Part shown: positions 1 through 64,000 of the stretch, in pieces
Layout of the letters: every line of letters starts with the position of its first letter
How positions within the stretch are numbered: the first letter of the stretch is position 1
Assembly (NCBI GenBank): GCA_040219275.1
Contig: JAVJSU010000038.1
Location: forward strand, 167,962-231,961
Reading direction: 5' to 3'
Origin: Aggregatilineales bacterium
GTDB lineage: Bacteria > Chloroflexota > Anaerolineae > Aggregatilineales > Phototrophicaceae
DNA: 64,000 nucleotides
Position numbers and translations under genes: made by a program
The notes under the pieces: model-generated
Seen by the model: the letters and a program-made list of their open reading frames with translations, nothing else
Database searches by the model: none
Told to the model about the DNA's origin: nothing

Positions 1-290
1 GAAGCGTGGCGGCGACAGCAAGAAACTCCATGTGGTTGCCAAGCCCCTGCCAGATCAGGGCAAAGATACATGGCTGATTAAGACCGTGTGGATACGTGGC
101 GAAGACGACCCCAATTTCATCATCAAAACCATCCGCATGTTGATGATGCGCCTGTTTAATCGGAAACCAGCACGACACTAATTATTCACAGATTGTTTTC
201 TTCATGCACATCGTCTCTGAACAACTTCTGAACATCTACCCTTTATTGTAGAATGATGATGATTCGGCTAAATTCTCTAAGGGCAGGCGT

Positions 291-1043
291 ATGTTACAAC
301 CTGAAGTCGAAGCCTTTCACGCCCGCTTAAGCAAGGTACTCAAGATGAACAAGACGATTCTCGTGGTGGACGACAAGCGCAGTGTGCAATTGCTCGTCAA
401 GGATTATTTGACCGAACGCGGCTTTAAAGTGGTGACGGCGAACAACGGACGCGAAGCCCTGTTTACCGCCCGCCACGAAAATCCTGATCTGATCCTGCTG
501 GATATTATGATGCCGGAAATGGACGGCTTTGAATTCATGCGCTTGCATCGTAAAGAGCGCGAAACACCCATCATCCTGCTCACCGCCAAACTCGACGAGA
601 CCGATAAAGTCATCGGGCTGGAACTCGGCGCGGATGATTACGTCACCAAACCCTTCGGCATGGCGGAACTCGTCGCCCGCATTCGTGCCGTCCTGCGTCG
701 CCTTGAAAAATCGAAGTCTGATAGCGACAATGACATCCTCACAGCGGGGGAAATCCTGCTGAATAAGCAATCACATATGGTTAAAGCCAGTGGGCAAAGT
801 GTTGATCTTACGCCCTCAGAGTTCGACCTTCTGGCGATCCTCATGGCGAGTCCCGGACGGGCGTTCTCCCGTGCTGAATTGCTGGAAAGTTTGCAGGGCA
901 ACAGTTTTGAAGGCGTGGAGCGCACCATCGACGTGCACATCCGCAATCTGCGAAGCAAGCTGGAAATTGACCCCGCTAATCCACACTATGTTCAAACCGT
1001 TTTCGGCGTGGGCTATCGCTTTAACCCAGAGCTAGACTCCTAA
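291..1043 (+). CDS. OmpR/PhoB-family response regulator (receiver + winged-helix DNA-binding domain). The true start is probably the internal Met at 345 (MNKTILVVDD).
   Basis: Receiver motifs ILVVDD, LILLDIMMPEMDG and LTAK are present. The C-terminal winged helix (DVHIRNLRSKLE, GVGYRF) is typical of the OmpR family. The histidine-kinase gene follows immediately at 1044. Confidence 0.9.
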   Translation: MLQPEVEAFHARLSKVLKMNKTILVVDDKRSVQLLVKDYLTERGFKVVTANNGREALFTARHENPDLILLDIMMPEMDGFEFMRLHRKERETPIILLTAKLDETDKVIGLELGADDYVTKPFGMAELVARIRAVLRRLEKSKSDSDNDILTAGEILLNKQSHMVKASGQSVDLTPSEFDLLAILMASPGRAFSRAELLESLQGNSFEGVERTIDVHIRNLRSKLEIDPANPHYVQTVFGVGYRFNPELDS

Positions 1044-2468
1044 ATGTCCACAATAAGACGCTCCCTCACATGGAAGCTCACGCTTGCCTTTGTATTCGTC
1101 GCCATGATCGGCGTGATCGTCGTCGGTATCTTCGCACGTCAATTGACCACCTCCGCCTTTGATCGTCTGCTGACGGATAACAACCGCATCGAATTCACCG
1201 AACTCGTGACCGCCTATTATCTGCAAACTGGATCATTGGATGGCATAAACGAGTATTTGCGAAATCAGGATCGGGGACGTAACAATCCACAACCGAACAA
1301 TAATGGGCAACGCAATGGAGGAGGAAATGGGCAAAATGGGAATGGGCAGAACAACAACCCGCCCCAACGCCAAGCCCCGCCCTTCGCCCTGATAGACACA
1401 AACAACATCGCGCTCACTGTCGCGCCCCAATTCCGAGTCGGCGCAACCGTGCCACAGCAAATTGCGGAGACGCGCATCCCTGTAGAGATTAACGGCGAAA
1501 CCGTCGCCTATGTCGTCGCGCTTAATCAACCGCCACAACGCGACGCAAACGACGAAGCCTTTCTGCAACGCATCACACAGGCGCTGATTATCGGCGTAAT
1601 CGTCGCCGGTGGTGTGGCACTAATCGCCGGAATTACGTTGGCGCGGTTACTCACCCGCCCGTTACGTGATCTGACCCATGCCCTGCGCGGGATACGTGCC
1701 GGACAGCTCGAACAGAACGTGGCTGTGCGCTCAAAAGATGAGATCGGCGCGGTGGTCGAGGCGTTTAATCAGATGAGCGCGGAACTCGCCCACGCCAATC
1801 AACTGCGAAAGCAAATGACCGCCGACATCGCCCATGATTTACGCACGCCCTTGACCGTTATTTCCGGTTATCTGGAAGGCTTGCAGGATGGCACTCTCTC
1901 GCCGACCTCCACCCGCTTCCAGACGATGTACGACGAAGCGCAACATCTGCAACATTTGATCGAAGATTTACGCACGCTCTCGCTCGCGGATTCCGGCGCA
2001 CTCAAGCTGAACCTGACGACCATCACACCCGATGATCTGCTCCATGATGTGCAGAAATCCTTCGCACCGCTGGCAGAGCAACAACGCATCCGGCTACAGG
2101 TCAAACCATCACCCACCGTGCCAGCCATCATTGCCGACCCGCAACGCCTGTTACAGGTACTCGGCAACCTCATCAGCAATGCCGTGCGCTACACGCCACA
2201 GGGCGGAGAGATTGTCCTTAGCACGATGCAAAACGGCACGGATGTACAATTGACCGTCAGCGATACCGGCGCGGGTATCCCGCCGGAGAAATTGGCGCAT
2301 ATCTTTGATCGTTTTTATCGGGTGGATGAATCACGCACAGATGACAACGGCACGGGGCTGGGACTCGCCATCGCCAAATCCATCGTGGAAGCACACGGCG
2401 GCAGTATCTTCGCGGAGAGCATCCCCGGCAAAGGAACACACATGGTCATCCGTTTGCCTGCATCATAA
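1044..2468 (+). CDS. Sensor histidine kinase (N-terminal TM helix, periplasmic segment, second TM helix, HAMP, HisKA, HATPase_c).
   Basis: H-box ADIAHDLRTPLT, N-box LISNAVRYT, G-boxes DTGAGI and GTGLGLAI, and a HAMP-like segment after the second TM helix. The start is adjacent to the response-regulator stop, consistent with a two-component operon. Confidence 0.9.
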   Translation: MSTIRRSLTWKLTLAFVFVAMIGVIVVGIFARQLTTSAFDRLLTDNNRIEFTELVTAYYLQTGSLDGINEYLRNQDRGRNNPQPNNNGQRNGGGNGQNGNGQNNNPPQRQAPPFALIDTNNIALTVAPQFRVGATVPQQIAETRIPVEINGETVAYVVALNQPPQRDANDEAFLQRITQALIIGVIVAGGVALIAGITLARLLTRPLRDLTHALRGIRAGQLEQNVAVRSKDEIGAVVEAFNQMSAELAHANQLRKQMTADIAHDLRTPLTVISGYLEGLQDGTLSPTSTRFQTMYDEAQHLQHLIEDLRTLSLADSGALKLNLTTITPDDLLHDVQKSFAPLAEQQRIRLQVKPSPTVPAIIADPQRLLQVLGNLISNAVRYTPQGGEIVLSTMQNGTDVQLTVSDTGAGIPPEKLAHIFDRFYRVDESRTDDNGTGLGLAIAKSIVEAHGGSIFAESIPGKGTHMVIRLPAS

Positions 2469-2587
2469 ACCAAATAGACACCGTCATCAGCGCCAAAAGA
2501 CACACATTGATATGACGATCAGTCTGGAAAAACCCGCCACCGTTGCTATACTACGGGGATAATTTTGACTATAAAGATTGGGAAATT

Positions 2588-2980
2588 ATGCGCCTTTTTG
2601 GATGGAGTTTACTGCTAATTTTAGTGTTGATTGCCGGATGCAACGCCAATCCAGCCAGCACCCTGCCCTATGATGATGTGCCACAAAATGGGGATGTAGC
2701 ACGTGGAGAGGCACTTTTCAGCCAGCAGAACGGCATCGCGCCTGCTTGCTCTAGCTGTCATACCGAAAATTCCAGCGCCGTGCCGGATTTAGCAGGCTAT
2801 GGTGCAATCGCCGGAACGCGGGTGGAAGGCGAAGACGCGCATGAATACACCTTCTATGCCATCGCAGAACCGGGGCGGCATGTGGTGGAAGGCTACGGCA
2901 ACGCGATGTATAACAAATACGACGATGTACTCTCGCCGCAGGACTTCGCGGATTTAATCGCCTACATGCTGAGTCTGTAA
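2588..2980 (+). CDS. Class-I c-type cytochrome, predicted lipoprotein. The start is chosen at MRLFGW; the ORF track begins at 2543.
   Basis: A single CSSCH heme-binding motif (CxxCH). The signal peptide has a lipobox (LVLIAGC). Size is about 130 aa. Confidence 0.75.
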   Translation: MRLFGWSLLLILVLIAGCNANPASTLPYDDVPQNGDVARGEALFSQQNGIAPACSSCHTENSSAVPDLAGYGAIAGTRVEGEDAHEYTFYAIAEPGRHVVEGYGNAMYNKYDDVLSPQDFADLIAYMLSL

Positions 2981-3009
2981 GAATATTTTTCACCACAGGA
3001 ACACAGAGG

Positions 3010-3070
3010 ACACGGAGACACAAAGGCATTTTTCTCCGTGTCCTTGAGCCTTTGTGCTATGTTTTTTGCC
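3010..3070. repeat. Copy or variant of the AT-rich dispersed intergenic repeat. It has an 11-bp hairpin (ggacacggaga...tctccgtgtcc) followed by gagcctttgtgctatgtttttt.
   Basis: The motif gagcctttgtNNtatgNttttt recurs at 5940-5960. Related ctgcgttatgtttt motifs occur at 7258, 10330 and 22960. It may also act as a terminator between the convergent cytochrome c and VKOR genes. Confidence 0.5.
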
Positions 3071-3084
3071 CCAAACTGACTGTC

Positions 3085-3597
3085 TTACGCCTCGTCGCTG
3101 TTGAGCGATCTCCACAGGCGATAACCCGATAGCAAAAACAGCACGGTAATCAGGGCTTCATGCGTCAAGCACCACGGGCAATACGCCTCGATGAAAACCG
3201 CCTGCACATAAATCAGGTACATCGAGAACAAAAACGCGAACAACACCACGCCGAAAATCAGCGTCACGCCAAATTCACGCAACATCTCCACACGCGGTTC
3301 GAGAATCAGCAAACTCAGCACGATTAAATTGGTCGCCAATCCCAACCATGCAATCGGAATGCCCGCAAGCTCGGAATAGGCGCTATTCAGCACCACACCA
3401 CAATCAAAGCTCCCCGTGTTCAAACAGATAGCAGGTTCACCGCTATCAATTTTGAGGTAGCTCAGATAGGCGCTGATGAAAATGGCGAAAAAGAGGACGA
3501 CAAAACTCAGCGTCCGTGCGGAAAGGCTGAAGCGACTTGAGGTCGAAGCCATGTCGATCTGTTCAGTGTTCGTAGCCACAATTCCCTCTATTATCAA
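3085..3597 (-). CDS. Vitamin K epoxide reductase (VKOR) family membrane protein.
   Basis: About 4-5 TM helices. A loop cysteine pair (CLNTGSFDC) and a CPWC redox motif at the start of the last TM helix match the VKOR architecture. Confidence 0.7.
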   Translation of the reverse strand: MIIEGIVATNTEQIDMASTSSRFSLSARTLSFVVLFFAIFISAYLSYLKIDSGEPAICLNTGSFDCGVVLNSAYSELAGIPIAWLGLATNLIVLSLLILEPRVEMLREFGVTLIFGVVLFAFLFSMYLIYVQAVFIEAYCPWCLTHEALITVLFLLSGYRLWRSLNSDEA

Positions 3598-3692
3598 CTC
3601 ATGTTTGGCAATCTAATATGCACATTATACCAAGCGACAATGAATAGACCTACCATTGACCGCGCCAGCAACCCGCATAATTTACAGACTTT

Positions 3693-5150
3693 TTACACGT
3701 CGTCGTGCCGATCTAACCGTTCCCATTCCGCCGCCCGCACCCGCGCCAATGCCCGCCATTCCGCCGCCACCGGCACAACGCCCAATTCCCGCACGATCTG
3801 GCGCGCCGCCAACCCGACAATCGCCGCAAATGTGGGATACGCCAATTCCAGCGAAGCCAGCTTATCGACGGTCAATTCGCCTGCCATGCCCGCAGAGACG
3901 ATCTGCACCACCTCTACAGCCTGCTCACCGACCACATGCGCGCCGATGACCTGCTGAGTCTGCTTATCGACGATCAATTTGCAGAAGCCCACCGTGCGCC
4001 CATCAATCACGGCGCGATCAAGCTCCGAATACGGCACCTTGGCGACGATAACATCGTGACTCTCGCGGGCTTGCGCTTCCGTCATGCCCACGCCCGCATA
4101 TTCGGGATCGGTGAAGCCGCCATGTGGCACCAGCGTATGATGAATCTCCACATCGTCCGGCAACAGCGCATTTTCGACTGCCGTGCGTGCCTGCATACTC
4201 GCGCTTTGCACCAGCATCATTTTGCCCGTAATATCCCCTGCCGCGTAAATATGGGGCACACTTGTCCGCAAATAATCATCGACTTTGATGTAACTTTTCT
4301 CGACTTCCACGCCCGCCGAGTCCAAGCCGAGATGATCGACATTACCGGGCCAACCCACGGAGAGAATCACCGCTTCAGCTTCACAAGTTGCTTCGCCTTC
4401 GTCCGTGGAATATATCAGCGACAAGCCCTCGTCTATTTTCTCGACACGCTCAATCCCCTTGATGCCTAAGAGCATGTTGATGCCCGACTCTTCGAGTTGC
4501 TCCGCCATCAAATCCGCAACAGACCGATCTTCCGTCAGCAAAATGCGCGGGGCAATATCCACCAGCGTGACCTCACTGCCGAACGCCTCAAAAATCGACG
4601 CAAGCTGACAGCCTGTCGCGCCCGTGCCGACGATTGCGACAGATTTTGGCAAATGGTCAAGCCGCCACACATCGCTATGAGTCAGCGTGAATTCCGCGCC
4701 GGGGAACGGCAACTTGCGCGCATGTCCACCCACGCAAATGATAATACGCTCGCCCTGCACCGTGTCCCCATTGCCGAGTTGCAGAGTGTGCGCGTCGACA
4801 AAGTGTGTATCGCCTGCTTCGCTATAGACCTGAATCTCCATGTCCATCAGATGGTCGAGCAGTTGTTTTTTCTCATGCACCAGATAGACGACCTGTTGCG
4901 TCCGTGCCAGTACATCACGGAAATTCACTTCCGGCTTCGGCGCGGATAAGCCATAGAGCGCGAACTGTTCCGCATCGCGCACCAGACGGGCGGCTTTCGC
5001 CAGCGAACGCGTCGGCACACAGCCATCATTGGTACACGTCCCGCCCAGTCGATTGCGTTCGATCAAGGCGACGGACGCGCCCAATTCACGCGCCCGTAAC
5101 GCCGCTGTCACCCCCGCCGGACCGCCCCCCAACACCACCACATCAAACAT
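3693..5150 (-). CDS. Class-I FAD-dependent pyridine nucleotide-disulfide oxidoreductase (dihydrolipoyl dehydrogenase / mercuric reductase / glutathione reductase family).
   Basis: N-terminal FAD fold VVVLGGGPAGVTAA, redox-active disulfide GGTCTNDGCVPTR, a second Rossmann fold VAIVGTGATGCQLA, and a C-terminal dimerisation region. Exact substrate was not resolved. There is an unusual roughly 35-aa Arg/Ala-rich C-terminal tail. Confidence 0.8.
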   Translation of the reverse strand: MFDVVVLGGGPAGVTAALRARELGASVALIERNRLGGTCTNDGCVPTRSLAKAARLVRDAEQFALYGLSAPKPEVNFRDVLARTQQVVYLVHEKKQLLDHLMDMEIQVYSEAGDTHFVDAHTLQLGNGDTVQGERIIICVGGHARKLPFPGAEFTLTHSDVWRLDHLPKSVAIVGTGATGCQLASIFEAFGSEVTLVDIAPRILLTEDRSVADLMAEQLEESGINMLLGIKGIERVEKIDEGLSLIYSTDEGEATCEAEAVILSVGWPGNVDHLGLDSAGVEVEKSYIKVDDYLRTSVPHIYAAGDITGKMMLVQSASMQARTAVENALLPDDVEIHHTLVPHGGFTDPEYAGVGMTEAQARESHDVIVAKVPYSELDRAVIDGRTVGFCKLIVDKQTQQVIGAHVVGEQAVEVVQIVSAGMAGELTVDKLASLELAYPTFAAIVGLAARQIVRELGVVPVAAEWRALARVRAAEWERLDRHDDV

Positions 5151-5300
5151 CGCACCCTCACTTCGCTATGTGAACACCAATACCCCAAGCATAATCCATC
5201 CCGATGAACTTTGCCTGAGTTATGGTTTAATAGTGAGTGCGAAAGAGAAAAGCGTAACGCGGAGACGCAAAGATACAAAGGCGCAAAGAAAGAAAAACAA

Positions 5301-5867
5301 ATGTCAGCGAATTCACCTTCATCAACTACAAAATCCAGACTCTTGAAAATGCTTATTGTGGGCATTCCGGCACTCTTCGCCGGGTTTCTGGTATGTTCCC
5401 AACTCTCATCGCTTGAACCGCTGATGTCCTACATCCTCAACAGACCACGCGTAACACTTGATGCGGAAGGAGTGACAACGGTGTGCGGACAGTTACAATT
5501 TCCAGCAGACGATCCATTTTGTGCAAATCCAGACCAACAAAATACAATCACCCTTCGAGATGCTTTACGGCGTGTCTACCCTGTCGAGGATACCAATTAT
5601 GCCGCTTTAACACCGCTGTTGAGTGTCTATCCGTCAACAACCTCTCCGCAATGCACGCCAAAATCATCAAGTCGCTGGGATGTTTCCGCCCTGGATAATT
5701 GCCCTGCGCTCGACAATTGTTTGGATCGTGGGATCGACTTAACGTGTACGTTTTACATCAATTCACTTGGTACAACGTCTTTAAGATTATTTTTTGATCG
5801 CAACTCAGGCAACATCACGCGCTATGATGTGGCAATTCAAAGTGAGACAGAAACGGATGCGGATTAA
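5301..5867 (+). CDS. Hypothetical Cys-rich secreted / N-terminally anchored protein. The start is chosen at MSANSP; the ORF track begins at 5211.
   Basis: An N-terminal hydrophobic helix (LLKMLIVGIPALFAGFLV) and 8 Cys in the mature part. No recognisable domain. Confidence 0.45.
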   Translation: MSANSPSSTTKSRLLKMLIVGIPALFAGFLVCSQLSSLEPLMSYILNRPRVTLDAEGVTTVCGQLQFPADDPFCANPDQQNTITLRDALRRVYPVEDTNYAALTPLLSVYPSTTSPQCTPKSSSRWDVSALDNCPALDNCLDRGIDLTCTFYINSLGTTSLRLFFDRNSGNITRYDVAIQSETETDAD

Positions 5868-5924
5868 TCACGATTTTACGTAATACAAAGGGTGCGAACT
5901 AAAAAATCCCTCAGATCTCTTTGC

Positions 5925-5990
5925 GCCTTCGTGCCTTAGAGCCTTTGTATTATGCTTTTTTTCTCTGCGTTTCTCTGCGCTCCCTGCGTC
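5925..5990. repeat. Left half of an AT-rich dispersed repeat copy that is interrupted by the IS110-family element.
   Basis: Sequence gagcctttgtattatgcttttttt-ctctgcgtttctctgcgctccctgcgtc aligns with intact copies at 10276-10345 and 22915-22985 up to ...ctgcgtc. The IS begins immediately after that point. Confidence 0.6.
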
Positions 5991-7257
5991 TCATATATTA
6001 GATACAAGACCAAATTGGGTAGACTAAGTCTGTAACCAATCATGTCAGATACAACCGTTTGCGTCTGATAGCTGAGACTATGCCGCAAAGATAGTTGACT
6101 GATGTGAGTAGGACAGACACCAAGCCTGAACCGTATCTAGTCGCTGAGACGACGTATCCTATGAGGCAAGGCTGGGTCTGCCCACTGGGTTTTTATTATA
6201 TAGTCAATTTAAACCAAAGGCAGAAACCCATGATAAGCCATTATGTTGGTATCGACATTGCACTCAATTCCGCGACTGTGGCATGGCAAGAGTCTGACAA
6301 GTCCTCCGTGACCGTGATCGAGATTGCCCAAAGCCGTGACGGGTATCAACACTTGCTACACAACTTGAAACAACTCGCTCCCGTCAGTCAGATACAAATT
6401 GTCATGGAAGCCACCAGCACTTATTGGATGGACTTAGCATATGTGCTGTATGATGCCGGATTTCAAGTCAGTGTCGTCAATCCCTCGCAACCCAAATACT
6501 TTGCACAAATGCGTTTACAACGTGCCAAAACAGATGCGATTGATGCGGTCATGCTCATGGACTATGCTCAATCCCAACAGCCTGATCTCTGGACACCGCC
6601 TCCTGCCATTTGTGAGCAATTACGTCAATATCTGACCTATCGTCAGCAACTGATTGAAATGCAAACGCAAGTTCGCAATCAACATCATGCCCTTAAACAA
6701 AATCCGAATGCCGATACCGGAATTCTCGCTCGCATGACACACCGATTATCTGCACTCTCCGCCGAAATCAAACAACTCGCAAAAGATATTGACCACCTTT
6801 TACACACCGATCATGACTGGGCAGTTGCTGTGGACTGCCTCATGTCCATCCCCGGCATTAGCACCATCTCAACGGCATGGTTACTGGTGGCAACACACGG
6901 CTTTGAACGCTGTGATACCCCTGAACAAGCCGTTGCTTTTGCTGGACTTGCGCCACATCCACAACAGTCGGGTAGCTCCAAAAATAGTTATCGTTCGATT
7001 GGAGGTAGTGGGCATCAAGCCTTACGCAATACTCTGTATATGGCTTCTGCTCCCGCCTCGCGCTTCAATCCCATTCTCAAGCCCTATTATGAAAAATTGC
7101 TTGCACGCGGTAAAGCCAAGAAAGTTGCACGCTGTGCTGTCGCCCGCAAACTGATTCATATTGCCTGGGCTTGTGTCACTAAACAACGCCTCTTTGACCC
7201 TAATTTTCAGCAACAACTCCAAGTCGCTTGATTTTATCCTTGACTTTCAATACAGTA
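5991..7257 (+). mobile_element. IS110-family insertion sequence, about 1.27 kb. The ends are approximate, with no obvious terminal inverted repeats, as is typical of this family.
   Basis: A single DEDD-type transposase ORF with a roughly 235-bp 5' noncoding arm. The element splits one copy of the dispersed repeat: repeat-left | IS | tctttgcgttatgcttttatt. Confidence 0.7.
6230..7231 (+). CDS. IS110-family transposase (DEDD RuvC-like N-terminal domain + C-terminal Tnp domain). The start is chosen at MISHYVGIDIA.
   Basis: N-terminal YVGIDIALNS (first catalytic Asp), MEATSTYW. The C-terminal domain has PGISTISTAWLL...FAGLAPHPQQSGSS and ARCAVARKLI, the signature of IS110/IS1111 transposases. The ORF-track start at 6095 is probably too early. 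Confidence 0.85.
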   Translation: MISHYVGIDIALNSATVAWQESDKSSVTVIEIAQSRDGYQHLLHNLKQLAPVSQIQIVMEATSTYWMDLAYVLYDAGFQVSVVNPSQPKYFAQMRLQRAKTDAIDAVMLMDYAQSQQPDLWTPPPAICEQLRQYLTYRQQLIEMQTQVRNQHHALKQNPNADTGILARMTHRLSALSAEIKQLAKDIDHLLHTDHDWAVAVDCLMSIPGISTISTAWLLVATHGFERCDTPEQAVAFAGLAPHPQQSGSSKNSYRSIGGSGHQALRNTLYMASAPASRFNPILKPYYEKLLARGKAKKVARCAVARKLIHIAWACVTKQRLFDPNFQQQLQVA

Positions 7258-7290
7258 TCTTTGCGTTATGCTTTTATTCGCTCCGCTATG
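7258..7290. repeat. Right half of the AT-rich repeat copy split by the IS110 element.
   Basis: tctttgcgttatgcttttattcgc matches the 3' part (ctgcgttatgtttttatt) of the intact copies. Confidence 0.55.
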
Positions 7291-8362
7291 CCTTCAAAAA
7301 ATCGTGATCCAAACTTGCCGTAACACTCGCAATCGACAAATAACCCTCCTCAAGCGTGGGCATGTGCGCGGGGTTGATGTCGGTTTTGAGGTAGAAACTG
7401 CACTCCGTCGCGTGGTCAATGCCCTCCTGCGCGGAAAAGAGTGCCGCGTGCAAACAGCCCAGCAATGAACTCGCCTGCGACCCGACCATCACGCCCTTGT
7501 TCGCCGTCCGTGCCATATTGAGGATGCACCGCCCCTCGCTGAAGCCATTTCGTGCCGTCTTGATGTTGAAGATGTCCACCGTGTCGAACGCCAATTCGCG
7601 CTCCACATCCGTCGCGGTGAAGCACGAATCGTCGCCGATGAGCGGCATGTGCGTTTGGCTATGCAGGGATTGCCGTTCAAGCAGTTGATGCACGGGCAGA
7701 GCTTCCTCGCAATACAGCACGCCCATCTCATGTAATTCTGCCAGCACATCCGGCGCGTTTTCTGCGGTCAGACATTGATTGGCATCCACGTAAAAATCAG
7801 CCGATGGAAAGGCGTTTTGCAATTCGGCGATGGTGGCGATCTCCTGCAGGATGGCTTTGCCCACCTTGACCTTAAACACGCGCACACCCGCCTCGAACAT
7901 CGCGCCCACGTCGCTAAGTACCTCGTCTTTACCGCCCGTGCTGACGATATAACTGACGCGCACGGCATCTTTCGTCACATTGAGCAGACTCGCCAGCGAA
8001 ACACCTTGCGATTGCGCCAGCGCGGAATGCAACGCCATGTTCAGCGCACCTTTCGCTGTGTTGTTGTTCTTGATGATGCTCACGCGCTCATCCAGCGAGT
8101 CAATATCCGCCAGCGAATTGACCACCTGACCGATGATTTTCGGCGTGAAATGGTCGGCGACAATCGCCAGCACCGATTCTTGCGTTTCGCCGTAGATGGT
8201 CGGGCGCGGGGTGGATTCCGCCATGCCCTGTGCGCCATCACTGAGCGTCACAGTAATCAACACATGATCCAGCGCGTTGAGTTCATGCCCTTTGCCCCAT
8301 GCCAGCGCCCCCTTGAGCGGCACATCATAGCGCACCGCGTCGATCCGCTCGATTTCAGGCAT
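7286..8362 (-). CDS. Enolase-superfamily enzyme, MR/MLE subgroup (dipeptide epimerase / o-succinylbenzoate synthase-like).
   Basis: The KxK motif (FKVKVGK), a barrel + capping domain length of about 350 aa, and metal-ligand Asp/Glu spacing typical of muconate lactonizing enzyme relatives. Its start overlaps the upstream gene by 8 bp. Confidence 0.6.
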   Translation of the reverse strand: MPEIERIDAVRYDVPLKGALAWGKGHELNALDHVLITVTLSDGAQGMAESTPRPTIYGETQESVLAIVADHFTPKIIGQVVNSLADIDSLDERVSIIKNNNTAKGALNMALHSALAQSQGVSLASLLNVTKDAVRVSYIVSTGGKDEVLSDVGAMFEAGVRVFKVKVGKAILQEIATIAELQNAFPSADFYVDANQCLTAENAPDVLAELHEMGVLYCEEALPVHQLLERQSLHSQTHMPLIGDDSCFTATDVERELAFDTVDIFNIKTARNGFSEGRCILNMARTANKGVMVGSQASSLLGCLHAALFSAQEGIDHATECSFYLKTDINPAHMPTLEEGYLSIASVTASLDHDFLKA

Positions 8363-9170
8363 AATTCACCATCTCCTTGACTATCAGCGCCACTTGCTCC
8401 GCGACTGCTTCCGGCGTGAGGTTGTCCGTCTGTAAATAGCGATAGCGCGCATGGTCAAGTTGCACCGGCGCGAGATCATAATTTTCCGCTTCCGCCCGCA
8501 AAATCGTCAACGCCTGTGGGGAAATTCCGCCCGCGTTGAGCGCCTGCAATGCAACTGCCTGCAACGCTTCCGGCAGAAAATCCACATCGGCGCTCCCCGT
8601 TGCATGGTCAAATTTATCATCTCGCGAGGACAGCCGTTTTAAGCGCGTGATCGGGTTGACTGCTAACTCAACCACCTGCCAGCGCGGGCAATTTTCCAGC
8701 GCAAATCGGATTTCTGCCTCGCCACGCACGCCTTCGGAGATGATCGTTTCGCCGGTATGTCCCGCATAATGCAACCATGCGAATGCCTGCGCGATCCCGC
8801 CGGAAAAATACTGTGCGAAGTTGCGCGTGTAAAAAAAGCGTCGCACACGGTCACTCACGGGCTGAATGTGTTCACCGAGAAGAGTCTGAGCCGTCGGAAT
8901 GACAATAAAATCCGCGATTTCCCGCCGTGACGGGAGTTGATCGCCATACGCCAATTCGCCAGCCTCGCGCCGTGTTGCCAGCGCGTTCAAAGTGGTGGAT
9001 TTTCCCGTTCCCGTCAGCGCGACGAGCATCAACACAGGTAAGGTCATCAGCGGTTGGCTATCCGCCTGTGGCGCAAAGTAAATCTGCGGATATGTCGCAA
9101 AAAATGCCTCACGTTGTGCCTGCGGAAGTTGCGGCAGAACGCTATCCAGAAAATAATGTACGTCGATCAT
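8355..9170 (-). CDS. Hypothetical P-loop NTPase (kinase-like).
   Basis: Walker A motif ALTGTGKSTTLNAL. No other recognisable domain. Its start overlaps the homoisocitrate/isopropylmalate dehydrogenase stop by 4 bp, suggesting translational coupling within the operon. Confidence 0.5.
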   Translation of the reverse strand: MIDVHYFLDSVLPQLPQAQREAFFATYPQIYFAPQADSQPLMTLPVLMLVALTGTGKSTTLNALATRREAGELAYGDQLPSRREIADFIVIPTAQTLLGEHIQPVSDRVRRFFYTRNFAQYFSGGIAQAFAWLHYAGHTGETIISEGVRGEAEIRFALENCPRWQVVELAVNPITRLKRLSSRDDKFDHATGSADVDFLPEALQAVALQALNAGGISPQALTILRAEAENYDLAPVQLDHARYRYLQTDNLTPEAVAEQVALIVKEMVNYA

Positions 9171-10135
9171 CGGGCGATCCGCTCCTGCATCGTGGCTGAA
9201 ATCAATTCGGCGGTGGATTGTGTGTTTCCGGTATGCGGAGTCGCGTAGGTCGTCACCCGCAGACGTTCCGCAACATCGTCATAGCCGAGCCGAGTCAGCA
9301 TCATCGCCACGCTGAGAATCGTCGCGCGTGGATCAGCAATACCCTGCCCGGCGATGTCCGGCGCACTGCCATGCACGGGTTCAAACACGGGTACGCCATC
9401 ACCCACATTCGCCGACGGTGCGATGCCCAAACCGCCCGTCATTCCGGCGGCGAGGTCGCTCAAAATGTCGCCGAATAAATTGGTCGTCACCAGCGTATCG
9501 AATTGCTCCGGTGCTTGTGCCATCCGCATCGCGCAGGCATCCACCAGCATTTCGTTGATGGTCAGGTCGGGATATTCGGCGACCACCTCAAACGCCACCG
9601 TGCGGAATAAGCCACAGGTTTCTTTAAGTACGTTCGCCTTATGCACAATCGTCAACTGTCGGCGCGGACGGGTCAGCGCCAGTTCACACGCCATCCGCAC
9701 AATGCGTTCCGAGCCGGTTCGCGTAATCACCCGCTCGGCAATGGCGGTGCGCCCGTCGTCTTCCACGCGCTCACGTTTGCTATACAAACCCTCGGTATTT
9801 TCGCGGATAATCAGCATATCCACATCAGCCTGCACCGCCGGACGCACATTGGCATACAAGCCAAAGTGACGGCGCAAACTCAAAATTGGGCTGGCATACC
9901 CCTCAACTTTGGTCATCGGCGATTGCGTCGCGCCAAACAGCACCGCGTCACTCGCCTCGCACAGGCGCAAGGTCTTGTCCGGCAAGGCATTTCCGATTTG
10001 CTCAAACGTGCCAAATCCAGCTTCCGCAGTTTGCAAAATCAATGGCAAGCCAAGCGATTCAAGCACCAGCCGCGCCGCCGGAATCACCTCCGCGCCGATG
10101 CCATCGCCATTAATCAACGTGATCGTGTGTGTCAT
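9167..10135 (-). CDS. Homoisocitrate dehydrogenase / 3-isopropylmalate dehydrogenase family (short, LeuB-like). In this cluster it is probably HICDH of the alpha-aminoadipate lysine pathway.
   Basis: N-terminal ITLINGDGIGAEV and the overall beta-decarboxylating dehydrogenase fold. The 322-aa length is like Thermus HICDH. It lies in an operon with HCS, HACN and lysWXYZJK. Confidence 0.75.
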   Translation of the reverse strand: MTHTITLINGDGIGAEVIPAARLVLESLGLPLILQTAEAGFGTFEQIGNALPDKTLRLCEASDAVLFGATQSPMTKVEGYASPILSLRRHFGLYANVRPAVQADVDMLIIRENTEGLYSKRERVEDDGRTAIAERVITRTGSERIVRMACELALTRPRRQLTIVHKANVLKETCGLFRTVAFEVVAEYPDLTINEMLVDACAMRMAQAPEQFDTLVTTNLFGDILSDLAAGMTGGLGIAPSANVGDGVPVFEPVHGSAPDIAGQGIADPRATILSVAMMLTRLGYDDVAERLRVTTYATPHTGNTQSTAELISATMQERIAR

Positions 10136-10275
10136 TAAGTAACCTTACCTTGATTGCTAGTCAGCAATTCAGCCAGTCAGTTTCTCAGAAAAAGCATTCA
10201 TTTTCACGTTACAACCGCTTTTTAGCTGAACTGCTGATGGCTGATACGCTAAAAAGGTCTTTTTTAGTGGAAAAA

Positions 10276-10345
10276 TTCTCACTACAGAAAATTTCTCTGC
10301 GTTTCTTCGCGTTCTCTGCGTCCCTGCGTTATGTTTTTATTTTTG
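10276..10345. repeat. Intact copy of the AT-rich dispersed intergenic repeat (aaatttctctgcgtttcttcgcgttctctgcgtccctgcgttatgtttttatt).
   Basis: Near-identical copies lie at 22915-22985 and, split by the IS, at 5961-5990 plus 7258-7280. Confidence 0.7.
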
Positions 10346-10350
10346 TTGAT

Positions 10351-10872
10351 TTACTTTTCCGTAACCCTACTTTCTGAAATTTGCTCACCAAAACGCGCCC
10401 GCAACATCGGCACCAATCCCCCCGCACGGATAATCGCCTGCACACTCTCCGACAGCGGCGGAATCGCAAACGTCCGTCCCACCGCACGAATCACGCCCGC
10501 GTCATGGTAAATCTCGATGCTGTCGCCCGTTTGAACGAGCGTATAGAGTTCCGGGCAGACGATGGGGTGAATGCCCTGATTGATGCAATTGCGAAAATAC
10601 AAGCCGTTAAAACTCGCCGTGATGATCGCCACCACGCCCTTATATTTGAGCGATGTGACGGCTTGCTCACGGCTACTGCCACAGCCCCAATTGCGCCCGC
10701 CGACGATCACATCGCCCGCCTGTGCCTCCTGCGCGAAACGGGGATCAAGGTCTTCCAGTGCCTTCGATGCGATTTCGTCGATTGTTTTCAGCGTGTAGGT
10801 ATATTTTCCGGGAAAAATCACATCGGTGTTGATGTGATCCCCATACACCCAGACGCGATGTTGTGTCGTCAT
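10351..10872 (-). CDS. Homoaconitase / 3-isopropylmalate dehydratase small subunit (LeuD-like).
   Basis: Aconitase swivel-domain motifs (GDHINTDVIFPGKY ... NWGCGSSREQA). The 173-aa length is like the Thermus HACN small subunit. Confidence 0.8.
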   Translation of the reverse strand: MTTQHRVWVYGDHINTDVIFPGKYTYTLKTIDEIASKALEDLDPRFAQEAQAGDVIVGGRNWGCGSSREQAVTSLKYKGVVAIITASFNGLYFRNCINQGIHPIVCPELYTLVQTGDSIEIYHDAGVIRAVGRTFAIPPLSESVQAIIRAGGLVPMLRARFGEQISESRVTEK

Positions 10873-10896
10873 GGTTGTTGATCTCCAAAATTATAT

Positions 10897-11011
10897 CCCC
10901 TCACCCCCTAAATCCCCCTCTCACACAAGGGCTAGAGGGGGACTTGAAATAGCAATCGCAAGCCACACAGTGAAGCTCCCTTTCTCCTCATTTTGGGAGA
11001 AAGGGCGGGGG
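10897..11011. repeat. Two adjacent GC-rich hairpin repeat units (cccctcaccccctaaatccccctctcacacaagggctagagggggactt and gctccctttctcctcattttgggagaaagggcgggggg).
   Basis: Same family as the copies at 16569-16668, 24857-24902, 26589-26634, 32800-32836 and 34277-34316 (CCCCTC...GAGGGGG stems). Confidence 0.6.
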
Positions 11012-11028
11012 GATAGAGGGCTATTCGT

Positions 11029-12288
11029 TTAATAATCCAAAAAGTCCGCCGGATCGCTGATTTCGCCCGTCAAGGCGCTGGCGGCGACCACATACGGATT
11101 GGCGAGATAGACAGGCGCTTCCGCCGTCCCCATGCGCCCGCGAAAGTTGCGATTCATCGTCGTGATGCTGGCTTCGTCTGGCGCGGGAACGCCCATATGA
11201 TTGCCCATGCACGGACCGCACCCCGGCGTGCCGATGGTCGCTCCGGCATCAACGAGCGTTTGCAACACACCCGTTCGCAGAGCCTGTTTGAGCACTTCCG
11301 CGCTGGCAGGGATGATGATAAAACGAATTTTCACCTGCTTGCCCTGCACCACCCGCGCCGCCATTTCCAGATCGCTATAGCGCCCGTTGGTGCACGTCCC
11401 CAAAAAGGCTTGCTGAACCGGCGTGCCGAGAATATCACCCAACAGGGCGACATTATCCGGCGAATGTGGTTGTGCGACGACAGGCTGTAGCGTGGTGCAA
11501 TCAATCGTCCAGTGGTCGCTATAGGTCGCGTCCGCATCGGGATAGATGGGCGTATAATCGCGTCTGCGATTCGCTTCCAGATAATCAAAAACCGCGTCAT
11601 CCGGTGGCAGATAGGCGTTCTGTGCGCCGAATTCCGCCATCATATTGGGGATCACGGCGCGTTCATCGAGCGATAAATAGCCGAATGTGTCACCCGTAAA
11701 TTCGAGTGAACGATATGCGCCACCTTCCGCGCCCCACTTGCCAATAATGTGCAGGGCGATGTCCTTCGCGGTAACTCCTGCGCGGGGCTGACCGTTAAGC
11801 GTGATCTGCACCGCTTCCGGCACACGCAACCACAGTTCGCCCGTCGCCCACAGTGCCGCCATTTCCGTCCGCCCCACGCCCATGCCAAACGCGCCCAGCC
11901 AGCCAAAATGCGTGGAATGGCTATCCGCGCCGAGCACCACATCACCCGGCAGGACAATCGCCTCTTCACTCAGCACTTGATGGCAAATCCCGCGCCCGAC
12001 CTCAAAGAAATGGGCGATGTTCTGCGCCTTCACCCATTTGCGAATCTCGGAGTGATTTTGTGCGTGGCGGGTGGTCGGGGCAGGCACAGCATGATCCAGC
12101 GTGATAGCGATTCGCTCCGGCGTGGCGATGCGTTCCGCGCCGATCTCGTCGAAAATCCGCATGATTCCGGCGGAATTGTCGTGGCTGAAAATCACATCAG
12201 GGCGCACGTCGAGCACATCTCCGGCTTTTGCAGAGTCTACGCCTGCCGCCCGCGCCAACACCTTCTCGGCGAAAGTTGCTCCCGTCAT
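11029..12288 (-). CDS. Homoaconitase / 3-isopropylmalate dehydratase large subunit (LeuC-like).
   Basis: Aconitase-family Fe-S ligand motifs ([15 protein letters not shown]) and a 419-aa length. The start overlaps the HCS stop by 4 bp. Confidence 0.85.
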
Positions 12289-13424
12289 TGCGGTTCCCCG
12301 GCGGCGAGCAGAAGCGCGTCAATTTCACTCAAGCTAAAGGCGATGTCATCCGCTTGAGATTTGATCGTCTGGGTAATGTCGCGCAGAATATCATCGTCAA
12401 TCTGCAAACCGAGTGATTCCGCACGGCTACGCACGGTATTCCATCCGGTCAATTTATGCCCGATGGCGATCTCGCGATTCAAGCCGAAATCCGCCGGATC
12501 AAGCGCCTCATAGGTGCGTGGATCAGCGAGTACGGCTTTGGCGTGGATGCCCGCTTTGTGGATAAAGGCGCTACTGCCCGTGATGTAATTGTTAAACGGG
12601 ATGTCCAATTGACAATAATCGGCGATCATCCGGTCAATTTGTGGGAGCAAGCGCAGATCATATTTCGACACATAGTCGCGGTTCAGCGTGTATAAACGGG
12701 CGATCAACCCACCGAGCGGGGTGATTCCGTTGCGCTCACCGATGCCTAAAACGGTTGTGTCGATGTGGGTCGCTCCGGCTTCAAGCGCGGCGCAGGCATT
12801 GGCAATCGCACAGCCGCTATCGTTATGCCCATGAAATTCGATGTCGAGATGCGTCAGACGGGCGAGTGTCTCAACCAGTCGAAACACCTGATTCGGCGTG
12901 GCGATCCCCACCGTGTCCGCGATGCCGAGACGGTTGACGTAGCCCAAATCTGCGACGGCGAGATACACGCGCAACAAATCGCTTTCACGACTCCGAAAAC
13001 TGTCTTCTGTGCTAAAGCGCAAAATCACATCCGGCGCTTGCCCGCGAATGTACGCCATGACTTCGGCGGCGAGGTCAATAATCTGGCGGATATTTTTGCC
13101 GTGACTGTGTTGCATCAATTGGGGCGATGTGCCAATCACCACGTCAATCCCCTGCACGCCGGTATCAAGTGCTCGGCGGGCATCTTCCATATTGCAACGG
13201 ATATGCGTCAGGATGCGGGCGTTCAAATTTTCGGCGACCACCGCACGAATATCGTCTTCACTGCGCGGGGAGGCACACGGCGAGGTCATCTCGATCATCT
13301 CCACGCCAAACGCATCCAGTATGCCCGCGATTTCAATTTTCTGTGCAGTATCAAAGGTCGCGGTGCTAAATTGTTCGCCTTCGCGTAAGGTACTTTCGAT
13401 GATGCTAAAATGCTCAAATGACAT
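12285..13424 (-). CDS. Homocitrate synthase (short LeuA/NifV-like form lacking the C-terminal regulatory domain).
   Basis: DRE-TIM metallolyase motifs ([21 protein letters not shown]). The 379-aa length is like the Thermus HCS. It is the first enzyme in the cluster order. Confidence 0.75.
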
Positions 13425-13447
13425 TGGGTTTTAAACCTCTCTTACAA

Positions 13448-14503
13448 CTATAACCGTGAAAGCGCATCCGTCAGTACGGCAATTGCGCGCAAATATTCGT
13501 CCAGATCAAGATGTTCGTTCGGCGTATGATCCAGCGCGGAATCTCCCGGACCGTAAGCCAATATCGGGCAATTCCACACCGGCGCAACGATGTTCATATC
13601 CGATGTGCCAGTTTTATGCACGAAGCGCGGCGTGCCGTCATTCGCACGGATCGCCCCACGAAACGCCCGACTGAGCACCGTGTCTTTTTCCGCCAGAATC
13701 GTTGTTTCATGCCCATACGCTGTGACAGTTGCATCGTCTTCAGGCAAAAGTGAGTCCGCCAATGCGTGCGGGTCAACATCCGGCGGCAGACGAAACCCGA
13801 TGACCGCTTCCGCCCAGCCAAACGCGCCATCCTGCCCGCTATTGATGCTCTGTAAGGTCGCGTCCAACCGCCCGAAAATGCTCGTGCGCTCGCCGTTGAA
13901 ATCATCCACATACGCACGGACACGCGCCCAATAGGCGACGGCATGTTCCGGCGGGCTGGTGACTTCGCTCGCACTATGAGCCAGCGCACCTTCCCAGCGC
14001 CAACGGAGCAATAACCGCCCTTTATAGCCAAGCGTCATGCGATCCCAGCCCGAAGGCTCACCGATGATGCATAGTTCCGGCTGATATTGCGTCACGGCAA
14101 AACGCGCCCCTTTGCTGGTGCTGGCTTCTTCTTCCACCGCGCCGACCACAACCACGCGCACATCATCCGGCAAATTTGCCCGCGCCGCCGCCACCGCAAA
14201 CGTACACAGCGACCCTTTCGCATCCACACTGCCCCGTCCGTAAAGTGTCCGCCCGTCGATACGAACCGGCACCACCCCGCCAAACGTATCAATATGACCG
14301 AGCAGGACAATCTCGCGTGATCCAGTGCCGATGATGCCAACCGCATTGCCCGCCTCATCAACGAATGATTCGTCGTAGCCGTTTTCGCCCATCCAATCGA
14401 CCAATACCCGTACCGCACCCGCTTCTTGATGCGATTCGCTTTGCGTAGCGACCAGATCGTGAATCAGGGCTTCGGCGATGGTGTCGGTCACGGTTGCAAT
14501 CAC
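13448..14503 (-). CDS. lysK: [LysW]-lysine hydrolase LysK (M20 peptidase, ArgE-like).
   Basis: M20 metal-binding motifs (LLGHIDTF, DAKG). It sits last in the lysWXYZJK order. Confidence 0.7.
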   Translation of the reverse strand: MIATVTDTIAEALIHDLVATQSESHQEAGAVRVLVDWMGENGYDESFVDEAGNAVGIIGTGSREIVLLGHIDTFGGVVPVRIDGRTLYGRGSVDAKGSLCTFAVAAARANLPDDVRVVVVGAVEEEASTSKGARFAVTQYQPELCIIGEPSGWDRMTLGYKGRLLLRWRWEGALAHSASEVTSPPEHAVAYWARVRAYVDDFNGERTSIFGRLDATLQSINSGQDGAFGWAEAVIGFRLPPDVDPHALADSLLPEDDATVTAYGHETTILAEKDTVLSRAFRGAIRANDGTPRFVHKTGTSDMNIVAPVWNCPILAYGPGDSALDHTPNEHLDLDEYLRAIAVLTDALSRL

Positions 14504-15675
14504 GCCAGCACCTCCGCCAGTGTATCGAGGATGGTCTGCAATTCTTCTCGCGTAATAATCAGTGGCGGGAGCAAGCGCAATACATTGAGTCCGGCAGGCA
14601 ACGCCAGAATCCCGCGTTCCTGTAACTCTTTGAGCGCAGGGGTGACCCGTCCACGCAATTCAATGCCGATCATCAAGCCCTGCCCGCGAATCTCACGGAC
14701 TTGCGCCAGATCAAGCTGTGCGAGTTCCTGCACAAACCACGCGCCCAACTCCGCGGAACGGGCTGGCAAATCCTCATCACGCAGAGTCGTAATCGCCGCA
14801 ATCGCCGCCGCGCACGCCAGCGGATTACCGCCAAAGGTACTACCATGACTGCCACCGGGCATCGTCCCCAACGATCCGCGCCAAGCCACCGCGCCCATCG
14901 GCACACCGCCCGCGATTCCTTTGCCAAGCGTGACCACATCCGGCACTATTCCGGCGTGTTCAAAGGCGAACCAACGCCCCGTGCGTCCAAATCCGGTCTG
15001 GATTTCATCGACGATCAGCAACGCGCCCGTGTCATCACAAATTTGACGCAACTCACGCAAATACTCAATCGTCGCCGGATACACGCCACCTTCACCCTGC
15101 ACCGCCTCCACCATCACCGCCGCTGTATTCGACGTAATCGCTTCCCGCGCCCCGTCAATATCATCAAAGGTGATGTGGTTGACTTCCGGTTGCCATGCAG
15201 AAAACGCGGAACGATATTTCGGATTCCATGTGAGCGACAACGCACCGAGCGTCCGCCCATGAAAGCCGCGTTTGACCGCCACAATGCCGTCACGTTCGGT
15301 CAGCAAACGGGCGAGTTTGAGCGCGCCTTCTACCGCTTCCGTGCCACTGTTGCATAAGAAGAAGCGGTTGATTTCTTCCGGCAACACACTATTCAGCACA
15401 TCATATAAATGTGCACGTTGATCGTTATAAAATATTTCCGGGCAGGTGATGAGCGTCGCCGCCTGCTCAGTAATCGCGCTCACAACGGCGGGATGGCTAT
15501 GCCCTAGAAGCGCCACACCCTGTCCGCTGGTCGCATCCAGATACGAATTTCCAGCATCATCCCACACGGTGCATCCTTGCCCGCGCACGACGGTTAAGGG
15601 GCGTTTGGGATATGCGCCGGAGGTATGTGCATCTTCAATATCAGTGTATGTCTGGATCATGTCTGCGTCTCTCAT
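14500..15675 (-). CDS. lysJ: [LysW]-aminoadipate semialdehyde aminotransferase LysJ (class-III PLP aminotransferase, ArgD-like).
   Basis: Class-III aminotransferase motifs ([30 protein letters not shown]). Confidence 0.8.
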
Positions 15676-16478
15676 GCGCTAAATACCGTCCCTTCACCAT
15701 TTAATGCCAGCGATACCGGCGTTGCGACTCTGCCATCGCCGATGACCACCCGCGATAATCCATTGTTTAAGGCTTCCTGTGCGCTCAGGATTTTGCGTTT
15801 CATCCGTCCCTGCGCCCAGCCCATCGCCTGTTCGAGTTGTGATCCGCTCACGCCGCGCACGAAGCTGTTTTCGTCGCCAAAATTGCGATACAACCCGCGC
15901 ACATTGCTCAGGATGACCAGTTCCGCCGCGCTGACTGCTCCGGCAACTGCCGCCGCCGCCCGATCTCCGTCGATATTCAGCAAGCCATCATCGCTCCATG
16001 CCAGTGGCGGAATCACCGCGACTTCGGCCTGCGCCAGCACATCCAGAATCGGCTGATTGCTCACCGTCGTAATGCTACCCGTGTAATCATCACGCACCAC
16101 GCGCATCCGCCCATGCACCACAGAGCGGATCGCGTCTTTGCGCTCACCGTGAATCACGGGGACATCCGTCAAGCCTGTTGCGCTGATTCCCTGTTCGCGT
16201 AGACCGTCCACAATCTCTGTGTTGATCTGCCCCGCCGCTTCCACGAACACATCGCGCACAGCGGGCGGGGTGTAGCGTGAACTGTGTCCGGTGGGCGAGG
16301 TCAACATTTCCACCGGAATCCCGCGTTCGTCACACAATTGCGCCATGCGTTCGCTCACGCCATGCACGATAATCAACGGACGTTCGCGGGCAATCGTCGC
16401 CAGATCGTTCACTGCGGCGGACAAATCCAACCCCGCGCCACCGCCTAATTTCACTACTAATGTATTTTGTACTTCCAT
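15672..16478 (-). CDS. lysZ: [LysW]-aminoadipate kinase LysZ (amino-acid kinase family, ArgB-like). The start is chosen at MEVQNT.
   Basis: Amino-acid kinase N-terminal VVKLGGG. The ORF-track N-terminal extension (MRSGGRFRGGI...) lies inside a GC-rich repeat and is probably not translated. Confidence 0.75.
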   Translation of the reverse strand: MEVQNTLVVKLGGGAGLDLSAAVNDLATIARERPLIIVHGVSERMAQLCDERGIPVEMLTSPTGHSSRYTPPAVRDVFVEAAGQINTEIVDGLREQGISATGLTDVPVIHGERKDAIRSVVHGRMRVVRDDYTGSITTVSNQPILDVLAQAEVAVIPPLAWSDDGLLNIDGDRAAAAVAGAVSAAELVILSNVRGLYRNFGDENSFVRGVSGSQLEQAMGWAQGRMKRKILSAQEALNNGLSRVVIGDGRVATPVSLALNGEGTVFSA

Positions 16479-16568
16479 TTTTGTTTTGACCCTTAGTTCC
16501 ATATCGCCCGTTGGCTCATTAGAGCAGATGGGATAATGCCGTTTACCAATTTCATGGAGTGTTTCAAT

Positions 16569-16668
16569 CCCCCCTCTAAATCTCCCCCCGCTTCGCAAGG
16601 GGAGACTTACAAGCCGAACGGCTCCTCCCCCTCTTTGCGAAGCGGGGAGGGGGCTGGGGGGAGGGGAT
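16569..16668. repeat. Two GC-rich hairpin repeat units in the lysY-lysZ intergenic gap (cccccctctaaatctccccccgcttcgcaaggggagactt and ctcctccccctctttgcgaagcggggagggggctggggggagggga).
   Basis: The first unit is the exact reverse complement of the copy at 34277-34316. The second is about 80% identical to the 45-bp units inside the YfhO-flippase ORF. Confidence 0.7.
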
Positions 16669-16842
16669 TTCCCACTGTCATATTTAATTAAGGAGCATAC
16701 ATGCTGTCCGTTATCGTCCGCGTAATTCGAGTAATTTCGGTTTCAGTGGTCAGTGCGCAATTCTACGCTAACCCATCCCTCAAAACCTATCGCCTATCGT
16801 CGAATCTCTTCCAACTTCTATCTTCTTACCTCAAACTTCCCG

Positions 16843-17880
16843 CTACGGATATATCCCCGGAAATTGCAATCCGGCGCATTCGTCGAAACCGTGCATCAAG
16901 TTCAAACATTGCACTGCGCTCCCTGCCGCGCCTTTGCCCAGATTATCCAGCGCGGCGACCAGTACCAGATGTTGCCCGTCGTCGTCCATTTCAAAGCCGA
17001 TATCGCAATAATTCGTTCCGGCGACAATGCGCGGTTCCGGCAGACGGTGTAAGCCCGTGCGCCCGCTGACGAGACGAATAAACGGCTCGTCACGATACGC
17101 GCCACGATACAATTTCCAGATGTCTTTTTCCGTTTGGGAGGTGTTCAAATCAAGATGCGCCAGCAGATGAACTCCACGTATCATTTCAATGGCGGTCACG
17201 CTGAAGCGCACAGGCACATCAAGGTTAAGGATCATCTCAATTTCGGCTGAGTGCCGATGATTGGTGGCACTGTACGTCCGCACCGCGCCACTCCGCACAG
17301 GATGATGCGAACCCGCGTTGGCGCTGTTGCCACCTTCCGACGACCCGACTTTGATCTCCGCGCTGACCCGTTCGATCAAACCAGCGTCCGCGAGGGGCGC
17401 AAGGGCGAGGTTCATCACCGTCGCATTACACCCGACTCCGCTGGCATAATTCGCACCACGTAATGCCTCACGGTTGCGTTCCGGCAAGCCATAGACGAAG
17501 CGATCCAACCACTCCGGCGCTGGATGTGCTTCACCGTACCAGCGTTCATAGGCGCTCAGGTCATTCAGCCGGAAATCAGCCGAAAGATCAATGATGCGCG
17601 GGGCAAGCGCGGCGTAGTGCTCGATGTTGCGGGCGGTTGTGCCATGTGGCAATGCCAGAAACAACACATCACAGGCTTCCAGCGCATCAGGATGCACGAA
17701 TTGCAAACGGGAGACATCGCGCATGTTCGGATGCACGGTATGCACATAGCGTCCGGCATGTTCGCGGCTGGTGATTTGAGTCACTTCCACGTTCGGATGA
17801 AAATGTAACAGGCGCAGGAGTTCCCCGCCTGTATAACCGCTCCCGCCGACGATACCTGCCCGGATATCCGACCGGATCAC
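16843..17880 (-). CDS. lysY: [LysW]-aminoadipate phosphate reductase LysY (ArgC-like semialdehyde dehydrogenase).
   Basis: N-terminal NAD(P)-binding GIVGGSGYTGGELLRLL and an active-site Cys region. It overlaps the lysX stop by 4 bp. Confidence 0.8.
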   Translation of the reverse strand: MIRSDIRAGIVGGSGYTGGELLRLLHFHPNVEVTQITSREHAGRYVHTVHPNMRDVSRLQFVHPDALEACDVLFLALPHGTTARNIEHYAALAPRIIDLSADFRLNDLSAYERWYGEAHPAPEWLDRFVYGLPERNREALRGANYASGVGCNATVMNLALAPLADAGLIERVSAEIKVGSSEGGNSANAGSHHPVRSGAVRTYSATNHRHSAEIEMILNLDVPVRFSVTAIEMIRGVHLLAHLDLNTSQTEKDIWKLYRGAYRDEPFIRLVSGRTGLHRLPEPRIVAGTNYCDIGFEMDDDGQHLVLVAALDNLGKGAAGSAVQCLNLMHGFDECAGLQFPGIYP

Positions 17881-18755
17881 GCTTGCACCTCCACCTGACT
17901 CATCGCATACCGCACGACTTCGGCGGCAATGTCTACGCCTGTCGGGGTGCTACTGTTGCGGAATTCCATCGTATGATTGATCTCGTTAACCACCAACCGT
18001 CCGTCCGGCGCTTCCAGCAGATCAATGGCGAGAATACCGCCACCGACTGCATTTGCTGATGCCGTGCAGATCGCTTCAAGTTCCGGTGTGACAGGGCAAT
18101 TGGTCGCTTCGCCGCCGCGGGCTGTATTCGTCACCCAATGGGCAGACGAGCGGTAAATCGCGCAGATGGTACGATCACCGATCACGAATGCGCGGATGTC
18201 ACGCCCCGGTTTTTCGATATATTCCTGTACATAATAGGTGTGGTGGGTATACCCGCCGAGTGTTTGGCGGTGTTCGAGGATGGCTTCTGCGCTGTCACGG
18301 TCATTCACCCGTGCCAGCAAACGTCCCCATGAGCCAGTGACTGGTTTGAGCACAGCCGGATATTGCACATCGGCAATCGCGTCCATCGCGCTATCAGTAT
18401 CGAAGGCAACCCGCGTTTCCGGCTGATCGACACCCGCCGTCGCCAGCATCAAGCTCGTCTGGAGTTTGTCGGAACAAATCGCCGCCGTCTGATAACTATT
18501 GATCGTCGGGATGCCCCAGCCGTTCAAAATCATCAGCATATACAACCCGCGTGAGGTGCTCACACAGCGTTCCATCACCAGATCATAGGCGCTCCATGCC
18601 ACACCGTTGGGCGCAAGCTGATCCGCGCCTGCCGTCAGGCTGATATTTAGTTCACGGTCAAGGATGATGTCCGGTGTCACACCCGCCTCTTGAAAGGCAC
18701 TGATGAGCAATTTTTCTTCGGCACGAATATGGGTAACGAGAATGGCAATCCGCAT
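17877..18755 (-). CDS. lysX: Alpha-aminoadipate--LysW ligase LysX (RimK-type ATP-grasp). The start is chosen at MRIAIL.
   Basis: A RimK/LysX ATP-grasp fold, about 290 aa. It lies 3 bp downstream of the lysW stop. Confidence 0.8.
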   Translation of the reverse strand: MRIAILVTHIRAEEKLLISAFQEAGVTPDIILDRELNISLTAGADQLAPNGVAWSAYDLVMERCVSTSRGLYMLMILNGWGIPTINSYQTAAICSDKLQTSLMLATAGVDQPETRVAFDTDSAMDAIADVQYPAVLKPVTGSWGRLLARVNDRDSAEAILEHRQTLGGYTHHTYYVQEYIEKPGRDIRAFVIGDRTICAIYRSSAHWVTNTARGGEATNCPVTPELEAICTASANAVGGGILAIDLLEAPDGRLVVNEINHTMEFRNSSTPTGVDIAAEVVRYAMSQVEVQA

Positions 18756-18757
18756 GA

Positions 18758-18934
18758 TTATTCGCCCCAATCTTCTTCTACTTCCGGCGCAAGTTCAACT
18801 TGCAACGGGTTCAGGCTAATGATTTCCAGTTCCGTGCCACAATCCGGGCAGGAGATAATTTCGTTTTGCATCGCGTCCGCCGGAATATTTACGTCGGCGG
18901 CACATTCAGGACATTCAACAGTCGGGTTACTCAT
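18758..18934 (-). CDS. lysW: Amino-group carrier protein LysW, 58 aa. It is absent from the ORF track because it is shorter than 60 aa.
   Basis: Hand translation of the minus strand gives MSNPTVECPECAADVNIPADAMQNEIISCPDCGTELEIISLNPLQVELAPEVEEDWGE. It has a zinc ribbon (CPEC...CPDC), the diagnostic C-terminal EDWGE, and a Shine-Dalgarno aggaaag 7 nt upstream. Confidence 0.85.
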   Translation of the reverse strand: MSNPTVECPECAADVNIPADAMQNEIISCPDCGTELEIISLNPLQVELAPEVEEDWGE

Positions 18935-18993
18935 GTGTTACTTTCCTCGTTCGTCAGATTAAATTGATAAATTTCTTGTTCATCGAATCGGCA

Positions 18994-19027
18994 CAAAAAA
19001 ACCGCCATCCGATTTCCAGATGGCGGC
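18994..19027 (-). terminator. Intrinsic terminator / attenuator hairpin (ccgccatc-N9-gatggcgg + T7) about 70 nt upstream of the lysW start on the minus strand.
   Basis: Minus-strand RNA cctgccgccatctggaaatcggatggcggttttttt, located 34 nt after the stop of the Lys-rich leader ORF. Confidence 0.7.
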
Positions 19028-19060
19028 AGGTGTTTCGACTTGGTGTACAAGCAAACGCCA

Positions 19061-19132
19061 CTATCCAGAACGCGAGTTCGGGCAGGTCTTCTTGCACTTC
19101 TTTTTGCTGTCAGTGGTGTTCAGGTCGTACAT
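19061..19132 (-). CDS. Candidate lysine-codon leader peptide 1 (23 aa, MYDLNTTDSKKKCKKTCPNSRSG).
   Basis: ATG with a Shine-Dalgarno (aAGGAtagacca ATG). Five Lys codons among six consecutive positions. Followed by the terminator hairpin. Position and orientation are as expected for a Lys-responsive attenuator of the lys operon. Confidence 0.55.
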   Translation of the reverse strand: MYDLNTTDSKKKCKKTCPNSRSG

Positions 19133-19166
19133 TGGTCTATCCTTAGTAAAAATATCGTCACGCAGA

Positions 19167-19196
19167 AATAAAAAAACCTACCGTGTAGGCAGGTTC
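19167..19196 (-). terminator. Second hairpin + T-run on the minus strand (aacctgcctacacggtaggtt + T7). It sits between the two leader mini-ORFs.
   Basis: An 8-bp stem (one G-U pair), a 5-nt loop, then tttttttattt. Confidence 0.6.
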
Positions 19197-19240
19197 GCTT
19201 TGCAAGATCAGTCTTGTTCAGGAAGCAAAAAAGCCCACGA

Positions 19241-19291
19241 GTTAGGTGGTTTTCGTCTTCTTCGCCTTCTTGCTGAACAAATTGATATTCA
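19241..19291 (-). CDS. Candidate lysine-codon leader peptide 2 (16 aa, MNINLFSKKAKKTKTT).
   Basis: Five Lys codons in 7 positions and a T6 run 10 nt after the stop. There is no strong Shine-Dalgarno, so confidence is lower than for leader 1. Confidence 0.4.
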
Positions 19292-19598
19292 TGGTTTGGT
19301 TTATTTCCAGCGCGTTTTTTGACATGAGCAATATGTTAACAGGCATGACCGCACAACGCAATAGGGCGGGATACACAAACTTTATTAGACGATATGTACA
19401 AACGCAGAGAATTAGCTCATCAGCCAGTCAGCTGGTCAATAAAGCACACATCTATTTGCTCTACGCTAAACAACACATCATCACAAGGGAAAAAGCTAGT
19501 CGCTAAAAGCCAACAGCCAATAGCTCTCTCCCACCTCGTCAATCCCAACGACTGCGGTTATAATGCACGGCGTTTCCAACAAACCAACGGGATGGCGG

Positions 19599-20246
19599 AT
19601 GTTCATAACATTTGAAGGCTTGGACGGTAGCGGCAAGACCACACAAATCAAAGAAGCCACCGCCAAATTACGCGACGCGGGCGCAAAAATCTTGCTCACC
19701 CGTGAACCGGGCGGGACGTATATCGGCGATCAAACCCGCGAGATTCTATTTGATAAGAAAGAAGACGCGACCCAGCACCCGATGAACCCGCGCACGGAGT
19801 TACTGCTCTTCTGTGCTTCCCGCGCACAATTGGTTGCGGAGGTCATCCGCCCGCATCTTGCCAGTGGGGGCATCGTCATCAGTGACCGCTTCTTCGATTC
19901 AACCTATGCCTATCAGGGCTACGGTCACGGACTCGACCTGAAAGCCTTACGCGCTATCGTGGATTTTGCGACTGCCGGACTCAAGCCGGATTTGACGATC
20001 TATTTTGATATCACGCCAGAAGAAGCCCTGCGCCGTCGTCAACGGGCTTCGTTATTCGGCGAGGAATTTAACCGATTGGACGCGATGGAGGTGGAATTCC
20101 GTCAGCGCGTCTACAAGGGCTACCAGAAGCTCATGAAAAAAGACCCCGCCCGTTGGGTAACCATTGATGCGTCACAATCCATCGGGGATGTCCAATCAGA
20201 CCTGATGAAACTCTTAAACAAACACCTGAAGTTACGCGCCCGTTAG
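19599..20246 (+). CDS. tmk: Thymidylate kinase. The start is chosen at MFITFEG.
   Basis: P-loop FEGLDGSGKTTQ, a TREPGGT lid, and DRF. A TATAAT box lies about 35 nt upstream. Confidence 0.9.
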   Translation: MFITFEGLDGSGKTTQIKEATAKLRDAGAKILLTREPGGTYIGDQTREILFDKKEDATQHPMNPRTELLLFCASRAQLVAEVIRPHLASGGIVISDRFFDSTYAYQGYGHGLDLKALRAIVDFATAGLKPDLTIYFDITPEEALRRRQRASLFGEEFNRLDAMEVEFRQRVYKGYQKLMKKDPARWVTIDASQSIGDVQSDLMKLLNKHLKLRAR

Positions 20247-20262
20247 CGATTATTTTTGAGAA

Positions 20263-20553
20263 ATGAGACTCGCGATGATTGATGTAGAAGTGCAAATTGC
20301 CATTGATGATGAAAACCCGCAAACATCCCCATGGCTGGACGAAACCGAACTGAAAATGATGATTGACCAGACCCGCGCTCAGATCGGCGAGCACGTCCGC
20401 GCCAAACTGAGCAAACTCTCACTCACAGAACCGCTCAAAGTGATCGTCACCGGCGCATATTCACTCGATACCGAGCAGATGGAATTGTCCTATCATATCG
20501 ACACGGACGACAAGCAACTGCTCCTTAAGGCGGTCACGGCGTTAAATCGCTAG
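20263..20553 (+). CDS. Hypothetical small acidic protein.
   Basis: The ORF lies 16 nt after tmk. No recognisable motif. Confidence 0.35.
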   Translation: MRLAMIDVEVQIAIDDENPQTSPWLDETELKMMIDQTRAQIGEHVRAKLSKLSLTEPLKVIVTGAYSLDTEQMELSYHIDTDDKQLLLKAVTALNR

Positions 20554-20806
20554 GGGATTGTCTTCCCCGCCTATGTTGAGTTGAGTGATAAAGTTTCTAA
20601 TTAACATCGGATGACTATTTTCACAAATTTACGGCAAAATAAAGGGTTAACTCGTAGGGTCAACCTGTTAGGTTGCCCACTGATTTTCGTTATGTGTCTA
20701 ATTTTCTAATCTACATCAGGCGGCTTGATGATTTAGCTCTGCGGCTTTAGCCCGGAGCAATATATACACACCCACTTCCAACTTCTCACTTCGTACTTCC
20801 CACTAC

Positions 20807-21184
20807 CTACGGCTTACTTTTCTTCGCCTTGTCATTGGCTTGCAGGTCTTTCTCGACCTTATCCATGCTCTCGCCCTTCAGCAATTTTTGCGTCGCATCA
20901 TGATATTCCTTGCCCAGCGCTGGATCACTCCCGCCCACCTGCTGGAACATCTCGCCCACCGCGCGTGAATCACCGGATTCAAACACGGAAAGCATCTCAT
21001 GCGAGGACATTTTGCCAAAATCATGCGTCTGGTTCTGCACGGTAATGCGCTTAATCACCCGCGAAAGGGCTTCGCTTTCACAGGTCGGGCAGATTGGCGT
21101 AGCATTGTCATAGGCGCTGTAAGTTTTATAAAATAGGGAGAAGCGTTCTCCACAATTGTCACAGCGATAATCGTAAGTCGGCAT
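20807..21184 (-). CDS. FmdB-family zinc-ribbon regulatory protein.
   Basis: N-terminal MPTYDYRCDNCGERF...CPTCES (CxxC-N-CxxC), characteristic of FmdB/Zn-ribbon family proteins. Confidence 0.7.
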   Translation of the reverse strand: MPTYDYRCDNCGERFSLFYKTYSAYDNATPICPTCESEALSRVIKRITVQNQTHDFGKMSSHEMLSVFESGDSRAVGEMFQQVGGSDPALGKEYHDATQKLLKGESMDKVEKDLQANDKAKKSKP

Positions 21185-21307
21185 ACGGTTTCTCTCTGGA
21201 ATATGATAGGCTAAATGGCAAAATAGTGATTATATTACGCGAATCATATAACTAAGTTTTACAATTTGCGTAGGGTATAAATATCATAAAACACGCGTAT
21301 TAGAATC

Positions 21308-22213
21308 GTGTTGTTAGCGAGGACAATTTATCGTATGCTGAACGATCCACCGCCAGAAAAAAAACGTAGCGTCCATCCACTAGAAGACCGCGCAGAAGGC
21401 ATCCGTCGCGCCGCAAGAGAAGCACAGGCACAAGAGCAACCTGCCGGAGAAGGTGGTCGCCAGCGGGTGATGCTCAGAATCCCCGTCGCCAAACCCAACT
21501 TAACCTATGCACTCATCGCGGTCAATGTCGCCATTTTCGTCGTCATGTTTTATATCCTATCGCCCGATCAACTCAATGACATTTACGAATGGGGCGCGAA
21601 CAATAAATTTACTGTGCTGGAACAGGGTGAATTTCATCGCCTGCTGACAGCCATGTTCATGCACGGCAGTCTCACCCATCTTGCCTTTAACATGCTCTCA
21701 CTATACGTCATCGGGCAAACGGTAGAACGCTTCTTCGGGTCTATTCGCTTTGCCCTGATCTACTTTCTCGGCGGGCTGGCAGGCTCTGTTTTGAGCGTGC
21801 TCATCAATGCGCCGGAAGTCAATTCCGTTGGCGCATCCGGCGCAATCTTCGCCATTGTCGGCGCAGAATTGGTCTTCTTATACAAGCACCGCAAGCTCTT
21901 CGGCGCGATGGCACAACAGCAACTCCGCAGTCTCATCATCATTATCGCGCTTAATTTATTCGCCGGGTTCGCCAGTAATCTGACCAACGTCGGCGTAAGC
22001 ATCGACAATTGGGGACATATCGGTGGCTTCATCGGTGGTGCATCACTCGCATGGTACATCAGCCCGTTCTTCCTGCCACGCGCCCATCCAGATCAACCCG
22101 GCGCGCTGACCATTGACGACGTGAATCCACTCGACGGGCAATTTCAGAACTTGATGATTTATATTTCCGGCTTGCTCGCCATTATTATTGTCGGCGTACT
22201 CATCACGCGCTAA
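21308..22213 (+). CDS. Rhomboid-family intramembrane serine protease.
   Basis: A six-TM core, the catalytic GASGAIFAIVGA (GxSG) motif, and a His in the last TM helix (GHIGGFIGG). Confidence 0.85.
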   Translation: MLLARTIYRMLNDPPPEKKRSVHPLEDRAEGIRRAAREAQAQEQPAGEGGRQRVMLRIPVAKPNLTYALIAVNVAIFVVMFYILSPDQLNDIYEWGANNKFTVLEQGEFHRLLTAMFMHGSLTHLAFNMLSLYVIGQTVERFFGSIRFALIYFLGGLAGSVLSVLINAPEVNSVGASGAIFAIVGAELVFLYKHRKLFGAMAQQQLRSLIIIIALNLFAGFASNLTNVGVSIDNWGHIGGFIGGASLAWYISPFFLPRAHPDQPGALTIDDVNPLDGQFQNLMIYISGLLAIIIVGVLITR

Positions 22214-22914
22214 ATCTACACATTTCCCTCAACGGCGAGGCGAAATCTACAGACCGCCTCAACGCTGATAGCTTTTAAGGGTTTTTTGTGGTCGATTTCT
22301 TAGTGTTACCGCCAATGGCACAACCAAACTCATTGGCTACGCAGACGCAAAACCCTGCTGAAACAGGCTATTCTTCCCGTACATTTGTGAAAATAGCCCA
22401 CTTCAGTGGGGTTTCTAAGATCATCGTAGCATTGGGGTTTCAGCCCAATGTGGAACAAATTCAACAAAGTAACTAAATACCTTCCTTGAAAGCCGCTGAT
22501 AGCTTTCCCCCATCACATGACATCCCTCAACAACACACATGACATTTAGCATTATCCCTCAGCCAACAGGACATGATAAGCTAAATGGGTGAACAAAATA
22601 ACCTTAATTAATTAAAAGTTAATTTTATGGTATTCTAATTTCAATAGTCAATTAAGTGGTGGCTTTGATGATGCTTAATCCAATATTTGATAACGACGAC
22701 CTCCAAAACACAATCCATAGCGTTCAACCCACCGTAAAACCCGGCGCAGAAGGCATGAACCCCATCATGTTAGTTTCATCAATGATTGTTGGCGGCGGCA
22801 TGTGGATGGGCATATTTTATCTGGGACACATCATCTTACGAGCCATCACCGGATAACCATTTCAGTGCTTACAGATTAAAAATATCGCGTCACATTTTAC
22901 AAACCGCTAAAAAC

Positions 22915-22985
22915 TGAAATTTTTCTCTGCGTTTCTCCGCGTTCATTGCGCTCTCTGCGTTATGTTTTTTCTTGTTTTGTTTCGA
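22915..22985. repeat. Intact copy of the AT-rich dispersed intergenic repeat.
   Basis: aaatttttctctgcgtttctccgcgttcattgcgctctctgcgttatgttttttcttgttttg is about 85% identical to the copy at 10276-10345. Confidence 0.7.
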
Positions 22986-23116
22986 TAAAACACGCAACTT
23001 TCACGCTCGACTGGTCGCACTATTATTTTCCCAACGATAGTTCAACGCTTCACGCCATACACTGGTAAAAGCCATCTGGCATGTGTATAGTGTCGGGCGA
23101 ACTAACACGAGAGGGA

Positions 23117-26100
23117 ATGTTCATGCGTCGCTACACACCGGATTTTGCGCTGATTGTCCTGCTATTCATCTTGCCACTGATTCTCTTCAGCCAGCAGACC
23201 CTCGGCGGGCGCACCCTCTTGCCTACAGAAAACCTCTATCAATATGAACCCTACGCCACCTATCGGGAGGTGGTCAACGCGCCGGATGTCCCGCATAATC
23301 ATTTGCTCTCAGACCTTGTACTCCAGAATATGCAGTGGAAATCCTTCATCCGCGAAAGCATCGACCAGCGAGAAGTCCCGCTCTGGAATCCCCATCAATT
23401 TTCCGGCATTCCCTTCATGGCGGCGGGACAACAATCGACCCTCTATCCCTTAAGCCTCATCTATTACGTCATGCCCCTGACCGCCGCCTATGGCTGGTTC
23501 ACGGTCTTCAATTTATGGCTGGCGGGCATGTTCATGTTGATGCTCATGCGCGGGCTTGGCGTGGGACGGTTTGGGGGGATGGTCGCCGCTGTCACTTATC
23601 AGCTATGTGGATTTTTCATCGCCAGCGCCGTCTTCCCGATGATCCTCGGCGCGGCGGTGTGGATGCCCCTGATTCTCCTGATGATCGAATTTATCATCCA
23701 GCAAAAACCACTTTTCGGCAGACCGTCCAGCCTGCCGTGGATGATCGTTGGCGCGGTTGCCGTCGCCTGTAACATCTTCGCCGGACACGTCGAATTGACC
23801 ATTTATAGCCTGCTCATCGCTGGATTTTACGGCGGCGCACGCTTACTCTGGAACATCTGGCAAAATCGCACCCCCTACACGCCCCACCTCAAAGCCGCTG
23901 GATGGATGCTGGCAATGGTTCTGCTCGGCTTTAGTCTGGGCGCGTTGCAATTTATCCCGCTATTTCAAGTCGCCAACGACAACTGGCGCTCCGAACGTGC
24001 CGACCTCAGCGAGGTGCTCGGTTATGCTCATGCCCCGCGTGATGTTCTGCAATTCGTCATGCCCAACTTTTACGGCAGTCCCGCCGACCATAGCTATTTT
24101 GACATCTTCACGCTGGAAGAAACGCCTGTCACGGTCAACATGGCTGGCGAACCCATCACCCACACCGAATGGGGCATCAAAAATTACGTCGAAGGGGCGC
24201 TCTATCTCGGCATTCTGCCCTTGATTCTGGCGATCTTCGCCTTATTTATGCCCGCACCGATCAACACCGACCCCACCAAACCGCCACCCTTCAAATGGAT
24301 TTTCGCCCTGCTCACGCTGATCTCGCTGACGTTCATGTTCGGCTTGCCCACCTATGCCGCTATTTACTTCCTGCCCGGCATCAATCAACTCAATTCGCCC
24401 TTTCGCTGGGTCTACGGCGTGACCCTCGGCGTGGCGATTTTAGCGGGCTTCGGCGCACATGCCCTGACGGTGTTGGACATCAACGGGCGCAAATGGGCGC
24501 GACGCTTCGGCTACGGCTTAATCGCACTCGCCCTGCTCATTTTTGCTGGATTGCTCGTCAGTCGCCTGATTTTTCCCCAGATCGAATCGACCATCAGCAA
24601 CGCACTATCAAGCCTTGCCGGACAGGGCGGCGAAGTCGCGGCGGATCGGTTCTCCGGCGCACAGATGTTTTTCAGCTATCAATTCGTCAACGCCCTCATC
24701 TTTGGTGTGATGCTTCTGGCTTCTGGCATCATCTTCTGGTTTTTCGGAAGAACACTCAACGAGGAGGGCGACCTAACAGGTCGCCCCTACAAAGGTCGCC
24801 CTCATACCTCGCATAGACTCGTCGGCGCAGGTAAAGGGTCTCTCGAAACCGATGTCGCTCCCCCTCGCCCCTTGTGGGAGAGGGGGCTGGGGGGTGAGGG
24901 GGCTATAATCGCCGTCCAAATCTTCGCCATCGCCCTTATCGCCGTTGACCTCATAATCGCCTCAGCCGAATTCAATCCCGCCTCAGACCCCAATCTGCTG
25001 GATTTCACGCCGCCTGCCGTTGAATGGCTACTTGAGCGTCAAGCGGAAGAAGGCGCGTTCCGCTACACAACGATAGACGCACCCGCGCAGGGGCTGGATA
25101 ATATGCTCCAGCCGAACATGACCATGCGCTACGGGCTGGCGGATATTCGCGGCTACGATAGCATCATCTCGTCGCAATATGTGGAGTACATGCGCTCAAT
25201 TCAAATCCAACCACAGCTTGATTTCAACCGTGTTGCGCCCCTGTATTTAGACCGCATCGAAGCCGACGAAGTGAATTGGTCACGCCTGAATTTGCTCAAT
25301 GTGCGCTACATCGTCACGCATAACGAAATCACCCTCGCGGAAAATTTGACCACCACCAGCGATCCGCGCCGTTTTGCACCCCCGCTCGAACTGGTTTATG
25401 CGGATGAAGCGGTCAATATTTATCGCAACAATGGCGCTTACCCGCGTGCCGCTTTAACAGAACCCTTAGACGGACAAATCCCCGGCTTCGAGACGCAATT
25501 TGTCACTGGTATGCAAGCGACCATCACCCGCGATACCGGACGCGAACGGTTTGTTGATGTCGACATCAACGGAGTCGCCACCCATTGGTTGCTCATCAGT
25601 GAAACCTATGCTGACGGCTGGCGGGCGTACATCCGTCCACAGGGCGCATCTGACGATTACGAAAAACCGCTTGATGTGGTACGCGTGTTCGAGACTCTGC
25701 AAGGCATAGAAATCGCACCCAACGCACTCGCGGAGCGTTATGGTGAGGGTGATGTAGGCGAGGCTGAACAAACCGCCATCATCGACGGACGCTATACCCT
25801 GCGCGTCGTCTATAGCCCGACGAGCTTTCAGGTCGGCTTATTCGGCACGCTCATCAGTGGCGCGTTGATCGTCTTTATGGCGGGCGTGTGGCTGTGGCGT
25901 TTATGGATCGTGCCAGATTCCGGAGAGGGATCAACCACCTCGCGCATCGCCCGCAACAGCCTTGCCCCAATCATCCTCAACCTGTTCAATCGGGGTATTG
26001 ATTTCGTCTTTGCGTTCGTCATGCTCCGCATCCTCGGACCGGAAGACGCAGGCATCTATTATTACGCGGTGATCGTCTTCGTCTGGTTCGATATTTTCAC

Positions 26101-27496
26101 CAATTTCGGCCTGGATGTCTTTCTCATCCGCGAAACCTCCCGCAATCGGGATTCCGGTGGATTTTTCTTCTTCAACACCACCTTTTTACGCCTCGGCTTG
26201 ATGGTCGCCTGCGTCCCGCTTCTGCTCGGATTCTTACTCGTCCGCCAATCCATCATCGACCCCGCGCTGAATCAAGAGGCGTTGCTGGCGATTGGTCTGC
26301 TCTATATCGGGCTTGCGCCGGGGAGTCTCAGCAAGGGGCTGACCTCGCTCTTTTACGCCTTTGAACGCGCCGAATATCCCGCCGCCGTCGCCACCGTCAC
26401 CACCATCAACAAAGCGGTGCTCGGCTTAATCGTCCTCTTGCTCGGTTACGGCATCATCGGTCTGGCAGGGGTGAGCATCGTTGTAAATCTGGTCACGCTC
26501 GGCATCCTCTACGTCGGAGCACGCCAATTTATCAACCCGCGTAGGGGCGACCTGCTAGGTTCGTCAGAACCCGGTAGCCCTTCTGACGATGCTCCCCCTC
26601 GCCCCTTGTGGGAGAGGGGGCTGGGGGGTGAGGGGAAAACAAATATCAAACCCGATACCAAACTAATACGTGGGATGGTGAACCAGAGTTACCCGCTCAT
26701 GCTCAATCATTTTCTGGCGACCATTTTCTTCCAGATCGACGTGGTGATTCTGGAAGCCATGCGCGGCGCGGTCATCGTCGGTAAATACAGCGTCGCCTAT
26801 CGCTGGCTACTGGCACTGAACGTCATCCCTGCCTTTTTTACACAGGCACTTCTACCTGTCATGTCCCGTCAAGCCAACGAAGATCGGGTCGCCCTGCGCC
26901 GAACCTACACACTCGGCATCAAGCTGATGGTCGCGCTAGCCTTCCCGCTGGCAGTCGCCTTCACCTTTCTCGCCCAACCGCTCACCCTCTTACTCGGCGG
27001 CAACCAATTTTTACCAGAAGGCGCAATCGCCCTGCAAATCATGATCTGGAGCATCCCCCTCGGCTGGATCAATAGCCTGACGCAATATCTGCTCATCGCG
27101 GTAGATTTACAACGGCGCATCACACGGGCGTTCGCCGTCGCCGTGACCTTCAACATCGTTACGAATCTCATTTTCATCCCGCGCTTTGGCTATCAGGCGG
27201 CGGCAATCACCACCATTTTGTCTGAACTGGTCTTGCTCATCCCCTTTGCCATCCTCACACACGGCGCGTTAAACGGCGTGCGCTGGCTCGATCTCATCTG
27301 GCGGCAAGCCGTTGCGGCGGGGGTGATGTTCGCCGTGATGCTGGTCGGCTGGTCGAGCGTTCCCGTTCTTGCCCTCATTATTGGGAGTACGCTCTATCCG
27401 GTGATTCTGCTGGCGCTCCGTCCCTTCAATGCAGACGAACTCGCCCGCCTCACCCCGCTCATCCCCACACGCTTCAAATGGCTGGTTGGGAATTAG
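23117..27496 (+). CDS. Fusion membrane protein: N-terminal YfhO-family membrane glycosyltransferase-like domain (about aa 1-900) plus a C-terminal MOP/Wzx-type polysaccharide flippase domain (about aa 950-1471).
   Basis: The N terminus has the YfhO-like multi-TM topology (MRRYTPDFALIVLLFILPL...NPHQFSGIPF). From about 25930 (IARNSLAPIILNLF...ILGPEDAGIYYYAV) it has the typical start of Wzx/polysaccharide-biosynthesis flippases, with about 12-14 TM helices. It is one continuous frame with no stop codon. Confidence 0.7.
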   Translation: MFMRRYTPDFALIVLLFILPLILFSQQTLGGRTLLPTENLYQYEPYATYREVVNAPDVPHNHLLSDLVLQNMQWKSFIRESIDQREVPLWNPHQFSGIPFMAAGQQSTLYPLSLIYYVMPLTAAYGWFTVFNLWLAGMFMLMLMRGLGVGRFGGMVAAVTYQLCGFFIASAVFPMILGAAVWMPLILLMIEFIIQQKPLFGRPSSLPWMIVGAVAVACNIFAGHVELTIYSLLIAGFYGGARLLWNIWQNRTPYTPHLKAAGWMLAMVLLGFSLGALQFIPLFQVANDNWRSERADLSEVLGYAHAPRDVLQFVMPNFYGSPADHSYFDIFTLEETPVTVNMAGEPITHTEWGIKNYVEGALYLGILPLILAIFALFMPAPINTDPTKPPPFKWIFALLTLISLTFMFGLPTYAAIYFLPGINQLNSPFRWVYGVTLGVAILAGFGAHALTVLDINGRKWARRFGYGLIALALLIFAGLLVSRLIFPQIESTISNALSSLAGQGGEVAADRFSGAQMFFSYQFVNALIFGVMLLASGIIFWFFGRTLNEEGDLTGRPYKGRPHTSHRLVGAGKGSLETDVAPPRPLWERGLGGEGAIIAVQIFAIALIAVDLIIASAEFNPASDPNLLDFTPPAVEWLLERQAEEGAFRYTTIDAPAQGLDNMLQPNMTMRYGLADIRGYDSIISSQYVEYMRSIQIQPQLDFNRVAPLYLDRIEADEVNWSRLNLLNVRYIVTHNEITLAENLTTTSDPRRFAPPLELVYADEAVNIYRNNGAYPRAALTEPLDGQIPGFETQFVTGMQATITRDTGRERFVDVDINGVATHWLLISETYADGWRAYIRPQGASDDYEKPLDVVRVFETLQGIEIAPNALAERYGEGDVGEAEQTAIIDGRYTLRVVYSPTSFQVGLFGTLISGALIVFMAGVWLWRLWIVPDSGEGSTTSRIARNSLAPIILNLFNRGIDFVFAFVMLRILGPEDAGIYYYAVIVFVWFDIFTNFGLDVFLIRETSRNRDSGGFFFFNTTFLRLGLMVACVPLLLGFLLVRQSIIDPALNQEALLAIGLLYIGLAPGSLSKGLTSLFYAFERAEYPAAVATVTTINKAVLGLIVLLLGYGIIGLAGVSIVVNLVTLGILYVGARQFINPRRGDLLGSSEPGSPSDDAPPRPLWERGLGGEGKTNIKPDTKLIRGMVNQSYPLMLNHFLATIFFQIDVVILEAMRGAVIVGKYSVAYRWLLALNVIPAFFTQALLPVMSRQANEDRVALRRTYTLGIKLMVALAFPLAVAFTFLAQPLTLLLGGNQFLPEGAIALQIMIWSIPLGWINSLTQYLLIAVDLQRRITRAFAVAVTFNIVTNLIFIPRFGYQAAAITTILSELVLLIPFAILTHGALNGVRWLDLIWRQAVAAGVMFAVMLVGWSSVPVLALIIGSTLYPVILLALRPFNADELARLTPLIPTRFKWLVGN
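24857..24902 (+). repeat. A 45-bp GC-rich hairpin repeat unit inserted in-frame in the YfhO-domain region (translated APPRPLWERGLGGEG).
   Basis: gctccccctcgccccttgtgggagagggggctggggggtgagggg is identical to the unit at 26589-26634 and related to intergenic copies. Confidence 0.8.
26589..26634 (+). repeat. Second in-frame copy of the 45-bp GC-rich repeat, in the flippase-domain region (translated APPRPLWERGLGGEG).
   Basis: A 45/45-nt match to 24857-24902. Both copies are preceded by a GGCGACCT-N-AGGTCG mini-palindrome about 70-90 nt upstream. Confidence 0.8.
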
Positions 27497-27617
27497 TTAT
27501 CTATCGATTCTGTAAGCAACATTTACATTTCCAAACGCTAAATTCATAAAAATTAAGAAACTTTGCACATAATCGAGTGTAAAATGAGTCTATAAGATTT
27601 TTACACGAGGTTGATTT

Positions 27618-28490
27618 ATGAAAAAGCACTTTCTCTTGATTGTTTTGTTGAGCGGTTTGTTTATCTTTTCCCAGAATTTTGTTTTCGCGCAACTATTCAA
27701 TCCACAGGATTATGTCGTTGACATTTTTATTACCGATGATGGCGGTAACTGTGGAGAAATCCCATCGCCTGTATATCAATTTAGCCACACACTCCTTCAC
27801 GTTGTCGTTGATATAAACAGGTTACAGCAAGATTTTAATATAGCCGTTGTTACACTAAACGTTGATGATGCAAATAATACGTTTATCGGTTGGGCTGGCT
27901 ATGTTATTCCTGAAAACAATCCGCCACAGACAAGCGACTTGCGTGGCAGAATTCATGGAACGGAAGCGTTCGACTTTGCATCTGCTCATGCGCCCACAGC
28001 TAGACCATGGTCTATAACGTTGAATTTCATAGATAACGTTACTTTTGAAGAATATTCTTCTGATCCTATTGTCATTGATCCCGCCGAGTATCTTGCTTCC
28101 TGTGCGCGTCTGCCTTATATCGGCATAGACGGAAACATCTTACCCATCAACGAAGGCAACAGCGAAAATGAAGTCGCCGTCTATAACGCCAAGGACGACA
28201 ACGGCGACCCGACGCTCCACATTTACGACATCAACGACGAGGGCGATGGCACACTCGCACTCGAAATCACACAGGGCATCATCGCGCCCTATATCGACAA
28301 TCCGCCCGCCGAAAACACCGCACTCATGACCAGCGACAACGGCAAAGTGACGCTTTACGTGCTCGATACAGGCGAGCTACAAATCAACAGTGGACCCGAC
28401 GCTGAGGGCAAAATTCACGTCCTCATCTTCGACGGTATCCCACCCACCAACATCTACGGCTATGTGATTGATCCCATAACTACGGAATAA
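27618..28490 (+). CDS. Secreted hypothetical protein, paralog 1 of a tandem three-gene family (variable N-terminal domain + conserved C-terminal domain).
   Basis: Signal peptide MKKHFLLIVLLSGLFIFSQNFVFA. The C-terminal roughly 115 aa (LPYIG...INEGNSENEVAVYNA...LHIYDIN...TLALEITQ...DNPPAENTALMTSDNGKVTLY...GELQINSGPDAEGKIHVLIFD...PPTNIYGYVIDP) is shared with the next two ORFs. Confidence 0.7.
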   Translation: MKKHFLLIVLLSGLFIFSQNFVFAQLFNPQDYVVDIFITDDGGNCGEIPSPVYQFSHTLLHVVVDINRLQQDFNIAVVTLNVDDANNTFIGWAGYVIPENNPPQTSDLRGRIHGTEAFDFASAHAPTARPWSITLNFIDNVTFEEYSSDPIVIDPAEYLASCARLPYIGIDGNILPINEGNSENEVAVYNAKDDNGDPTLHIYDINDEGDGTLALEITQGIIAPYIDNPPAENTALMTSDNGKVTLYVLDTGELQINSGPDAEGKIHVLIFDGIPPTNIYGYVIDPITTE

Positions 28491-28500
28491 AGGAATTTCC

Positions 28501-29343
28501 ATGAAAAAATATCTGATTTTGATCGCACTGTTAATCGTTTTGTCTGTGACAACAATAACAGCATATGCCATCACGCCTCCGACTTCAGTGACAATAGTAG
28601 GCTTTAATGACGTTAGTAGGGATTGTGGACAGACACCATATACTTGGATTCCCGAACAACAAACAGAAGGCATGATGATTTATTTACAAGTTGCGACAAT
28701 CCAGATGCATGAGCCTTTCGATTATCATAGTATCTTTATTAGGGACCGTAATGGTGTTCTTATAGGACGTTTTAGATCTCATAGTGCACGTGGACATATT
28801 CACCACATTCCCATCAATGGATATGAACTGGATACGGGAGCACCAACTGCGCTTCCATGGATTATTTCTATCTATGACCATCCTGACAATTTGGAAGAAG
28901 ACCTTGAAATTTTCATTCCAATGGGAGAATTTGTGTTTGATCCATCAACTATCAATTCTGCCTGCGAACGTCTCCCGTATATCGACACCCAGAATATCGA
29001 ACCTATCAATTATAACGTAAACGAAATTGCCGCCTACAACGCCACCGACGACAACGGCGAACCGGCTCTGCACATCTACGACATCAACACCGAAGGCGAC
29101 GGCACACTCGCGCTCGAAATCACACAGGACATCATCGCACCCTACATCGACAATCCGCCCGCCGAAAACACCGCGCTCATGACCAGCGACAACGGCAAAG
29201 TGACACTCTACATGCTCGACACGGGCGAATTGCAGATCAACAGCGGACCCGACGCAGAGGGCAAAATTCACGTCCTCATCTTTGATGCCATCCCACCCAC
29301 CAACATCTACGGCTACGTCATCGACCCGCCGTTATTTCCGTAA
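28501..29343 (+). CDS. Secreted hypothetical protein, paralog 2.
   Basis: Signal peptide MKKYLILIALLIVLSVTTITAYA. The C-terminal domain is about 90% nucleotide-identical to paralogs 1 and 3. The N-terminal half is divergent. Confidence 0.7.
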   Translation: MKKYLILIALLIVLSVTTITAYAITPPTSVTIVGFNDVSRDCGQTPYTWIPEQQTEGMMIYLQVATIQMHEPFDYHSIFIRDRNGVLIGRFRSHSARGHIHHIPINGYELDTGAPTALPWIISIYDHPDNLEEDLEIFIPMGEFVFDPSTINSACERLPYIDTQNIEPINYNVNEIAAYNATDDNGEPALHIYDINTEGDGTLALEITQDIIAPYIDNPPAENTALMTSDNGKVTLYMLDTGELQINSGPDAEGKIHVLIFDAIPPTNIYGYVIDPPLFP

Positions 29344-29356
29344 ACAAATCACCATC

Positions 29357-29391
29357 GGGGAGCGCGTTACTGAGAACGCTCCCCTTATTCC
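29357..29391 (+). terminator. Intrinsic terminator hairpin (ggggagcg-N-cgctcccc + ttatt) after paralog 2.
   Basis: An 8-bp GC stem 14 nt after the stop, followed by a T-rich tract. Confidence 0.5.
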
Positions 29392-29489
29392 TTAACTTAA
29401 ATCAAACCGAAAATTCAGAAAATTTAACATATTTTGCAAAGAATAGTCTGTAAAATAGTTAAGTAAGATTTTCTAGCATAGGAAAAATT

Positions 29490-30422
29490 ATGAATAAACG
29501 CATTCTTCTACTTGAGACACTCATTTTCACAATACTCACCATTTCCAATTCCATAGTCATGGCTAATTCAATTGACATCAGAAACATCTTTGTCAGAGAA
29601 TCCAATCCGGGTGGAAATTGTGGTACATTGCCCATAATAGTTGGTCCCGGAGTAGCTCCACCTTATATAGGCGATAGTTCTGCGACGACCACACACTTAG
29701 GTTTTGATATTGAAGTTGCGTCATTTTTGGCGAGTTTTTCTGGTGAAATGCCCAGAATTTACTTTGAAATACACGATGCGAATAACGTCTTTCTCGGTGG
29801 ATTTGGTACAAGTCTAAGCGGGGAAACATCGCCTTATCGCTCCGTTGAAGTACTATTAGGAGCAATAACTCTGGGAACAGGATCACCAACTCATATAGGG
29901 TATCCGCCAACTGCGCGTCCTTGGACGATTACCGTGATATTTGGTAATCAGATAATCGGAAGCAGTGGTTCTTCTGAAATCATAGAAGAACCACCATTAT
30001 ATTATACGTTTGATCCCGCTGACTACAACGAAAATTGCCGGGTACTTCCCTACTTAGGTGCAGGCAACAGCTTACCCATCAACGAAGGCAATAGCGAAAA
30101 CGAAGTCGCCGCCTACAACGCCACCGACAAAAATGGCGAACCCGCCCTGCACATCTACGACATCAACGACGACGGCAACGGCACACTCGCCCTCGAAATC
30201 ACACAGGACATTATCGCGCCTTACATCGACAATCCGCCGAGCGAAAACACCGCGCTCATGACCAGCGAAAACGGCAAAGTCACGCTCTACATCCTCGACA
30301 CGGGCGAGCTACAAATCAACAGCGGACCCGACGCAGAGGGCAAGACTCACGTCCTCATTTTCGACGGCATCCCACCGACCAACATTTACGGCTACGTCAT
30401 CGACCCGCCGTTATTTCCCTAA
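29490..30422 (+). CDS. Secreted hypothetical protein, paralog 3.
   Basis: Signal peptide MNKRILLLETLIFTILTISNSIVMA. The conserved C-terminal domain and the two conserved Cys positions (GGNCG...; NENCRVLPY) are shared with paralogs 1 and 2. Confidence 0.7.
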   Translation: MNKRILLLETLIFTILTISNSIVMANSIDIRNIFVRESNPGGNCGTLPIIVGPGVAPPYIGDSSATTTHLGFDIEVASFLASFSGEMPRIYFEIHDANNVFLGGFGTSLSGETSPYRSVEVLLGAITLGTGSPTHIGYPPTARPWTITVIFGNQIIGSSGSSEIIEEPPLYYTFDPADYNENCRVLPYLGAGNSLPINEGNSENEVAAYNATDKNGEPALHIYDINDDGNGTLALEITQDIIAPYIDNPPSENTALMTSENGKVTLYILDTGELQINSGPDAEGKTHVLIFDGIPPTNIYGYVIDPPLFP

Positions 30423-30432
30423 CAAATCGCCA

Positions 30433-30470
30433 AAAGGGGAGCGTGTGTTGAACACCTCCCCTTTTTTGTT
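30433..30470 (+). terminator. Intrinsic terminator (aaggggag...ctcccctt + T6) after paralog 3.
   Basis: A GC stem with an inner gtgtt/aacac stem, followed by tttttt. Confidence 0.65.
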
Positions 30471-30626
30471 GCCCGATCAAACCGGATATGCACCGCACCC
30501 ACTCCCCCAATCATTAGGGGACTGCGGGGTTTTCAATTCTCCTTATAATTAAACTATCAACAATTATTTTTTACTGACCACTGATAATTGTTTACTGAAA
30601 ACTATTAACTCTCGAAAGGACGGGCT

Positions 30627-31178
30627 ATGGAAATTATTTTCGGCGGGATAATGCTCGTCGGTGTGCTCTATCTTCTACTGATGATTTTCGGCGGCATCGG
30701 CGACGCATTTGATTTTGGCGTAGACGGTGCGCTGGAAAGTGTCGGCTTGGACGGTGTCTTCGGACTCGGCGGCGCGGATGTCGGCGACGCCAGCGGCTTA
30801 GGTTGTAGTGTCCTCGCCGCCTTCTTAGCCGGATTCGGCGCGATGGGCTTAACCGGCGTTTCGGCGGGATGGAGCTTACCCATCATGATCGCCCTTGCTC
30901 TCGTGGTCGGTTGGGGCATGGCACGCGTCGTCGTCGTCGTGATGCGCTACGTATTGGCGCAACAATCGACAGAGATCTACACTATCGAGAGCACGATCGG
31001 CAAATCCGCCCGTGTGACGATTGATTCACCCGCAGGCAAAACCGGCGAAGTCATGATCGAGGATGCCCACGTCATGAAATATCCGGTGCAGGAAATCGAC
31101 GGGCGGGCGCTTAAACGCGGCGACCTCGTGGAAGTCGTAGACATCAGCGGGCGCTTCCTGCGCGTCAAGAAAAAATAA
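30627..31178 (+). CDS. NfeD-family membrane protein (short form: TM segments + C-terminal OB-fold).
   Basis: N-terminal hydrophobic Gly-rich TM region and a C-terminal beta-rich segment (GKTGEVMIEDAHVMKYPVQEIDGRALKRGDLVEVVDISGRFLRVKK). It lies immediately upstream of an SPFH/flotillin gene, the canonical NfeD-stomatin/flotillin pairing. Confidence 0.65.
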   Translation: MEIIFGGIMLVGVLYLLLMIFGGIGDAFDFGVDGALESVGLDGVFGLGGADVGDASGLGCSVLAAFLAGFGAMGLTGVSAGWSLPIMIALALVVGWGMARVVVVVMRYVLAQQSTEIYTIESTIGKSARVTIDSPAGKTGEVMIEDAHVMKYPVQEIDGRALKRGDLVEVVDISGRFLRVKKK

Positions 31179-31256
31179 CCCGAATCAGGTTTATGTCAGA
31201 CGAAACCTGATTACTGACAACTGATTACTGATAACTACTTACAAGGATCAACAAAC

Positions 31257-32744
31257 ATGGATGGATTAGCCGTATTCGCTGTACCAATCGTACTGTTTAT
31301 ATTGGTGGTGGCATTGGGTGTATTTCTCGCCAATCAATACCATCGCGTGCCCCCGAATCAGGTCATGGTCGTCTACGGGCGCAAGCAACCGCGCCTCATC
31401 ACCAACGGCGGCGTGTTCATCATCCCGATTCTGGAAACCTATAAAACGCTCGACCTGACGATCATCACCATCAAGACGGAAAAAGATGAAGTCTACACGG
31501 TGAGCGGCGTTCCCATCCAACTCGATTGGGTCGCACAGGTGCAAATTGATAGCGAACAGAGCACCCTACACACCGCCGCCCGTGCTTTTCTGGATAAAAC
31601 CCGCGAAGAAGTGAAGCAGATCATTGAGGAAACCCTCAGCGCCAACTTCCGCGCCATCGTCGGGCAGATGACTGTCGAAACCATCCACCGTGACCGCGAT
31701 GATTTCGTCCAGCGTGTGCAGGATTTAGCCTCCGATGATGTCGCCGCGATGGGTGTCCGTGTGATCTCGATGGGTATCGAAGAAATCACCGATGAGCAAG
31801 GCTATCTTGAAGCCATGGCGGCACCACAAATCGCCGCAGTCAAGCGGGATGCGACCATCGCACAGGCGGAAGCCGAGCGTGAAGCCCGTGTGAAAGCCGC
31901 CGCCGCCAAGCAAGAAGCCGAGCAAGCCGAACTCCACGCCGAACGCGAGATTCTGCAACAGCGGGAAGCCTTGCAAATGCGCGAGGTCGAAGTTCGCAAG
32001 CGCGTCGATATTCAACAGGCGGAAGCCGATCAAGAGGTACAGAATAAACGCGCCCTCGCCGTCGAGCAACAGCAAGAAGCCGAGATTCTCGTGCCTGCCC
32101 GTGCAGAACGTCAGGCGACGGAAATCCGTGCGGAAGGCGCACGCCGTAAAATTGAGATCGAAGCCGAAGCACAGGCGAAAGCCACCCGTACCCGTGCAGA
32201 AGCCGATGCCGCCGCTGTCGAGGACAGAGGTCGTGCTGATGCCAACGCGCTAGAAGCCATGAAAAAAGCACAGGCAGAAGGTGAACGCGCCCAGTTACTC
32301 GCAGAAGCGGAAGGTCGCCGTGAAATCGCCGCCGCCACCGCCGCGGAAGATGCCATCAACCTGCGCCAATATATCATTGAGCAGGTCACCCGCGCCGATG
32401 TCGAGAAGGTGCAAGCCATCTCAGAAGCCCTCGCCGGACTCGGTGGTAACGTCCGCGTGGTGCAATTTGGCAATGGCAACGGAGAAAATGGAGCAGGGGG
32501 CAACACCTTTATGCAGATGTTGCTCGGCATTCCCGAAGTCGCAGAGATGTTCCGCACGAAAGTGGAAGCCCTCAGCGGCGAAGACTTCGAGCAGACCATC
32601 AACAAAGTGGCGAAGATGTTCAATGTTTTGCGTGATAGCGATGGCGCGATGTCCGGCAAGGTGGAAATTCAAGCTGAATCGCCGCCTGCGCCGTCAACTA
32701 CCCCCCCACCGCCGCCGACTCCCTCGGTCAGCGCAGACAAATAA
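31257..32744 (+). CDS. Flotillin-like SPFH/band-7 family protein (FloT/YqiK-like).
   Basis: N-terminal TM helix, SPFH domain (VMVVYGRKQ...FIIPILETYKTLDL), a long Ala/Glu-rich coiled coil (EAEREARVKAAAAKQEAEQAELHAERE...), and a C-terminal flotillin-tail region ending in a Pro-rich tail. Confidence 0.85.
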   Translation: MDGLAVFAVPIVLFILVVALGVFLANQYHRVPPNQVMVVYGRKQPRLITNGGVFIIPILETYKTLDLTIITIKTEKDEVYTVSGVPIQLDWVAQVQIDSEQSTLHTAARAFLDKTREEVKQIIEETLSANFRAIVGQMTVETIHRDRDDFVQRVQDLASDDVAAMGVRVISMGIEEITDEQGYLEAMAAPQIAAVKRDATIAQAEAEREARVKAAAAKQEAEQAELHAEREILQQREALQMREVEVRKRVDIQQAEADQEVQNKRALAVEQQQEAEILVPARAERQATEIRAEGARRKIEIEAEAQAKATRTRAEADAAAVEDRGRADANALEAMKKAQAEGERAQLLAEAEGRREIAAATAAEDAINLRQYIIEQVTRADVEKVQAISEALAGLGGNVRVVQFGNGNGENGAGGNTFMQMLLGIPEVAEMFRTKVEALSGEDFEQTINKVAKMFNVLRDSDGAMSGKVEIQAESPPAPSTTPPPPPTPSVSADK

Positions 32745-32753
32745 TCCCAATCA

Positions 32754-32788
32754 CAGGGCATAGCAGATTATCGCTATGCCCTGTTCTC
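32754..32788 (+). terminator. Hairpin (cagggcatagc-N8-gctatgccctg) after the flotillin gene.
   Basis: An 11-bp perfect stem 10 nt after the stop. The T-run is weak (ttctcc). Confidence 0.45.
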
Positions 32789-32799
32789 CGCAGGAAGAA

Positions 32800-32836
32800 G
32801 TCTCAGCTTGCGAAGCGGGGGAGATTTAGAGGAGGA
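32800..32836. repeat. GC-rich hairpin repeat unit (gtctcagcttgcgaagcgggggagatttagaggagga).
   Basis: Matches 34277-34316 and the reverse complement of 16569-16608. Confidence 0.65.
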
Positions 32837-32883
32837 TAAACCATCAAAATATTGTGTGTTCACTACCAGCAAATGAGCCACCC

Positions 32884-34092
32884 TCATCCGCCATCCTTGC
32901 GATGCCTTCGATAAATCGGCACAACCGGCAACAAGGCACACGCGGCAATCGTCAACGCGCTTCTCAACGACGATAACGACCCGATTGTCCCTAAAATCGG
33001 CGTGCCGACGATGTTCCCGAAGGCGTTCGATTGCCAGTACATCGAAATCACCGTCGCCCGCACGCCCGACGACGTATGCCGATTAATCCACGCCATAAAC
33101 AGCGGCTTGGTCGCATTCCGCAAAGTCTGACTCAACCAGAACGCCAGCAACATCACATAAAAATTACCTGTCCACACAAAGATCAAATTTCCCACAACCG
33201 TCCCCACCGCAAACCCCGCAAGGATCGACGACACCGGAAAATCGGGATGCGTTCGTAAAAAGCGTCTGGCAATCTCCAGCGAAGGAATCGTCAACACCAT
33301 CACCCCGCCCGAAAGCGCCCCGAACCAGATCACCGGCTCAAAGTGCGGAAACTGAAAATTCTGGACGATATGCGGCGCATACAGCGCATCAAAGCCACCC
33401 GCCGACGAGCCGATAATCATGCCAAGCAAAATCACCGAGCGTAACACAGGGCGCGCCCGAACTTCGCGCACACTATCAAAAAACGTGGCAAACATCCCCC
33501 ATCGTGACGGACTCTCGCGCACTATGGGCGTGAATCCATTCTCCGGCATGAAGATCGCCAGAAGTCCCGCCAGAATCAGCGTGCCGACACCACCGACCAC
33601 AATCGGCAAGGCGACATCAATCGTGCCAATCAAGGTCGCACAGATAATCCCCAAAATCGACGCGACTTGACCGATTTGCGCCCCACGAATAAACACCGGC
33701 GTAGCATCTTCGTCGCCCAGTTCATCCACCAACCACGCTTCCGGCGCGCCGCTCACAAACGTAAATCCCAGTCCCCAGATCGCCTGTGAAATCAGCACGA
33801 TGCTATACGTCTGCACCAAACCCTGAATCAGAAAGCCCACACCCCAGATCACATAGCCGATAACAATCGACCATTTCCGGCTATACACATCCGCCAGAAC
33901 ACCCGTCGGAATCTCAAAAAACAGCGTCGAACTTTCCAGCACCACGACCAGAATCGCCAGCTGAAACGGATCGCTAGAAATCCGCGTCGTGAAATACAGA
34001 CTCACCACCGTCAGCCACATCGCAAACACAAACGGCGCGATCACACGGAACAAATAATATACGCGGAGCACCCGCCGCCGTTCATCAGTCAT
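32884..34092 (-). CDS. MFS transporter.
   Basis: 12 predicted TM helices and the MFS-type motif GVLADVYSRKW between TM2 and TM3. Confidence 0.8.
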   Translation of the reverse strand: MTDERRRVLRVYYLFRVIAPFVFAMWLTVVSLYFTTRISSDPFQLAILVVVLESSTLFFEIPTGVLADVYSRKWSIVIGYVIWGVGFLIQGLVQTYSIVLISQAIWGLGFTFVSGAPEAWLVDELGDEDATPVFIRGAQIGQVASILGIICATLIGTIDVALPIVVGGVGTLILAGLLAIFMPENGFTPIVRESPSRWGMFATFFDSVREVRARPVLRSVILLGMIIGSSAGGFDALYAPHIVQNFQFPHFEPVIWFGALSGGVMVLTIPSLEIARRFLRTHPDFPVSSILAGFAVGTVVGNLIFVWTGNFYVMLLAFWLSQTLRNATKPLFMAWINRHTSSGVRATVISMYWQSNAFGNIVGTPILGTIGSLSSLRSALTIAACALLPVVPIYRRHRKDGG

Positions 34093-34276
34093 ATCGCGTT
34101 TGTGAAATAGTGAACAAGACGCATAGCATAGCCTACTTCACGACTTTTAGAAACTCAGAGGATAGGCTGACTGCTCAGATGGTGCTTGTGAAGAAATAAA
34201 ATAGGTTACGACAAAATTGAGGTGTTTGCTATCTCTTATGTCCCCAACCAACCTACATCGCAAATGAGGAAGATTT

Positions 34277-34316
34277 AAGTCTCCCCTTGCGAAGCGGGGG
34301 GAGATTTAGAGGGGGG
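34277..34316. repeat. GC-rich hairpin repeat unit (aagtctccccttgcgaagcggggggagatttagagggggg).
   Basis: Exact reverse complement of 16569-16608. Confidence 0.7.
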
Positions 34317-34659
34317 ATTTGCTTGAAATATCTTAGAACGCCAATTAGTACACCTATCTTTGAATCTTCTAACCGCACACACAGAACATCCGTGCTATAC
34401 TATCAAGTCAAGTTCAACTCTCACACTTGGAATGACGCGATGGGTAATGCACATATTCGACATACAAAAAATCGATAGCAAAAACCATCACCGCCAGAAG
34501 TTGGCGGAAAAAAATAGTGTCTTTTACTGGCAGAAAATCACAAACTTCCCCCGTGAGTGTGCGGGTTTTACTGCCATAAATGCCAATAATCGTGGCGCAA
34601 CCGCCATATAAAAAACGTGGGGCGCAGTCCTCAAAGCCACTGCACCCCACGCAAATCAA

Positions 34660-35682
34660 TCACTCGTCGTCCTCGATTTCAAATCGGGACAAATCCGCCG
34701 CAAGGTCTTCAGGATTAGGCATCAGGTAGCGTTCCCAGAAGCGTTGCAAAATACGTTCAGGATCACACTCCACTCCCTGACTCTGAAAGTATTCACAAAC
34801 GCGGGTGATGTCCCGTGCGAGGATGAAGCGGGCGTTGCTGTTGGTATGCGGGTTGGTCACCTGTGGGAAGTCGATAATGGTGATGTCACCTTCCCAATAG
34901 AGGATGTTATACGCGGAAAGATCGCCATGAATCGCGTCGTTCTGCAACATCAGGTCGATATTCCACATCACGCGCTTGAACAGGTCTTTCGCTTCGTCTT
35001 CATCAAGGCGCACGTTAATCAGCAAAGGCGCGGCAACATACGGATCACCGAGATACTCCATCAAAATGGCGTTATCTCCCGCCGCATAAACCTTCGGCAC
35101 ATCCGCACCCAGCGCGTGTAAAGTTTTCAGGGTGTTGAATTCATAGGTCAGCCATGAGGTATGCGCGACCTGTTGCCCGAAGGCGCTCTTCTTGTTCAAC
35201 GCGCGGATGATGCGGTCATCACGCCCGTCGAGCTTTTCGCCGCCCGCTTTAAGGATTTCACGTCCTTCGCGGTACATGCGATCATTGCTCAACTGCCGGA
35301 ACTTGCGCGGACGGTAGACCTTCGCCGCCAGTAGCTCAACGCCGGTACTTTCGGTAGCTTCACAGCGATAGACACTCGCTTCCTTACCACCCTTCACCTG
35401 CCCCAGCACATCGGTGATGAGGTTGCGATCAAAGAACGTGGTCAACGACCCCATCAGCCATTCTTCCTCGAAGATACCGGGCTTATAGGTCGTCTTGATG
35501 GTCAAAGCAGAATCGGAAGCGTCTTCGGCGATTTCTTCAACGACTTCGCCTTCCGCTTTTTTAGCGATATGGTTGATTGATTTTTTACGTTTGCGCCGTG
35601 CTTTACGGTCAATCTGCATCGGGTTGAAATCAGCTTCGTATTCGGCGTAATCATCTTGCAAATAGTGTTCGTAGTTATTCAC
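34660..35682 (-). CDS. RIO-type serine protein kinase (RIO1 family) with a basic N-terminal extension.
   Basis: ATP-binding VKGGKEASVY, the catalytic loop IHGDLSAYNIL, the metal-binding IIDFPQ, and a flexible-loop region. Confidence 0.8.
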   Translation of the reverse strand: MNNYEHYLQDDYAEYEADFNPMQIDRKARRKRKKSINHIAKKAEGEVVEEIAEDASDSALTIKTTYKPGIFEEEWLMGSLTTFFDRNLITDVLGQVKGGKEASVYRCEATESTGVELLAAKVYRPRKFRQLSNDRMYREGREILKAGGEKLDGRDDRIIRALNKKSAFGQQVAHTSWLTYEFNTLKTLHALGADVPKVYAAGDNAILMEYLGDPYVAAPLLINVRLDEDEAKDLFKRVMWNIDLMLQNDAIHGDLSAYNILYWEGDITIIDFPQVTNPHTNSNARFILARDITRVCEYFQSQGVECDPERILQRFWERYLMPNPEDLAADLSRFEIEDDE

Positions 35683-36283
35683 TGCTAGGATTCCTTTTTG
35701 GATTTTCGAGAATACCGACCACCTGTATATAGTGTGGATCGGGGTTTGGATTTCGGTCTAAGCGCATCCCAAGACGTTCCATCACCTGCTGTGAGGCGAG
35801 GTTGTCATGATCGGTCTGCGCGATAATACGGTCTAAATTGCGCTCGTTAAACAGATAGTCGATGATGGTCTGCGCCGCTTCTGTGGCATACCCCTGTCCT
35901 TGATGCGCCTTCAGCAATGCCCAGAACAACCCCATTTCTGCGGTAGCAGTGTGCGGGCAACCAAATCCGCGCCCGGCGAAATACGGCAATACACCAAATT
36001 CGCCCAGACACGGAACGATACCAACCATGCCGACGAATGTGCCGTCATGCAGGGTAATTGCACGATCACCATACGGCGGTTGATAGAGATTACCGAGTGC
36101 GCGGTAATTGCGTACCGTCCACTCAAGCCATTCACGGCGTTCGTCTAGCGCCTGTTCAGCGGTCACATCTGTGTCCACCCAATCAGCATCAACGTACGTT
36201 TGGTGGGCATCCTGTAAATCATTCATCGTCAATTCGCGGATGATAAGTCTAGTGTTTTTGAGTTCAGGTAAAGCCGTACTCAT
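35675..36283 (-). CDS. GNAT-family N-acetyltransferase (RimJ/RimL-like).
   Basis: A GNAT fold with the acetyl-CoA motif QGQGYATEA. It overlaps the RIO kinase start by 8 bp. Confidence 0.75.
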   Translation of the reverse strand: MSTALPELKNTRLIIRELTMNDLQDAHQTYVDADWVDTDVTAEQALDERREWLEWTVRNYRALGNLYQPPYGDRAITLHDGTFVGMVGIVPCLGEFGVLPYFAGRGFGCPHTATAEMGLFWALLKAHQGQGYATEAAQTIIDYLFNERNLDRIIAQTDHDNLASQQVMERLGMRLDRNPNPDPHYIQVVGILENPKRNPSSE

Positions 36284-36963
36284 CGCGTGGTCTCTTTTCT
36301 ATCGAACGCTGGATGAAGGTCAGGTTTGGTAGGGCAAAACATATTCATATCGTGTAGGTTTTGTTCCACGATAGGGTCATAGGGAAAGGTTGCATTATGA
36401 AGTTGGACTATCGCATGGATGTCCTCTTTTGTTTCTGGTCGTATGTGCATGTTTGCACCTCGCTTTTATAGTTTTTGGTCGTCGTTTTTAGATATGGGAA
36501 AACCACATCAAATAAAACATTTGACTATGTTTGGTGAACTACAATGTGCGAGATGGAGTTTGAAGGGAATTCAGCCATCAGGCACCCGCTATCCAAGCAA
36601 AGATGGATACACGCGGATACGCCCGTGACTGTAGAAGTCGAGGAGAAAGTACGCCGGACTCATCGCATAGGCACGCAATGAGCTACTCAAACAACGCCCG
36701 TCACATAATTTGTGAGGACATAAAATCAATTGGCGAACGGAATCAGCGAAATGCTACAGGGTGCGGACGCATCCTTGCACAACAATCGCAACAGTGAATA
36801 CAGCCATAATACAATGCCTCCGTTTAAATATTGACTTCGTGTGGCAGTATAACACGATTTCTGAAGTGCTGTCAACCATCCTGACCCATTGTGATAACAT
36901 CTTTTGCCGATGCAAACAAGATGACCTGCGTTATAATAAAGCAAATCTAATGAGGAACGTATA

Positions 36964-37629
36964 ATGGTCGATCAACCTATTCTGAAAAGCGACTCTCCTG
37001 AAGAAGTACAGGTCGAATTGCCCTATGGCGAAATCGTGGCGGAGGGAGTCTCCGAAGCGGATTATATGAAGCATTACGCAGGGGATTTTTACGAATATAT
37101 ACGGGGCTATGTGATAAAAATGTCACCAGTGCATATCTTACACGACGAACTCACACGCTATCTTGCCTTCTTACTGTCGTATTTTCTGGCGAATAAATCG
37201 CTGGGCAAAATCGTACAAGCGCCTTTCGTTCAGAAATTAACGGACATCAGCCGACGCGAACCCGATCTCATGGTGATTCTCGGTGATAATCTCAGCAACC
37301 TCAAACCAACCTATATGGACGGTCCAGCTGATATTTGTATCGAAATCATCTCGCCGGAGAGTGAAGGGCGCGATCATGGTGAAAAATTAGGGGAATACGA
37401 GCGCGGAGGTGTGCGTGAATACTGGATTCTTGACCCGCTACGTGAGGAAAGCCGATTTTTACGCCTGAATGAGTCCGGTAGTTTCATCGCCCAGCACACT
37501 GATGCAGATGGGAATTATCACACACCGTTATTGCCGGGCTTCGTTTTGCATGTGCCTACGTTGTGGGAAGACGACCTCCCCGACGCAGTGCAAGTGGTTG
37601 ATCTTGTGAAGGTGATGCTCGGAGGCTAA
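36964..37629 (+). CDS. Uma2-family (DUF820) putative restriction-endonuclease-like protein.
   Basis: Length and the PD-(D/E)xK-like core (EPDLMVIL ... ADICIEIISPES ... EYWILDP) are typical of Uma2-family proteins, which are abundant in Cyanobacteria and Chloroflexi. Confidence 0.65.
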   Translation: MVDQPILKSDSPEEVQVELPYGEIVAEGVSEADYMKHYAGDFYEYIRGYVIKMSPVHILHDELTRYLAFLLSYFLANKSLGKIVQAPFVQKLTDISRREPDLMVILGDNLSNLKPTYMDGPADICIEIISPESEGRDHGEKLGEYERGGVREYWILDPLREESRFLRLNESGSFIAQHTDADGNYHTPLLPGFVLHVPTLWEDDLPDAVQVVDLVKVMLGG

Positions 37630-37636
37630 TTCCCCA

Positions 37637-38083
37637 TTAAACATTCAAATAATAAGTGACAAAACCCGATTCACGTTTCCAGCCCAGTTTTTCGTAAAGG
37701 GTCTGTGCAGGTTCATTATCATTCGCCGTCTGGAGCACTAGAGTCCGCACGCCGATGGTACGGGCAAACTGGCGGGCATGTTCGAGCAGTGCCGCACCAA
37801 CGCCTTGTCCCCGTGCACCGGGAACGACAAATAAATCATTCAAAATCCATAATTCGCGCAAATTAACCGAAGAAAATGACGGGTACATCTGGACGAAGCC
37901 GAGCGCAGAATCACCATCCATCGCCAAAAAAATGACCGATTCGCCATTTTTAACGCGATGCTCAAGAAAACGACGGGCGTTCTTTATATCACTATCCTGC
38001 TTGTAAAATACGCGGTACGCATCAAACAGCGGGACAATCCATTCAACATGTTCCAGATCAGCACGAATGATATTCAGGCTCAT
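37637..38083 (-). CDS. GNAT-family N-acetyltransferase.
   Basis: Motif A RGQGVGAALLE and about 148 aa. Confidence 0.75.
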   Translation of the reverse strand: MSLNIIRADLEHVEWIVPLFDAYRVFYKQDSDIKNARRFLEHRVKNGESVIFLAMDGDSALGFVQMYPSFSSVNLRELWILNDLFVVPGARGQGVGAALLEHARQFARTIGVRTLVLQTANDNEPAQTLYEKLGWKRESGFVTYYLNV

Positions 38084-38194
38084 AGCGTAACCTGCCCTCT
38101 ATGAATTTAGTAAAGATTGCACCATTATAACCTGTTACCAATGATTGTGTTATTCCAAGTATAACGTTGCCGATAGCGTCGGGTAAACGCCGGA

Positions 38195-40126
38195 TTACTC
38201 CACGTCGAAATTTCCAATAATCGTATGCGGTTGACCGTCAATGGTCTCCACTGGAATGATGTCTCCGTTGGCATCAAAGCGATAGACCTGCAACTCCACG
38301 CGATAATTTCCGGCAGGGAGCGCGTTCAACCCATCGACTATTTCGAGCGGTTTCGGATCATAGATGACTTCGCCCACCTCAAAGGTCGTGGTAGAACGTG
38401 CACCGTTTTGTGGTTGAGAGTCGTATTGGGCAACCAGACCACTATTATCCGCATCAAAGACGCGCACAGAGGTGACGTAATCGGTAGTTTGTGCTGATTC
38501 TGTTGACCACCACAGATCGACGCGTAAATCATCTTGCAGAATGTTCACAGCGTTGAGGATCATGCCGTTTTCGTAGCTTGTCAGCGGAGACGCGGGCAGT
38601 AAATCATAACGATAGGTAATCAGCGGAATCGTCCCCAGATGATAAGTCGTGGTCTGCATGGTCGGCACATAGCCAAATTGCGCCAGATAGGTGAACATGG
38701 TCTGGCTGGCGTTCCAGTGGATCAACCAGATCGTCTTGACGTGTTCATTCTGCACTTCGCTCTGGCTAGAAATCAGCGCGGGTAGGGTTTGCTGGTAAAA
38801 TTCGGGATTCTCGATATTGCCCCACCACGGATTCAACCCGATCTGCACACCCTCCGGCAGATCATGTTCGATGTAGTACCACAGCGCGGCATTCTCTGCG
38901 CCGACTTCCGCCAGCACCAATTCGTCCGATGCGACATAGGGCTGAATCGTGTTGACGACCTGCTCCCACGGCGCTTTCTGACGATACCAGTCGACATGCG
39001 TTACGCCGTAGAGCACGATCATGACGACTAGAATCACACGCGCCGGACGTTGAATATTGCTCAAGCCGAGCGCGATCAACAGTACCACCGGAATAGTCAA
39101 TTGGGCGAAGTGCTGATTAAAAAACACCAGACTGCGATGACTAAGCAGATAGGTAAAAATTAGCGGGAGGATACCCAGAAACAAAATTAAGCATGTGTTG
39201 CGCGAGGGGACGATCTTTATGACCGCGGCAGGCTTCCAATGATAATAGACGCGGATTAAGCCAAGAATCGCCAATAGGAGCATGAATATCCACTGTTCGC
39301 CAAACCACGATAACCGGAAGCTCCGTAGAGTCTCCAGATCAATGGCGCTCCCGCAATTGACGCACACATCGGAGTCAAAGAATTGTTCGCGCATCACGGC
39401 GAAAAACCACGGCAAAAATGCGACACCAACCAGACCGACAATCCCAACGGCGAAAAGTCGCTGTTTTCCGCGTAAAAAAATCAGCGCATGGAGCAGATGG
39501 GCGGCGATGACATACGCGCTGAAGTAATGCGTGTAGAGTGCCAGCGTCATAAATAGCCACCACAGCGCACCATCACGGCGACTAAAGGTACGCGTCCAAC
39601 GCAGATAAAACCATGTGGCGGAGGCGCACAGGAGCACCTGCCATGTATACATGCGGAGTTCCTGCGCGAGATAATTTTCACCATCAGCGAGCGCCATCAA
39701 CAGCGCGGCGAGCACCGGAACACCTAGAATAGCGAAATGCAGGATTTCCGGCGCATCCTTGAGGCGTTCTCGCGCCAATTCACGCCCGATCTGATAAATC
39801 ACCGCGATGCTGACCATCCCCGGCAAAAATGACCAGAAGCGCAACGCTAGCACGGACTCGCCTGTGAAGGCTGACCATGCGTGGAGGGCGTAAAAATAAA
39901 GCGGCGGGTGACGGTCTGCCTTGACCAACTCGAAGAGATCCCCGCGAAAGGTGTACCATGTAAAGCCCTCGTCAATCCACAGGCTCGGTCCGTCGATGTT
40001 CAAAATGCGCGTGGAGGCGACCAGAAAAATCACTGTGAGTGCTATTAGGCGAGCATAGATTAGCCCTTCGCCGGTTAACGCACGTTGAAAGGGTATGCGT
40101 GAAGATGGAGTTGCCACTTGAGTCAT
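38195..40126 (-). CDS. PMT/ArnT-family membrane glycosyltransferase (GT39/GT83-like) with a C-terminal extracytoplasmic domain.
   Basis: About 11 N-terminal TM helices with the first-loop motif WIDEGF...RHPPLYF, typical of dolichyl/undecaprenyl-phosphate-sugar dependent glycosyltransferases. The soluble C-terminal roughly 200 aa follows. Confidence 0.7.
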   Translation of the reverse strand: MTQVATPSSRIPFQRALTGEGLIYARLIALTVIFLVASTRILNIDGPSLWIDEGFTWYTFRGDLFELVKADRHPPLYFYALHAWSAFTGESVLALRFWSFLPGMVSIAVIYQIGRELARERLKDAPEILHFAILGVPVLAALLMALADGENYLAQELRMYTWQVLLCASATWFYLRWTRTFSRRDGALWWLFMTLALYTHYFSAYVIAAHLLHALIFLRGKQRLFAVGIVGLVGVAFLPWFFAVMREQFFDSDVCVNCGSAIDLETLRSFRLSWFGEQWIFMLLLAILGLIRVYYHWKPAAVIKIVPSRNTCLILFLGILPLIFTYLLSHRSLVFFNQHFAQLTIPVVLLIALGLSNIQRPARVILVVMIVLYGVTHVDWYRQKAPWEQVVNTIQPYVASDELVLAEVGAENAALWYYIEHDLPEGVQIGLNPWWGNIENPEFYQQTLPALISSQSEVQNEHVKTIWLIHWNASQTMFTYLAQFGYVPTMQTTTYHLGTIPLITYRYDLLPASPLTSYENGMILNAVNILQDDLRVDLWWSTESAQTTDYVTSVRVFDADNSGLVAQYDSQPQNGARSTTTFEVGEVIYDPKPLEIVDGLNALPAGNYRVELQVYRFDANGDIIPVETIDGQPHTIIGNFDVE

Positions 40127-40514
40127 GGAATTTCACTGTGTGCTTTGTCACTATTCGGATGGCTATTATAGAGGTTGGTTTTATGGGAACAATAGTGGGA
40201 ACACGGATAAAAATAGATCATAGCATCATAAATATTGGCTGTTAACAACCACAACGATACAAAACACGTTCAGGTTAGTATAGTGTTCAGAGAACGTTAT
40301 ATTTTGTAACATTTTCCCATAGTTTGTAAATCAGGATTGAGCAGAAATGGCGAATTGTCGCCATTTTATGAAATCTTTATAAGGGTGATCCTAATCCCGT
40401 AAAATTTGATTGACCGCGTCAGATGGCGTATGGTAATATTTCGTCATGTAACGAAATAGACGCGCTAAGACATTCATCAATACATCAATTCTACTCCGAG
40501 AGTGAGAGAGACCC

Positions 40515-40880
40515 ATGCGTAAATTAAACCGATTTGCCATTAAGCATATTCTACGCACCACACGCAATTTTGAGGGAAAGAACCTCAGCGGGTTAGATTT
40601 AGCAGGGTTTAATTTCTCTCATGCCAGGCTGTGGTATGCCGATCTTTCCGGCGCAAATCTAGCAGGTGTGAACTTTGCCCATGCCGATTTAACGGGCGCA
40701 AATTTGACCTGCACCAATCTAGCAGGCGCAAATCTGAGCGCCGCACAGCTTGATGAAACCATCTTCGATGAGACTAACCTGACGGGTGTTTATCTTGGGG
40801 AGTTCGTCTTTGATACAGATATTGACGAACGTAACTCACAATTCAACAATCCTAAACCCCAATATGCCCAAACAGCTTAA
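40515..40880 (+). CDS. Pentapeptide-repeat protein.
   Basis: Tandem A(D/N)LxG pentapeptides (DLAGFNFSHARLWYADLSGANLAGVNFAHADLTGANLTCTNLAGANLSAAQL). Confidence 0.85.
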   Translation: MRKLNRFAIKHILRTTRNFEGKNLSGLDLAGFNFSHARLWYADLSGANLAGVNFAHADLTGANLTCTNLAGANLSAAQLDETIFDETNLTGVYLGEFVFDTDIDERNSQFNNPKPQYAQTA

Positions 40881-40992
40881 TCACGGGAAACGCCTGCATC
40901 ATCATGAGCACAATCATCCCCCCGATGTAATAACGTTATTGTTGTAGGCGGTTTCTCATCCGGCACATTCTTAGGAGGAATGACCGGAAATA

Positions 40993-41031
40993 AAAAGAGG
41001 TGATCTTTGAGCATAGATCGCCTCTTTTTTG
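40993..41031 (+). terminator. Intrinsic terminator (agaggtgatc...gatcgcctc + T6) downstream of the pentapeptide gene.
   Basis: An imperfect 9-10-bp stem followed by tttttt. Confidence 0.45.
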
Positions 41032-41100
41032 TTCAGATATTCAGCTTCATGTCATTCTCGTCTATAATCGATCCATCCGTATCAACTATCGACAAGCCTC

Positions 41101-42129
41101 ATGCCTTTTAGCCGTCTTGTGTTTCGCCTCGCACTATTCGTTTTTGTCCCGATACTTCTGGTTATGGTGGTCTGGTCACTCCTACCGTTTCGGGGCGATG
41201 TTTTGATATTTAGTGCTTATCTGGAAGATCACTATAGTGTGTTTACGCTCGATATTGATCGCCACATCATCCACACCGTCACACCATTTAACGGCAATGT
41301 CTATAATCCGAGATGGTCGCCGGATGGAGAGCAGATCGCCTTCGTTTATGGGCGCGATATTTATGTGAGCGATGCAAGCGGGCGTTATGCGTATAATCTG
41401 ACGAATACACGGGAAATCATTACCAATACGCTACCCGTCTGGTCACCGGATGGCGCGCACATCGCGTTTGTCTCTGATCGTGTGGGTCAGCAAAATCTTT
41501 TCGTTATGGATCGAAATGGCGAAAATGTGCGTAACCTCACGCCTGAACTGGAAGTAAGGAATGCGCCGATATGGTCACCGGATAGCACACAATTATTGCT
41601 CAACGTCAACGATGGCACTGAATCGCAGATGGTCAGGGTCACCTTTGAAACTGGCGAAATTGCCGGGTTTGAAGGCGCGGGCGAAGTCGTTGGTGGCATT
41701 GCATGGTCACCAGATGGCTCACAACTGGCATATCTGCGCTGGAATGATCGCACATTTCAGCTGGTGGTTGAGGACATAAGTACGGGAGACACGCAAATAA
41801 TTCACGACTCCATCAACACGACATCCCTGCCACATTGGTCGCCAGACAGCACAAAACTCACCTATGTCATCTCCATTCAAAATGGACAGCGCATCGTTTA
41901 TGTGCGGGATTTACGCGACAATGACGATAAAGAATTGTTCGGATTCGGCTTGACGCGGAACATCATCATAGAATCGCCCCGCTGGTCACCGGATGGTGAA
42001 CGGATCGCCTTCCTCTCCAACCATGAATCCTTAACGGCACTCTACACCATTTCCACTCGTGGCGGCGGTCTGGAACGCATCTCCCCCGCAAACTTGTCGC
42101 TGGTCTCTGATCCTCAATGGCGACCATGA
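41101..42129 (+). CDS. TolB-like PD40 beta-propeller repeat protein with an N-terminal TM anchor.
   Basis: Six WSPDG/WSPDS PD40 repeats and an N-terminal hydrophobic helix. Confidence 0.8.
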   Translation: MPFSRLVFRLALFVFVPILLVMVVWSLLPFRGDVLIFSAYLEDHYSVFTLDIDRHIIHTVTPFNGNVYNPRWSPDGEQIAFVYGRDIYVSDASGRYAYNLTNTREIITNTLPVWSPDGAHIAFVSDRVGQQNLFVMDRNGENVRNLTPELEVRNAPIWSPDSTQLLLNVNDGTESQMVRVTFETGEIAGFEGAGEVVGGIAWSPDGSQLAYLRWNDRTFQLVVEDISTGDTQIIHDSINTTSLPHWSPDSTKLTYVISIQNGQRIVYVRDLRDNDDKELFGFGLTRNIIIESPRWSPDGERIAFLSNHESLTALYTISTRGGGLERISPANLSLVSDPQWRP

Positions 42130-42247
42130 CAACATCTTTTTAACGGAAAACGCCTCCACATTGCATCATGGTTGCCCTAATCACCACCCAATTTTGAACC
42201 GATACCCTTACTGTGCGTGTTAGTGCATAGAAAGGAGCAGGCTTCGG

Positions 42248-42862
42248 GTGGAAGACGCAATTGCACAGGCACACTTACAACAGGCGCAGGCAGGCAGTAA
42301 CGCCGCGTTTGATGCCCTGCACGAACACCTTGATCCTCCGGTCAGGCGATTTGTGCGCCGTTTGATTGGTGTGCACCCCACCGAAGATGACATTATGCAG
42401 GATGTTTTTCGCGCTTTATTCGTCAATCTGGAACATATGCACCCGGCGGAAAAGTTATTGCCGTTTATTTATCGGGTGGCGCGTAACCGGTGCTACGATG
42501 CGCTCCGGCGGCAACAGCGTCACAAAAATATTTCGCTGGATGACAGTGTACCACTCATCGCAGAGGTCTATCTGCAACCGGAAGAACGCGCTCACTGGTC
42601 ACTGGTATTCACGCGTGTGAAAGCGGCGGTGGATCAATTGCCCGAACCACAACGACAGGCGCTTATTCTCTATGCGGAAGAAGGATTTTCGATGGACGAA
42701 ATTGGTGAAATCATGAGTGTGTCGTCCGGTACGGTGAAATCGCGTTTGCATCACGCCCGCCTCACCCTGCGTCGCCTGCTCAGTGCCGATCTATTCGATG
42801 CAACCGGCAGTAAAATCAATCGTAAGTTATTGGACTTTGTAGGAGATGGTTCAGATGATTAA
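42248..42862 (+). CDS. ECF-type RNA polymerase sigma-70 family factor (GTG start).
   Basis: Region 2 (FIYRVARNRCYDALRR) and region 4 helix-turn-helix (ALILYAEEGFSMDEIGEIMSVSSGTVKSRLHHAR). Confidence 0.8.
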   Translation: MEDAIAQAHLQQAQAGSNAAFDALHEHLDPPVRRFVRRLIGVHPTEDDIMQDVFRALFVNLEHMHPAEKLLPFIYRVARNRCYDALRRQQRHKNISLDDSVPLIAEVYLQPEERAHWSLVFTRVKAAVDQLPEPQRQALILYAEEGFSMDEIGEIMSVSSGTVKSRLHHARLTLRRLLSADLFDATGSKINRKLLDFVGDGSDD

Positions 42863-43199
42863 CACAATTCAGCAAAACGTATCATTAAATCGCTATGCTC
42901 GTGCACTAGAACGCTTGCGCCTCGACCTTAAGCGGAGCATCCATATAGACATTTATCAGGGACTTGGCGAAACAGTCGTGCGGATTTATCGTGGCATCCA
43001 TGAGGGGATCAGCAACGCGGTTAATGATCCTTATCTGACAGCACTCACATTAGGCGATTTAGCTGTGCCTGCTAAAGATCGGGAAAAAGTGGCACTCGTT
43101 AATTTACTCAGTGGACAATTACAGACTTATCTGGAAAGTGTAATTGAAAACGCATCTCATGCGCTAGCGACACAAGGAGAAAGCAACTATGGCGGATAA
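42846..43199 (+). CDS. Small cytoplasmic hypothetical protein, paralog A. A candidate anti-sigma/regulatory partner of the ECF sigma.
   Basis: Overlaps the sigma-factor stop by 17 nt. Shares RY.RA..RLR.DLKRSI...Y.GLG.T.VR.YRGIHE and VNLLSGQL with the next ORF. Confidence 0.55.
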   Translation: MVQMINTIQQNVSLNRYARALERLRLDLKRSIHIDIYQGLGETVVRIYRGIHEGISNAVNDPYLTALTLGDLAVPAKDREKVALVNLLSGQLQTYLESVIENASHALATQGESNYGG

Positions 43200-43503
43200 A
43201 ATCCATCCACTTAAACGCTACTATCGGGCGGTTCATCGCTTACGGGATGACCTGAAGCGAAGCATCTACATGGAGATGTACAAAGGTTTGGGCGATACGG
43301 CTGTCCGTACCTATCGCGGAATCCATGAAGCGGTGATGCGCGAAACAGATGATGTTTTTGTCGCATCGCTGGTCATGGAAGACCCTGCGCCGGATATGGG
43401 CGAAAAGCAAAAGGTGGCGATGGTCAACTTGCTTAGTGGTCAGTTGCTCTCATATCTGGAATTCGAGTTGCATATTGATGGCGACGAAAACGACGATGAT
43501 TAG
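43189..43503 (+). CDS. Small cytoplasmic hypothetical protein, paralog B, with an acidic C terminus.
   Basis: Overlaps paralog A by 11 nt. About 40% identical to paralog A over the core. Confidence 0.55.
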   Translation: MADKIHPLKRYYRAVHRLRDDLKRSIYMEMYKGLGDTAVRTYRGIHEAVMRETDDVFVASLVMEDPAPDMGEKQKVAMVNLLSGQLLSYLEFELHIDGDENDDD

Positions 43504-43567
43504 AGTTATTTCCGAAGCATTGACAGGGGCGAACGCGTTGATTCGCCCCTACACGCTGGTCAATACG

Positions 43568-44263
43568 TTATAGTGCCTGACGAATCATTTGCTCAATGTT
43601 ACCCTGCGGATGTGCGCCGACGAGCTTACCGACCTGCTGACCATTCTTGAACATCAGCATCATGGGGATGCTCATGGCTTGATAGTGGCGTGCCATTGAG
43701 GGGTTATTATCCACATTGAGCTTCGTAATTTTGATTTTGCCTGCGTATTGCTCCGCAAGGCGATCTAACACCGGCGCAACCATATGACATGGACCACACC
43801 ACGGTGCCCAGAAATCGACCAGCACGGGGACATCACTATTCAACACATCCTGCTGGAAACTGGCATCCGAGATATGCACAGGAAGCGCACCCTTTTGTGC
43901 TCTGGCGTTCGTTTCTGCCGTCGTGGTTTGCGGCAATGGTCCCATGCCCATCAAGAAATCAGCATGAGCATCCACATCCTCTGGCAAAATATGCGACGCG
44001 CTGGATTCGACTTCGCCTTCGTCTAATGTTAGTAGTGCGGGCAAGGCGGGACGGTTAAAACGGGCATGAACGTTTGGATTGGCGCTGGCATCGACCTTTA
44101 CGACCAGCATATTCCCCGCGTTTTCTTTCGCCACGCGCTTAAACGCTTCCTCCAAATTGGGATTTTGCTTATCAAACAAATAAAGCAAAACGGGCAATCC
44201 CTGACCAAGAATACGCTCAATGGCGTTGTCGTCGGTGTTGATCGGTGTATCAAAAATGGGCAT
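43568..44263 (-). CDS. Two-domain thioredoxin: an N-terminal Trx-like domain without CxxC, plus a C-terminal canonical thioredoxin.
   Basis: C-terminal WAPWCGPCHMVAP. The N-terminal roughly 120 aa has a Trx-like pattern (LPVLLYLFD...VVKVDASANPNV) but no active-site cysteines. The start is chosen at MPIFDT. Confidence 0.75.
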   Translation of the reverse strand: MPIFDTPINTDDNAIERILGQGLPVLLYLFDKQNPNLEEAFKRVAKENAGNMLVVKVDASANPNVHARFNRPALPALLTLDEGEVESSASHILPEDVDAHADFLMGMGPLPQTTTAETNARAQKGALPVHISDASFQQDVLNSDVPVLVDFWAPWCGPCHMVAPVLDRLAEQYAGKIKITKLNVDNNPSMARHYQAMSIPMMLMFKNGQQVGKLVGAHPQGNIEQMIRQAL

Positions 44264-44399
44264 AATTTTTACCTCATCGTTCACAATTTTATGGACATCG
44301 ATATTTTATAGACGCTGTGAAAGTGACGTTTTATACATAGCCAATCGCTAACGCGATACTCAACCAAGTCAACCTCCTCAACCATGCACAAAATACGAT

Positions 44400-45752
44400 A
44401 TGCTTGGATGTAAGTTCAATCTGAACAACAAGTCATGTAATGTGTCTGCGAGTTATTTGCCCCATAAGGAGCTTATTTTGGAAATTCTGATTATTTTTCT
44501 ACTTACTCTGCTGAATGGTGTGCTGGCGATGTCAGAATTGGCGGTAGTGTCTGCCCGGCAAGCGCGTTTGCAGGCACAACGTGACGATGACACCGCAGGC
44601 GCGAAGGCGGCGCTAGAACTAGCACAAGACCCCAATCGCTTTCTATCGACGGTGCAAATCGGCATTTCGTTGATTGGTGTGCTGGCAGGGGCTTTCAGCG
44701 GGGCAACATTGACAGATGATATGGCACGTTTGCTCGCACAGGTGGATTTTCTAGCACCATACAGTGACCCGTTAGGATTCGCGCTGGTGGTTGCCTTCAC
44801 GACGTATCTATCGCTTATCTTCGGCGAACTCGTCCCTAAACGGCTGGCACTTCGCTCACCGGAACGTATTGCCATATGGGTTGCCCGACCGATGCGCCTA
44901 CTCTCCCGCCTGGCGTATCCGCTTGTGGTGATTTTGAGCATTTCCACCCAAGTGATATTACGCCTACTCAATGCCCATGAGGACGACGCGCCCACTGTAA
45001 CGGAAGAAGAAATTCAGATCATGCTCAACCAGGGCATCAAGGATGGCATATTTGATGCCTCTGAACAGGAAATGATTGCCGGAGTCTTTCGTCTGGATGA
45101 TTTGCGTGTAAGTGCCTTGATGACCCCGCGAACGGAGATGGTCTGGATTGATGTGGATGACCCGCTAGAGGAAATTCTGCAAATCATTAACGATCATGAC
45201 CACCGCCTTTATCCCGTGATTGATGGGACACCAGATGAAGTCATCGGCATTGTGAAGATGCGTGATATTTTACGATTCACGGTTAAAGGTGAATTATTTA
45301 CCCTGCGACAACTCATCAAACCACCCCTTTTCATTCCCGAAGGCATAACCGCTGATGTCGCGCTGAGCCGTTTTCGCCGTGAACGCCAGCATGTCGCGCT
45401 CATTCTCGGTGAACATGGTGGTGTGGAGGGACTGCTCACCCGCGATGACATTCTGGAAGCGATTGTGGGGGATTTAGGCACGCCGGAAGCCATCCAACGA
45501 AAAGACGGCACATGGCTGATTGATGGATTGATGCCTGTCGCAGAATTCAAAGCGTTGTTTGATCTGCGCGAGGATATGCCGGATGAATCCGAAGGCTTAT
45601 ACCAGACTCTCGGTGGCTTCTTTTTGCACCAATTTGGCGATATTCCCAAACCAGCGGATCGTGTTGAGTGGCACGGGCTAATCTTTGAAGTCATGGATAT
45701 GGACGACAAGCGCATCGACAAGCTGTTGGTCAGCAACGCGGACAAAGCGTAA
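44400..45752 (+). CDS. HlyC/CorC (CNNM) family transporter: DUF21 TM domain + CBS pair + CorC_HlyC C-terminal domain.
   Basis: DUF21-type start (LLTLLNGVLAMSELAVVSAR), tandem CBS domains and a C-terminal transporter-associated domain. The true start may be downstream of 44400. Confidence 0.8.
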   Translation: MLGCKFNLNNKSCNVSASYLPHKELILEILIIFLLTLLNGVLAMSELAVVSARQARLQAQRDDDTAGAKAALELAQDPNRFLSTVQIGISLIGVLAGAFSGATLTDDMARLLAQVDFLAPYSDPLGFALVVAFTTYLSLIFGELVPKRLALRSPERIAIWVARPMRLLSRLAYPLVVILSISTQVILRLLNAHEDDAPTVTEEEIQIMLNQGIKDGIFDASEQEMIAGVFRLDDLRVSALMTPRTEMVWIDVDDPLEEILQIINDHDHRLYPVIDGTPDEVIGIVKMRDILRFTVKGELFTLRQLIKPPLFIPEGITADVALSRFRRERQHVALILGEHGGVEGLLTRDDILEAIVGDLGTPEAIQRKDGTWLIDGLMPVAEFKALFDLREDMPDESEGLYQTLGGFFLHQFGDIPKPADRVEWHGLIFEVMDMDDKRIDKLLVSNADKA

Positions 45753-45917
45753 ACAGTCTGTAAAATCTATGTTAGCGATTTGATTTCGAGGCTACAATAG
45801 ACATAGTTTTAAGTGGAAAGTCAGAAGTGAGAAGGCAAAGGATAAACGCTTCACCTTTTATGACATCATGCTATAAACACTATTCTCAATCAAGACGATA
45901 ATCAAAGAAGATGACCT

Positions 45918-46613
45918 ATGAGTGACAACATTCTCGTCGTAGATGACGAACAACGCATTATTGATCTGGCGCAGATGTATCTGGAACAGGAAGGTTACAC
46001 GGTCAGCAGTTCGAACAATGGTAGCGAAGCCTATCAGAGGATCATGGAAAATCCACCGGCGTTGATCGTGCTGGATTTGATGCTCCCCGGCATGGATGGC
46101 TGGGAGATTTGCCGGCGAGTACGGGCGGATTCTGATGTGCCGATTATTATGTTGACGGCGCGGAGTGATGATATTGATAAGATCGTCGGGCTAGAATTGG
46201 GCGCGGATGATTACCTGACAAAGCCGTTTAACCCCCGTGAATTAGTCGCCCGTGTGAAGGCAATTTTACGCCGACAGTCTGCGATTGACCGCCGGAATGT
46301 GTCTGCATCAGAAGCCAGCACGAGCATCACGCATAAAAATATGATGATTGACCCTGAACGGCGCATGGTGAAGGTCGATAATAAAGCGGTCGATTTACGC
46401 ATGAAAGAATTCGACCTTTTGCTCACGCTGGCGAAAGACCCCGGTCTGGTGTTCAGTCGGGAGAAATTGTTGGAGATCGTCTGGGGATATGATTTCGCCG
46501 GAGAAACCCGTACCGTTGATGTGCATATCGCCCATCTGCGTCACAAGCTGGAGGGGATGCAAGCGCAAATCGAAACCGTGTGGGGCGTGGGTTATAAGCT
46601 GGAAGTGGAATGA
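45918..46613 (+). CDS. OmpR-family response regulator.
   Basis: ILVVDDE, LIVLDLMLPGMDG, LTAR, and a winged-helix C terminus (VDVHIAHLRHKLE, GVGYKL). Confidence 0.9.
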   Translation: MSDNILVVDDEQRIIDLAQMYLEQEGYTVSSSNNGSEAYQRIMENPPALIVLDLMLPGMDGWEICRRVRADSDVPIIMLTARSDDIDKIVGLELGADDYLTKPFNPRELVARVKAILRRQSAIDRRNVSASEASTSITHKNMMIDPERRMVKVDNKAVDLRMKEFDLLLTLAKDPGLVFSREKLLEIVWGYDFAGETRTVDVHIAHLRHKLEGMQAQIETVWGVGYKLEVE

Positions 46614-46779
46614 GTGGGATAGGCGACCAAAATTTAGGAAATTACTAACAGGTAGGCGACCTGGCATATCGCCCCTACGCATTGCTTGTTCATCGAGATC
46701 ACGAAAATCCACTTAATGTATGATGACTTTTTCTAATCTGACAACTAATTACTGAAAACTGTGAACTGAAATAAAAACC

Positions 46780-48291
46780 ATGTTCTCATCGCTTCGCACA
46801 CGATTATTAACCTCATATCTGCTCCTGCTAACGGTCACGCTGAGTGTCATGCTGGTGGCGCTATTCGTTGCGACGAGCGCCCAACCGTCGCCACCGCAAC
46901 CGACCTATCAACGCCTGGCGGCACTGGCACGGGGCATTAATCTGACTGACCTCATCATTGAATTTACGGGTCAACGTAGGGGATCGCCGGATTTAGACAA
47001 CTCCAATATCATGACGACCCTGCTAGATAATTTTGCTGATACCCGTAACGTGCGTGTCATGATTATCAATCTCAATCAGCAGGCGGTGCTTTATGATAGT
47101 GGTGGAAACTTCGCCCAACGCGACTATATTGATCTAAATTTCGATAGCTATCAGGCAGATCGTTATTCGGGTGCAAACGCGGTATTCGGTGGTTTTCGTG
47201 ATGCAGGTGGTGAATGGCTTTTCAGTGGCGTAACCAATCAGGCACCGATCTCCGCAGGACGCTTAAATAATTATCTAATCCTCGTCGCTGATCTGCGCCC
47301 GACGCAATCTCTGCAAAGTGTGCTTGGCGAATTCGATACATCGTTGGCAGTACCATTGTTGCAAGCGGGTGGTATTGGCTTATTTATCGCCATTTTCATG
47401 GCATACGCCATCAGTCGGACGATTGCCCGCCCCTTACAAGCGGCAAGTGAGGCGGCAACGGCGGTGGCTGAGGGCGACTTAAATCAGGGTGTCCCTGTCA
47501 GCGGACCGGCAGAGGTACGGGCAGTCGCGGAAGCATTTAACAGCATGAGCGCGGAAGTACGCGCCACACAGCAAGCTCAACGCGATTTTATGGCGAACGT
47601 CTCACACGATTTAAAGACCCCTTTAACGTCTATTCAGGGGTATTCACAGGCGATTATGGATGGCGCGGCGCGTGATCCGGTTAAGGCGGCGGCGATTATC
47701 CATGACGAAGCATCTCGCCTCACGCGCATGGTGATGCAGTTGACCGACCTCGCACGGATGGAAGCAGGTCAACTTTCGATGAATATGACCCCGTTAGATG
47801 CCGGTTCATTAGCCAAAAACGTGGCACAAAGTTTAACCGTAAATGCGGAGCAAAAAGGCGTGCGGTTAAAGGTCAACGCGCCACCGATGCCCGATATTGA
47901 CGGCGACGGGGATCGACTGGTGCAAGTATTGCAGAATTTGATCGGCAATGCGATTAAGTTCACACCCGCAGGTGGCACGGTGCGCGTGCTTGCGCGGGGT
48001 GTTCCCGGTGCGATTGAATTGATCGTCGCGGATAGTGGTGTGGGCATCCCAAGAGACGATTTACCGCGGGTATTTGAGCGTTTTTATCAGGTGGATAAAG
48101 CTCGCGGACCCCAGCGCGGTACGGGGCTTGGATTGGCGATTACACATGAGATCATCAACGCGCACGGCGGGCGCATCAGTGTGAGTAGCGAGTTGAACAA
48201 AGGCACGGTGTTTACGATCTGGCTCCCTGTGCGCGGAACCAAACACACCACGCAAATGTCGCGGCATCGCTTGCCCCTGAACGATAATTAA
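46780..48291 (+). CDS. Sensor histidine kinase (two TM helices, periplasmic domain, HAMP, HisKA, HATPase_c).
   Basis: H-box NVSHDLKTPLTSIQGY, N-box LIGNAIKFT, and G-boxes DSGVGI, GTGLGLAI. Confidence 0.9.
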   Translation: MFSSLRTRLLTSYLLLLTVTLSVMLVALFVATSAQPSPPQPTYQRLAALARGINLTDLIIEFTGQRRGSPDLDNSNIMTTLLDNFADTRNVRVMIINLNQQAVLYDSGGNFAQRDYIDLNFDSYQADRYSGANAVFGGFRDAGGEWLFSGVTNQAPISAGRLNNYLILVADLRPTQSLQSVLGEFDTSLAVPLLQAGGIGLFIAIFMAYAISRTIARPLQAASEAATAVAEGDLNQGVPVSGPAEVRAVAEAFNSMSAEVRATQQAQRDFMANVSHDLKTPLTSIQGYSQAIMDGAARDPVKAAAIIHDEASRLTRMVMQLTDLARMEAGQLSMNMTPLDAGSLAKNVAQSLTVNAEQKGVRLKVNAPPMPDIDGDGDRLVQVLQNLIGNAIKFTPAGGTVRVLARGVPGAIELIVADSGVGIPRDDLPRVFERFYQVDKARGPQRGTGLGLAITHEIINAHGGRISVSSELNKGTVFTIWLPVRGTKHTTQMSRHRLPLNDN

Positions 48292-48331
48292 CTGTGGCGT
48301 GGCAGACTTTAGATTGAAGAAAACAACCGCT

Positions 48332-49153
48332 TTACGCCTGTTTTCCCTCTAAAGCGGTGAGGGCATTATAGAGAATGTCCTCATCCAGCCCGAATTTATT
48401 ACCGACCTGCGTTGCGACGGATTTCAGGTCACCTTCAAGCAAATAATAGCTTTTCTCGCCATCCACGAATTTTTCCATCTGATAGGGGATGGTGTCGCTA
48501 CCAAAGCGCCATTGTACGCCGTCCACAATAAGGTGCATGACAATACGATCTAGAAACAAGCCTTCTTCGCCATAATCGTTGGTGGTGATAGCGCGATAAT
48601 CGATGTCATTAATTGGAATGTCAACTAGAGTGAAGCAATAGGCACGGAAATGATTATCACGGGAGATTTCATAACGATCATTGCCCTGGGGCGTAACGGT
48701 ATAGGTATGAAACCGGCTGGTTGTTTGCACGGGTTCATTTTCCGAGATCAAGAGCGGCGCATAAATGGGCAAGCCGACATCCACCAGATATTTTTGCCCA
48801 TCCAGAAAAATAACCCCGGCGGAATGACAGCCAATACTTTCGCTCATGTTATTGATCGTCAAATAGCCTTCAAAACCGAGTGATTTTAAGACCGTGAAAA
48901 AGGCGAGATTGCTTTCGTAACAGGTGCCACCTGTGCCATAGCGGAGGGCATCGCGCCAAAATTCTTGCGGGAGGCGCGGGCATTGTGCGGTCTGTGATAT
49001 GCTGGCGCGTTTGGCGATGCGGGAGGCACTTTCCCACGGCACGGTACGCGTATAGGCTTGTATGAGCTGTTGAAGATAGGTGAGAGAGGGCGATTGTGCC
49101 TCTACATCAAGATAAGCCAGCACATCCTGATAATTAAAGTTGCCCGCGCCCAT
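48332..49153 (-). CDS. Arylamine N-acetyltransferase (NAT) family protein. The start is chosen at MGAGNF.
   Basis: Catalytic Cys context GTGGTCYESN (matches G-G-x-C-[FY]-E-x-N of NATs) and about 270 aa. Confidence 0.65.
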   Translation of the reverse strand: MGAGNFNYQDVLAYLDVEAQSPSLTYLQQLIQAYTRTVPWESASRIAKRASISQTAQCPRLPQEFWRDALRYGTGGTCYESNLAFFTVLKSLGFEGYLTINNMSESIGCHSAGVIFLDGQKYLVDVGLPIYAPLLISENEPVQTTSRFHTYTVTPQGNDRYEISRDNHFRAYCFTLVDIPINDIDYRAITTNDYGEEGLFLDRIVMHLIVDGVQWRFGSDTIPYQMEKFVDGEKSYYLLEGDLKSVATQVGNKFGLDEDILYNALTALEGKQA

Positions 49154-49300
49154 ACTTCTGATCTCCTGAAGCTCAATATTGAATATCACTATCATACACC
49201 CACCCCCTTCTAATCGCGTAAGTTAAGACTCTCTATACACTCTATACGCATCATCGAGGGATTCGGTTTAAAATCTCGCAGAATTCGTCCTTGAGTCGTA

Positions 49301-50773
49301 TTAATCTCCAACGGGAGACACCCCTTCGAGTAGAATGTCATCATCGAAAATTTCGTCTATGGGAGTCACGGTCTCATCCGCGACTGCCTCATGATCGGGT
49401 ATCAAGTCTTCGACATTGCGGATCGCCGGAATCAAATAACCAATGACCGCACTCGCCATGCTCAATATGCCTGTGATGACAAAAATCAACGCCATGCCCG
49501 CCCCTGCACCTGTTCCCATCAACCCACCAAACGTACCTGCTAGCGCACCATCGGGCATCATGGCAGGTTCAAACACGCGGTCTGCTAAGGGTCCGGCGAT
49601 CAACATGGCGAGTGGAATCGTGATCTGGGCAATCCACATCCGCACGGCGAAGACCCGCCCCTGTACATTGGGATCAACTTTGCTCTGCCACAACGCCTGA
49701 TTCGACGCGTTCAATAAGGCGATAAATAGACTACCCACCAAGCCCGTGATGATCCAGACCAGCGGGGTACGCGCCAATCCGAATAGCACTGTGCCAATAA
49801 GACTTGAAGCCATCATCCCAAACAATACCCCGTGAATTCGGCGTTTAGGTCCGCCCCAGATGCTTAACGCGATACCACCCAATAAGCCCCCTATCGCCAT
49901 TGCGGATTGCACCACACCGAGCGCAATTTCGCCGATATTTTCCCCGTCGCGGGGCGTGGGCAGAAACGCCGTCGATACACCGCCAGATTCCATACGCGCT
50001 AGAATCATGGGTGCGAGCAAGGTAAAGCCCATCGTGCTGAACAGATTCAGTAGGAAGAAAATCATCTGCACGCCGAGCAATCCACGCCGTGCAATGATGT
50101 ATTTGAAGCCGAAAAGTGTTTCCTGCAACAGGTTTCCTTCGGCTTTGTTGACTTCCTCATCAGCGGATTTTTTCGGTTGCGGGATGTACGCCCATGCTAG
50201 CGTGCCGAGCGCAAAAAGAAAGGTCACGATGTCGATAAATAGGATGCCACCGATGCCAATGAATACCAGTAACGTCGCCGCGATAGCCGGTGCGAAGATG
50301 CGGGCGGCGGAATCTGCCATTGCCAGCATCGCACTCGCACGGGCGTATTGTTCTTTAGGGAGCATCATGGTGACGGCGGCGGAATAGGCGGGAAATTGGA
50401 AAGATTGGAACGCACCTGTGAAGAATCCGGCGACATACAAATGCCAGATTTCAAGATTGCCGGAGACATACAAAATGGCGACGGCGATGGTGGACATGCC
50501 CGCCGCCAGATCGCTGAGCATCATGACCAGCTTACGATTCCAGCGATCTACTAATGCGCCGGCAATCGGACTCAGTATGACCGTCGGACCGTAAGAGAAT
50601 AAGCCCACGAGTGCGAGAGCAGTCGCTTCTCCGGTCAGTTGCCATGCCCAGATGGTGAGGGCGAACTGAGTCAGCGATGTGCCGAAAAGCGACACTACCT
50701 GACCAATCCAGACGACGAGAAAGGTTCGCATCCCGCCAGATTGGGTATCTTTGGCTTTTAATACACGCATCAT
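49301..50773 (-). CDS. MFS transporter (EntS/macrolide-efflux-like MFS_3 subgroup).
   Basis: 12 TM helices and the motif GALVDRWNRK after TM2. Confidence 0.8.
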   Translation of the reverse strand: MMRVLKAKDTQSGGMRTFLVVWIGQVVSLFGTSLTQFALTIWAWQLTGEATALALVGLFSYGPTVILSPIAGALVDRWNRKLVMMLSDLAAGMSTIAVAILYVSGNLEIWHLYVAGFFTGAFQSFQFPAYSAAVTMMLPKEQYARASAMLAMADSAARIFAPAIAATLLVFIGIGGILFIDIVTFLFALGTLAWAYIPQPKKSADEEVNKAEGNLLQETLFGFKYIIARRGLLGVQMIFFLLNLFSTMGFTLLAPMILARMESGGVSTAFLPTPRDGENIGEIALGVVQSAMAIGGLLGGIALSIWGGPKRRIHGVLFGMMASSLIGTVLFGLARTPLVWIITGLVGSLFIALLNASNQALWQSKVDPNVQGRVFAVRMWIAQITIPLAMLIAGPLADRVFEPAMMPDGALAGTFGGLMGTGAGAGMALIFVITGILSMASAVIGYLIPAIRNVEDLIPDHEAVADETVTPIDEIFDDDILLEGVSPVGD

Positions 50774-51021
50774 TCCCCCTTAAGCGTGTTAGATGATTTT
50801 GATACGGGTGAATCTTTACAGAGATGCACACCTAACTCGATTACGGCTGTGTACAAGATGAGGTTCAAAATTTATATTACCCTATTTAGTGGGTAATTTG
50901 CATAGTTTATATCATTACATGAAAAATGACAACAATTAATCGAGACACAAAACGGGCGCAACCTTTGCAAAAAGAGGTTACGCCCGCGATAAAACGTTGC
51001 GATTTTGGTCAAGCAATCAAA

Positions 51022-52092
51022 TTACGGAAATTGTGGAATCCCGTAGGGACTACCGACATAATCAGGATCAATCCAATAGTTGGGTCTTGGTCCCTGTGCG
51101 ACCCAGCCTGAAGCCACCACATTGGAACGAATGCGGACTTGCCACCAGACTTGATTGTCCACGCAGACCGGTCCGCCAAGGACTTCAATCGGCACACCAT
51201 CGACCAACGAATAGAGGATTGCGCCACTCAACGACGGGATAGCGCGCAGATTTTTGGCGATATTATCAACGGCACGGATGCGGGCGGTTTCGCCGATACT
51301 CAAATTCATCGGCGGGCTACAGATCGACGTTGGTACATCCTGCGCGATGAAGTATTCGTCAAGCGAGTTACTGCCTTCCGCCATATAGCCCCGATAGAGC
51401 ACGTTAACGACAACAACTTCTATCAAGCGCCAATTATAGCCGTCCACGCACTCAGCCGTATCGCTCAACACGGTGACGGTTGCCCCGAATGGAGCGACGG
51501 TCACTGTTAAGCCCTGCAAGCTGGCTTGTTGACGGATACGCACACCGGTAATCAGTTCAACTTCATCGCCTGCTCGCAAATCAAGCGCGACGTTGCAATC
51601 TGCGCCGGGTACGGTGGTTGAGTCGATATAACTGATGAAATTCAACGTGGTAGACCGCTCCGCTACCCAGCCGATAATGCCCTGTCCTCTGATTTGCCAC
51701 CAGATGAAGTCACTATCACACAGCGGACCATCTATCACAAGGAAATCCCGCGGTTCTGGAAAATTCGCCAGCCACGCCGAGGATGGCGACGGACCGTAAC
51801 GGATGTTCACACCGGGGCGAACGGTCACGGTTGCGCCAATGGTAATGGGTAAGGTCGTCGAACAACCGGGTGCGCTGGAAGTTGGCAAGGGTGTGAGCGG
51901 TGGAGTCGGCGTAAGTGTAATCGTCGGCGTGACATCAAACGGCAGTGGTGTCGCAGTCGCGGTGATGCCGGGTGGAAATTGTGCTAGCGATGGGGGCACA
52001 TCCTGCATCAGGCTGAACCCAACCGCTAGCATCGTGATTAGAAAACAGGCAAGAGCTACTCGTTTAACCATTGGCAGGCGAGTCCTTTTCAC
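51022..52092 (-). CDS. Secreted protein with a Pro/Thr-rich linker and three bacterial SH3-like repeats.
   Basis: Signal peptide, PT-rich linker (TPLPFDVTPTITLTPTPPLTPLPT), then three repeats ending in W..GWVAE / GYMAEG / GWVAQG. Confidence 0.6.
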   Translation of the reverse strand: MKRTRLPMVKRVALACFLITMLAVGFSLMQDVPPSLAQFPPGITATATPLPFDVTPTITLTPTPPLTPLPTSSAPGCSTTLPITIGATVTVRPGVNIRYGPSPSSAWLANFPEPRDFLVIDGPLCDSDFIWWQIRGQGIIGWVAERSTTLNFISYIDSTTVPGADCNVALDLRAGDEVELITGVRIRQQASLQGLTVTVAPFGATVTVLSDTAECVDGYNWRLIEVVVVNVLYRGYMAEGSNSLDEYFIAQDVPTSICSPPMNLSIGETARIRAVDNIAKNLRAIPSLSGAILYSLVDGVPIEVLGGPVCVDNQVWWQVRIRSNVVASGWVAQGPRPNYWIDPDYVGSPYGIPQFP

Positions 52093-52180
52093 ATGGCACT
52101 TAGTCTCATATCATAAGGATAACACAGCCTGCCAAAGTCGGCATGGTGACCTTAGGGTGAGAGACAATTGGCTGTTCAGA

Positions 52181-52738
52181 TTAGTCAAGTCCTGTCCACT
52201 CATGATCGAGGATGCTCATGCTGATACTGTCAACATATTCACCGTCCCACAAAAGAGCATCACGCATTACACCTTCACGCTTAAAGCCAACTTTTTCATA
52301 AGCACGAATCGCCCGCGGATTAAACGCATATACAGATAGCTCAATGCGATGCAAACCAAGTTGATTAAAGCCATAATTGACCATCAGACGCATGGCTTCT
52401 GTTCCGTAGCCTTTGCCCACACCTTCATCAGTAAACATGCCGATACGAATACTAGCGCTGTTGTTGTCGCTATCAATTTCATTAATGATCACTTCGTCTA
52501 AAGCCTTCGAGTCATCCGGCAGAGCGATAATAAACGGTGCACGGGAGTCATCATCATTTGCGACTTGCCGTGCAATATATTTGTCAATCATCTCTCGCGT
52601 AAATGTACCCTGTGTTCCGGTGAGTTTATTAAATTCTGCGTGATCCATGCTTTCCCATAACGGTTCAGCATCCTCCGTACGAAACGGACGCAGAATAATT
52701 TTCTCTCCCTGCATCGGTATTTGAATTGTCTTTTGCAT
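52181..52738 (-). CDS. GNAT-family N-acetyltransferase (RimL-like).
   Basis: GNAT motif A (GKGYGTEAMRLMVNYGF). Confidence 0.75.
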   Translation of the reverse strand: MQKTIQIPMQGEKIILRPFRTEDAEPLWESMDHAEFNKLTGTQGTFTREMIDKYIARQVANDDDSRAPFIIALPDDSKALDEVIINEIDSDNNSASIRIGMFTDEGVGKGYGTEAMRLMVNYGFNQLGLHRIELSVYAFNPRAIRAYEKVGFKREGVMRDALLWDGEYVDSISMSILDHEWTGLD

Positions 52739-52772
52739 TTTATTTCCTTTTGTTTAGATTGCTATCGTGTAC

Positions 52773-53696
52773 TTAATCAAAATAACCCGACTCCGCGCAG
52801 ATGTCTTCCCCGGAGCCAAAGGTCGTTTCCTCGATACTTCTGCCCGTACGCTTCATATAGGCTTGCACCACATGATAGCCGACGGCATAGCCACCAAAGG
52901 CGGGCATCCCGATTTTCTCCCAGCCCCATTGCTCCGCGTTATGATCGCCAAAGATATAGGCTCGGATTTTATCAAAGCCGGTAACGGTCAGGTTTTCGCC
53001 GATGAGCGCCTGCGCAGTTTTCAGATCATCGGCGCTGATATCCGTGACATAGTAACCGACAATCTGCTCACCGAAAAGCGCCGCCGCGAAGGATTCAGCT
53101 AACCCTTCCGCCACGATGTAATCGGCGACACTCGTTTGCATCCCGAACGGAAACACATTAAAGCGAATCAGGTGGTGCATTTCATGGACGATCAAGCCCG
53201 GTAAACGCGACAAATTATAGTCATTTGGCGTATCGAATTGCGCGACAAAACGCGGTGCTGCCCAGTCGGTTGCGCCTGTATAGCCACGCCCGATTGGGTC
53301 AGCGGAGTCGGCATCCGCCAGCATGAGCCAGCCTTCCACCTCGTCAAAAGAGATGCGATCCGCGTAAGGATTGAAACGGGAAACCCCTGTTTGCAATGCT
53401 TTTTCCGCTATGACCCATGCGTTCGCAGTTTCGAGCTTTGTCAAAACGTCCGGCACCGTGGCTAATTGCTCCGGTTGAAGCCAGAGCCATGTTTTTGTGC
53501 CAGCGAGAAGCCGTTCGGTTTCGTCCTGTGGTGCGTCTGTGCCAAATCGCCCCGCCATCATGCCGAGCATCTGTCCCCACGGACGCGCAAATTTATCTAC
53601 GAAGAGCGCTTTTCGAGTGGCATCATCCGGTGCGTTGATGATTTCGTGATAGATGGCGTTGGTGTTGATGAACTTTGCGTGTATAGATGTCGTCAT
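52773..53696 (-). CDS. DUF2268-family predicted zinc-dependent protease.
   Basis: Metal-binding HEMHH motif within the conserved DUF2268 context (GLIVHEMHHLIRF). Confidence 0.6.
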   Translation of the reverse strand: MTTSIHAKFINTNAIYHEIINAPDDATRKALFVDKFARPWGQMLGMMAGRFGTDAPQDETERLLAGTKTWLWLQPEQLATVPDVLTKLETANAWVIAEKALQTGVSRFNPYADRISFDEVEGWLMLADADSADPIGRGYTGATDWAAPRFVAQFDTPNDYNLSRLPGLIVHEMHHLIRFNVFPFGMQTSVADYIVAEGLAESFAAALFGEQIVGYYVTDISADDLKTAQALIGENLTVTGFDKIRAYIFGDHNAEQWGWEKIGMPAFGGYAVGYHVVQAYMKRTGRSIEETTFGSGEDICAESGYFD

Positions 53697-53706
53697 TGTT
53701 GTTCAC

Positions 53707-54621
53707 CTATGATTCCGCGCTCAAGAATACGCGGATGGCATCTATGAACGGATCAAGCTGTTCAAAGTGGATGAAATGCCCCGCGCCTTCGAAGTGAATA
53801 TGCTGACCATCTTGCCATGATGCGGTGATCGCCTTTACACCTTCCGGCAAGGCACTACCGCCCCGTTCAGAATCAGCGGTGAGCAACAGAATGGGCGCGC
53901 TGAGTTTGCCGATGAGTTCCGGCGAGGCGGCACGATAATCCATATCCTCGCTGTGGTCGAGCACATCAAGGTTAAACAAGGCAGTCGCTTCGATTTGCGT
54001 CACATAATCTGTTTCCTGTGGCAAAGTCGTACCGGGTGGCAAAAATGCCCGCCCATTGGTCATACGTTCCTCATGCGGTTGCGTTTTTAAGGCTTGCATC
54101 TGTGCAATCCAATCCTTGTACCAGTCTGTTTGCCGGAACATGCCGGCGTTAAAACTCCGCATGGGTGGGTCTTCTAAGATGATGGCACGTGGCACATCGG
54201 GATAGGTCGCGCCAAAACGCACCGCAATCTCCGCGCCCAGTGAGTGACCGAGAACAATCGGCTTGTCTAATTCCAGCGCATCAACGACATCGGCGAGGTC
54301 TTGAGTCAGAATGTCCAGCGAAAAGCCATTTTCCACGCCATCGCTATAACCATGCCCGCGCATATCCGGTAACACAAGATAAAATTCAGCTTCTAACGCC
54401 ATCGCTACGCGCATCCACTGAAACCCTGCGGACATGAATCCATGCAACAAAATGACGGCTGGTTCTTGTGAGTCTCCAGCGAGATAAGCGTGCAAGCGTG
54501 TGCTGTCGCGCATCTCGACATAAGTGGACTCCCAATGGGCAGGTAACAGGTCGTCTATACGGCGATAAGTCTCCGGTGTATCAGATGTGGTCATGAGGTT
54601 AAGCTCCATGTGCATTAGCAA
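53707..54621 (-). CDS. Alpha/beta-hydrolase fold protein.
   Basis: HG oxyanion motif (LLHGF), the nucleophile elbow GHSLG, and a catalytic His near the C terminus. Confidence 0.8.
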   Translation of the reverse strand: MLMHMELNLMTTSDTPETYRRIDDLLPAHWESTYVEMRDSTRLHAYLAGDSQEPAVILLHGFMSAGFQWMRVAMALEAEFYLVLPDMRGHGYSDGVENGFSLDILTQDLADVVDALELDKPIVLGHSLGAEIAVRFGATYPDVPRAIILEDPPMRSFNAGMFRQTDWYKDWIAQMQALKTQPHEERMTNGRAFLPPGTTLPQETDYVTQIEATALFNLDVLDHSEDMDYRAASPELIGKLSAPILLLTADSERGGSALPEGVKAITASWQDGQHIHFEGAGHFIHFEQLDPFIDAIRVFLSAES

Positions 54622-54813
54622 AACGAACCCGTCCCATTAGGGCAGACACAGTTGTATCATTGTTGATAACAATGTGTCAAGTGAGTTCACAAAAGATCAT
54701 AAAGTATAACGTGGCGTGAGAGTCAAGCAGGGATTTACATTTTTGAGGCTTCGAGTGCGCGAGCGAGCGATGTCAAAATCGTCACGCTCGCACATAATCC
54801 ATAGTTGACGCGA

Positions 54814-55755
54814 TTAAAAGTTGGTATCGTGATTGGTTTCACTATTGCCGTTGCCCGTCCCGAATAGCCGGAATTGATCGAGGTTTATCGTTGGGAGGGC
54901 GCGTTTGAAGCCCGATCCATAAGCGGTGTGTCCCTGCCCGACCACGATAAACGCGAGTGGATCAACCTGCGAGACGAGTGCCCGCAATTGGTTGACCTCC
55001 GCCCGGGAAATCGTAATCATCAGCATGGTGCGCTCGGTTTCGGTATACATCCCTTTGGCATCAATCGCCGTCACCCCGCGATCCAGATCATGCAAAATAA
55101 CCTGAGACACCTCTACCGGCTTTTGTGTAATGATGAACACAATGCGGATGATGCTCGGTCCTTCCAGCACATAATCTGTCGCAACACCACTGATGAACAG
55201 CGTTACCGTCGCATATAAAGCGGATTCCCAGCCAAAGACGAAACCCGCCACCGCGATCACTGCCATATCGGTATACAAGTAGGTTGTGCTCAACGGGATG
55301 CCCGTGCGCTGTTGAATGATGATCGCCAGCGTACTTGTCCCGCCATAAGTCCCGCCCGCACGGATAATAAAGGCTGTACTAATCCCGCCTGTGATGCCAC
55401 CGAAGAGCGCGTTCAGCAACACATTATCGCTGAGACCTTCAGCCGGTAAATACGGTCCGATGGTATCTAGCGCGATAGCATAGCCGACGACGGCAATCAG
55501 CGTGATAATGACCATGCGGATGCCGTTTAGATAACGATACCCCAGAAACAGGATCGGGATATTGAGGATGAGCACCATTAAGCCGACAGGCGTGCCGAAA
55601 AGTTCGTTGAGGATGACGGATGTGCCAGTCACACCGGTTGGAGCGATATTAAAAGGGGTTAGGAACAGTTGAACCGATACTGCACCGATAAAAATCGCCA
55701 GTACCACATAGATGATGGTCGGGAGTAAGCGTATAGCACGGCGTAACATTGCCAT
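54814..55755 (-). CDS. YitT-family membrane protein (DUF161 + DUF2179).
   Basis: Five N-terminal TM helices with the YitT signature (FNIAPTGVTG) and a C-terminal DUF2179-like soluble domain. Confidence 0.7.
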   Translation of the reverse strand: MAMLRRAIRLLPTIIYVVLAIFIGAVSVQLFLTPFNIAPTGVTGTSVILNELFGTPVGLMVLILNIPILFLGYRYLNGIRMVIITLIAVVGYAIALDTIGPYLPAEGLSDNVLLNALFGGITGGISTAFIIRAGGTYGGTSTLAIIIQQRTGIPLSTTYLYTDMAVIAVAGFVFGWESALYATVTLFISGVATDYVLEGPSIIRIVFIITQKPVEVSQVILHDLDRGVTAIDAKGMYTETERTMLMITISRAEVNQLRALVSQVDPLAFIVVGQGHTAYGSGFKRALPTINLDQFRLFGTGNGNSETNHDTNF

Positions 55756-56073
55756 GAGTAAGTCACCTTAGCATAACTGTGCAGAGTAAACCCGCGTATT
55801 ATAGACGCAATGTGTTATGAATTCGCGTGGAGATTCTGGCAATCTTTTCCTTGACTTTCCCTCTACGGCATGGTGTTTAATTGAAGTTTACACTAAACGT
55901 CTAAGCAAGCGATTTTGTAACGGAGCGACAATTCCACGAGGGGGCGACGTTAACAGCAAGTTTTTCGTTCAGTGCCATTTCAAACGACATTATCACAATG
56001 CACCATACGCGAAAAAAATAGCCTGTCATCACAAGCTATTTCTTAGTTTCCGTAATAAGAGTTATAATTCCGG

Positions 56074-56436
56074 CTAGTTCAAGAATGCTTCAACCGTTTT
56101 AATGAGTTCTGCACGGCTTACAGGTTTCGGCAAGTAGCCATCACATCCGGCGGCGAGGGCTTTTTCCCGGTCACCAACCATCGCGTTTGCAGTCAGTGCA
56201 ATAATGGGAATAACGCTGGTTACGGGCATTCCACGCAGGCGGGCAGTGGCTTCCAATCCATCAATATCTGGCAAGTTGACATCCATTAAAATGAGGTCAG
56301 GGCATTCATTCGTCGCCATATCTACGCCCGACAGACCATTTTCAGCTTCAATGACATCGTGACCAGCATGTTTCAAAATCTTGCGGACCAGACGCATATT
56401 TTGAACATTATCTTCAATATATAGAATTTTTCCCAT
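56074..56436 (-). CDS. Stand-alone CheY-like response-regulator receiver domain.
   Basis: ILYIEDN, LILMDVNLPDIDG, ALTAN, KP. Confidence 0.85.
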   Translation of the reverse strand: MGKILYIEDNVQNMRLVRKILKHAGHDVIEAENGLSGVDMATNECPDLILMDVNLPDIDGLEATARLRGMPVTSVIPIIALTANAMVGDREKALAAGCDGYLPKPVSRAELIKTVEAFLN

Positions 56437-56687
56437 TTTTTCTAATCCCCTAATGCACTTTGACAGATTGACCTAAATAAATTATAGCTTAAGGAAGTCA
56501 TTGAAAAGCGTTAAGGATTTTCAAAAAATTAATGAATGACTGGCTTGACTGGTTTGAGTTTATTTAAGAACTTGCTCACTTCACAGCTGTAATGGACAAT
56601 GACAGAGACAACTGTATACGGAAGTCGGATCGCCTGTGCTACAATTTGGATTAAGCGAAACCGACAATTTAATGGAATTCTGCTTGT

Positions 56688-59621
56688 ATGACACTTTCAA
56701 CGCCTGTTGCGCTTGTATTTTTACTCGTCATTCCCTTCATCGCTTATCTTGGATGGCCCCGACAACGGTATCGCCGTGTGCGTGATTCACTGAGCCTTGC
56801 TTTGCGCGTCAGCATTATCACCTTGCTGGTGCTGGCTTTGGCAGGTGTGCAGATTGTGCAGTCGGCTAATCGACTTGCGGTGGTCTTTCTGGTAGATGTC
56901 TCTGATAGTATGGGCGCGGTCTCTCAGGAAGAGGCGCTCAATTTTGTACGCGATTCGCTGGATGGCATGGCGGTGGATGATGTTGCCGGCGTGATCTTAT
57001 TCGGCGCGGATGCACAGGTCGCGCGTTCGATCAGCAACACCCGTGAACTCGGTCAAATCCGCGTAGAACCGGCGACTAGTAACACCAACCTCGCAGAAGC
57101 GGTGCGCCTCGGTCTGGCGCTTTTCCCCGGTGATGCGGCACGGCGCATGGTTCTACTTAGCGATGGTCAGCCCACAATTGGCGATACACAGGCGGCGGCA
57201 CAACTCGCCCTCGCCGCCGGAGTGGAAGTGAGCTATGTGCCATTTTTTACCGGACGTGGACCGGAAGTGCAGGTGCAGGATTTCCACGCGCCAGCGGTCA
57301 TCGGCGAGAATCAGCTTTTTGATCTGACCGTGACCATCTCATCCGAGGTCGATGCTCCGGCGACGGTGACCGTACTCGCGGCGGGACAGGTGGTGCATAC
57401 CGAACCGATTGATCTACGCGAAGGCACGAACAATTACACCCTGACGTTGATGAGCGGTGAAGCGGGCTTCCGTGATTTTTTCGTGCGCGTGGAGCCAGAA
57501 GGCAACGATGGTTTTTATCAGAATAATAATCTGGGCGCGTTCACCCGTGTTGAGGGTGACCCGCGTGTATTACTCGTCGGGAAAGACGATGCAGAGATTG
57601 CCTATTTACTGCCCGCATTAGAGGAAAGCGGCTTAAATGTCGATTATCTGCCAGTGGATCGGATGCCGATTGGTGTCGCACCGCTGACACAATATGATAG
57701 TGTGATCCTCGCCAACCTCTCCGCGCTAGACCTCGGTCAAAGCCGGATGGAGGCGATTGAAACCTATGTCGGCGATTTGGGTGGCGGTCTGGTGGTGGTC
57801 GGTGGACCGTCTTCGTATGGACCCGGTGGCTACTTCCAGACTCCTATAGAAGATGCTCTGCCCGTAGAAATGCAAATCACCGATCAAGAGCGCCTACCCT
57901 CCTTGACGATTGCCTATCTGATTGATCGCTCCGGCAGTATGGGCGCGGTTAGCCCGCGTGGTATCCCCAATATTGAATTGGCGAAAGCGGCGATTATTCG
58001 CTCCATTGAATTTTTACAGGAGCGAGATCGGGCGGCAGTGGGTTCGTTTGATTTTGATGCCTATTGGGTGGCGGAATTTCAGAATGTGGATAATGCACAG
58101 GCGCTTGCCGGATTGGTCGCCACGCTTCGACCAAGTGGAGGCACGAATATCCGTTCGGGTATGCGCCTCGTGGCACGGGACATCGTGAATGAACCGTCCG
58201 ATTTACGCCACATTATTTTGCTCACCGATGGCGGTGCAGACTCCAATGGATTGGTCGAGATGGCCAGAGATTTGTATGACAATCAAAACGTCACCACCTC
58301 GGTCATCTCCATTGGTGTACAGGAAGCGCCGTTTCTGGCAGATATGGCAGAAGCCGGACAGGGCAATTATCATCATGTGATTGATGCGGATAACATCCCC
58401 GCGATTTTCACGCTGGAAACAGTCTTAGCCACCCGTTCCTATATTGTGGAAGACCCCTTCACGCCCATCGCCACGTCAATTAATGCCAGCACCTTGCATC
58501 CGATTATTCGCGGCATCAACGCCCTGCCGGAATTACAGGGCTATATCGCCACAACATCCCGCCCGACAGCGCAGACCATTCTACGTGGCTCTGAACCGTT
58601 TAACGATCCAATTCTGGCGGCATGGCAATATGGATTGGGGCGCAGTGTCGCCTTTACCAGTGATGCGACAGCACGCTGGGCATCCAACTGGGTAACGTGG
58701 GATGATTACGTAACCTTCTGGAATCAGACGATACGCTGGACGATGACCGAAGGCGTAAACACCAACCTTGAAACACAGATCATCATGGAAGACGAGCAAG
58801 CAAGAATCGTGGTGGATGCCCGTAATAGTGATGGCACGTTCTGGAATGGTTTAAATCTGGAAAGTCGCGTGGTGTATGATCCTGAACAACCTGCCACGCG
58901 GGTACAATTGCGGCAGGTCGCGCCGGGGCGTTACGAAGGCACGTTTATCCCCGGCGGCGAAGGCGCACATTTCATCCGCATCAATCAAGTGGGGGCGGAT
59001 GGGCAAGCAACGGCGGACGCTGACGATGCGCCGGTACTGAGCCAGACAACCGGCTGGGTCATGACGTATTCGCCGGAATATCAAATCCGCCAATCCAACG
59101 ATACCTTACTTGCGGAAGTCGCGGATTTAACGGGCGGGGTATCTCTCGCAGGCGTTCCCGATCAGGTGTTTACACACGACATTGACGCGGCAAGTGTGCG
59201 CTCACCTATCTGGCAATGGCTATTGTTGATCGCCATGCTCCTGTTGCCGTTTGATATTGCCGTGCGCCGTTTGATTATCACCCGGAGCGATTTACGACGC
59301 TTATCCGCTTACCTCAGTGCAAGATTTAGACCGGAAGCAAATGAAGAAGCCACCGCCCGTCGTATGTCTTCTTTAAGGCAAGCGCGAGATCGTGCGCGGG
59401 AAGGCATAGATGACAGGGTAATTCGACCTAATGAGTCCGTCACATCAGCCACCGAATCATCCTCGTCTAGCGACACACCCAAACCTGCTGAGGTGCTCAA
59501 ACCGCGCTATTCCCGCGCACCGTCAGCGGTTAGCAAGCCCAAAGCAGATACGGATGCAGCGGAGACGAATATCGGCTCACGTCTGCTCAAAAGACGGCAG
59601 AACCGCGAGAACGAGGAATAG
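56688..59621 (+). CDS. Large membrane-anchored VWA-domain protein (BatA/BatB-like; two VWA domains flanking a glutamine-amidotransferase-like domain; C-terminal TM helix).
   Basis: N-terminal double-TM region, VWA MIDAS motif VDVSDSMG, a second VWA motif IDRSGSMG, a C-terminal TM helix (WQWLLLIAMLLLPF), and a basic/acidic tail. Confidence 0.7.
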   Translation: MTLSTPVALVFLLVIPFIAYLGWPRQRYRRVRDSLSLALRVSIITLLVLALAGVQIVQSANRLAVVFLVDVSDSMGAVSQEEALNFVRDSLDGMAVDDVAGVILFGADAQVARSISNTRELGQIRVEPATSNTNLAEAVRLGLALFPGDAARRMVLLSDGQPTIGDTQAAAQLALAAGVEVSYVPFFTGRGPEVQVQDFHAPAVIGENQLFDLTVTISSEVDAPATVTVLAAGQVVHTEPIDLREGTNNYTLTLMSGEAGFRDFFVRVEPEGNDGFYQNNNLGAFTRVEGDPRVLLVGKDDAEIAYLLPALEESGLNVDYLPVDRMPIGVAPLTQYDSVILANLSALDLGQSRMEAIETYVGDLGGGLVVVGGPSSYGPGGYFQTPIEDALPVEMQITDQERLPSLTIAYLIDRSGSMGAVSPRGIPNIELAKAAIIRSIEFLQERDRAAVGSFDFDAYWVAEFQNVDNAQALAGLVATLRPSGGTNIRSGMRLVARDIVNEPSDLRHIILLTDGGADSNGLVEMARDLYDNQNVTTSVISIGVQEAPFLADMAEAGQGNYHHVIDADNIPAIFTLETVLATRSYIVEDPFTPIATSINASTLHPIIRGINALPELQGYIATTSRPTAQTILRGSEPFNDPILAAWQYGLGRSVAFTSDATARWASNWVTWDDYVTFWNQTIRWTMTEGVNTNLETQIIMEDEQARIVVDARNSDGTFWNGLNLESRVVYDPEQPATRVQLRQVAPGRYEGTFIPGGEGAHFIRINQVGADGQATADADDAPVLSQTTGWVMTYSPEYQIRQSNDTLLAEVADLTGGVSLAGVPDQVFTHDIDAASVRSPIWQWLLLIAMLLLPFDIAVRRLIITRSDLRRLSAYLSARFRPEANEEATARRMSSLRQARDRAREGIDDRVIRPNESVTSATESSSSSDTPKPAEVLKPRYSRAPSAVSKPKADTDAAETNIGSRLLKRRQNRENEE

Positions 59622-59684
59622 CGCAATCACCATATTCATGACTGCGCTATTCCTCAGTTTTAGTCCAGATAAGTTTAGTGTCTG

Positions 59685-60029
59685 TTAAATATCTTCACGC
59701 GGGAACGAAGTCACGGAGAAACGAACCGCGGTGCGTTCTTGCCCCTCGATATCAACGTCCACAAAAAATGGCTGAAAGTTGAGGTCTAGTGAATCGCGCT
59801 CAAGATAACCGCGTGCAATCGCCATTGCTTTAACTGCCTGGTTAACCGCACCTGCACCAATCGCTTGCACTTCCACCACGCCTGATTCCCGAATGACACC
59901 GGCAATCGCCCCGGCAACCGAGGTAGAACGCGAGCGTGCAGATACCTTTATCACATCTGAACCTGTGGTGATTTCATCATCATCATTAAAGGATGACGTT
60001 GTTGTTGTGTCATTATATTCTTCGAACAT
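59685..60029 (-). CDS. SpoVS-family protein (stage V sporulation protein S homolog) with an acidic N-terminal extension.
   Basis: Core IKVSARSRSTSVAGAIAGVIRESGVVEVQAIGAGAVNQAVKAMAIARGY...VDIEGQERTAVRF aligns with the SpoVS consensus (KVSA.S....AGA.AGV.RE.G..E.QAIGAGA.NQAVKA.AIARG). Confidence 0.75.
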   Translation of the reverse strand: MFEEYNDTTTTSSFNDDDEITTGSDVIKVSARSRSTSVAGAIAGVIRESGVVEVQAIGAGAVNQAVKAMAIARGYLERDSLDLNFQPFFVDVDIEGQERTAVRFSVTSFPREDI

Positions 60030-60249
60030 TTTCCTCGACCAATCACTATGTTGAGCTAGAACGTATACGCAATCTGAAGTCGTAAATTATGGCAGGTAAG
60101 TTGTTGAAAACATGCTTACAGAAAAAGTTACGACTTTAAGACCCTATTTAACATCGCAACACTAAGTATTAAATCAATGTATCCTTAGAAACAGTCAAGA
60201 ATTAGATGACGATTAGCCTACGGCGCTCAGTTCCATTACAAATCGACTA

Positions 60250-60480
60250 ACTTATCCCAAATCTTGCAAAAAGCCCGTATTCCTTGAAAAATTATCCCAA
60301 AATCGGCATAAGATTCATCGTATAACGTGAATCTTATTAGAGCTATTAAAATAAGGATAAAGTAAAGAAATAACCCATTTATCCCAACATATTGGGATAA
60401 ATAACCCAAATATTGGGATAAGTTGTGAAACTTTTCATTATGTTTTTATTAAGATTCCATGACGTATTTATCCCAACCTT
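60250..60480. promoter_or_regulatory. Chromosomal replication origin (oriC) region with a DnaA-box cluster upstream of dnaA.
   Basis: Six perfect 9-mers TTATCCCAA, in both orientations, at about 60252, 60292, 60379, 60394(rc), 60414(rc) and 60468. The region is AT-rich. Confidence 0.75.
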
Positions 60481-60743
60481 AAAATTTCCAGATTCGTGCT
60501 GAATCTAGTTGAGTGAATCCCTGCTCTGAGCTATACTGTATTTACCTACAGACAAAACACACCCATCACATTCAGGTGATCAAAAACCGCGTTGCGGGAT
60601 GTCGTATCCCCGATTTTGACGACTCTGTCGTCTACTGCCTGCACGCGGCGCAACAAAATAACACCTGACACAGCATTTTTATTAGCGAATACGGGGGCTT
60701 CAACGCCTGGCAGTTTCATATTGCCTAAAACTGTTAGCGTAGT

Positions 60744-62258
60744 TTGCCCGTTGCAAAGGTTATCGGACAGGATATTGTGAACGCTCAGGACGCTTGGAAC
60801 GCCGCATACGGACAACTCGAATTACAACTGGATCGTGCAAATTTCGATACATGGCTTCGTGACGCTTTTTTCATCTGTGAAGAAGAAAATGGTGTTTACG
60901 TAATCGGCGTTCGGAATAGTTATGCGCGGGATATGCTCCAGCATCGGCTATATCGCAATATTCGGCGTGTGCTGAGTGATGTGTGTGGAGTAGATGTCGA
61001 ATTGCGTTTTGAGGTGAATCGTCCGGTAGCGAAAGACTTGCCAGCGCATGAAAATGGCAACACGCCGAGCGCCAACAAACAGCCTGATCTATTCGTTGAT
61101 ACGCAGGATGATCGCCCACTGTTCAAGTTATTGGCACAGCGAAACGCCATCACCGAGACCGACAACACCCTGCCACCGCTGTATGAGCAAATCCGCCGTC
61201 CGGGATATGCAGAGTTGCCGGAAAATGATCTGAATCCCGATCATGTGTTTGATCGATTTGTCGTCAGTGGTTCCAACCAGATGGCATATGAAGCGGCACG
61301 CGCCGTCGCGGAAAATCCCGCCCGGATGTATAACCCGTTCATGATTTATGGTGGCGTGGGGCTGGGCAAAACCCATCTCGTTCATGCGATTGCCCATGTC
61401 TGCACCCGTCAAGGTTTACGCGCCGTCTTTATCCCGTCTGAAGTCTTCACCAATGACCTCGTAGACGCGATCCGCCATAAAACCACCGCGATGTTCCGCG
61501 AAAAATATCGCTCTGCGGATGTGTTACTGGTCGATGATATTCAATTTATCGCCGGTAAAGAGAGCACGCAGGAAGAATTTTTCCACACATTTAACGCGCT
61601 CCATACCTTCCAGAAGCAAATTGTGCTGGTATCTGACCGCCATCCACGCGAACTGAGCACGCTGGAAGATCGTCTGCGTTCCCGCTTTGAAAGTGGCTTG
61701 ATTGTCGATATTAAGCCGATGGAATATGAGGCACGCGTGGCTATATTACGCATGTGGGCGAAGGAGCGCAAAATTCGCGTTGATCCGGCTGTGATTGATA
61801 TGATCGCGCATTCTGCCAGCAATAATGTGCGCGGGCTACAGGGTGTATTTACGCAAATCGTCGCTAAAGCACACCTGACTGATCGCCCGATTACGGTGGA
61901 GAATGTGGGCAATTTGCTGGAACATTTTGAGCGCCCGCGTGAATACAGCAAAACGCCCGCAGATCAGGCAACACCTACGCAAATTATCGAAGCGGTAGCC
62001 GCACACTTCAACTTGAACCGTAAAGACCTTGAAGGCAAAAAACGTGCCACCCATATCAACAATGCGCGGCAAGTGGCGATGTATTTATTGCGCGAATTGA
62101 CCGATATTTCGCTCTCGCAAATCGGGGATTTCTTCGGCGGGCGCAGTCACACAACAGTGCTCCATGCCTGCAACAAGATCACCGAGTCGCTGGATAATGA
62201 CCCGAACATCCGTAGAACCCTGCAAGAAGTGCAAAATATGTTCGGCAACAAACGCTAA
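60744..62258 (+). CDS. dnaA: Chromosomal replication initiator protein DnaA. The true start may be slightly downstream (GTG at about 60777).
   Basis: Domain I (WNAAYGQLELQLDRANFDTWL), the AAA+ Walker A GGVGLGKTHL, Walker B LLVDDIQF, the sensor/arginine finger, and the domain-IV DNA-binding helix (ARQVAMYLLRELTDISLSQIGDFFGGRSHTTVLHA). Confidence 0.95.
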   Translation: MPVAKVIGQDIVNAQDAWNAAYGQLELQLDRANFDTWLRDAFFICEEENGVYVIGVRNSYARDMLQHRLYRNIRRVLSDVCGVDVELRFEVNRPVAKDLPAHENGNTPSANKQPDLFVDTQDDRPLFKLLAQRNAITETDNTLPPLYEQIRRPGYAELPENDLNPDHVFDRFVVSGSNQMAYEAARAVAENPARMYNPFMIYGGVGLGKTHLVHAIAHVCTRQGLRAVFIPSEVFTNDLVDAIRHKTTAMFREKYRSADVLLVDDIQFIAGKESTQEEFFHTFNALHTFQKQIVLVSDRHPRELSTLEDRLRSRFESGLIVDIKPMEYEARVAILRMWAKERKIRVDPAVIDMIAHSASNNVRGLQGVFTQIVAKAHLTDRPITVENVGNLLEHFERPREYSKTPADQATPTQIIEAVAAHFNLNRKDLEGKKRATHINNARQVAMYLLRELTDISLSQIGDFFGGRSHTTVLHACNKITESLDNDPNIRRTLQEVQNMFGNKR

Positions 62259-62321
62259 TCTGCATCTACCCGCCTGTGCTAAAATCATCTATGGACGACG
62301 AAAGGTCGTCATGATGAAATA

Positions 62322-63158
62322 ATGATGACAGGCGGTTTTATGGGCAAAAAGGCATTTTCACGGCGCGATTTTTTATTGCTGTTGGGCATTGGCGGGGCTG
62401 GCACGGCGGCGGCATGTGCCGGAGTTTCGCTCACCGCGCTCATCCTACTCAAGAATCGACCTCAAGACAGCACGCCCTCGCCCATCCGTATACAGATCAA
62501 TCAGACGCAAATTGATAGCCTGCGCCCACAAATTATTTCGCGTGCGGAATGGGGCGCACTCCAGCCGAATTTAAGCGCTCGCAATGAGCAGGATTATTAC
62601 AGTCTGAATAATCCTGAAGGCTGGCGCGTTTACAACGAAGACCTGACCGATGCCTACCAGACAGCTGTGATCCATCATTCGGTGCTATATGCCGACGATG
62701 ATCTTTCCAGCGTGCGTGAAGTTCAGATTTCACATCGGAACGAACGTGGCTGGGCGGATATTGGTTATCATTATCTGGTGGGCAAAGATGGCAGTCTCTA
62801 CGAAGGGCGCGATATTCATGTACGCGGAACCCATGTTGGCGGCTTCAATACCGGCAGTGTAGGCATTTGTTTGCTCGGTAATTTCGTCAACGATGCCCCG
62901 ACAGCCGCCCAAATTACCGCTACCTATAGTGTGCTGGCATGGCTCAGTGTACGGTTGCAACTCACTCATCTCGCCGGACACAATACATTCAACAATGAAA
63001 CGCAATGCCCCGGAACGAACCTCATCCCCTATTTACCGGATTTCGCCAGCGCAAATAGTCTGCAACTCGGCGCAGGCGGTTATATTCCCCCACCGGAGCA
63101 AGAGGTCACGCCGTCTGCCTATCGTGGCTGTGGTTGTGGCTGTTGTGTGGATGTTTAG
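62322..63158 (+). CDS. N-acetylmuramoyl-L-alanine amidase (Amidase_2 / PGRP fold) with a Tat-type signal and a Cys-rich C-terminal tail.
   Basis: A twin-arginine motif (SRRDFLLLLG) and the Amidase_2 core (AVIHHS...GWADIGYHYLVGKDGSLYEGR...GTHV...GNF...CPG). The C terminus is YRGCGCGCCVDV. Confidence 0.8.
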   Translation: MMTGGFMGKKAFSRRDFLLLLGIGGAGTAAACAGVSLTALILLKNRPQDSTPSPIRIQINQTQIDSLRPQIISRAEWGALQPNLSARNEQDYYSLNNPEGWRVYNEDLTDAYQTAVIHHSVLYADDDLSSVREVQISHRNERGWADIGYHYLVGKDGSLYEGRDIHVRGTHVGGFNTGSVGICLLGNFVNDAPTAAQITATYSVLAWLSVRLQLTHLAGHNTFNNETQCPGTNLIPYLPDFASANSLQLGAGGYIPPPEQEVTPSAYRGCGCGCCVDV

Positions 63159-63351
63159 CGCCAACCTCTAAAACTATATTTACGCCCTTATGATGCTCAA
63201 TTTGGAACGTTTTACATTGCCGATGGGTCTATTTAAGTAACAAGACGTTTCAAGATACAGGGTACCCTCCTGAACGCCTGAAAAGAACAGCATGTCGCTG
63301 TTCGTCGTACATGATTTTTGGACTGTCACACGACTTTCAGGAGAAATGATA

Positions 63352-64000
63352 ATGAAAAACTTCAAACGAGGATTCTGGTTCATCCTGCCGATTTTGGCGC
63401 TGATGATGGGCGTGTTTGTGCTTGCCCCCGCGCCGGCACAGGCACAAACGTATGATGTCTATATGGCGTATCAGACGTATGACAACGGGTTTATGATCTG
63501 GCGGAGTGATACCGGCGCGATCTATGCCTTTTATAACAACAGTGGCTTGCGTTATGTCGCTTTGCCAAGTTACGGCAACCTACCAGATAATCCGGTGCAG
63601 GACCCGACACCGCCCAATCATATCCGCCCGATTCGGGGATTCGGCAAAGTATGGGGCAATTTTGCGGATGTTCGCATCGCGCTCGGCTGGGCAACATCTT
63701 CCGAGCAAGGCTTTTCGTCGAATGTGTCGATTATTCCGGCGACCAATCAAACCACATTCACCTTACCGGACGGCGCACGCGTTCTGATTGGCAACGGAAG
63801 CTGGTCATTTACTACTGGCATCCCGCAACCACCACCACCGAATGCCACACCTACACTATTCCCGCCAACGCCACCACCACCGTATATAACGCCGACTTCA
63901 CCGACTTTCCCGCAACCGGAAACTGTTTTTATTGCATCCACCTATCAATATTTTGAGCGTGGCTTGATGATCTGGTGGAGCGATGGTGGGACGGTATGGG
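63352..64000 (+). CDS. Secreted Pro-rich repeat protein, 5' partial (continues beyond the window end).
   Basis: A signal peptide (MKNFKRGFWFILPILALMMGVFVLAPAPAQA) and an open frame to position 64000. Repeated module Y.TY(D/E).G(F/L)MIW.SD.G.(I/V)(Y/W) occurs at least twice. It is not in the ORF track because no stop falls inside the window. Confidence 0.6.
   Translation, partial: MKNFKRGFWFILPILALMMGVFVLAPAPAQAQTYDVYMAYQTYDNGFMIWRSDTGAIYAFYNNSGLRYVALPSYGNLPDNPVQDPTPPNHIRPIRGFGKVWGNFADVRIALGWATSSEQGFSSNVSIIPATNQTTFTLPDGARVLIGNGSWSFTTGIPQPPPPNATPTLFPPTPPPPYITPTSPTFPQPETVFIASTYQYFERGLMIWWSDGGTVW

Follow-up and report, generated by a model that had tools for sequence, protein, structure and literature searches.

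Tandem lysine-codon leaders upstream of lysW in Anaerolineae: very probably a new family of lysine-responsive attenuators

Two short open reading frames packed with lysine codons lie on the minus strand upstream of lysW in the window, as we call the whole 64,000-nucleotide stretch of DNA analysed here, and each is followed by a hairpin and a T-run. Do these elements read the supply of lysine for the genes downstream, or do they owe their appearance to something else? The initial annotation had proposed a tandem of attenuators responding to charged tRNA-Lys, and both mini-ORFs as well as both hairpins with their T-runs are indeed found where it had located them. We give a probability of roughly 80% to the reading that both units, placed in series, are ribosome-mediated transcription attenuators that sense lysyl-tRNA availability on behalf of lysWXYZJK-hcs-hacA. 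Since both units are conserved in related genomes, this operon is most likely switched on when lysine-charged tRNA is low. We infer that the leader ORFs are translated, that stalling within them is lysine-dependent and that transcription stops at two terminator sites.

The genes concerned are arranged on the minus strand in the order lysW-lysX-lysY-lysZ-lysJ-lysK-hcs-hacA, ending at about position 11029, and form a complete alpha-aminoadipate lysine pathway that starts 60 nt past the U-run of the second terminator. The lysW product also matches PDB LysW chains, and other NCBIfam scores in the operon reach 318 bits for LysX, 408 bits for LysK and 432 bits for HCS. The closest LysX among the matches listed is 82% identical and stems from an Anaerolineaceae MAG; the genome, previously described as Chloroflexota-like, does belong to Chloroflexota, class Anaerolineae. 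As relatives we took the 80 closest lysW loci listed, all from Anaerolineae-type or unclassified Chloroflexota MAGs; 77 related Anaerolineae loci had enough upstream sequence, which gives 78 sequences with the window. The upstream neighbour tmk is divergent and, among the loci compared, stands at that place in the window only, which indicates that the leader travels with lysW. In the one Gemmatimonadota lysW locus examined, no Lys leader was evident. A consensus scan of the minus strand of the leader region returned no sigma-70-like promoter, and candidates picked by eye were weak. The reading frames and signals are the following.

19242..19292, minus strand: leader ORF A, MNINLFSKKAKKTKTT and stop codon UAA, a type A leader (consensus ...SKKAKKT... 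across 78 sequences)
19251..19271, minus strand: Lys-codon block of unit A, AAG AAG GCG AAG AAG ACG AAA, which doubles as part of region 1
19140..19144, minus strand: Shine-Dalgarno-like AAGGA, ending 7 nt before the start codon of ORF B
19061..19132, minus strand: leader ORF B, MYDLNTTDSKKKCKKTCPNSRSG and stop codon UAG, a type B leader, with an ...SG-stop ending in most relatives
19088..19105, minus strand: Lys-codon block of unit B, AAA AAG AAG UGC AAG AAG
18948-18941, minus strand: Shine-Dalgarno motif of lysW, GAGGAAAG
18758..18934, minus strand: lysW, first gene of the operon, with its ATG at 18934 (NCBIfam LysW 62.7 bits, cut-off 53.2)

Both leader ORFs of the window carry 5 Lys inside 7 codons. 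The coordinates first given for ORF B (19132-19061) are exact, whereas those of ORF A (19291-19241) were off by one, the frame being there but spanning 19292-19242 with its stop. Similarly, the Shine-Dalgarno sequence announced for ORF B is present as AAGGA (19144-19140), but at a spacing of 7 nt and not 8. No recognisable motif of this kind lies upstream of ORF A. Across the family, a Shine-Dalgarno-like motif accompanies the proximal ATG in 25 of 77 type A units (32%) and 13 of 24 type B units (54%), as against 12% of other ATGs nearby. The leader region contains 6 terminator-like sites, compared to 1.3 +/- 1.4 in dinucleotide shuffles, and units A and B are the only two places in the 64-kb window where a Lys-rich mini-ORF is paired with a terminator. 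Another leader candidate of the window, a His-rich mini-ORF with a terminator at 40864-41026, was rejected, since it shares sequence with the end of a pentapeptide-repeat gene and the gene that comes next codes for a PD40 propeller protein.

Conservation of Lys-codon mini-ORFs upstream of orthologous lysW genes had been put forward as a check on the initial proposal, and a Lys-rich mini-ORF with a hairpin and a U-run precedes lysW in 77/77 usable Anaerolineae loci among the matches listed. Under a stricter definition (an ATG-initiated mini-ORF 8-35 codons long, with >=4 Lys in 7, <=450 nt upstream of lysW), applied to 76 related loci plus the window (n = 77), such a frame occurs on the lysW strand in 67/77 and on the opposite strand in 0/77, and dinucleotide shuffles yield a mean of 0.2 and a maximum of 2. 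Lysine is the sole enriched residue, with 67 loci against <=5 for any other amino acid. The succession of a type A and a type B unit is found in 31 of the 78 sequences, i.e. the window and 30 relatives among the matches listed, and in these 30 relatives the type B unit sits between terminator A and lysW.

How a ribosome might control termination is best seen in unit A, whose pairing segments are listed here.

19223..19238, minus strand: region 2 of unit A, GUGGGCUUUUUUGCUU, which begins 6 nt after the stop codon and has either the Lys block (1:2) or region 3 as partner
19185..19200, minus strand: region 3 of unit A, AAGCGAACCUGCCUAC, comprising an A-rich lead-in and the 5' arm and loop of terminator A, and pairing with region 2
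19170..19196, minus strand: terminator A, GAACCUGCC-UACAC-GGUAGGUUU and a U-run

Mutually exclusive terminator and antiterminator folds, whose existence was to be checked as well, are predicted here, and those of unit A are backed by covariation and by constrained folds. In the minimum-free-energy fold the Lys block, as part of region 1, is paired to region 2, which is rich in U. The competing antiterminator A, which reaches into the terminator loop, is 88.6% paired in the alignment, compared to 20-46% once the partner columns are slid, and shows compensatory changes at 6/8 pairs. Its double-change cells number 78 against 27 +/- 6 in shuffles, of which 0/500 reach 78, although the shuffle controls, here as above, ignore phylogenetic relatedness. 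RNAalifold, run on the type A alignment, found the same helix independently and predicted no other. The counterparts of terminator A in relatives differ through compensatory changes, and in the MAFFT alignment the 5' arm of the stop-codon hairpin of type A shifts register between subfamilies, which makes a score for this hairpin uninformative.

On untranslated RNA, regions 1 and 2 would pair with each other and terminator A (3:4) would form. A ribosome stalled on KKAKK(T)K would free region 2 for pairing with region 3 (2:3), which would let the polymerase read through, whereas a ribosome that got as far as the stop codon, 6 nt short of region 2, would cover this segment and allow the terminator to form. 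The probability of the terminator was computed with a folding model in which a ribosome masks the RNA at each A-site codon position. For unit A of the window it amounts to 0.95 in free RNA and 0.82-0.96 with the A site at codons 1-7, falls to 0.01-0.11 at codons 8-14 (KKAKKTK) and returns to 0.95 at codons 15-17, the modelled terminator being lost only with the A site on the Lys block. Family-wide, the terminator probability is lowest at the Lys codons and 47/78 type A units switch; equilibrium folding predicts no switch in 22/78.

Unit B is built differently around the following segments.

19056..19070, minus strand: region 2 of unit B, UUCUGGAUAGUGGCG, which overlaps the UAG stop, mimics the 3' arm of terminator B and pairs with region 3
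18995..19028, minus strand: region 3 and terminator B, (U)GCCGCCAUCUGG-AAA-UCGGAUGGCGGU and U7, with the hairpin at 19027-19001

This hairpin does not lie 70 nt before lysW as had been stated: the distance is 66 nt from the end of the stem or 60 nt from the end of the U-run. Terminator B shows 93.6% pairing in an alignment of 30 sequences, and 8 of its 11 pairs have undergone compensatory changes. Antiterminator B is 86% paired, compared to 31-39% with the partner columns slid, and has double changes at just 3/10 pairs because type B region 2 is almost invariant. Region 2 of the window unit has alternative partners in CCCGAAC (19082-19076) or the start of the ORF (19131-19111), and the local 1:2 hairpin of type B units is 79% paired. 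Throughout the family, type B Lys codons stand 7-20 codons before the stop and none falls in the last 6 codons, the stretch in which a modelled ribosome starts to mask the antiterminator strand; region 2 begins 5 nt before the stop in 18/23 units, and the last Lys codon always precedes it by at least 16 nt.

Equilibrium folding gives nearly all type B units a terminator probability of ~0.95 in every ribosome state, and the antiterminator of unit B appears only in folds truncated before the 3' arm of the terminator, so that the proposed switch rests on a kinetic argument. In the truncated model, the 5' arm is captured upstream with a probability of 0.35 in free RNA; the value is ~0.9 when a ribosome occupies the Lys codons and 0.33 when it has reached the stop. 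A ribosome detained in the Lys block, 16 nt or more upstream, would leave UUCUGGAUAGUGGCG free to capture the 5' arm while the 3' arm is still to be transcribed, whereas one that has run on to the stop codon would mask UUCUGGAUAGUGGCG. With the two units in series, termination would be multiplied when lysine is plentiful. The tests proposed in the initial annotation that could be run in silico were all favourable, both for the conservation of the Lys mini-ORFs and for the predicted exclusive pairings.

Such an RNA switch would work whatever makes the ribosome pause at the Lys codons, and ribosomes are known to slow down on consecutive Lys codons and on Lys-Lys-Pro. The mini-ORFs might thus be translated and control the terminators while pausing has a cause other than lysyl-tRNA charging (poly-lysine, EF-P or translation capacity), in which case the element would couple transcription of the operon to general translation status. 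KKP, as KKPD or KKPE, occurs in most type B peptides, and AAG makes up 83% of leader Lys codons versus 50% in lysX genes, a bias that amino-acid sensing alone leaves unexplained. We nevertheless find this account unlikely: KKP is absent from type A, lysine alone is enriched (67 loci versus <=5), the element precedes a lysine-biosynthesis operon in 77/77 loci among the matches listed, and the independent leaders of Thermaceae, also located before lysine genes, have only their Lys codons in common with it. The AAG bias could come from an RNA-pairing constraint instead of decoding, serving CUU or UUU pairing, and to this extent it also suits a quite unlikely view in which the purine-rich AAGAAGGCNAAGAAG block acts together with the hairpins as an RNA-only switch, or as the binding site of a lysine-responsive protein, and the reading frames are incidental. 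Indeed, nucleotide-level conservation would be expected even of an untranslated Lys block, given its predicted pairing with the U-rich region 2, and most type A units are without a Shine-Dalgarno motif. However, start, frame and stop are kept in every locus, the other frames being closed or without ATG: an in-frame ATG without intervening stop is present in 77/77 type A units (7/77 and 4/77 for the other two frames) and in 24/24 type B units (0-7 in the other frames over both types), and lysine accounts for 24% of in-frame residues in type A and 21% in type B, against 4-5% out of frame. Moreover, the middle codon of KKxKK wobbles at its third position (GCG 21, GCC 17, GCA 10, GCT 6, GTG 8 and others), AAA and AAG are exchanged among leader Lys codons across the family, and the number and spacing of type B Lys codons vary freely while the enrichment persists. 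In 57/75 type A units, 6-7 nt separate the stop codon from the invariant GGG that follows it in region 2, and the switch window of the mask model coincides with the Lys codons.

Each unit is a full ORF followed by a terminator, and could as such be an independent small gene, encoding a Lys-rich micro-protein or an sRNA, with a constitutive terminator and a chance position upstream of lysW; attenuated leader transcripts do act in trans in other bacteria, as exemplified by rnTrpL (PMC12612679). This possibility appears very improbable, given that the N-terminal parts of the peptides differ in length and sequence and that conservation is confined to the Lys block and the RNA-pairing segments. A covarying alternative helix would have no role in a plain terminator, and a constitutive terminator 60 nt before lysW would silence an essential operon unless a promoter lay between, where none was found. 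The unit is also always associated with lysW, whichever gene lies upstream. Finally, lysine riboswitches (L-box) and T-boxes are common premature-termination controls of lysine genes, and the region might be a riboswitch or a tRNA-Lys T-box misread as leader peptides. This is barely credible, as each unit measures just ~120 nt and an Rfam 15 cmscan of 18800-19700 (permissive filters, E<=10) matched neither the lysine riboswitch (RF00168) nor the T-box (RF00230). The scan of this region produced four chance-level matches only (miRNA, snoRNA, sRNA and lncRNA), and no Rfam family reached its gathering score in the leaders, the whole window or 19 related loci.

The attenuator reading, which we therefore prefer, has a precedent. 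A leader-peptide attenuator of the lysine (alpha-aminoadipate) gene cluster of Thermus thermophilus was reportedly described by Tsubouchi et al. in J Biol Chem in 2005, and to our knowledge lysine-specific leader-peptide attenuation has been described for Thermus only. The precedent invoked by the initial annotation is borne out by the leader recovered from sequence, which is single, has two Lys codons and lies before hcs. The peptides read from retrieved contigs are MLARAKKLGRRGVG in Thermus and MPLRAKKPGAVG in Meiothermus, and under the identical mask model both are antiterminated as long as the ribosome has not moved past the Lys codons, and terminated once it has. Like the window leaders, that of Thermus consists of a short ORF containing Lys codons and, behind it, an intrinsic terminator, the whole preceding alpha-aminoadipate genes; as in unit B, the antiterminator strand reaches back into the end of the ORF and includes the stop codon. 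The differences are numerous: Thermus and Meiothermus possess a single unit instead of a tandem, with two Lys codons (AAA AAA) instead of 5 in each leader, mostly AAG; the Thermaceae leader precedes hcs, whereas those of the window precede lysW; and free Thermus RNA is antiterminated and hence has no region 1, in contrast to the default termination of unit A. Moreover, the Thermus leader, from Deinococcota, has no sequence similarity to those of the window, from Chloroflexota, the type A model reaching 13.7 bits (E = 0.13) on the opposite strand.

Unit A rather resembles the classical four-region amino-acid attenuators represented by the trp, his, thr, leu, ilv and pheA leaders of Proteobacteria, among which we know of no lysine-sensing leader. 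In both, the regulatory codons lie in or next to region 1, the pairings are 1:2, 2:3 and 3:4, the stop codon sits where a ribosome ending translation will mask region 2, and untranslated RNA terminates by default. Unlike in Proteobacterial leaders, the Lys codons of unit A are the purine strand of the 1:2 helix, with a U-rich partner, the antiterminator extends into the terminator loop, and the element, found in Chloroflexota, has no Rfam family. The lysine riboswitch (RF00168) and tandem T-boxes have the same output as the window leaders, i.e. premature termination before lysine genes, but riboswitches and T-boxes bind their ligand or tRNA directly, without translation.

Tandem units answering the same signal are known among T-boxes and glycine riboswitches. 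The two short ORFs of the Salmonella mgtCBR leader respond to different signals, namely ATP and proline-charged tRNA, whereas both ORFs of the window are rich in Lys, each followed by a canonical terminator and U-run of its own. These Salmonella ORFs, mgtM and mgtP, stand in series in one leader, and each is proposed to govern both the choice of stem-loops and transcription into the coding region (PMC3641672). As tandem attenuators are thus already known as a concept, the novelty is more modest than the initial annotation implied, even though neither a paper nor an Rfam family describing this arrangement was found; a full-text literature search similarly returned nothing on lysW or Chloroflexi lysine leaders. 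As for the origin of the tandem, the odds seem even to us that it is a two-stage attenuator for one signal, born of an old duplication whose copies diverged into a classical A and a Thermus-like B unit. In this view the Lys codons of unit A would themselves supply its anti-antiterminator strand. The type A covariance model still matches type B units at 20-31 bits and has no other match in the 64-kb window.

Judged from sequence comparison and folding models, the leaders are very probably a new family of a well-known, lysine-responsive attenuator type, in tandem. The mechanism being textbook, the advance would lie in distribution and architecture and not in principle. The family would represent a second, unrelated and much larger group of lysine leaders, with 78 examples among the matches listed, in MAGs of Anaerolineaceae, Phototrophicaceae and Aggregatilineales; its type A switch is well defined, supported by covariation and missing from Rfam. 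It would provide a sequence signature for spotting lysine regulons in uncultured Chloroflexota, and a natural case of two same-signal attenuators in series. If the two-stage reading is true, the response to lysine would be sharpened, termination being multiplied. If the leaders function as proposed, lysine leader peptides would have arisen independently in two phyla with the alpha-aminoadipate pathway. Furthermore, since attenuation needs a lead ribosome that keeps pace with RNA polymerase, the leaders would be indirect evidence of transcription-translation coupling, and their presence throughout Anaerolineae would point to tight coupling in this largely uncultured class.

Downstream of the leader region lies the full alpha-aminoadipate gene set for lysine synthesis (lysW-lysX-lysY(argC)-lysZ-lysJ-lysK-hcs-hacA), and all of these genes exceed the NCBIfam cut-offs wherever an equivalog model exists. 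The leader region, located between lysW and the divergent tmk gene, carries two tandem units, A and B, each composed of a Lys-rich mini-ORF and its own terminator:

19536-19564, plus strand: tmk promoter-like site
19292-19242, minus strand: ORF A, MNINLFSKKAKKTKTT
19196-19174, minus strand: terminator A hairpin, after ORF A, with a U-run to 19170
19132-19061, minus strand: ORF B, MYDLNTTDSKKKCKKTCPNSRSG
19027-19001, minus strand: terminator B hairpin, after ORF B, with a U-run to 18995
18934, minus strand: ATG start of lysW

Both mini-ORFs of the initial annotation are thus present, each followed by the hairpin and T-run it had described (19196-19170 and 19027-18995); the span it gave for ORF A was one base off, and the Shine-Dalgarno motif of ORF B, AAGGA, lies 7 nt ahead of the ORF and not 8. 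No such motif was found at ORF A, nor in most units of the corresponding class (type A) in related genomes. Terminator-like sites number six in the leader region, versus 1.3 +/- 1.4 in shuffles, and a consensus scan detected no promoter on the minus strand that could serve the lys operon. An inverted repeat (GGGAGAGAGCUA...UAGCUUUUUCCC, minus strand) occupies 19480-19535, between the tmk promoter-like site and leader A.

Among the 80 closest loci listed from the genome collection, all MAGs and nearly all labelled Anaerolineae or with another Chloroflexota name, LysX is 68-82% identical to that of the window, the best match is an Anaerolineaceae MAG, and lysW immediately precedes lysX in every case. 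The upstream neighbour is tmk in no compared locus other than the window, so the leader goes with lysW rather than with that gene. In all 77 loci with enough upstream sequence, a hairpin and U-run follow at least one Lys-rich mini-ORF, as expected if Lys-codon mini-ORFs are conserved before orthologous lysW genes. Under a strict definition (ATG ORF, 8-35 codons, at least 4 Lys in 7), 67 of 77 sequences (76 related loci and the window) harbor one on the lysW strand, compared to 0/77 on the opposite strand and an average of 0.2 in dinucleotide shuffles, the shuffle-based statistics being inflated by shared ancestry.

Type A, found in 78/78 sequences, is characterized by a KKAKK or KKVKK peptide core and a ACCCGCCC...GGCGGGU-type terminator. 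Type B, the class of unit B, presents a variable Lys pattern, a usual ending ...SG-stop and a long terminator (GCCGCCGUCCAGA...UCUGGACGGCGG); in the window and 30 relatives it follows terminator A and precedes lysW, which makes the tandem a conserved feature of a subclade. The Phototrophicaceae and Aggregatilineales MAGs among the relatives carry type A only. A covariance model built on type A alone matches type B units weakly, collinearly and over their full length (20-31 bits; window 18996-19120, minus strand, and 12 relatives), suggesting that B may descend from an old duplication of A followed by divergence, and that the tandem may have arisen in this way.

REP-like palindromes (GTAGGGGC...GCCCCTAC) are inserted beside leader terminators in L013, L015, L016, L027 and L028, with two copies in the leader region of L015. 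In L075, two direct repeats of about 100 nt each make up an insert of about 280 nt between terminator B and lysW (roughly positions -280 to -1 from lysW), so that the attenuators are unusually distant from the gene. ORF B of L002 reaches 53 codons because about 90 nt have been inserted in frame, and that of L013 is broken by a 1-nt indel relative to the near-identical L003, perhaps through an error of assembly. Elsewhere in the window, a His-rich mini-ORF (MPKQLNHGKRLHHHEHNHPPDVITLLL, 40864-41026, plus strand) with a strong hairpin and U-run was rejected as a histidine leader: the end of a pentapeptide-repeat gene (40515-40880) overlaps it, the gene of a PD40 beta-propeller protein comes next, and the hairpin is an ordinary gene terminator.

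Type A leaders contain, from 6-7 nt past the stop codon, a segment (window: GUGGGC; relatives: GUAUGGGC, GUCCGGGC or GUUAGGGC) that is complementary to the terminator's top and loop (GCCUAC; GCCCAUAC, GCCCGGAC, GCCUUAAC). On the 74-sequence alignment, this alternative helix is 88.6% paired, versus 20-46% with the partner columns slid, and is the sole helix predicted by RNAalifold; compensatory changes occur at 6 of its 8 pairs, with 78 double-change cells versus 27 +/- 6 in shuffles. The alternative pairing is therefore probably used, as the terminator loop would otherwise have no reason to covary with the upstream segment. In type B, the terminator is 93.6% paired (30 sequences) with compensatory changes at 8/11 pairs, and a strand overlapping the stop codon, UCUGGAUAGU, pairs with GCCGUCCAGA of the terminator 5' arm (86%, versus 31-39% with the partner slid); changes in this helix are mostly one-sided or wobble-preserving because the UCUGGAUAGU strand is nearly invariant. 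Mutually exclusive terminator and antiterminator structures, anticipated for both units, were thus recovered, those of unit B only in RNA ended before the terminator 3' arm. A local type B hairpin, CCGGA:UCUGG (79% paired), whose CCGGA forms the Pro-Asp/Glu codons directly after the last Lys, could act as an anti-antiterminator.

Each leader was also folded with a 28-nt ribosome footprint held single-stranded. For unit A, the predicted terminator probability stays high without ribosome (0.95) and with the A site on codons 1-7 (0.82-0.96) or 15-17 (0.95), but drops to 0.01-0.11 on codons 8-14 (KKAKKTK); the Lys codons therefore sit precisely at the positions from which a stalled ribosome would turn the switch in this model. 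The minimum falls at the Lys codons throughout type A, 47/78 units switching by a strict criterion and 22 lacking a switch at equilibrium. Unit B did not switch at equilibrium in this model because its 12-15 bp terminator dominates. When the RNA was ended before the terminator 3' arm, the upstream strand captured the 5' arm with a probability of 0.35 in the free RNA, 0.33 with a ribosome at the stop and about 0.9 with one at the Lys codons, a kinetic argument on which a switch in unit B would rest. No type B Lys codon lies nearer than 7 or farther than 20 codons ahead of the stop, and masking of the antiterminator starts at codon -6; this stop/Lys/antiterminator geometry is conserved in both types.

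Other explanations are less convincing. The hairpins might belong to an untranslated RNA or protein-binding element, which is unlikely: the middle codon of KKxKK uses all four Ala codons as well as Val codons, AAA and AAG exchange among relatives, and an upstream ATG without intervening stop exists in the Lys frame of 77/77 type A and 24/24 type B units, versus 0-7 units in other frames. The Lys share of residues is 24% in frame for type A and 21% for type B, versus 4-5% out of frame, and the enrichment is kept while type B Lys codons vary in number and spacing among genomes. These frames are thus probably read as codons. Leader Lys codons are 83% AAG, versus 50% in adjacent lysX genes (window and 80 related loci), a bias that may come from tRNA choice, from the need to pair with the U-rich strand or from selection against slippage on A-runs. 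That the units are independent small genes is improbable too, the N-terminal parts differing in both sequence and length, as would not be expected of a functional peptide. A pausing signal other than lysyl-tRNA is hardly likely to drive the element; no amino acid besides Lys is enriched in the upstream mini-ORFs of the 77 sequences. A riboswitch or T-box would also place a terminator here but is unlikely, as no Rfam 15 family matched the leader region, the 64-kb window or 19 related loci.

Thermus reportedly provides a precedent for a lysine leader peptide (Tsubouchi et al. 2005), and a Thermus contig (L081) was reached through the PDB LysW:

L081 6259-6345: Thermus lysine leader MLARAKKLGRRGVG and terminator, before hcs
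L082 6462-6560: Meiothermus lysine leader MPLRAKKPGAVG and terminator, before hcs

No Rfam 15 family covers the Thermus leader (L081 scanned). In the ribosome model it is antiterminated as free RNA and as long as the ribosome has come no further than the Lys codons, and terminated after the ribosome has moved beyond them; this three-region design closely resembles unit B, whereas unit A is nearest in logic to classical trp/his-type attenuators. The Thermus leader shares no sequence with those of the window, is single and not tandem, precedes hcs and not lysW, and has two AAA codons, Thermaceae leaders using AAA AAA unlike the AAG-rich window-type leaders. No Lys leader was evident at a Gemmatimonadota lysW locus (L083). 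The leader ORFs of Salmonella mgtCBR respond to different signals, whereas both ORFs of the window are Lys-rich. Tandem leader ORFs as such are already known from that system (PMC3641672). Full-text literature searches found no description of lysW or Chloroflexi lysine leaders.

The attenuator interpretation first proposed for this region is upheld by the conservation of Lys codons, the covarying alternative helix and the modelled switch. The mechanism is of a known kind, and the leaders constitute a new, widespread Anaerolineae family of predicted lysine leader-peptide attenuators, arranged in tandem in the subclade of the window.

What the first reader, a model, noticed from the sequence alone, without database searches (positions are those of the whole stretch)
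24857..26634. GC-rich hairpin repeat inserted twice IN FRAME into a membrane-protein gene
The 45-bp unit gctccccctcgccccttgtgggagagggggctggggggtgagggg occurs at 24857 and 26589 inside the 1471-aa YfhO-flippase ORF. Both copies are in the same reading frame and translate to APPRPLWERGLGGEG within predicted loop regions. Both are preceded by a similar GGCGACCT..AGGTCG mini-palindrome and a GDL.G motif, so a larger composite of about 100-150 bp may have inserted. Related units occur intergenically at 10897-11011, 16569-16668, 32800-32836 and 34277-34316, some as exact reverse complements of each other. In-frame, length-multiple-of-three insertion of selfish palindromic repeats into coding sequence is known from Rickettsia RPEs. 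It would be notable in this lineage, and it means part of the protein sequence is repeat-encoded.
Basis: seen in the sequence. Interest (0 to 1): 0.7.

Follow-up and report, generated by a model that had tools for sequence, protein, structure and literature searches.

The report
Hairpin repeat inserted in-frame twice
Two identical copies of a 45-base GC-rich hairpin repeat sit in frame in two floppy loops of a large membrane-protein gene, and the same tiny element turns up almost unchanged in many bacterial phyla, even inside essential genes.

Summary
Both copies are in phase 0 of a 1471-aa YfhO-like/MOP-flippase fusion ORF and encode APPRPLWERGLGGEG.

All 41 aligned orthologues lack both peptides, including the closest (83% aa identity in the alignment, syntenic). 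Both copies lie in variable-length loops. AlphaFold places copy 2 in the only disordered internal loop of the flippase. A second, independently assembled MAG carries both copies.

The "larger 100-150 bp composite" idea fails. The neighbouring GGCGACCT palindromes are a separate GTAG-type REP family.

The unit is not lineage-specific. Its 22-nt 3' part plus the matching hairpin arm occurs near-identically in Chloroflexota, Cyanobacteria, Planctomycetota, Armatimonadota, Proteobacteria and others. It also occurs in frame inside a Mur ligase, ArgS, DnaE, UvrC and DabA. In orthologues of this gene, all 19 in-gene copies map to five loops only, in both orientations.

In-frame survival is explained by 3n length, five of six stop-free frames and tolerant loops.

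A Herpetosiphon filled/empty site shows a doublet with an 8-bp target duplication. Six of seven DUF559 (Vsr-like) endonuclease genes examined are bracketed by inverted units, which makes DUF559 a candidate mobiliser.

The phenomenon is known (RPE, intragenic REPs). This element family appears undescribed.

The parts
23081..27496 (+). Host gene: a 1471-aa fusion of a YfhO-like polytopic N-terminal part and a MOP/Wzx-type flippase. The NCBI start would be 23123, giving 1457 aa.
   Evidence: ORF. Pfam Polysacc_synt scores 106.6 bits (cut-off 28.2); YfhO scores 24.6 bits, below its 28.5 cut-off. All 120 listed homologues (of 1391 with E<=1e-10) are about 1175-1580 aa and carry the flippase domains; most also carry PF09586, so the fusion is conserved. 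The fold of aa 940-1471 matches MurJ/WzxE.
24857..24901 (+). Unit copy 1. It has an 11-bp imperfect hairpin (CTCCCCCTCGCCC/GGGAGAGGGGG), a 5-nt loop and a 15-nt G-rich tail CTGGGGGGTGAGGGG. It is translated as APPRPLWERGLGGEG (aa 593-607) and abuts the next transmembrane segment.
   Evidence: (R1 score 70 bits). Absent from all aligned orthologues. The only two differences from the sister MAG lie at 24850 and 24867.
26591..26635 (+). Unit copy 2, 100% identical to copy 1, in the same orientation and phase (aa 1171-1185). It lies in the loop between the two halves of the flippase (helices 6 and 7 by analogy with MurJ).
   Evidence: R1 score 73 bits. The low-pLDDT coil at sub-residues 211-253 corresponds to aa 1150-1192. 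The whole ~87-nt stretch is missing in L001.
24766..24801 (.). GTAG-type REP-like palindrome GGGCGACCTAACAGGTCGCCCCTAC followed by AAAGGTCGCCC. It encodes GDLTGRPYKGRP in loop 1. This is an older, separate repeat family.
   Evidence: (I20). Conserved in the closest orthologue, which reads GDLAGRPYKGHP.
26541..26563 (.). Second GTAG-type element, GTAGGGGCGACCTGCTAGGTTCG, an imperfect palindrome. It encodes RRGDLLGS in loop 2.
   Evidence: (I20, I21). Absent in L001.
26561..26589 (.). Small 9-bp-stem hairpin TCGTCAGAA...TTCTGACGA, lying between the GTAG element and unit copy 2.
   Evidence: Read from the sequence and paired in the fold of 26535-26644. Absent in L001.
10894..11022 (.). Intergenic inverted doublet of the same family (10894-10945 on the - strand, 10974-11022 on the + strand), G-tails pointing outward, REPIN-like. 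It lies between two - strand genes.
   Evidence: R1 scores 31.6 and 25.5 bits. Fold z-score -4.2. Gene context.
16566..16669 (.). Intergenic doublet made of a subfamily-B unit (16566-16609, - strand) and a family unit (16623-16669, + strand). It lies between divergent genes.
   Evidence: I1, I7; z-score -5.3; 38.9 bits.
32798..32838 (+). Solo subfamily-B unit (GCGAAGC loop, ATTTAGAGG tail) between convergent genes.
   Evidence: (I6). Not hit by R1.
34276..34319 (+). Solo subfamily-B unit, the exact reverse complement of 16566-16609.
   Evidence: I1; z-score -4.0.
46655..46680 (.). Third GTAG-type palindrome, GTAGGCGACCTGGCATATCGCCCCTAC; its coding context was not checked.
   Evidence: (I21).

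Best explanation
The two 45-nt segments are copies of a short, non-autonomous repeat. The repeat is a GC-rich hairpin followed by a G-tract tail, and it occurs as solo units and as inverted doublets, like REP/REPIN or MITE elements. Both copies landed inside the coding sequence of a conserved YfhO-like/MOP-flippase fusion gene and were kept.

They survive for three reasons.
1. The unit is 3 x 15 nt long.
2. Five of its six reading frames contain no stop codon.
3. Both copies lie in poorly conserved, disordered and probably cytoplasmic loops, where an extra Pro/Gly/Arg/Glu-rich 15-mer is tolerated.

The copies are read through and translated. Nothing indicates that they were selected for a function in this protein.

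Shown here:
- both are lineage-specific insertions;
- both are in loops;
- the family is dispersed and found across phyla;
- the same loops are occupied repeatedly in orthologues;
- a related doublet in Herpetosiphon has an 8-bp target-site duplication.

Inferred:
- selection filters out insertions elsewhere in the gene, rather than the element targeting the loops;
- the perfect identity of the two copies reflects either recent insertion or gene conversion between them;
- the mobilising enzyme may be a DUF559 (Vsr-like) endonuclease carried between two inverted units.
For: Insertion, not ancestral sequence:
- None of the 41 aligned orthologues has either peptide.
- The syntenic closest orthologue, L001 (77% nt identity), lacks about 87 nt at loop 2. 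At loop 1 it lacks the unit plus about 55 nt.

Loop location:
- Hydropathy places both copies in hydrophilic loops.
- The AlphaFold model of aa 940-1471 has mean pLDDT 87, and its only internal coil covers aa 1150-1192.
- The fold matches MurJ/WzxE.

Real sequence: a second MAG carries both copies.

Dispersed family in the window: five R1 hits, including two intergenic doublets that fold 4-5 sd better than shuffles.

Cross-phylum spread:
- At least 115 stretches contain the exact 22-mer.
- 104 of 121 hits carry the complementary CCCCCTC arm, which the search pattern did not impose.
- The unit is 78% GC in a 51.6% GC window.

In-frame copies in genes confirmed by Pfam elsewhere:
- DabA, with a doublet;
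- ArgS, with four R1 hits;
- UvrC;
- DnaE;
- a Mur ligase, with four repeat-type peptides;
- a rhamnosidase;
- a TIR-FGE protein.

Permissive-loop filter:
- The 19 in-gene R1 hits fall in 14 of 84 orthologue loci (two of which are identical copies).
- All keep the frame open.
- All map to five loops only: about aa 261-270, 389-400, 462-472, 557-612 and 1148-1185.
- They occur in both orientations and several frames.

Frames: five of six are open.

Mobility: H. giganteus L077 has a ~172-nt doublet flanked by CATTCATG on both sides. The orthologous site in Herpetosiphon sp. NSE202 has a single CATTCATG and no element.

Precedent: intragenic, in-frame REPs and RPEs are documented, including genes hit twice (PMC3733652; PMC3184786).
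Against: - No target-site duplication or conserved flanking motif is visible at the two solo copies. The insertion chemistry for solo units is therefore not shown.
- No near-identical 'empty site' genome exists for this gene. The nearest relative lacking the units is only 77% identical in DNA, so exact insertion boundaries are unknown.
- Two copies 100% identical within one gene, while other window copies score only 25-39 bits against the family model, could reflect gene conversion rather than two recent insertions.
- The only two differences from the sister MAG over 24 kb cluster at copy 1. This fits gene conversion or local hypermutation.
- Translation of the units has not been demonstrated.
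- No covariation support for the hairpin could be obtained, because the 3' arm was fixed by the search pattern.
- The cytoplasmic side of the loops rests on transmembrane parity and charge, not on a solved topology.
Confidence: 0.8

Rival explanations
1. The units are selected cis-elements, not passengers. An mRNA or DNA hairpin, or a G-quadruplex, placed at domain boundaries could pause transcription or translation and so help membrane insertion or folding. Alternatively, the peptides could be functional linkers.
For: The same loops are occupied again and again in orthologues. The sense strand carries a canonical G4 motif, GGGAGAGGGGGCTGGGGGGTGAGGGG. Both copies in this gene share orientation and phase.
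Against: Orientation and frame differ among orthologues: 14 of 19 in-gene copies are antisense. The closest orthologue, and 70 of the 84 other orthologue loci searched with R1, have no strong in-gene hit. The same unit sits in unrelated genes and in intergenic DNA across phyla.
Confidence: 0.1
2. The identity of the two segments comes from intragenic duplication or gene conversion of ordinary loop sequence, not from a mobile repeat.
For: The copies are 100% identical and only 1734 nt apart. The cluster of differences at copy 1 in the sister MAG suggests conversion activity.
Against: Identity stops exactly at the 45-nt borders. The same unit is found in intergenic DNA of the window and in many phyla. 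Orthologues lack it. Conversion may homogenise the copies, but it cannot explain their origin.
Confidence: 0.04
3. The units are not translated. They are removed by ribosomal bypassing or RNA processing, like the mitochondrial 'byp' GC-cluster elements or the T4 gene 60 gap (own knowledge).
For: The units are short GC-rich hairpin inserts in coding sequence, which is superficially similar.
Against: All intragenic copies examined are stop-free and preserve the downstream frame. That holds for 19 of 19 copies in orthologues and for the Pfam-confirmed genes in other phyla. Bypassed elements would not need this.
Confidence: 0.03
4. Assembly or binning artefact: a repeat collapsed or was mis-joined inside the gene.
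For: The source is a MAG, and repeats are classic trouble spots. The two differences from the sister MAG lie at copy 1.
Against: Two separate assemblies (GCA_040220435.1 and the window's own) give the same structure. The 1734 nt between the copies are collinear with all orthologues. A 45-nt repeat is shorter than the usual assembly k-mers (own knowledge). Isolate genomes (Herpetosiphon, Pseudanabaena) carry the same unit.
Confidence: 0.02

Closest known systems
Rickettsia palindromic elements (RPE; Ogata et al. 2000, as cited in PMC3184786 and PMC3733652)
   Same: [quoted passage not shown] They are translated and tolerated in surface or loop regions, and some genes are hit more than once.
   Different: RPE-1-type elements are about 105-146 bp and confined to Rickettsia. 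The unit here is 45 nt, has a hairpin plus an unpaired G-tract tail, and is near-identical across many phyla. No sequence relationship was tested or is expected.
GTAG-/CGTC-tagged REPs and intragenic REPs (Di Nocera et al. 2013, PMC3733652); REPIN-RAYT systems (Bertels and Rainey 2011, PMC3116915)
   Same: These are 20-40-nt GC-rich stem-loops. They are mostly intergenic, often arranged as inverted dimers, and sometimes lie entirely inside ORFs, encoding 20-30 aa. Many sit in DNA replication or repair genes, and some genes are hit twice. The neighbouring GGCGACCT...CCCCTAC palindromes in both loops fit the GTAG type.
   Different: The 45-nt unit has no GTAG or CGTC tag, and it carries a 15-nt G-rich tail that is not part of the palindrome. 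No RAYT was seen next to any copy. Instead, DUF559 genes sit between inverted units. REPIN/RAYT systems are described as mostly vertically inherited and lineage-specific, whereas this unit is shared across phyla.
Bacterial MITEs (for example Nezha in Anabaena/Nostoc, Correia in Neisseria; reviewed in PMC3184786)
   Same: These are non-autonomous elements with inverted-repeat architecture and strong predicted hairpins. Filled/empty sites and target-site duplications are known, and ORF fusions occur.
   Different: Classic MITEs are 100-400 bp with terminal inverted repeats matching a DDE insertion sequence. Here the conserved module is 45 nt. Only the Herpetosiphon doublet showed a target-site duplication (8 bp); the solo units in this gene show none.
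Vsr-like homing endonucleases (I-Bth0305I family; PMC3239194, PMC2677866)
   Same: These are small Vsr/PD-(D/E)XK-fold nucleases acting as selfish mobile genes. DUF559 is grouped with Vsr in PMC3424549.
   Different: The known members sit in group I introns or inteins and home into a specific allele. Here, free-standing DUF559 genes lie between two inverted copies of a dispersed hairpin repeat. No activity is known for them.

Membership tests
REP / REPIN-RAYT | Short GC-rich imperfect palindrome present in many dispersed, mostly intergenic copies | tested here: met
   The window has five R1 hits plus three subfamily-B units. Intergenic copies lie between unidirectional, convergent or divergent genes. 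The pattern loci hold many more copies.
REP / REPIN-RAYT | Inverted doublets (REPINs) that fold into a long hairpin | tested here: met
   10894-11022 (z-score -4.2) and 16566-16669 (z-score -5.3). Many (-,+) pairs with short spacers (about 10-65 nt) occur in other genomes.
REP / REPIN-RAYT | Conserved GTAG (or CGTC) tetranucleotide tag at one end (PMC3733652) | tested here: not met
   The 45-nt unit and the 95 distinct cross-phylum copies show no GTAG or CGTC at a fixed end. The separate GGCGACCT palindromes do carry GTAG...CTAC.
REP / REPIN-RAYT | A cognate RAYT (IS200/IS605-type Y1 transposase) flanked by the repeats | not tested
   Only 64 kb of this genome is available and its ORFs were not all scanned. 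Clustering of neighbouring ORFs across 115 loci gave only ABC ATPases, response regulators and SDRs. DUF559 genes, not RAYTs, were found between inverted units.
MITE | Target-site duplication and filled/empty sites | tested here: inconclusive
   Met for a ~172-nt doublet in Herpetosiphon, which has the 8-bp duplication CATTCATG and an empty orthologous site. Not seen at the two solo units in the gene.
Rickettsia palindromic elements | In-frame insertion into ORFs, with the insert absent from orthologues | tested here: met
   This is a resemblance in behaviour only. Membership of the RPE sequence families was not tested and is not claimed.
MOP/Wzx flippase (host gene, C-terminal half) | Polysacc_synt profile above the curated cut-off and a MurJ/Wzx-like fold | tested here: met
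   PF01943 scores 106.6 bits against a 28.2 cut-off. The top Foldseek PDB hits are MurJ and WzxE, with probability 1.00 and TM-score 0.6-0.7.
YfhO (host gene, N-terminal half) | PF09586 above the gathering score | tested here: inconclusive
   The score is 24.6 bits against a 28.5 cut-off, covering only aa 72-295. Many orthologues carry a precomputed PF09586 hit.

The most novel reading that the evidence does not exclude
The 45-nt unit may be the terminal repeat of an undescribed class of miniature mobile elements that spans phyla. In this reading, the autonomous form is a 110-150-aa DUF559 (Vsr-like, PD-(D/E)XK) endonuclease gene lying between two inverted units. The abundant doublets and solo units are its non-autonomous derivatives. 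Being short, stop-poor and often 3n long, they colonise coding sequence in frame, even in essential genes (Mur ligase, ArgS, DnaE, UvrC). They would then be a general source of loop insertions in bacterial proteins.

Evidence so far:
- Six of seven DUF559 loci examined are bracketed by inverted hairpin+G-tail units whose sequence varies with the lineage.
- About 10 of 27 DUF559 homologues have repeat-encoded termini.
- The arrangement matches ordinary doublets, with the gene in the spacer.

An alternative is not excluded: DUF559 could be a homing gene that merely targets doublets.
Probability: 0.3. Interest if true: 0.85.

Novelty: new variant of a known kind. Interest (0 to 1): 0.66.

Why it matters
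In-frame colonisation of genes by palindromic repeats is usually treated as a Rickettsia curiosity, or as a minor feature of some REP families. This result extends it in three ways.

- One 45-nt element, kept almost letter-for-letter across distant phyla and at 78% GC regardless of host composition, repeatedly writes 15-aa Pro/Gly-rich segments into proteins. These include essential enzymes.
- Within one conserved membrane-protein family, it marks exactly the five loops that tolerate insertions.
- That gives a natural insertion-tolerance map for a YfhO/Wzx fusion, and a source of annotation noise ("PLWERGLGGEG"-type peptides).

If the DUF559 link holds, it would also give a testable candidate for a new mobilisation system, and a function for a very common domain of unknown function.

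Tried and rejected
- **Larger composite insert.** Local alignment of the 117 nt upstream and 100 nt downstream of the two copies found only GGGCGACCT in common (40 of 500 shuffles scored as well). The downstream flanks showed nothing. Rejected.
- **Rfam.** No family matched at gathering thresholds in the whole window. Only chance-level miRNA-like hits appeared at E<=10 around copy 1.
- **Covariation.** The count on 31 cross-phylum units was uninformative, because the 3' arm was fixed by the search pattern. The stem was 93% paired with no double changes.
- **Literature string searches.** Searches for the DNA unit, its sub-strings and the five encoded peptides found no prokaryotic paper.
- **Protein-universe census.** A 73-aa concatenate of the five frames returned only 113 candidates and 7 hits, which was uninformative.
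- **Shared neighbouring gene.** All-vs-all clustering of 1912 ORFs from the 115 loci gave only common families.
- **Larger cross-phylum 'master' element.** All-vs-all blastn of the loci found only lineage-specific composites, for example ~200-nt repeats in Herpetosiphon.
- **nhmmer census.** The sequence-only census of orthologue genes was less sensitive than the covariance model and added nothing.
- **Archaeal occurrence.** The 'Methanoregulaceae' contig is 74% identical over 2 kb to a Fimbriimonadaceae contig and is probably mis-binned. Not accepted.
- **Stop-to-stop ORF spanning.** This overestimated intragenic copies. Several of the 25 candidates are merely upstream of genes such as HrcA, Dus and HisF.

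Full report
**1. Observation**

The 45-mer GCTCCCCCTCGCCCCTTGTGGGAGAGGGGGCTGGGGGGTGAGGGG occurs exactly twice in the window, at 24857-24901 and 26591-26635, both on the + strand. No match occurred in any of 100 shuffles.

Both copies lie in ORF 23081..27496 (1471 aa). Their offsets from the start are 1776 and 3510 nt, so both are in phase 0 and both read APPRPLWERGLGGEG (aa 593-607 and 1171-1185).

The unit is 78% GC in a 51.6% GC window. It contains a canonical G-quadruplex motif. Five of its six frames are open; only frame +2 has a TGA.

As RNA or DNA it folds into an 11-bp imperfect hairpin with a 5-nt loop, followed by a 15-nt G-rich tail. The single unit folds only modestly better than shuffles (z-scores -1.8 and -2.5). 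The intergenic doublets are clearly better (z-scores -4.2 and -5.3).

**2. The host gene**

- Pfam gives Polysacc_synt (aa 957-1263, 106.6 bits) and a sub-threshold YfhO match (aa 72-295, 24.6 bits against a 28.5 cut-off).
- All 120 listed homologues (of 1391 with E<=1e-10) have a similar length (about 1175-1580 aa) and carry the flippase domains; most also carry PF09586. They are named Anaerolineae or Chloroflexota where a source gives a name.
- The identical protein is annotated in an Aggregatilineales MAG.
- An AlphaFold model of aa 940-1471 has mean pLDDT 87 and pTM 0.84.
- Its best PDB matches are MurJ, WzxE and MATE transporters.

**3. Are the segments insertions?**

- In a 42-sequence alignment, both peptides fall in variable-length gaps, and none of the 41 orthologues has them.
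- The closest orthologue is P0002 (83% aa identity in the alignment). Its contig L001 has the same Zn-ribbon / rhomboid / small ORF / fusion-gene order and is 77% identical in DNA.
  - At loop 2 it lacks about 87 nt, including the unit.
  - At loop 1 it retains the GGGCGACCT...CCCCTAC palindrome (GDLAGRPYKGHP) but lacks the unit and about 55 nt upstream of it.
- Beyond the 45 nt, the two sites share nothing significant except GGGCGACCT. The "100-150 bp composite" is therefore not supported.
- The mini-palindromes are a second family of the GTAG-tagged REP type described by Di Nocera et al. (PMC3733652).

**4. Loop location**

- Hydropathy puts copy 1 at the end of a 51-aa hydrophilic loop (aa 557-607) between two hydrophobic segments.
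- Copy 2 lies in the 1136-1205 loop.
- In the structure model, the only internal low-confidence coil is sub-residues 211-253, which corresponds to aa 1150-1192 and contains copy 2.

**5. Not an artefact**

- A second MAG (GCA_040220435.1, L201) encodes a protein with 1456 of 1457 identical residues and both units.
- Its DNA is 99.992% identical to window 13123-37496.
- The only two differences in 24,374 nt are at 24850 (7 nt upstream of copy 1) and at 24867 inside copy 1.
- The 24867 change is G>T (R596L). It restores the T-A pair of the stem and matches the cross-phylum consensus.
- This cluster suggests gene conversion or local hypermutation at the repeat, or consensus noise. I could not distinguish these.

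**6. The family in the window**

- A covariance model (R1) built from 31 same-length units finds the two genic copies (73 and 70 bits). It also finds 16623-16669 (39 bits), 10894-10945 on the - strand (32 bits) and 10974-11022 (25.5 bits).
- The units with a GCGAAGC loop and ATTTAGAGGGGGG tail (16566-16609, 32798-32838, 34276-34319) are not hit. They have the same architecture but are a sister subfamily.
- Intergenic copies lie between unidirectional, divergent or convergent genes. Two of them form inverted doublets with tails pointing outward.

**7. The unit is not lineage-specific**

- The hits come from these groups:
  - Chloroflexota: Herpetosiphon, Oscillochloris, Anaerolineae, Dehalococcoidia;
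  - Cyanobacteria: Oscillatoria, Pseudanabaena, Phormidium, Prochlorothrix;
  - Melainabacteria;
  - Planctomycetota;
  - Armatimonadota;
  - Gemmatimonadota;
  - Bacteroidota;
  - Gamma-, Beta- and Alphaproteobacteria;
  - Spirochaetes;
  - Sumerlaeota.
- In 104 of 121 hits, the complementary arm CCCCCTC lies within 36 nt upstream, although the search did not require it.
- Loops and inner stems vary by lineage.
- The single "archaeal" contig is 74% identical over 2 kb to a Fimbriimonadaceae contig and is probably mis-binned.
- No Rfam family matches, and no paper in the searchable library contains the sequence or its peptides.

**8. In-frame copies elsewhere**

Of 122 hits, 25 are spanned by long open frames. 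Pfam confirms real intragenic cases:
- DabA, with a doublet inside the domain;
- arginyl-tRNA synthetase, with four R1 hits;
- UvrC, inside the RNase-H endonuclease domain;
- DnaE;
- a rhamnosidase linker;
- a TIR-FGE protein;
- a Mur ligase carrying four repeat-type peptides.

Several other candidates merely lie upstream of genes, so the true genic fraction is nearer 10%.

**9. The same loops are hit repeatedly**

- DNA of five chosen orthologues and 80 metagenomic orthologues (84 were searched with R1, two of them identical copies) gave 19 in-gene R1 hits (E<=0.01) in 14 loci.
- All keep the frame open.
- In query coordinates they map only to five loops:

| Loop (aa, query coordinates) | In-gene hits |
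|---|---|
| ~261-270 | 2 |
| ~389-400 | 3 |
| ~462-472 | 2 |
| ~557-612 | 6 |
| ~1148-1185 | 6 |

- Fourteen are antisense and five are sense, in several frames, so these are independent events.
- All five loops appear to be cytoplasmic. This is inferred by counting hydrophobic segments back from the flippase N-terminus (cytoplasmic in MurJ/Wzx, own knowledge) and from charge balance. The alternating loops, such as 296-371 and 627-917, are acidic.
- The simplest reading is a selection filter: only insertions in these loops survive. Targeting of pre-existing repeats is not excluded, because GTAG palindromes share the loops.

**10. Mobility**

- H. giganteus (L077) has a ~172-nt doublet consisting of two inverted units with tails outward and imperfect outer inverted repeats. 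It is flanked by CATTCATG on both sides.
- The orthologous site in Herpetosiphon sp. NSE202 is 93% identical around it, has one CATTCATG and no element.
- This is a textbook filled/empty pair with an 8-bp target duplication.
- The two solo units in the window gene show no duplication.

**11. A candidate partner**

- In a Melainabacteria contig (L031), a 129-aa DUF559 endonuclease gene lies between two 47-nt inverted units that are 98% complementary. Its C-terminus is encoded by one of the units.
- Homologues were found by protein similarity alone, and seven loci were inspected in DNA.

| Locus | Flanking arrangement |
|---|---|
| L031, L065, L203, L204 | Bracketed by R1-positive inverted units, 360-490 nt apart |
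| L206, L207 | Bracketed by AT-richer units of the same hairpin+G-tail design (37 nt at 92% and 55 nt at 87% complementarity) |
| L202 | Doublet upstream only |

- About 10 of 27 homologues read have repeat-encoded termini.
- Ordinary doublets have the same (-,+) arrangement with short spacers of about 10-65 nt. The DUF559 gene therefore occupies the spacer.
- No further DUF559 gene occurs in 924 kb of orthologue loci. This fits a low-copy partner, but the sample is small.
- DUF559 is grouped with Vsr (PMC3424549), and Vsr-like homing endonucleases are known (PMC3239194, PMC2677866).
- I found no report of DUF559 genes between dispersed hairpin repeats.
- DUF559 might mobilise the repeats, or it might merely home into doublets. 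Which is true is open.

**12. Comparison and verdict**

- Behaviourally this is the RPE / intragenic-REP phenomenon. Di Nocera et al. already list REPs inside ORFs in several phyla, often in replication and repair genes and sometimes twice per gene. Delihas reviews in-frame repeat fusions.
- The unit fails the GTAG/CGTC tag test, and no RAYT was seen, so I do not file it as a RAYT-type REP.
- It is a new variant of a known kind. The 45-nt hairpin-plus-G-tail element appears to be undescribed, is conserved across phyla, and has a possible novel partner gene.
- For this gene specifically, the finding is a confirmed pair of passenger insertions in tolerant loops.

Noticed in passing
window 24850 and 24867 (versus L201 11728 and 11745): These are the only two differences in 24,374 nt between the window and the sister MAG. 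Both fall within 18 nt at unit copy 1. The G>T change at 24867 turns the stem's G.A mismatch into a T-A pair, which is the cross-phylum consensus. Possible causes are short-tract gene conversion, hairpin-driven mutation or consensus noise.
   Followed up: partly
L031:4076-4533; L065:2290-2841; L203:1371-1930; L204:1301-1913; L206:1381-1963; L207:1387-2023: Small DUF559 (Vsr-like) endonuclease genes are bracketed by inverted copies of the local hairpin+G-tail repeat, 360-530 nt apart. This holds in six of seven loci from different lineages. About 10 of 27 homologues have repeat-encoded protein termini.
   Followed up: partly
L077:5353-5520 versus L105 (reverse strand, about 4440): This is a clean filled/empty site. 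A ~172-nt inverted doublet in Herpetosiphon giganteus is flanked by the 8-bp direct repeat CATTCATG. The related Herpetosiphon sp. NSE202 has a single CATTCATG and no element.
   Followed up: yes
L024:407-2140 (+); L025:2885-5581 (+): A Mur ligase (Fimbriimonadaceae MAG) and an arginyl-tRNA synthetase each carry about four in-frame repeat units. In the ArgS gene, three are in tandem at a period of about 95 nt.
   Followed up: partly
L040 (contig labelled Methanoregulaceae archaeon MAG): The contig is 74% identical over 2 kb to a Fimbriimonadaceae contig (L017). It is probably a mis-binned bacterial contig, so the repeat's presence in Archaea is not established.
   Followed up: partly
L093:5420-6650: In a Pirellulaceae MAG, four copies of the unit's 3' part recur at a 386-nt period, each preceded by the same ~30 nt. 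This is a tandem array of a longer unit.
   Followed up: no
window 27618-30422: Three tandem paralogous genes (290, 280 and 310 aa) have signal-peptide-like N-termini. Their ~300-nt 3' ends are 87-88% identical (family D1), encoding '...HIYDIN..GDGTLALEITQ.IIAPYIDNPP.ENTALMTS.NGKVTLY.LDTGELQINSGPDAEGK.HVLIFD.IPPTNIYGYVIDP'.
   Followed up: no
window 5958-5988, 10290-10351, 22920-22982: Another dispersed ~62-nt repeat, rich in TCTCTGCG / TTCTCCGCG motifs. One copy lies about 100 nt upstream of the fusion gene's start.
   Followed up: no
window 30560-30610, 31200-31243, 46738-46767: Clusters of the motif TTACTGA(A/C)AACT(G/A), repeated at offsets of about 14-21 nt. They were not placed relative to genes.
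   Followed up: no
window 41308-42017: The repeated motif TGGTCACCGGATGG recurs at a 126-132-nt spacing (families D5 and D6). It was not examined further and may be an intragenic protein repeat.
   Followed up: no
L118, L119, L120 (orthologue genes): Some orthologues carry units at up to five positions in the gene, plus one at the extreme 3' end (L120:7292-7337 overlaps the stop codon; a weak hit, E=0.14, at L119:7470-7518 touches the gene end). GTAG...CTAC perfect palindromes also sit in loop 2, for example GTAGGGGCGCACGGCGGTGCGCCCCTAC in L118.
   Followed up: partly

Follow-up and report, generated by a model that had tools for sequence, protein, structure and literature searches.

A constant C-terminal module joined to divergent N-terminal halves in a tandem array of predicted secreted proteins from an Aggregatilineales bacterium

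Results

Three tandem genes encode predicted exported proteins

We analyzed a 64,000-nucleotide stretch of an Aggregatilineales genome (GenBank assembly GCA_040219275.1, contig JAVJSU010000038.1, positions 167,962 to 231,961), referred to here as the window. Three genes, A, B and C, lie one after the other on the forward strand, at exactly the coordinates that an earlier note on this DNA had given them (Table 1). Their products are identical to three proteins of an Aggregatilineales MAG: P0002 (RLP44_24750) for gene A, P0006 (RLP44_24745) for gene B, and P0001 (RLP44_24740) for gene C. Genes A and B are probably co-transcribed, because B begins 10 nt past the end of A. There was no open reading frame of at least 60 codons on the forward strand in either the A-B or the B-C gap, and the latter contains a hairpin and a leader and nothing else.

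Table 1. Features of the array (positions in the window).
Feature	Position	Strand	Description
Leader/promoter-like region 5' of gene A	27530-27617	+	boxes GAAATTCA, TTAAGA, TTGCA, GTAAAAT, then ribosome-binding site
Gene A	27618-28490	+	290 aa; signal peptide at about residues 1-24; Cys45 and Cys162 in N-domain; then C-module
C-module of A	28146-28475	+	family-profile hmmsearch, E = 1.4e-47; about 110 aa matched
Gene B	28501-29343	+	280 aa; C-module at end
C-module of B	29014-29328	+	family-profile hmmsearch, E = 2.2e-45
GC-rich hairpin 3' of gene B	29357-29384	+	-16 kcal/mol, z -3.4, 0/200 shuffles as good; weak T-tract
Leader/promoter-like region 5' of gene C	29402-29489	+	paralogous copy of gene A leader
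Gene C	29490-30422	+	310 aa; signal peptide; Cys44 and Cys183 in N-domain; then C-module
C-module of C	30075-30407	+	family-profile hmmsearch, E = 5.1e-48
Intrinsic terminator 3' of gene C	30432-30471	+	hairpin 30432-30465 and T-run; -21.1 kcal/mol, z -3.6, 0/200 shuffles as good
Core repeat within A, B and C	28159-28458, 29012-29311, 30091-30390		87-88% nucleotide identity among copies

The three N-termini read as Sec-type signal peptides, in agreement with the earlier note: K or R, a hydrophobic stretch, and then VFA/Q, AYA/I or VMA/N (the slash marks the predicted cleavage site). Two cysteines noted as conserved are invariant in 13 of 13 close relatives, and the N-terminal part has exactly two cysteines in 106 of 137 family members. 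The N-terminal half is probably a beta-rich domain bracketed by a disulfide. Two short motifs described as common to the three proteins do not extend to gene B. Where A and C have GGNCG, B has SRDCG; in place of the PTARPW that contains the second motif (TARPW), B reads PTALPW.

On reading the three sequences, we saw neither a transmembrane segment nor a sortase motif or lipobox. They end in ...YGYVIDPPLFP or ...DPITTE, with neither LPXTG nor a hydrophobic tail, and were rejected as sortase substrates. They were likewise rejected as lipoproteins, the first cysteine being about 20 residues past the predicted cleavage site. The observation that no known domain is present held up: there was no significant match to the three proteins in Pfam, NCBIfam, PHROGs or PADLOC, and none in Pfam or NCBIfam even at E <= 10.

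Each repeat unit has a leader and a terminator of its own. The leader of gene A is homologous to that of gene C and to leaders of array genes at three related loci (L036, L001 and L002), and these leaders had no match in Rfam. The hairpin downstream from gene B is homologous to the terminator of gene C, and the two genes have a 3' tail and terminator in common. Leader and terminator were duplicated along with the gene. Two hairpin terminators had been proposed at the end of the array; the first is strong (Table 1), and the second (30480-30545) does not fold better than shuffled sequence does.

The neighboring genes are not conserved with the array

The immediate neighbors encode YfhO/Wzx-like, NfeD-like, Band_7, MFS, rhomboid, thymidylate kinase, RIO and GNAT proteins. 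An adjoining NfeD-flotillin pair had been claimed. The flotillin is a Band_7 protein; the NfeD match spans the whole model and is below threshold (25.1 versus 29.1 bits). At L001, the upstream gene is the same as in the window, and UxuA-like and HAD genes are found downstream instead. There was no recurrent family among 109 neighboring open reading frames at 28 loci: no family matched more than three, and Band_7 and NfeD were absent from the 25 most frequent families. A conserved link to NfeD and flotillin is thus not borne out, and the adjacency in the window is incidental. No partner or immunity-like gene recurred among the 109 open reading frames, which fits a self-contained Sec substrate.

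The C-terminal module defines a large family in Chloroflexota

The C-terminal module belongs to a large undescribed family that we found only in Chloroflexota, mainly Anaerolineae. A search for other copies gave 862 cluster representatives with E <= 1e-3 and, at the stricter cut-off of E <= 1e-10, 427. In a genome scan run with an alignment of 10 sequences, 29 of 30 loci were in Chloroflexota MAGs and the remaining one was in a MAG labelled Bacteroidetes. We found no description of the family in the literature.

The module is at the extreme C-terminus behind many different heads. In about 125 of 137 members (approximately 90%) it is followed by 0-8 residues, and 123 of the 137 have signal-peptide-like N-termini. 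The heads in relatives include PKD, Chlam_PMP/POMP repeats, TSP3/MtsC-like, SdrD_B, P-domain, cupredoxin and choice-of-anchor R domains. Such heads are typical of extracellular proteins that bear C-terminal sorting tags in other phyla. Arrays with unrelated heads have the same contrast between halves, with N-terminal identities of 27-31% and C-terminal identities of 54-93% at L013, and 46% and 93%, respectively, at L009. Some members are short (150-200 aa; L009 proteins), and in these the module follows a signal peptide and linker, with little else. This architecture, extending across the family, fits the idea in the earlier note of a variable head on a constant anchoring domain.

The number of module genes per locus ranges from one to at least five, and arrays in independent assemblies have from three to at least five copies. 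We considered whether the array might be an assembly artefact, a repeat that was collapsed or expanded. The L002 contig starts and stops inside module-bearing genes, and therefore these repeats do break assemblies. However, 10-13% of core positions differ among the copies in the window, the N-terminal halves cannot be aligned, the locus lies within a contig of 397,901 bp, and independent assemblies (L001, L002 and L013) carry arrays of the same design. We give an artefact almost no credence.

The module is under strong purifying selection and has a predicted all-beta fold

The C-terminal halves of A, B and C (from a conserved LPY) are 84-85% identical in amino acid sequence and 81-85% identical in nucleotide sequence. 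The earlier statement that the domain is about 90% identical in nucleotides, with mostly synonymous differences, is true of the 87-codon core, in which identity is 87-90% and 63-84% of the differences are synonymous (omega 0.04-0.14). When dN/dS was estimated by domain, omega for the module was 0.04-0.18, indicating the strong purifying selection that had been suggested. Nearly invariant positions hold polar residues, which alternate along one strand (E-x-Q-x-N), in a conserved stripe that reads NPPxxNT and then LYxLTTGE-x-Q-x-N-x-GPD-x-EGK. The alternating pattern suggests a binding face.

The predicted structure of the module was confident and had no match in the libraries searched. A domain-only model of the gene C module (pLDDT 93.1, pTM 0.84) is all-beta, with eight strands and one helix; the full-length protein was also modelled with AlphaFold2. 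In the fold libraries searched (PDB and BFVD), there was no similarity to known lectin, toxin or inhibitor folds, and neither sequence nor fold was similar to a known wall-binding, S-layer or sorting domain. A structural relative may exist outside these two libraries. We rejected a WD40 or beta-propeller assignment: PDB sequence profiles gave only a marginal WD40 hairpin, without the combination of four-stranded blade repeats and fold similarity to propellers. For the N-terminal domain, the profile had only a marginal match to thrombocorticin among PDB sequence profiles (E = 0.05), and a PA-IIL/LecB-type lectin was rejected, with an hhalign probability of 0.2% against LecB, and no match to PF07472.

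These properties could mean that the module is itself the functional part of the protein, with a ligand-binding or effector role, as a soluble lectin-, inhibitor- or bacteriocin-like domain that is released into the medium, and that the N-terminal halves are targeting, shielding or pro-domains. The low omega of the core is far more conservation than a mere tether needs, and the polar stripe, the short members and the lack of a transmembrane segment, sortase motif or lipobox in A, B and C all agree with such a role. We nonetheless find it doubtful. A strict C-terminal end behind unrelated heads, including choice-of-anchor, is typical of anchor and sorting modules, the neighbors include no recurrent immunity-like or partner gene, and the module is unlike the known lectin, toxin and inhibitor folds.

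A second possibility is that the module is a folded export or sorting signal of a type IX-like kind, which a dedicated, hypothetical Anaerolineae machinery would cleave or covalently attach. In favor of this, the module is at the very C-terminus in about 90% of members, it is paired with an N-terminal Sec signal and diverse cargo heads, and its size and all-beta nature are like those of type IX secretion system (T9SS) C-terminal domains. Against it, T9SS C-terminal-domain models in Pfam and NCBIfam gave no match, there are no co-located machinery genes among the neighbors, and known sorting domains are far less conserved than this module. In addition, Chloroflexota are generally regarded as single-membrane bacteria, and therefore a second translocation step would be unnecessary. 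We consider this reading improbable. Assignment of the proteins as T9SS cargo (Por_Secre_tail) was rejected, as TIGR04183, PF18962 and their relatives were unmatched in A, B and C (E <= 10) and in 137 relatives; the Chloroflexota are not known to have a T9SS.

The two halves of each gene have different histories

The mature N-terminal halves of A, B and C are 22-33% identical in amino acid sequence, and their differences at fourfold-degenerate sites (0.71) are saturated. The earlier note had proposed recent duplication. This is not supported, because synonymous sites in the N-terminal halves are saturated and several diverged genomes have arrays. Fourfold-site differences among the C-terminal halves in the window were only 0.32 (p = 3e-7 versus the N-terminal halves), although the bias for C-ending codons in the module lowers its level of synonymous saturation and so exaggerates this contrast. 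Between genomes the C-terminal halves differed at 0.52-0.55 of fourfold sites, and a single-copy flanking gene differed at 0.44 between the window and L001. The modules in the window grouped as a clade (bootstrap 87%). Because these modules are less diverged at fourfold sites and form their own clade, the sequences imply that they have a more recent common history than the N-terminal halves, through conversion or recombination probably limited to the module. Gene conversion, which had been proposed, is therefore supported in this restricted form. Modules clustered by genome in the window genome only, and not in L001 or L002. In one L002 pair (P0010/P0004), dS was nearly equal in the two halves (1.32 versus 1.15), indicating that conversion is not universal.

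The active diversifying selection on the N-termini that had been suggested was not supported. The L002 pair, the sole pair that was unsaturated, had an omega of 0.26 in the N-terminal half versus 0.11 in the C-terminal half; most pairs were saturated at synonymous sites.

Codon usage changes abruptly at the domain boundary. Within each gene, GC3 rises from about 0.32 to about 0.75: from 0.34-0.36 in the N-terminal half to 0.68-0.72 in the module of gene A, from 0.29-0.32 to 0.75-0.79 in gene B, and from 0.31-0.32 to 0.75-0.78 in gene C. The step is due solely to a switch from T or A to C in the third position, and G3 is unchanged. Across five loci with genomic backgrounds of 0.46-0.60, GC3 of the N-terminal halves stayed at 0.31-0.39 and that of the module followed and exceeded the background.

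A null model could account for much of this without conversion or any special mechanism of variation. The genes would be old tandem paralogs with differently constrained domains, and the lower dS and C-ending codons of the module would come from synonymous-site selection that favors accurate or fast translation at conserved residues. The young L002 pair, with equal dS but different omega in its halves, and the failure of L001 and L002 modules to group by genome agree with this model, and a third-position switch to C with flat G3 resembles codon selection or directional bias more than GC-biased conversion. However, the modules in the window are less diverged at fourfold sites than the flanking gene is from that of L001, even though the array is common to both genomes. 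The model is also at odds with the window clade and with the 3' tail and terminator common to B and C. Finally, both halves are on one mRNA, and therefore codon selection for expression level should affect both. We regard the null model as unlikely.

We also weighed hypermutation or cassette replacement of the N-terminal halves, by a diversity-generating retroelement (DGR), a deaminase, or exchange with an interspecies cassette pool. The constant, low GC3 of these halves against differing backgrounds points in this direction, as does their dN when syntenic genes are compared between the window and L001, which at 0.78-0.83 is close to the dS of the flanking gene (0.82). On the other hand, the window has no template-like repeat of any N-terminal half, and the module is the sole repeat family at the locus. 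A DGR variable region can still be aligned with its template, from which it differs mainly at adenines, whereas these halves have diverged to 22-33% identity. Their closest relatives among 5.8 billion proteins are 30-42% identical, except for one same-genome pair (55%), and therefore there is no sign of recent exchange. Such a mechanism is very unlikely.

Discussion

We favor the view that A, B and C are surface-displayed proteins in which a constant module for anchoring or assembly carries variable heads, and that conversion or recombination is confined to the module. We put the probability of this reading at roughly 45%, and it is tentative. The proteins would belong to a so far undescribed family of extracellular proteins with two domains, exported by Sec. 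The module (about 110 aa, an all-beta meander) would be their common attachment or assembly unit, tethering each protein to a part of the envelope that is particular to the lineage (wall polysaccharide, S-layer or sheath) or oligomerizing, and the N-terminal half would be the exposed part that tolerates variation. Surface location, an anchoring role and any recognition targets of the heads are what we infer from this architecture. Arrays might expand and contract by unequal recombination between modules, each repeat unit being a leader, a gene and a terminator. Conversion or recombination would homogenize the module alone and halt at the domain boundary, making each gene an evolutionary mosaic.

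Several known systems share parts of this design. With the C-terminal sorting or anchoring modules of surface proteins (T9SS C-terminal domains, SLH/CWB2 wall-binding domains and choline-binding hairpin repeats), the module shares a size of about 100 aa, an all-beta fold, a place at the very end of Sec-exported proteins that bear a variety of heads, and a lineage-limited distribution. They have no sequence or fold similarity to it, and the module is far more conserved than T9SS domains. Myxococcus TraA and the yeast Flo adhesins also combine a variable N-terminal head with a constant C-terminal region, and like the Anaerolineae these organisms have multicellular or aggregating lifestyles. However, TraA and Flo have PA14 lectin domains as heads and are anchored through MYXO-CTERM or GPI, and A, B and C have no PA14 match in Pfam. 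The sap S-layer genes of Campylobacter fetus and flagellin genes resemble the array in having a conserved assembly or anchoring segment, a differing exposed part, and recombination via the conserved segment; the variable region of fliC, as in A, B and C, has a composition unlike that of the rest of the gene. In contrast to the array, in which each gene has its own leader, all have one orientation, and the products are not known to form an S-layer or filament, the sap genes encode S-layer proteins, have the conserved part at the N-terminus, and use one promoter that is moved by inversion.

Polymorphic toxins and contact-dependent inhibition (CDI) systems also consist of secreted, modular proteins in which a constant half is joined to a highly variable one, often in tandem cassettes. 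Their constant half is N-terminal and the variable toxin is C-terminal, the reverse of the polarity here. Given this polarity and the lack of an immunity gene, the contact-dependent or effector system that the earlier note had raised is not supported; we rejected it because there was no immunity open reading frame in the gaps, and because A, B and C had no match in PADLOC or Pfam and no known domain for toxicity or trafficking.

A bolder version of the favored reading, in which the module is a new fold and the defining part of a surface-display or assembly system specific to Anaerolineae, is speculative and, in our view, not probable. The arrays would then be repertoires of heads that recognize, for example, kin or filaments, or that serve to evade or decoy phages or predators, and the heads would be renewed by recombination at the domain boundary from a pool of AT3-rich cassettes. 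Such a pool would explain why GC3 of the N-terminal halves is about 0.31-0.39 across differing backgrounds.

Anaerolineae, whose cell surface has hardly been characterized, are abundant filamentous bacteria of sediments, sponges and wastewater sludge. The confident model and the lack of a match in the libraries searched make the module worth a structure determination and a new domain-family entry. Taken with the mosaic history, the sharp codon step inside each gene offers a compact natural case of the interplay between recombination, codon selection and domain-specific divergence. Found across the lineage at the C-terminal end of hundreds of secreted proteins, the module is a good candidate for a means by which Anaerolineae attach or assemble their surface proteins.

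Three secreted proteins with variable heads and a constant C-terminal module

The three-gene feature is real and well defined. ORFs A, B, and C lie exactly where the earlier note had placed them (see table), and their products are the set RLP44_24740, RLP44_24745, and RLP44_24750 of the Aggregatilineales MAG. As that note had described, all three carry signal peptides, read from sequence as Sec-type N-termini (K/R, a hydrophobic stretch, then VFA/Q, AYA/I, or VMA/N), and two conserved cysteines, which flank the N-domain and are invariant in 13/13 close relatives. The motifs GGNCG and PTARPW, which had been attributed to all three proteins, are exact in A and C but not in B.

Alignment of A, B, and C confirmed that divergent N-terminal halves (heads) are joined to nearly invariant C-terminal halves, and we estimated dN/dS for each domain (Nei-Gojobori). 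The N-halves have 22-33% amino acid identity, with dN of 0.78-1.06 and synonymous differences that are saturated (pS at least 0.76). The C-halves, taken from a conserved LPY, are 84-85% identical, with dS of 0.53-0.79, dN of about 0.10, and omega of 0.14-0.18. Their core repeat has 87-90% nucleotide identity, and 63-84% of the differences in an 87-codon core are synonymous (omega 0.04-0.14), in agreement with the roughly 90% identity and mostly synonymous changes reported before.

The array is almost certainly not an assembly artefact. Assembly duplication had been raised as a possibility, and one assembly did evidently break within repeats: the 3.7-kb contig of locus L002, with at least five tandem copies, opens in the tail of one copy (1-60) and closes inside another (3138-3725). 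However, the window array sits on a 397,901-bp contig, and multi-copy loci of the same design are present in independent assemblies, including L001 (three copies, directly 3' of a membrane-protein gene orthologous to the one upstream of the window array, the two being 83% identical in nucleotides), L002, L013 (four copies), and L009 and L011 (two each). A single copy is present at many other loci. The independent arrays in L013 (Cys-rich N-parts) and L009 (Pro/Cys-rich linker N-parts) again combine a variable N-half with a constant C-half. A 123-aa ORF in L013, with a module 93% identical to its neighbour's, may be a truncated copy.

Coordinates of the array, its leaders, and neighbouring or related features (window positions unless a locus is named)
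Feature	Position	Strand	Description
Gene A	27618-28490	+	ORF, 290 aa
Gene B	28501-29343	+	ORF, 280 aa
Gene C	29490-30422	+	ORF, 310 aa
Leader before A	27530-27617	+	boxes, then ribosome-binding site
Leader before C	29402-29489	+	boxes, then ribosome-binding site
Leaders before array genes elsewhere	L036 335-422; L001 472-559; L002 2099-2186		
Membrane-protein ORF	23081-27496		1471 aa; sub-threshold YfhO-like N-terminal part, Wzx-type Polysacc_synt C-terminal part
Rhomboid-family gene	21308-22213		intramembrane protease
45-nt repeat	24857-24901; 26591-26635; 10975-11019; 16624-16668		GC-rich, palindromic
L013 array	5317-9370		
L009 array	5647-7312		
IS200-like (Y1) transposase fragment	L036 1398-1721	-	directly 3' of the gene for family protein P0007

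Heads and modules of different ages

The N-halves of the window array are far older than their modules. To avoid alignment artefacts, we restricted the count to fourfold-degenerate sites at which the aligned residues are identical. Within the window, 44/62 sites (0.71) differed in the N-halves and 44/139 (0.32) in the C-halves (Fisher p = 2.6e-7), a contrast inflated by the codon bias of the module, which lowers the saturation level of its synonymous sites. The N-half value is about the saturation level for the base composition of the N-halves. The single-copy flanking gene differed at 34/77 sites (0.44) between the window and L001, indicating that the window modules, at 0.32, are younger than the species split. 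The corresponding N-half and C-half values were 0.74 and 0.55 for the window versus L001, 0.71 and 0.52 for the window versus L002, 0.69 and 0.47 within L001, and 0.68 and 0.45 within L002. The window copies grouped together with 87% bootstrap support, and no clustering by genome was seen for those of L001 and L002. B and C both end in the tail PPLFP and are followed by homologous terminator hairpins; A and C have homologous leaders.

Judging from these sequence comparisons, the best explanation would combine strong purifying selection with recombination or conversion that stays within the module. The conversion and purifying selection proposed earlier survive in this module-limited form; the recent duplication proposed with them is not supported, given the saturated and far older N-halves. 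Differential constraint on the two halves without conversion is rather unlikely: one pair of L002 proteins, P0010 and P0004, has equal dS in both halves, a counter-case to a younger module, but the window modules differ less than the flanking gene.

The heads have diverged under relaxed constraint. In syntenic window and L001 genes, N-half dN was 0.78-0.83, approximately the dS of the flanking gene (0.82), and the best N-half identities across genomes were only 30-42%. In the one unsaturated pair, omega was 0.26 in the N-half and 0.11 in the module, indicating that constraint on the head is relaxed, not lost. The diversifying selection on N termini that had been suggested is not borne out, as no positive selection was demonstrated. 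Change of the heads by hypermutation or cassette exchange is highly improbable. A scaffold (GDCG, DxNGxxIG, PT[AS]RPW, and FDPxxYxxxCxxLPY) is kept through 20 diverged N-domains.

Codon usage shifts where head meets module

Third-position codon usage changes sharply at the boundary between the halves of A, B, and C (27690-30407), a feature absent from the earlier note. GC3 was 0.29-0.36 (about 0.32) in the N-halves and 0.68-0.79 (about 0.75) in the C-halves; GC1 and GC2 were equal. The flanking gene had a GC3 of 0.74 and the long window ORFs 0.46-0.71 (median 0.61). Codons ending in T or A (T3 0.38-0.45) give way to codons ending in C (C3 0.55-0.62) while G3 stays the same, regional strand skew accounting for part of the excess of C over G, and both extremes are beyond the range of all 47 window ORFs (maxima: C3 0.46, T3 0.37). 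The same GC3 step was found in L001, L002, L006, and L036, and was not seen in distant family members. N-half GC3 was 0.31-0.39 regardless of genomic background; module GC3 follows the background and exceeds it. Such an intragenic step is unusual. The step may stem from selection for codons or accuracy in the constrained module, from biased conversion, from mutational bias, or from head cassettes with an origin of their own.

GC skew in the window runs negative over the first 34-36 kb or so and then stays close to zero; within that first part, C3 exceeds G3 in plus-strand genes and G3 exceeds C3 in minus-strand genes.

The module defines an undescribed domain family

The module lies outside every Pfam and NCBIfam model, consistent with the earlier failure to recognize a known domain. 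When 1.84 billion cluster representatives were searched by profile for further copies, the result was 862 proteins at E ≤ 1e-3 (427 at E ≤ 1e-10), called 'hypothetical' wherever the source gives a name. Among 137 sampled members, about 125 have only 0-8 residues after the module, 123 have signal-peptide-like N-termini, and 106 have exactly two cysteines within the N part. The 30 loci in species-representative genomes are all from Chloroflexota MAGs (Anaerolineae, Aggregatilineales) except one labelled Bacteroidetes.

A minority of members have extracellular heads 5' of the module: PKD, Chlam_PMP/POMP repeats, TSP3/MtsC-like, SdrD_B, P-domain, cupredoxin, and one choice-of-anchor R domain. In other phyla, heads of these types bear C-terminal sorting tags. 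A role of the module as a folded sorting signal of a pathway yet to be found is very unlikely; its C-terminal position agrees with this, but no secretion gene recurs beside it in the flanking ORFs of 28 loci.

When C is modelled in full, its C-domain is confident, and its N-domain is beta-rich and of lower confidence. In the module-only model, which is also confident (56 sequences; pLDDT 93.1, pTM 0.84), eight antiparallel strands follow in succession, and there is one helix. The module has no known relative in the PDB or BFVD, a claim that stops short of a new fold: a BFVD structure search gave no match at E ≤ 0.001, and the sole PDB match of the sequence profile was a 30-residue WD40-like hairpin. 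The near-invariant residues (P, N, T, Y, L, G, E, Q, N, G, P, G) make up NPPxxNT and LYxLTTGE-x-Q-x-N-x-GPD-x-EGK. Because alternate residues of a beta strand point to one side, the second motif would give one face a polar stripe, which suggests a binding or interface surface.

Transcription and neighbourhood

Four genomes have kept a leader of about 80 nt, which has diverged less than the adjoining N-half coding sequence. It contains the boxes GAAATTCA, TTAAGA, TTGCA, and GTAAAAT, which are not spaced like the -35 and -10 elements of a canonical sigma-70 promoter, and it has no match in Rfam. Only 10 nt separate A from B, which are probably transcribed together; C would be monocistronic. Of the two terminators described at the end of the array, one hairpin after C is supported and the second does not outperform shuffled sequence; another supported hairpin follows B.

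The 1471-aa ORF upstream looks like a fusion of two parts, a YfhO-like region of membrane glycosyltransferase type and a Wzx-type polysaccharide flippase. L001 has conserved the C-terminal part of this ORF in synteny. Two identical in-frame copies of a 45-nt repeat, each inserting APPRPLWERGLGGEG, lie inside this ORF, the second within the Polysacc_synt match, and degenerate copies are in intergenic DNA. The repeat looks like a REP/MITE-like hairpin element tolerated inside coding sequence. About 5 kb upstream of the array is the rhomboid-family gene; we propose no link, since the array proteins have no transmembrane tail. The transposase fragment in L036 was judged by eye from its translation.

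The NfeD-flotillin pair described 3' of the array was recovered in part, as a Band_7 flotillin after a sub-threshold NfeD-like ORF, with an MFS transporter next. This neighbourhood is not conserved: the window and L001 have only the upstream neighbour in common, and the 109 ORFs that flank 28 loci contain no Pfam family more than three times. We conclude that neither a partner nor an immunity or secretion gene is conserved beside the module genes, and that the flotillin adjacency is incidental.

We also compared the array with known systems. An NfeD-flotillin operon did not fit, as L001 keeps the upstream neighbour only, nor did a polymorphic toxin/CDI system (no conserved immunity gene in the flanking ORFs), T9SS C-terminal-domain cargo (no matching profile model), a DGR target (no template repeat in the 64-kb window), or a WD40 propeller (a hairpin match only). 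Membership was likewise not found for PA-IIL lectins and for sortase or lipoprotein substrates.

Based on the Sec signal, the diverse heads, the strictly C-terminal, lineage-restricted, conserved module, and the lack of partner genes, the best fit, to which we give a probability of roughly 45%, is a shared attachment or assembly module that would display variable heads on the Anaerolineae surface. That the module is itself an active secreted domain is unlikely; the putative polar stripe agrees with this, but the module sits strictly C-terminal behind diverse heads. The arrangement is of a known kind, with a constant anchor-like module, variable heads, a tandem array, and partial concerted evolution. 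Here it rests on an undescribed domain family, and its genes show the unusual codon-usage step within their coding sequence.
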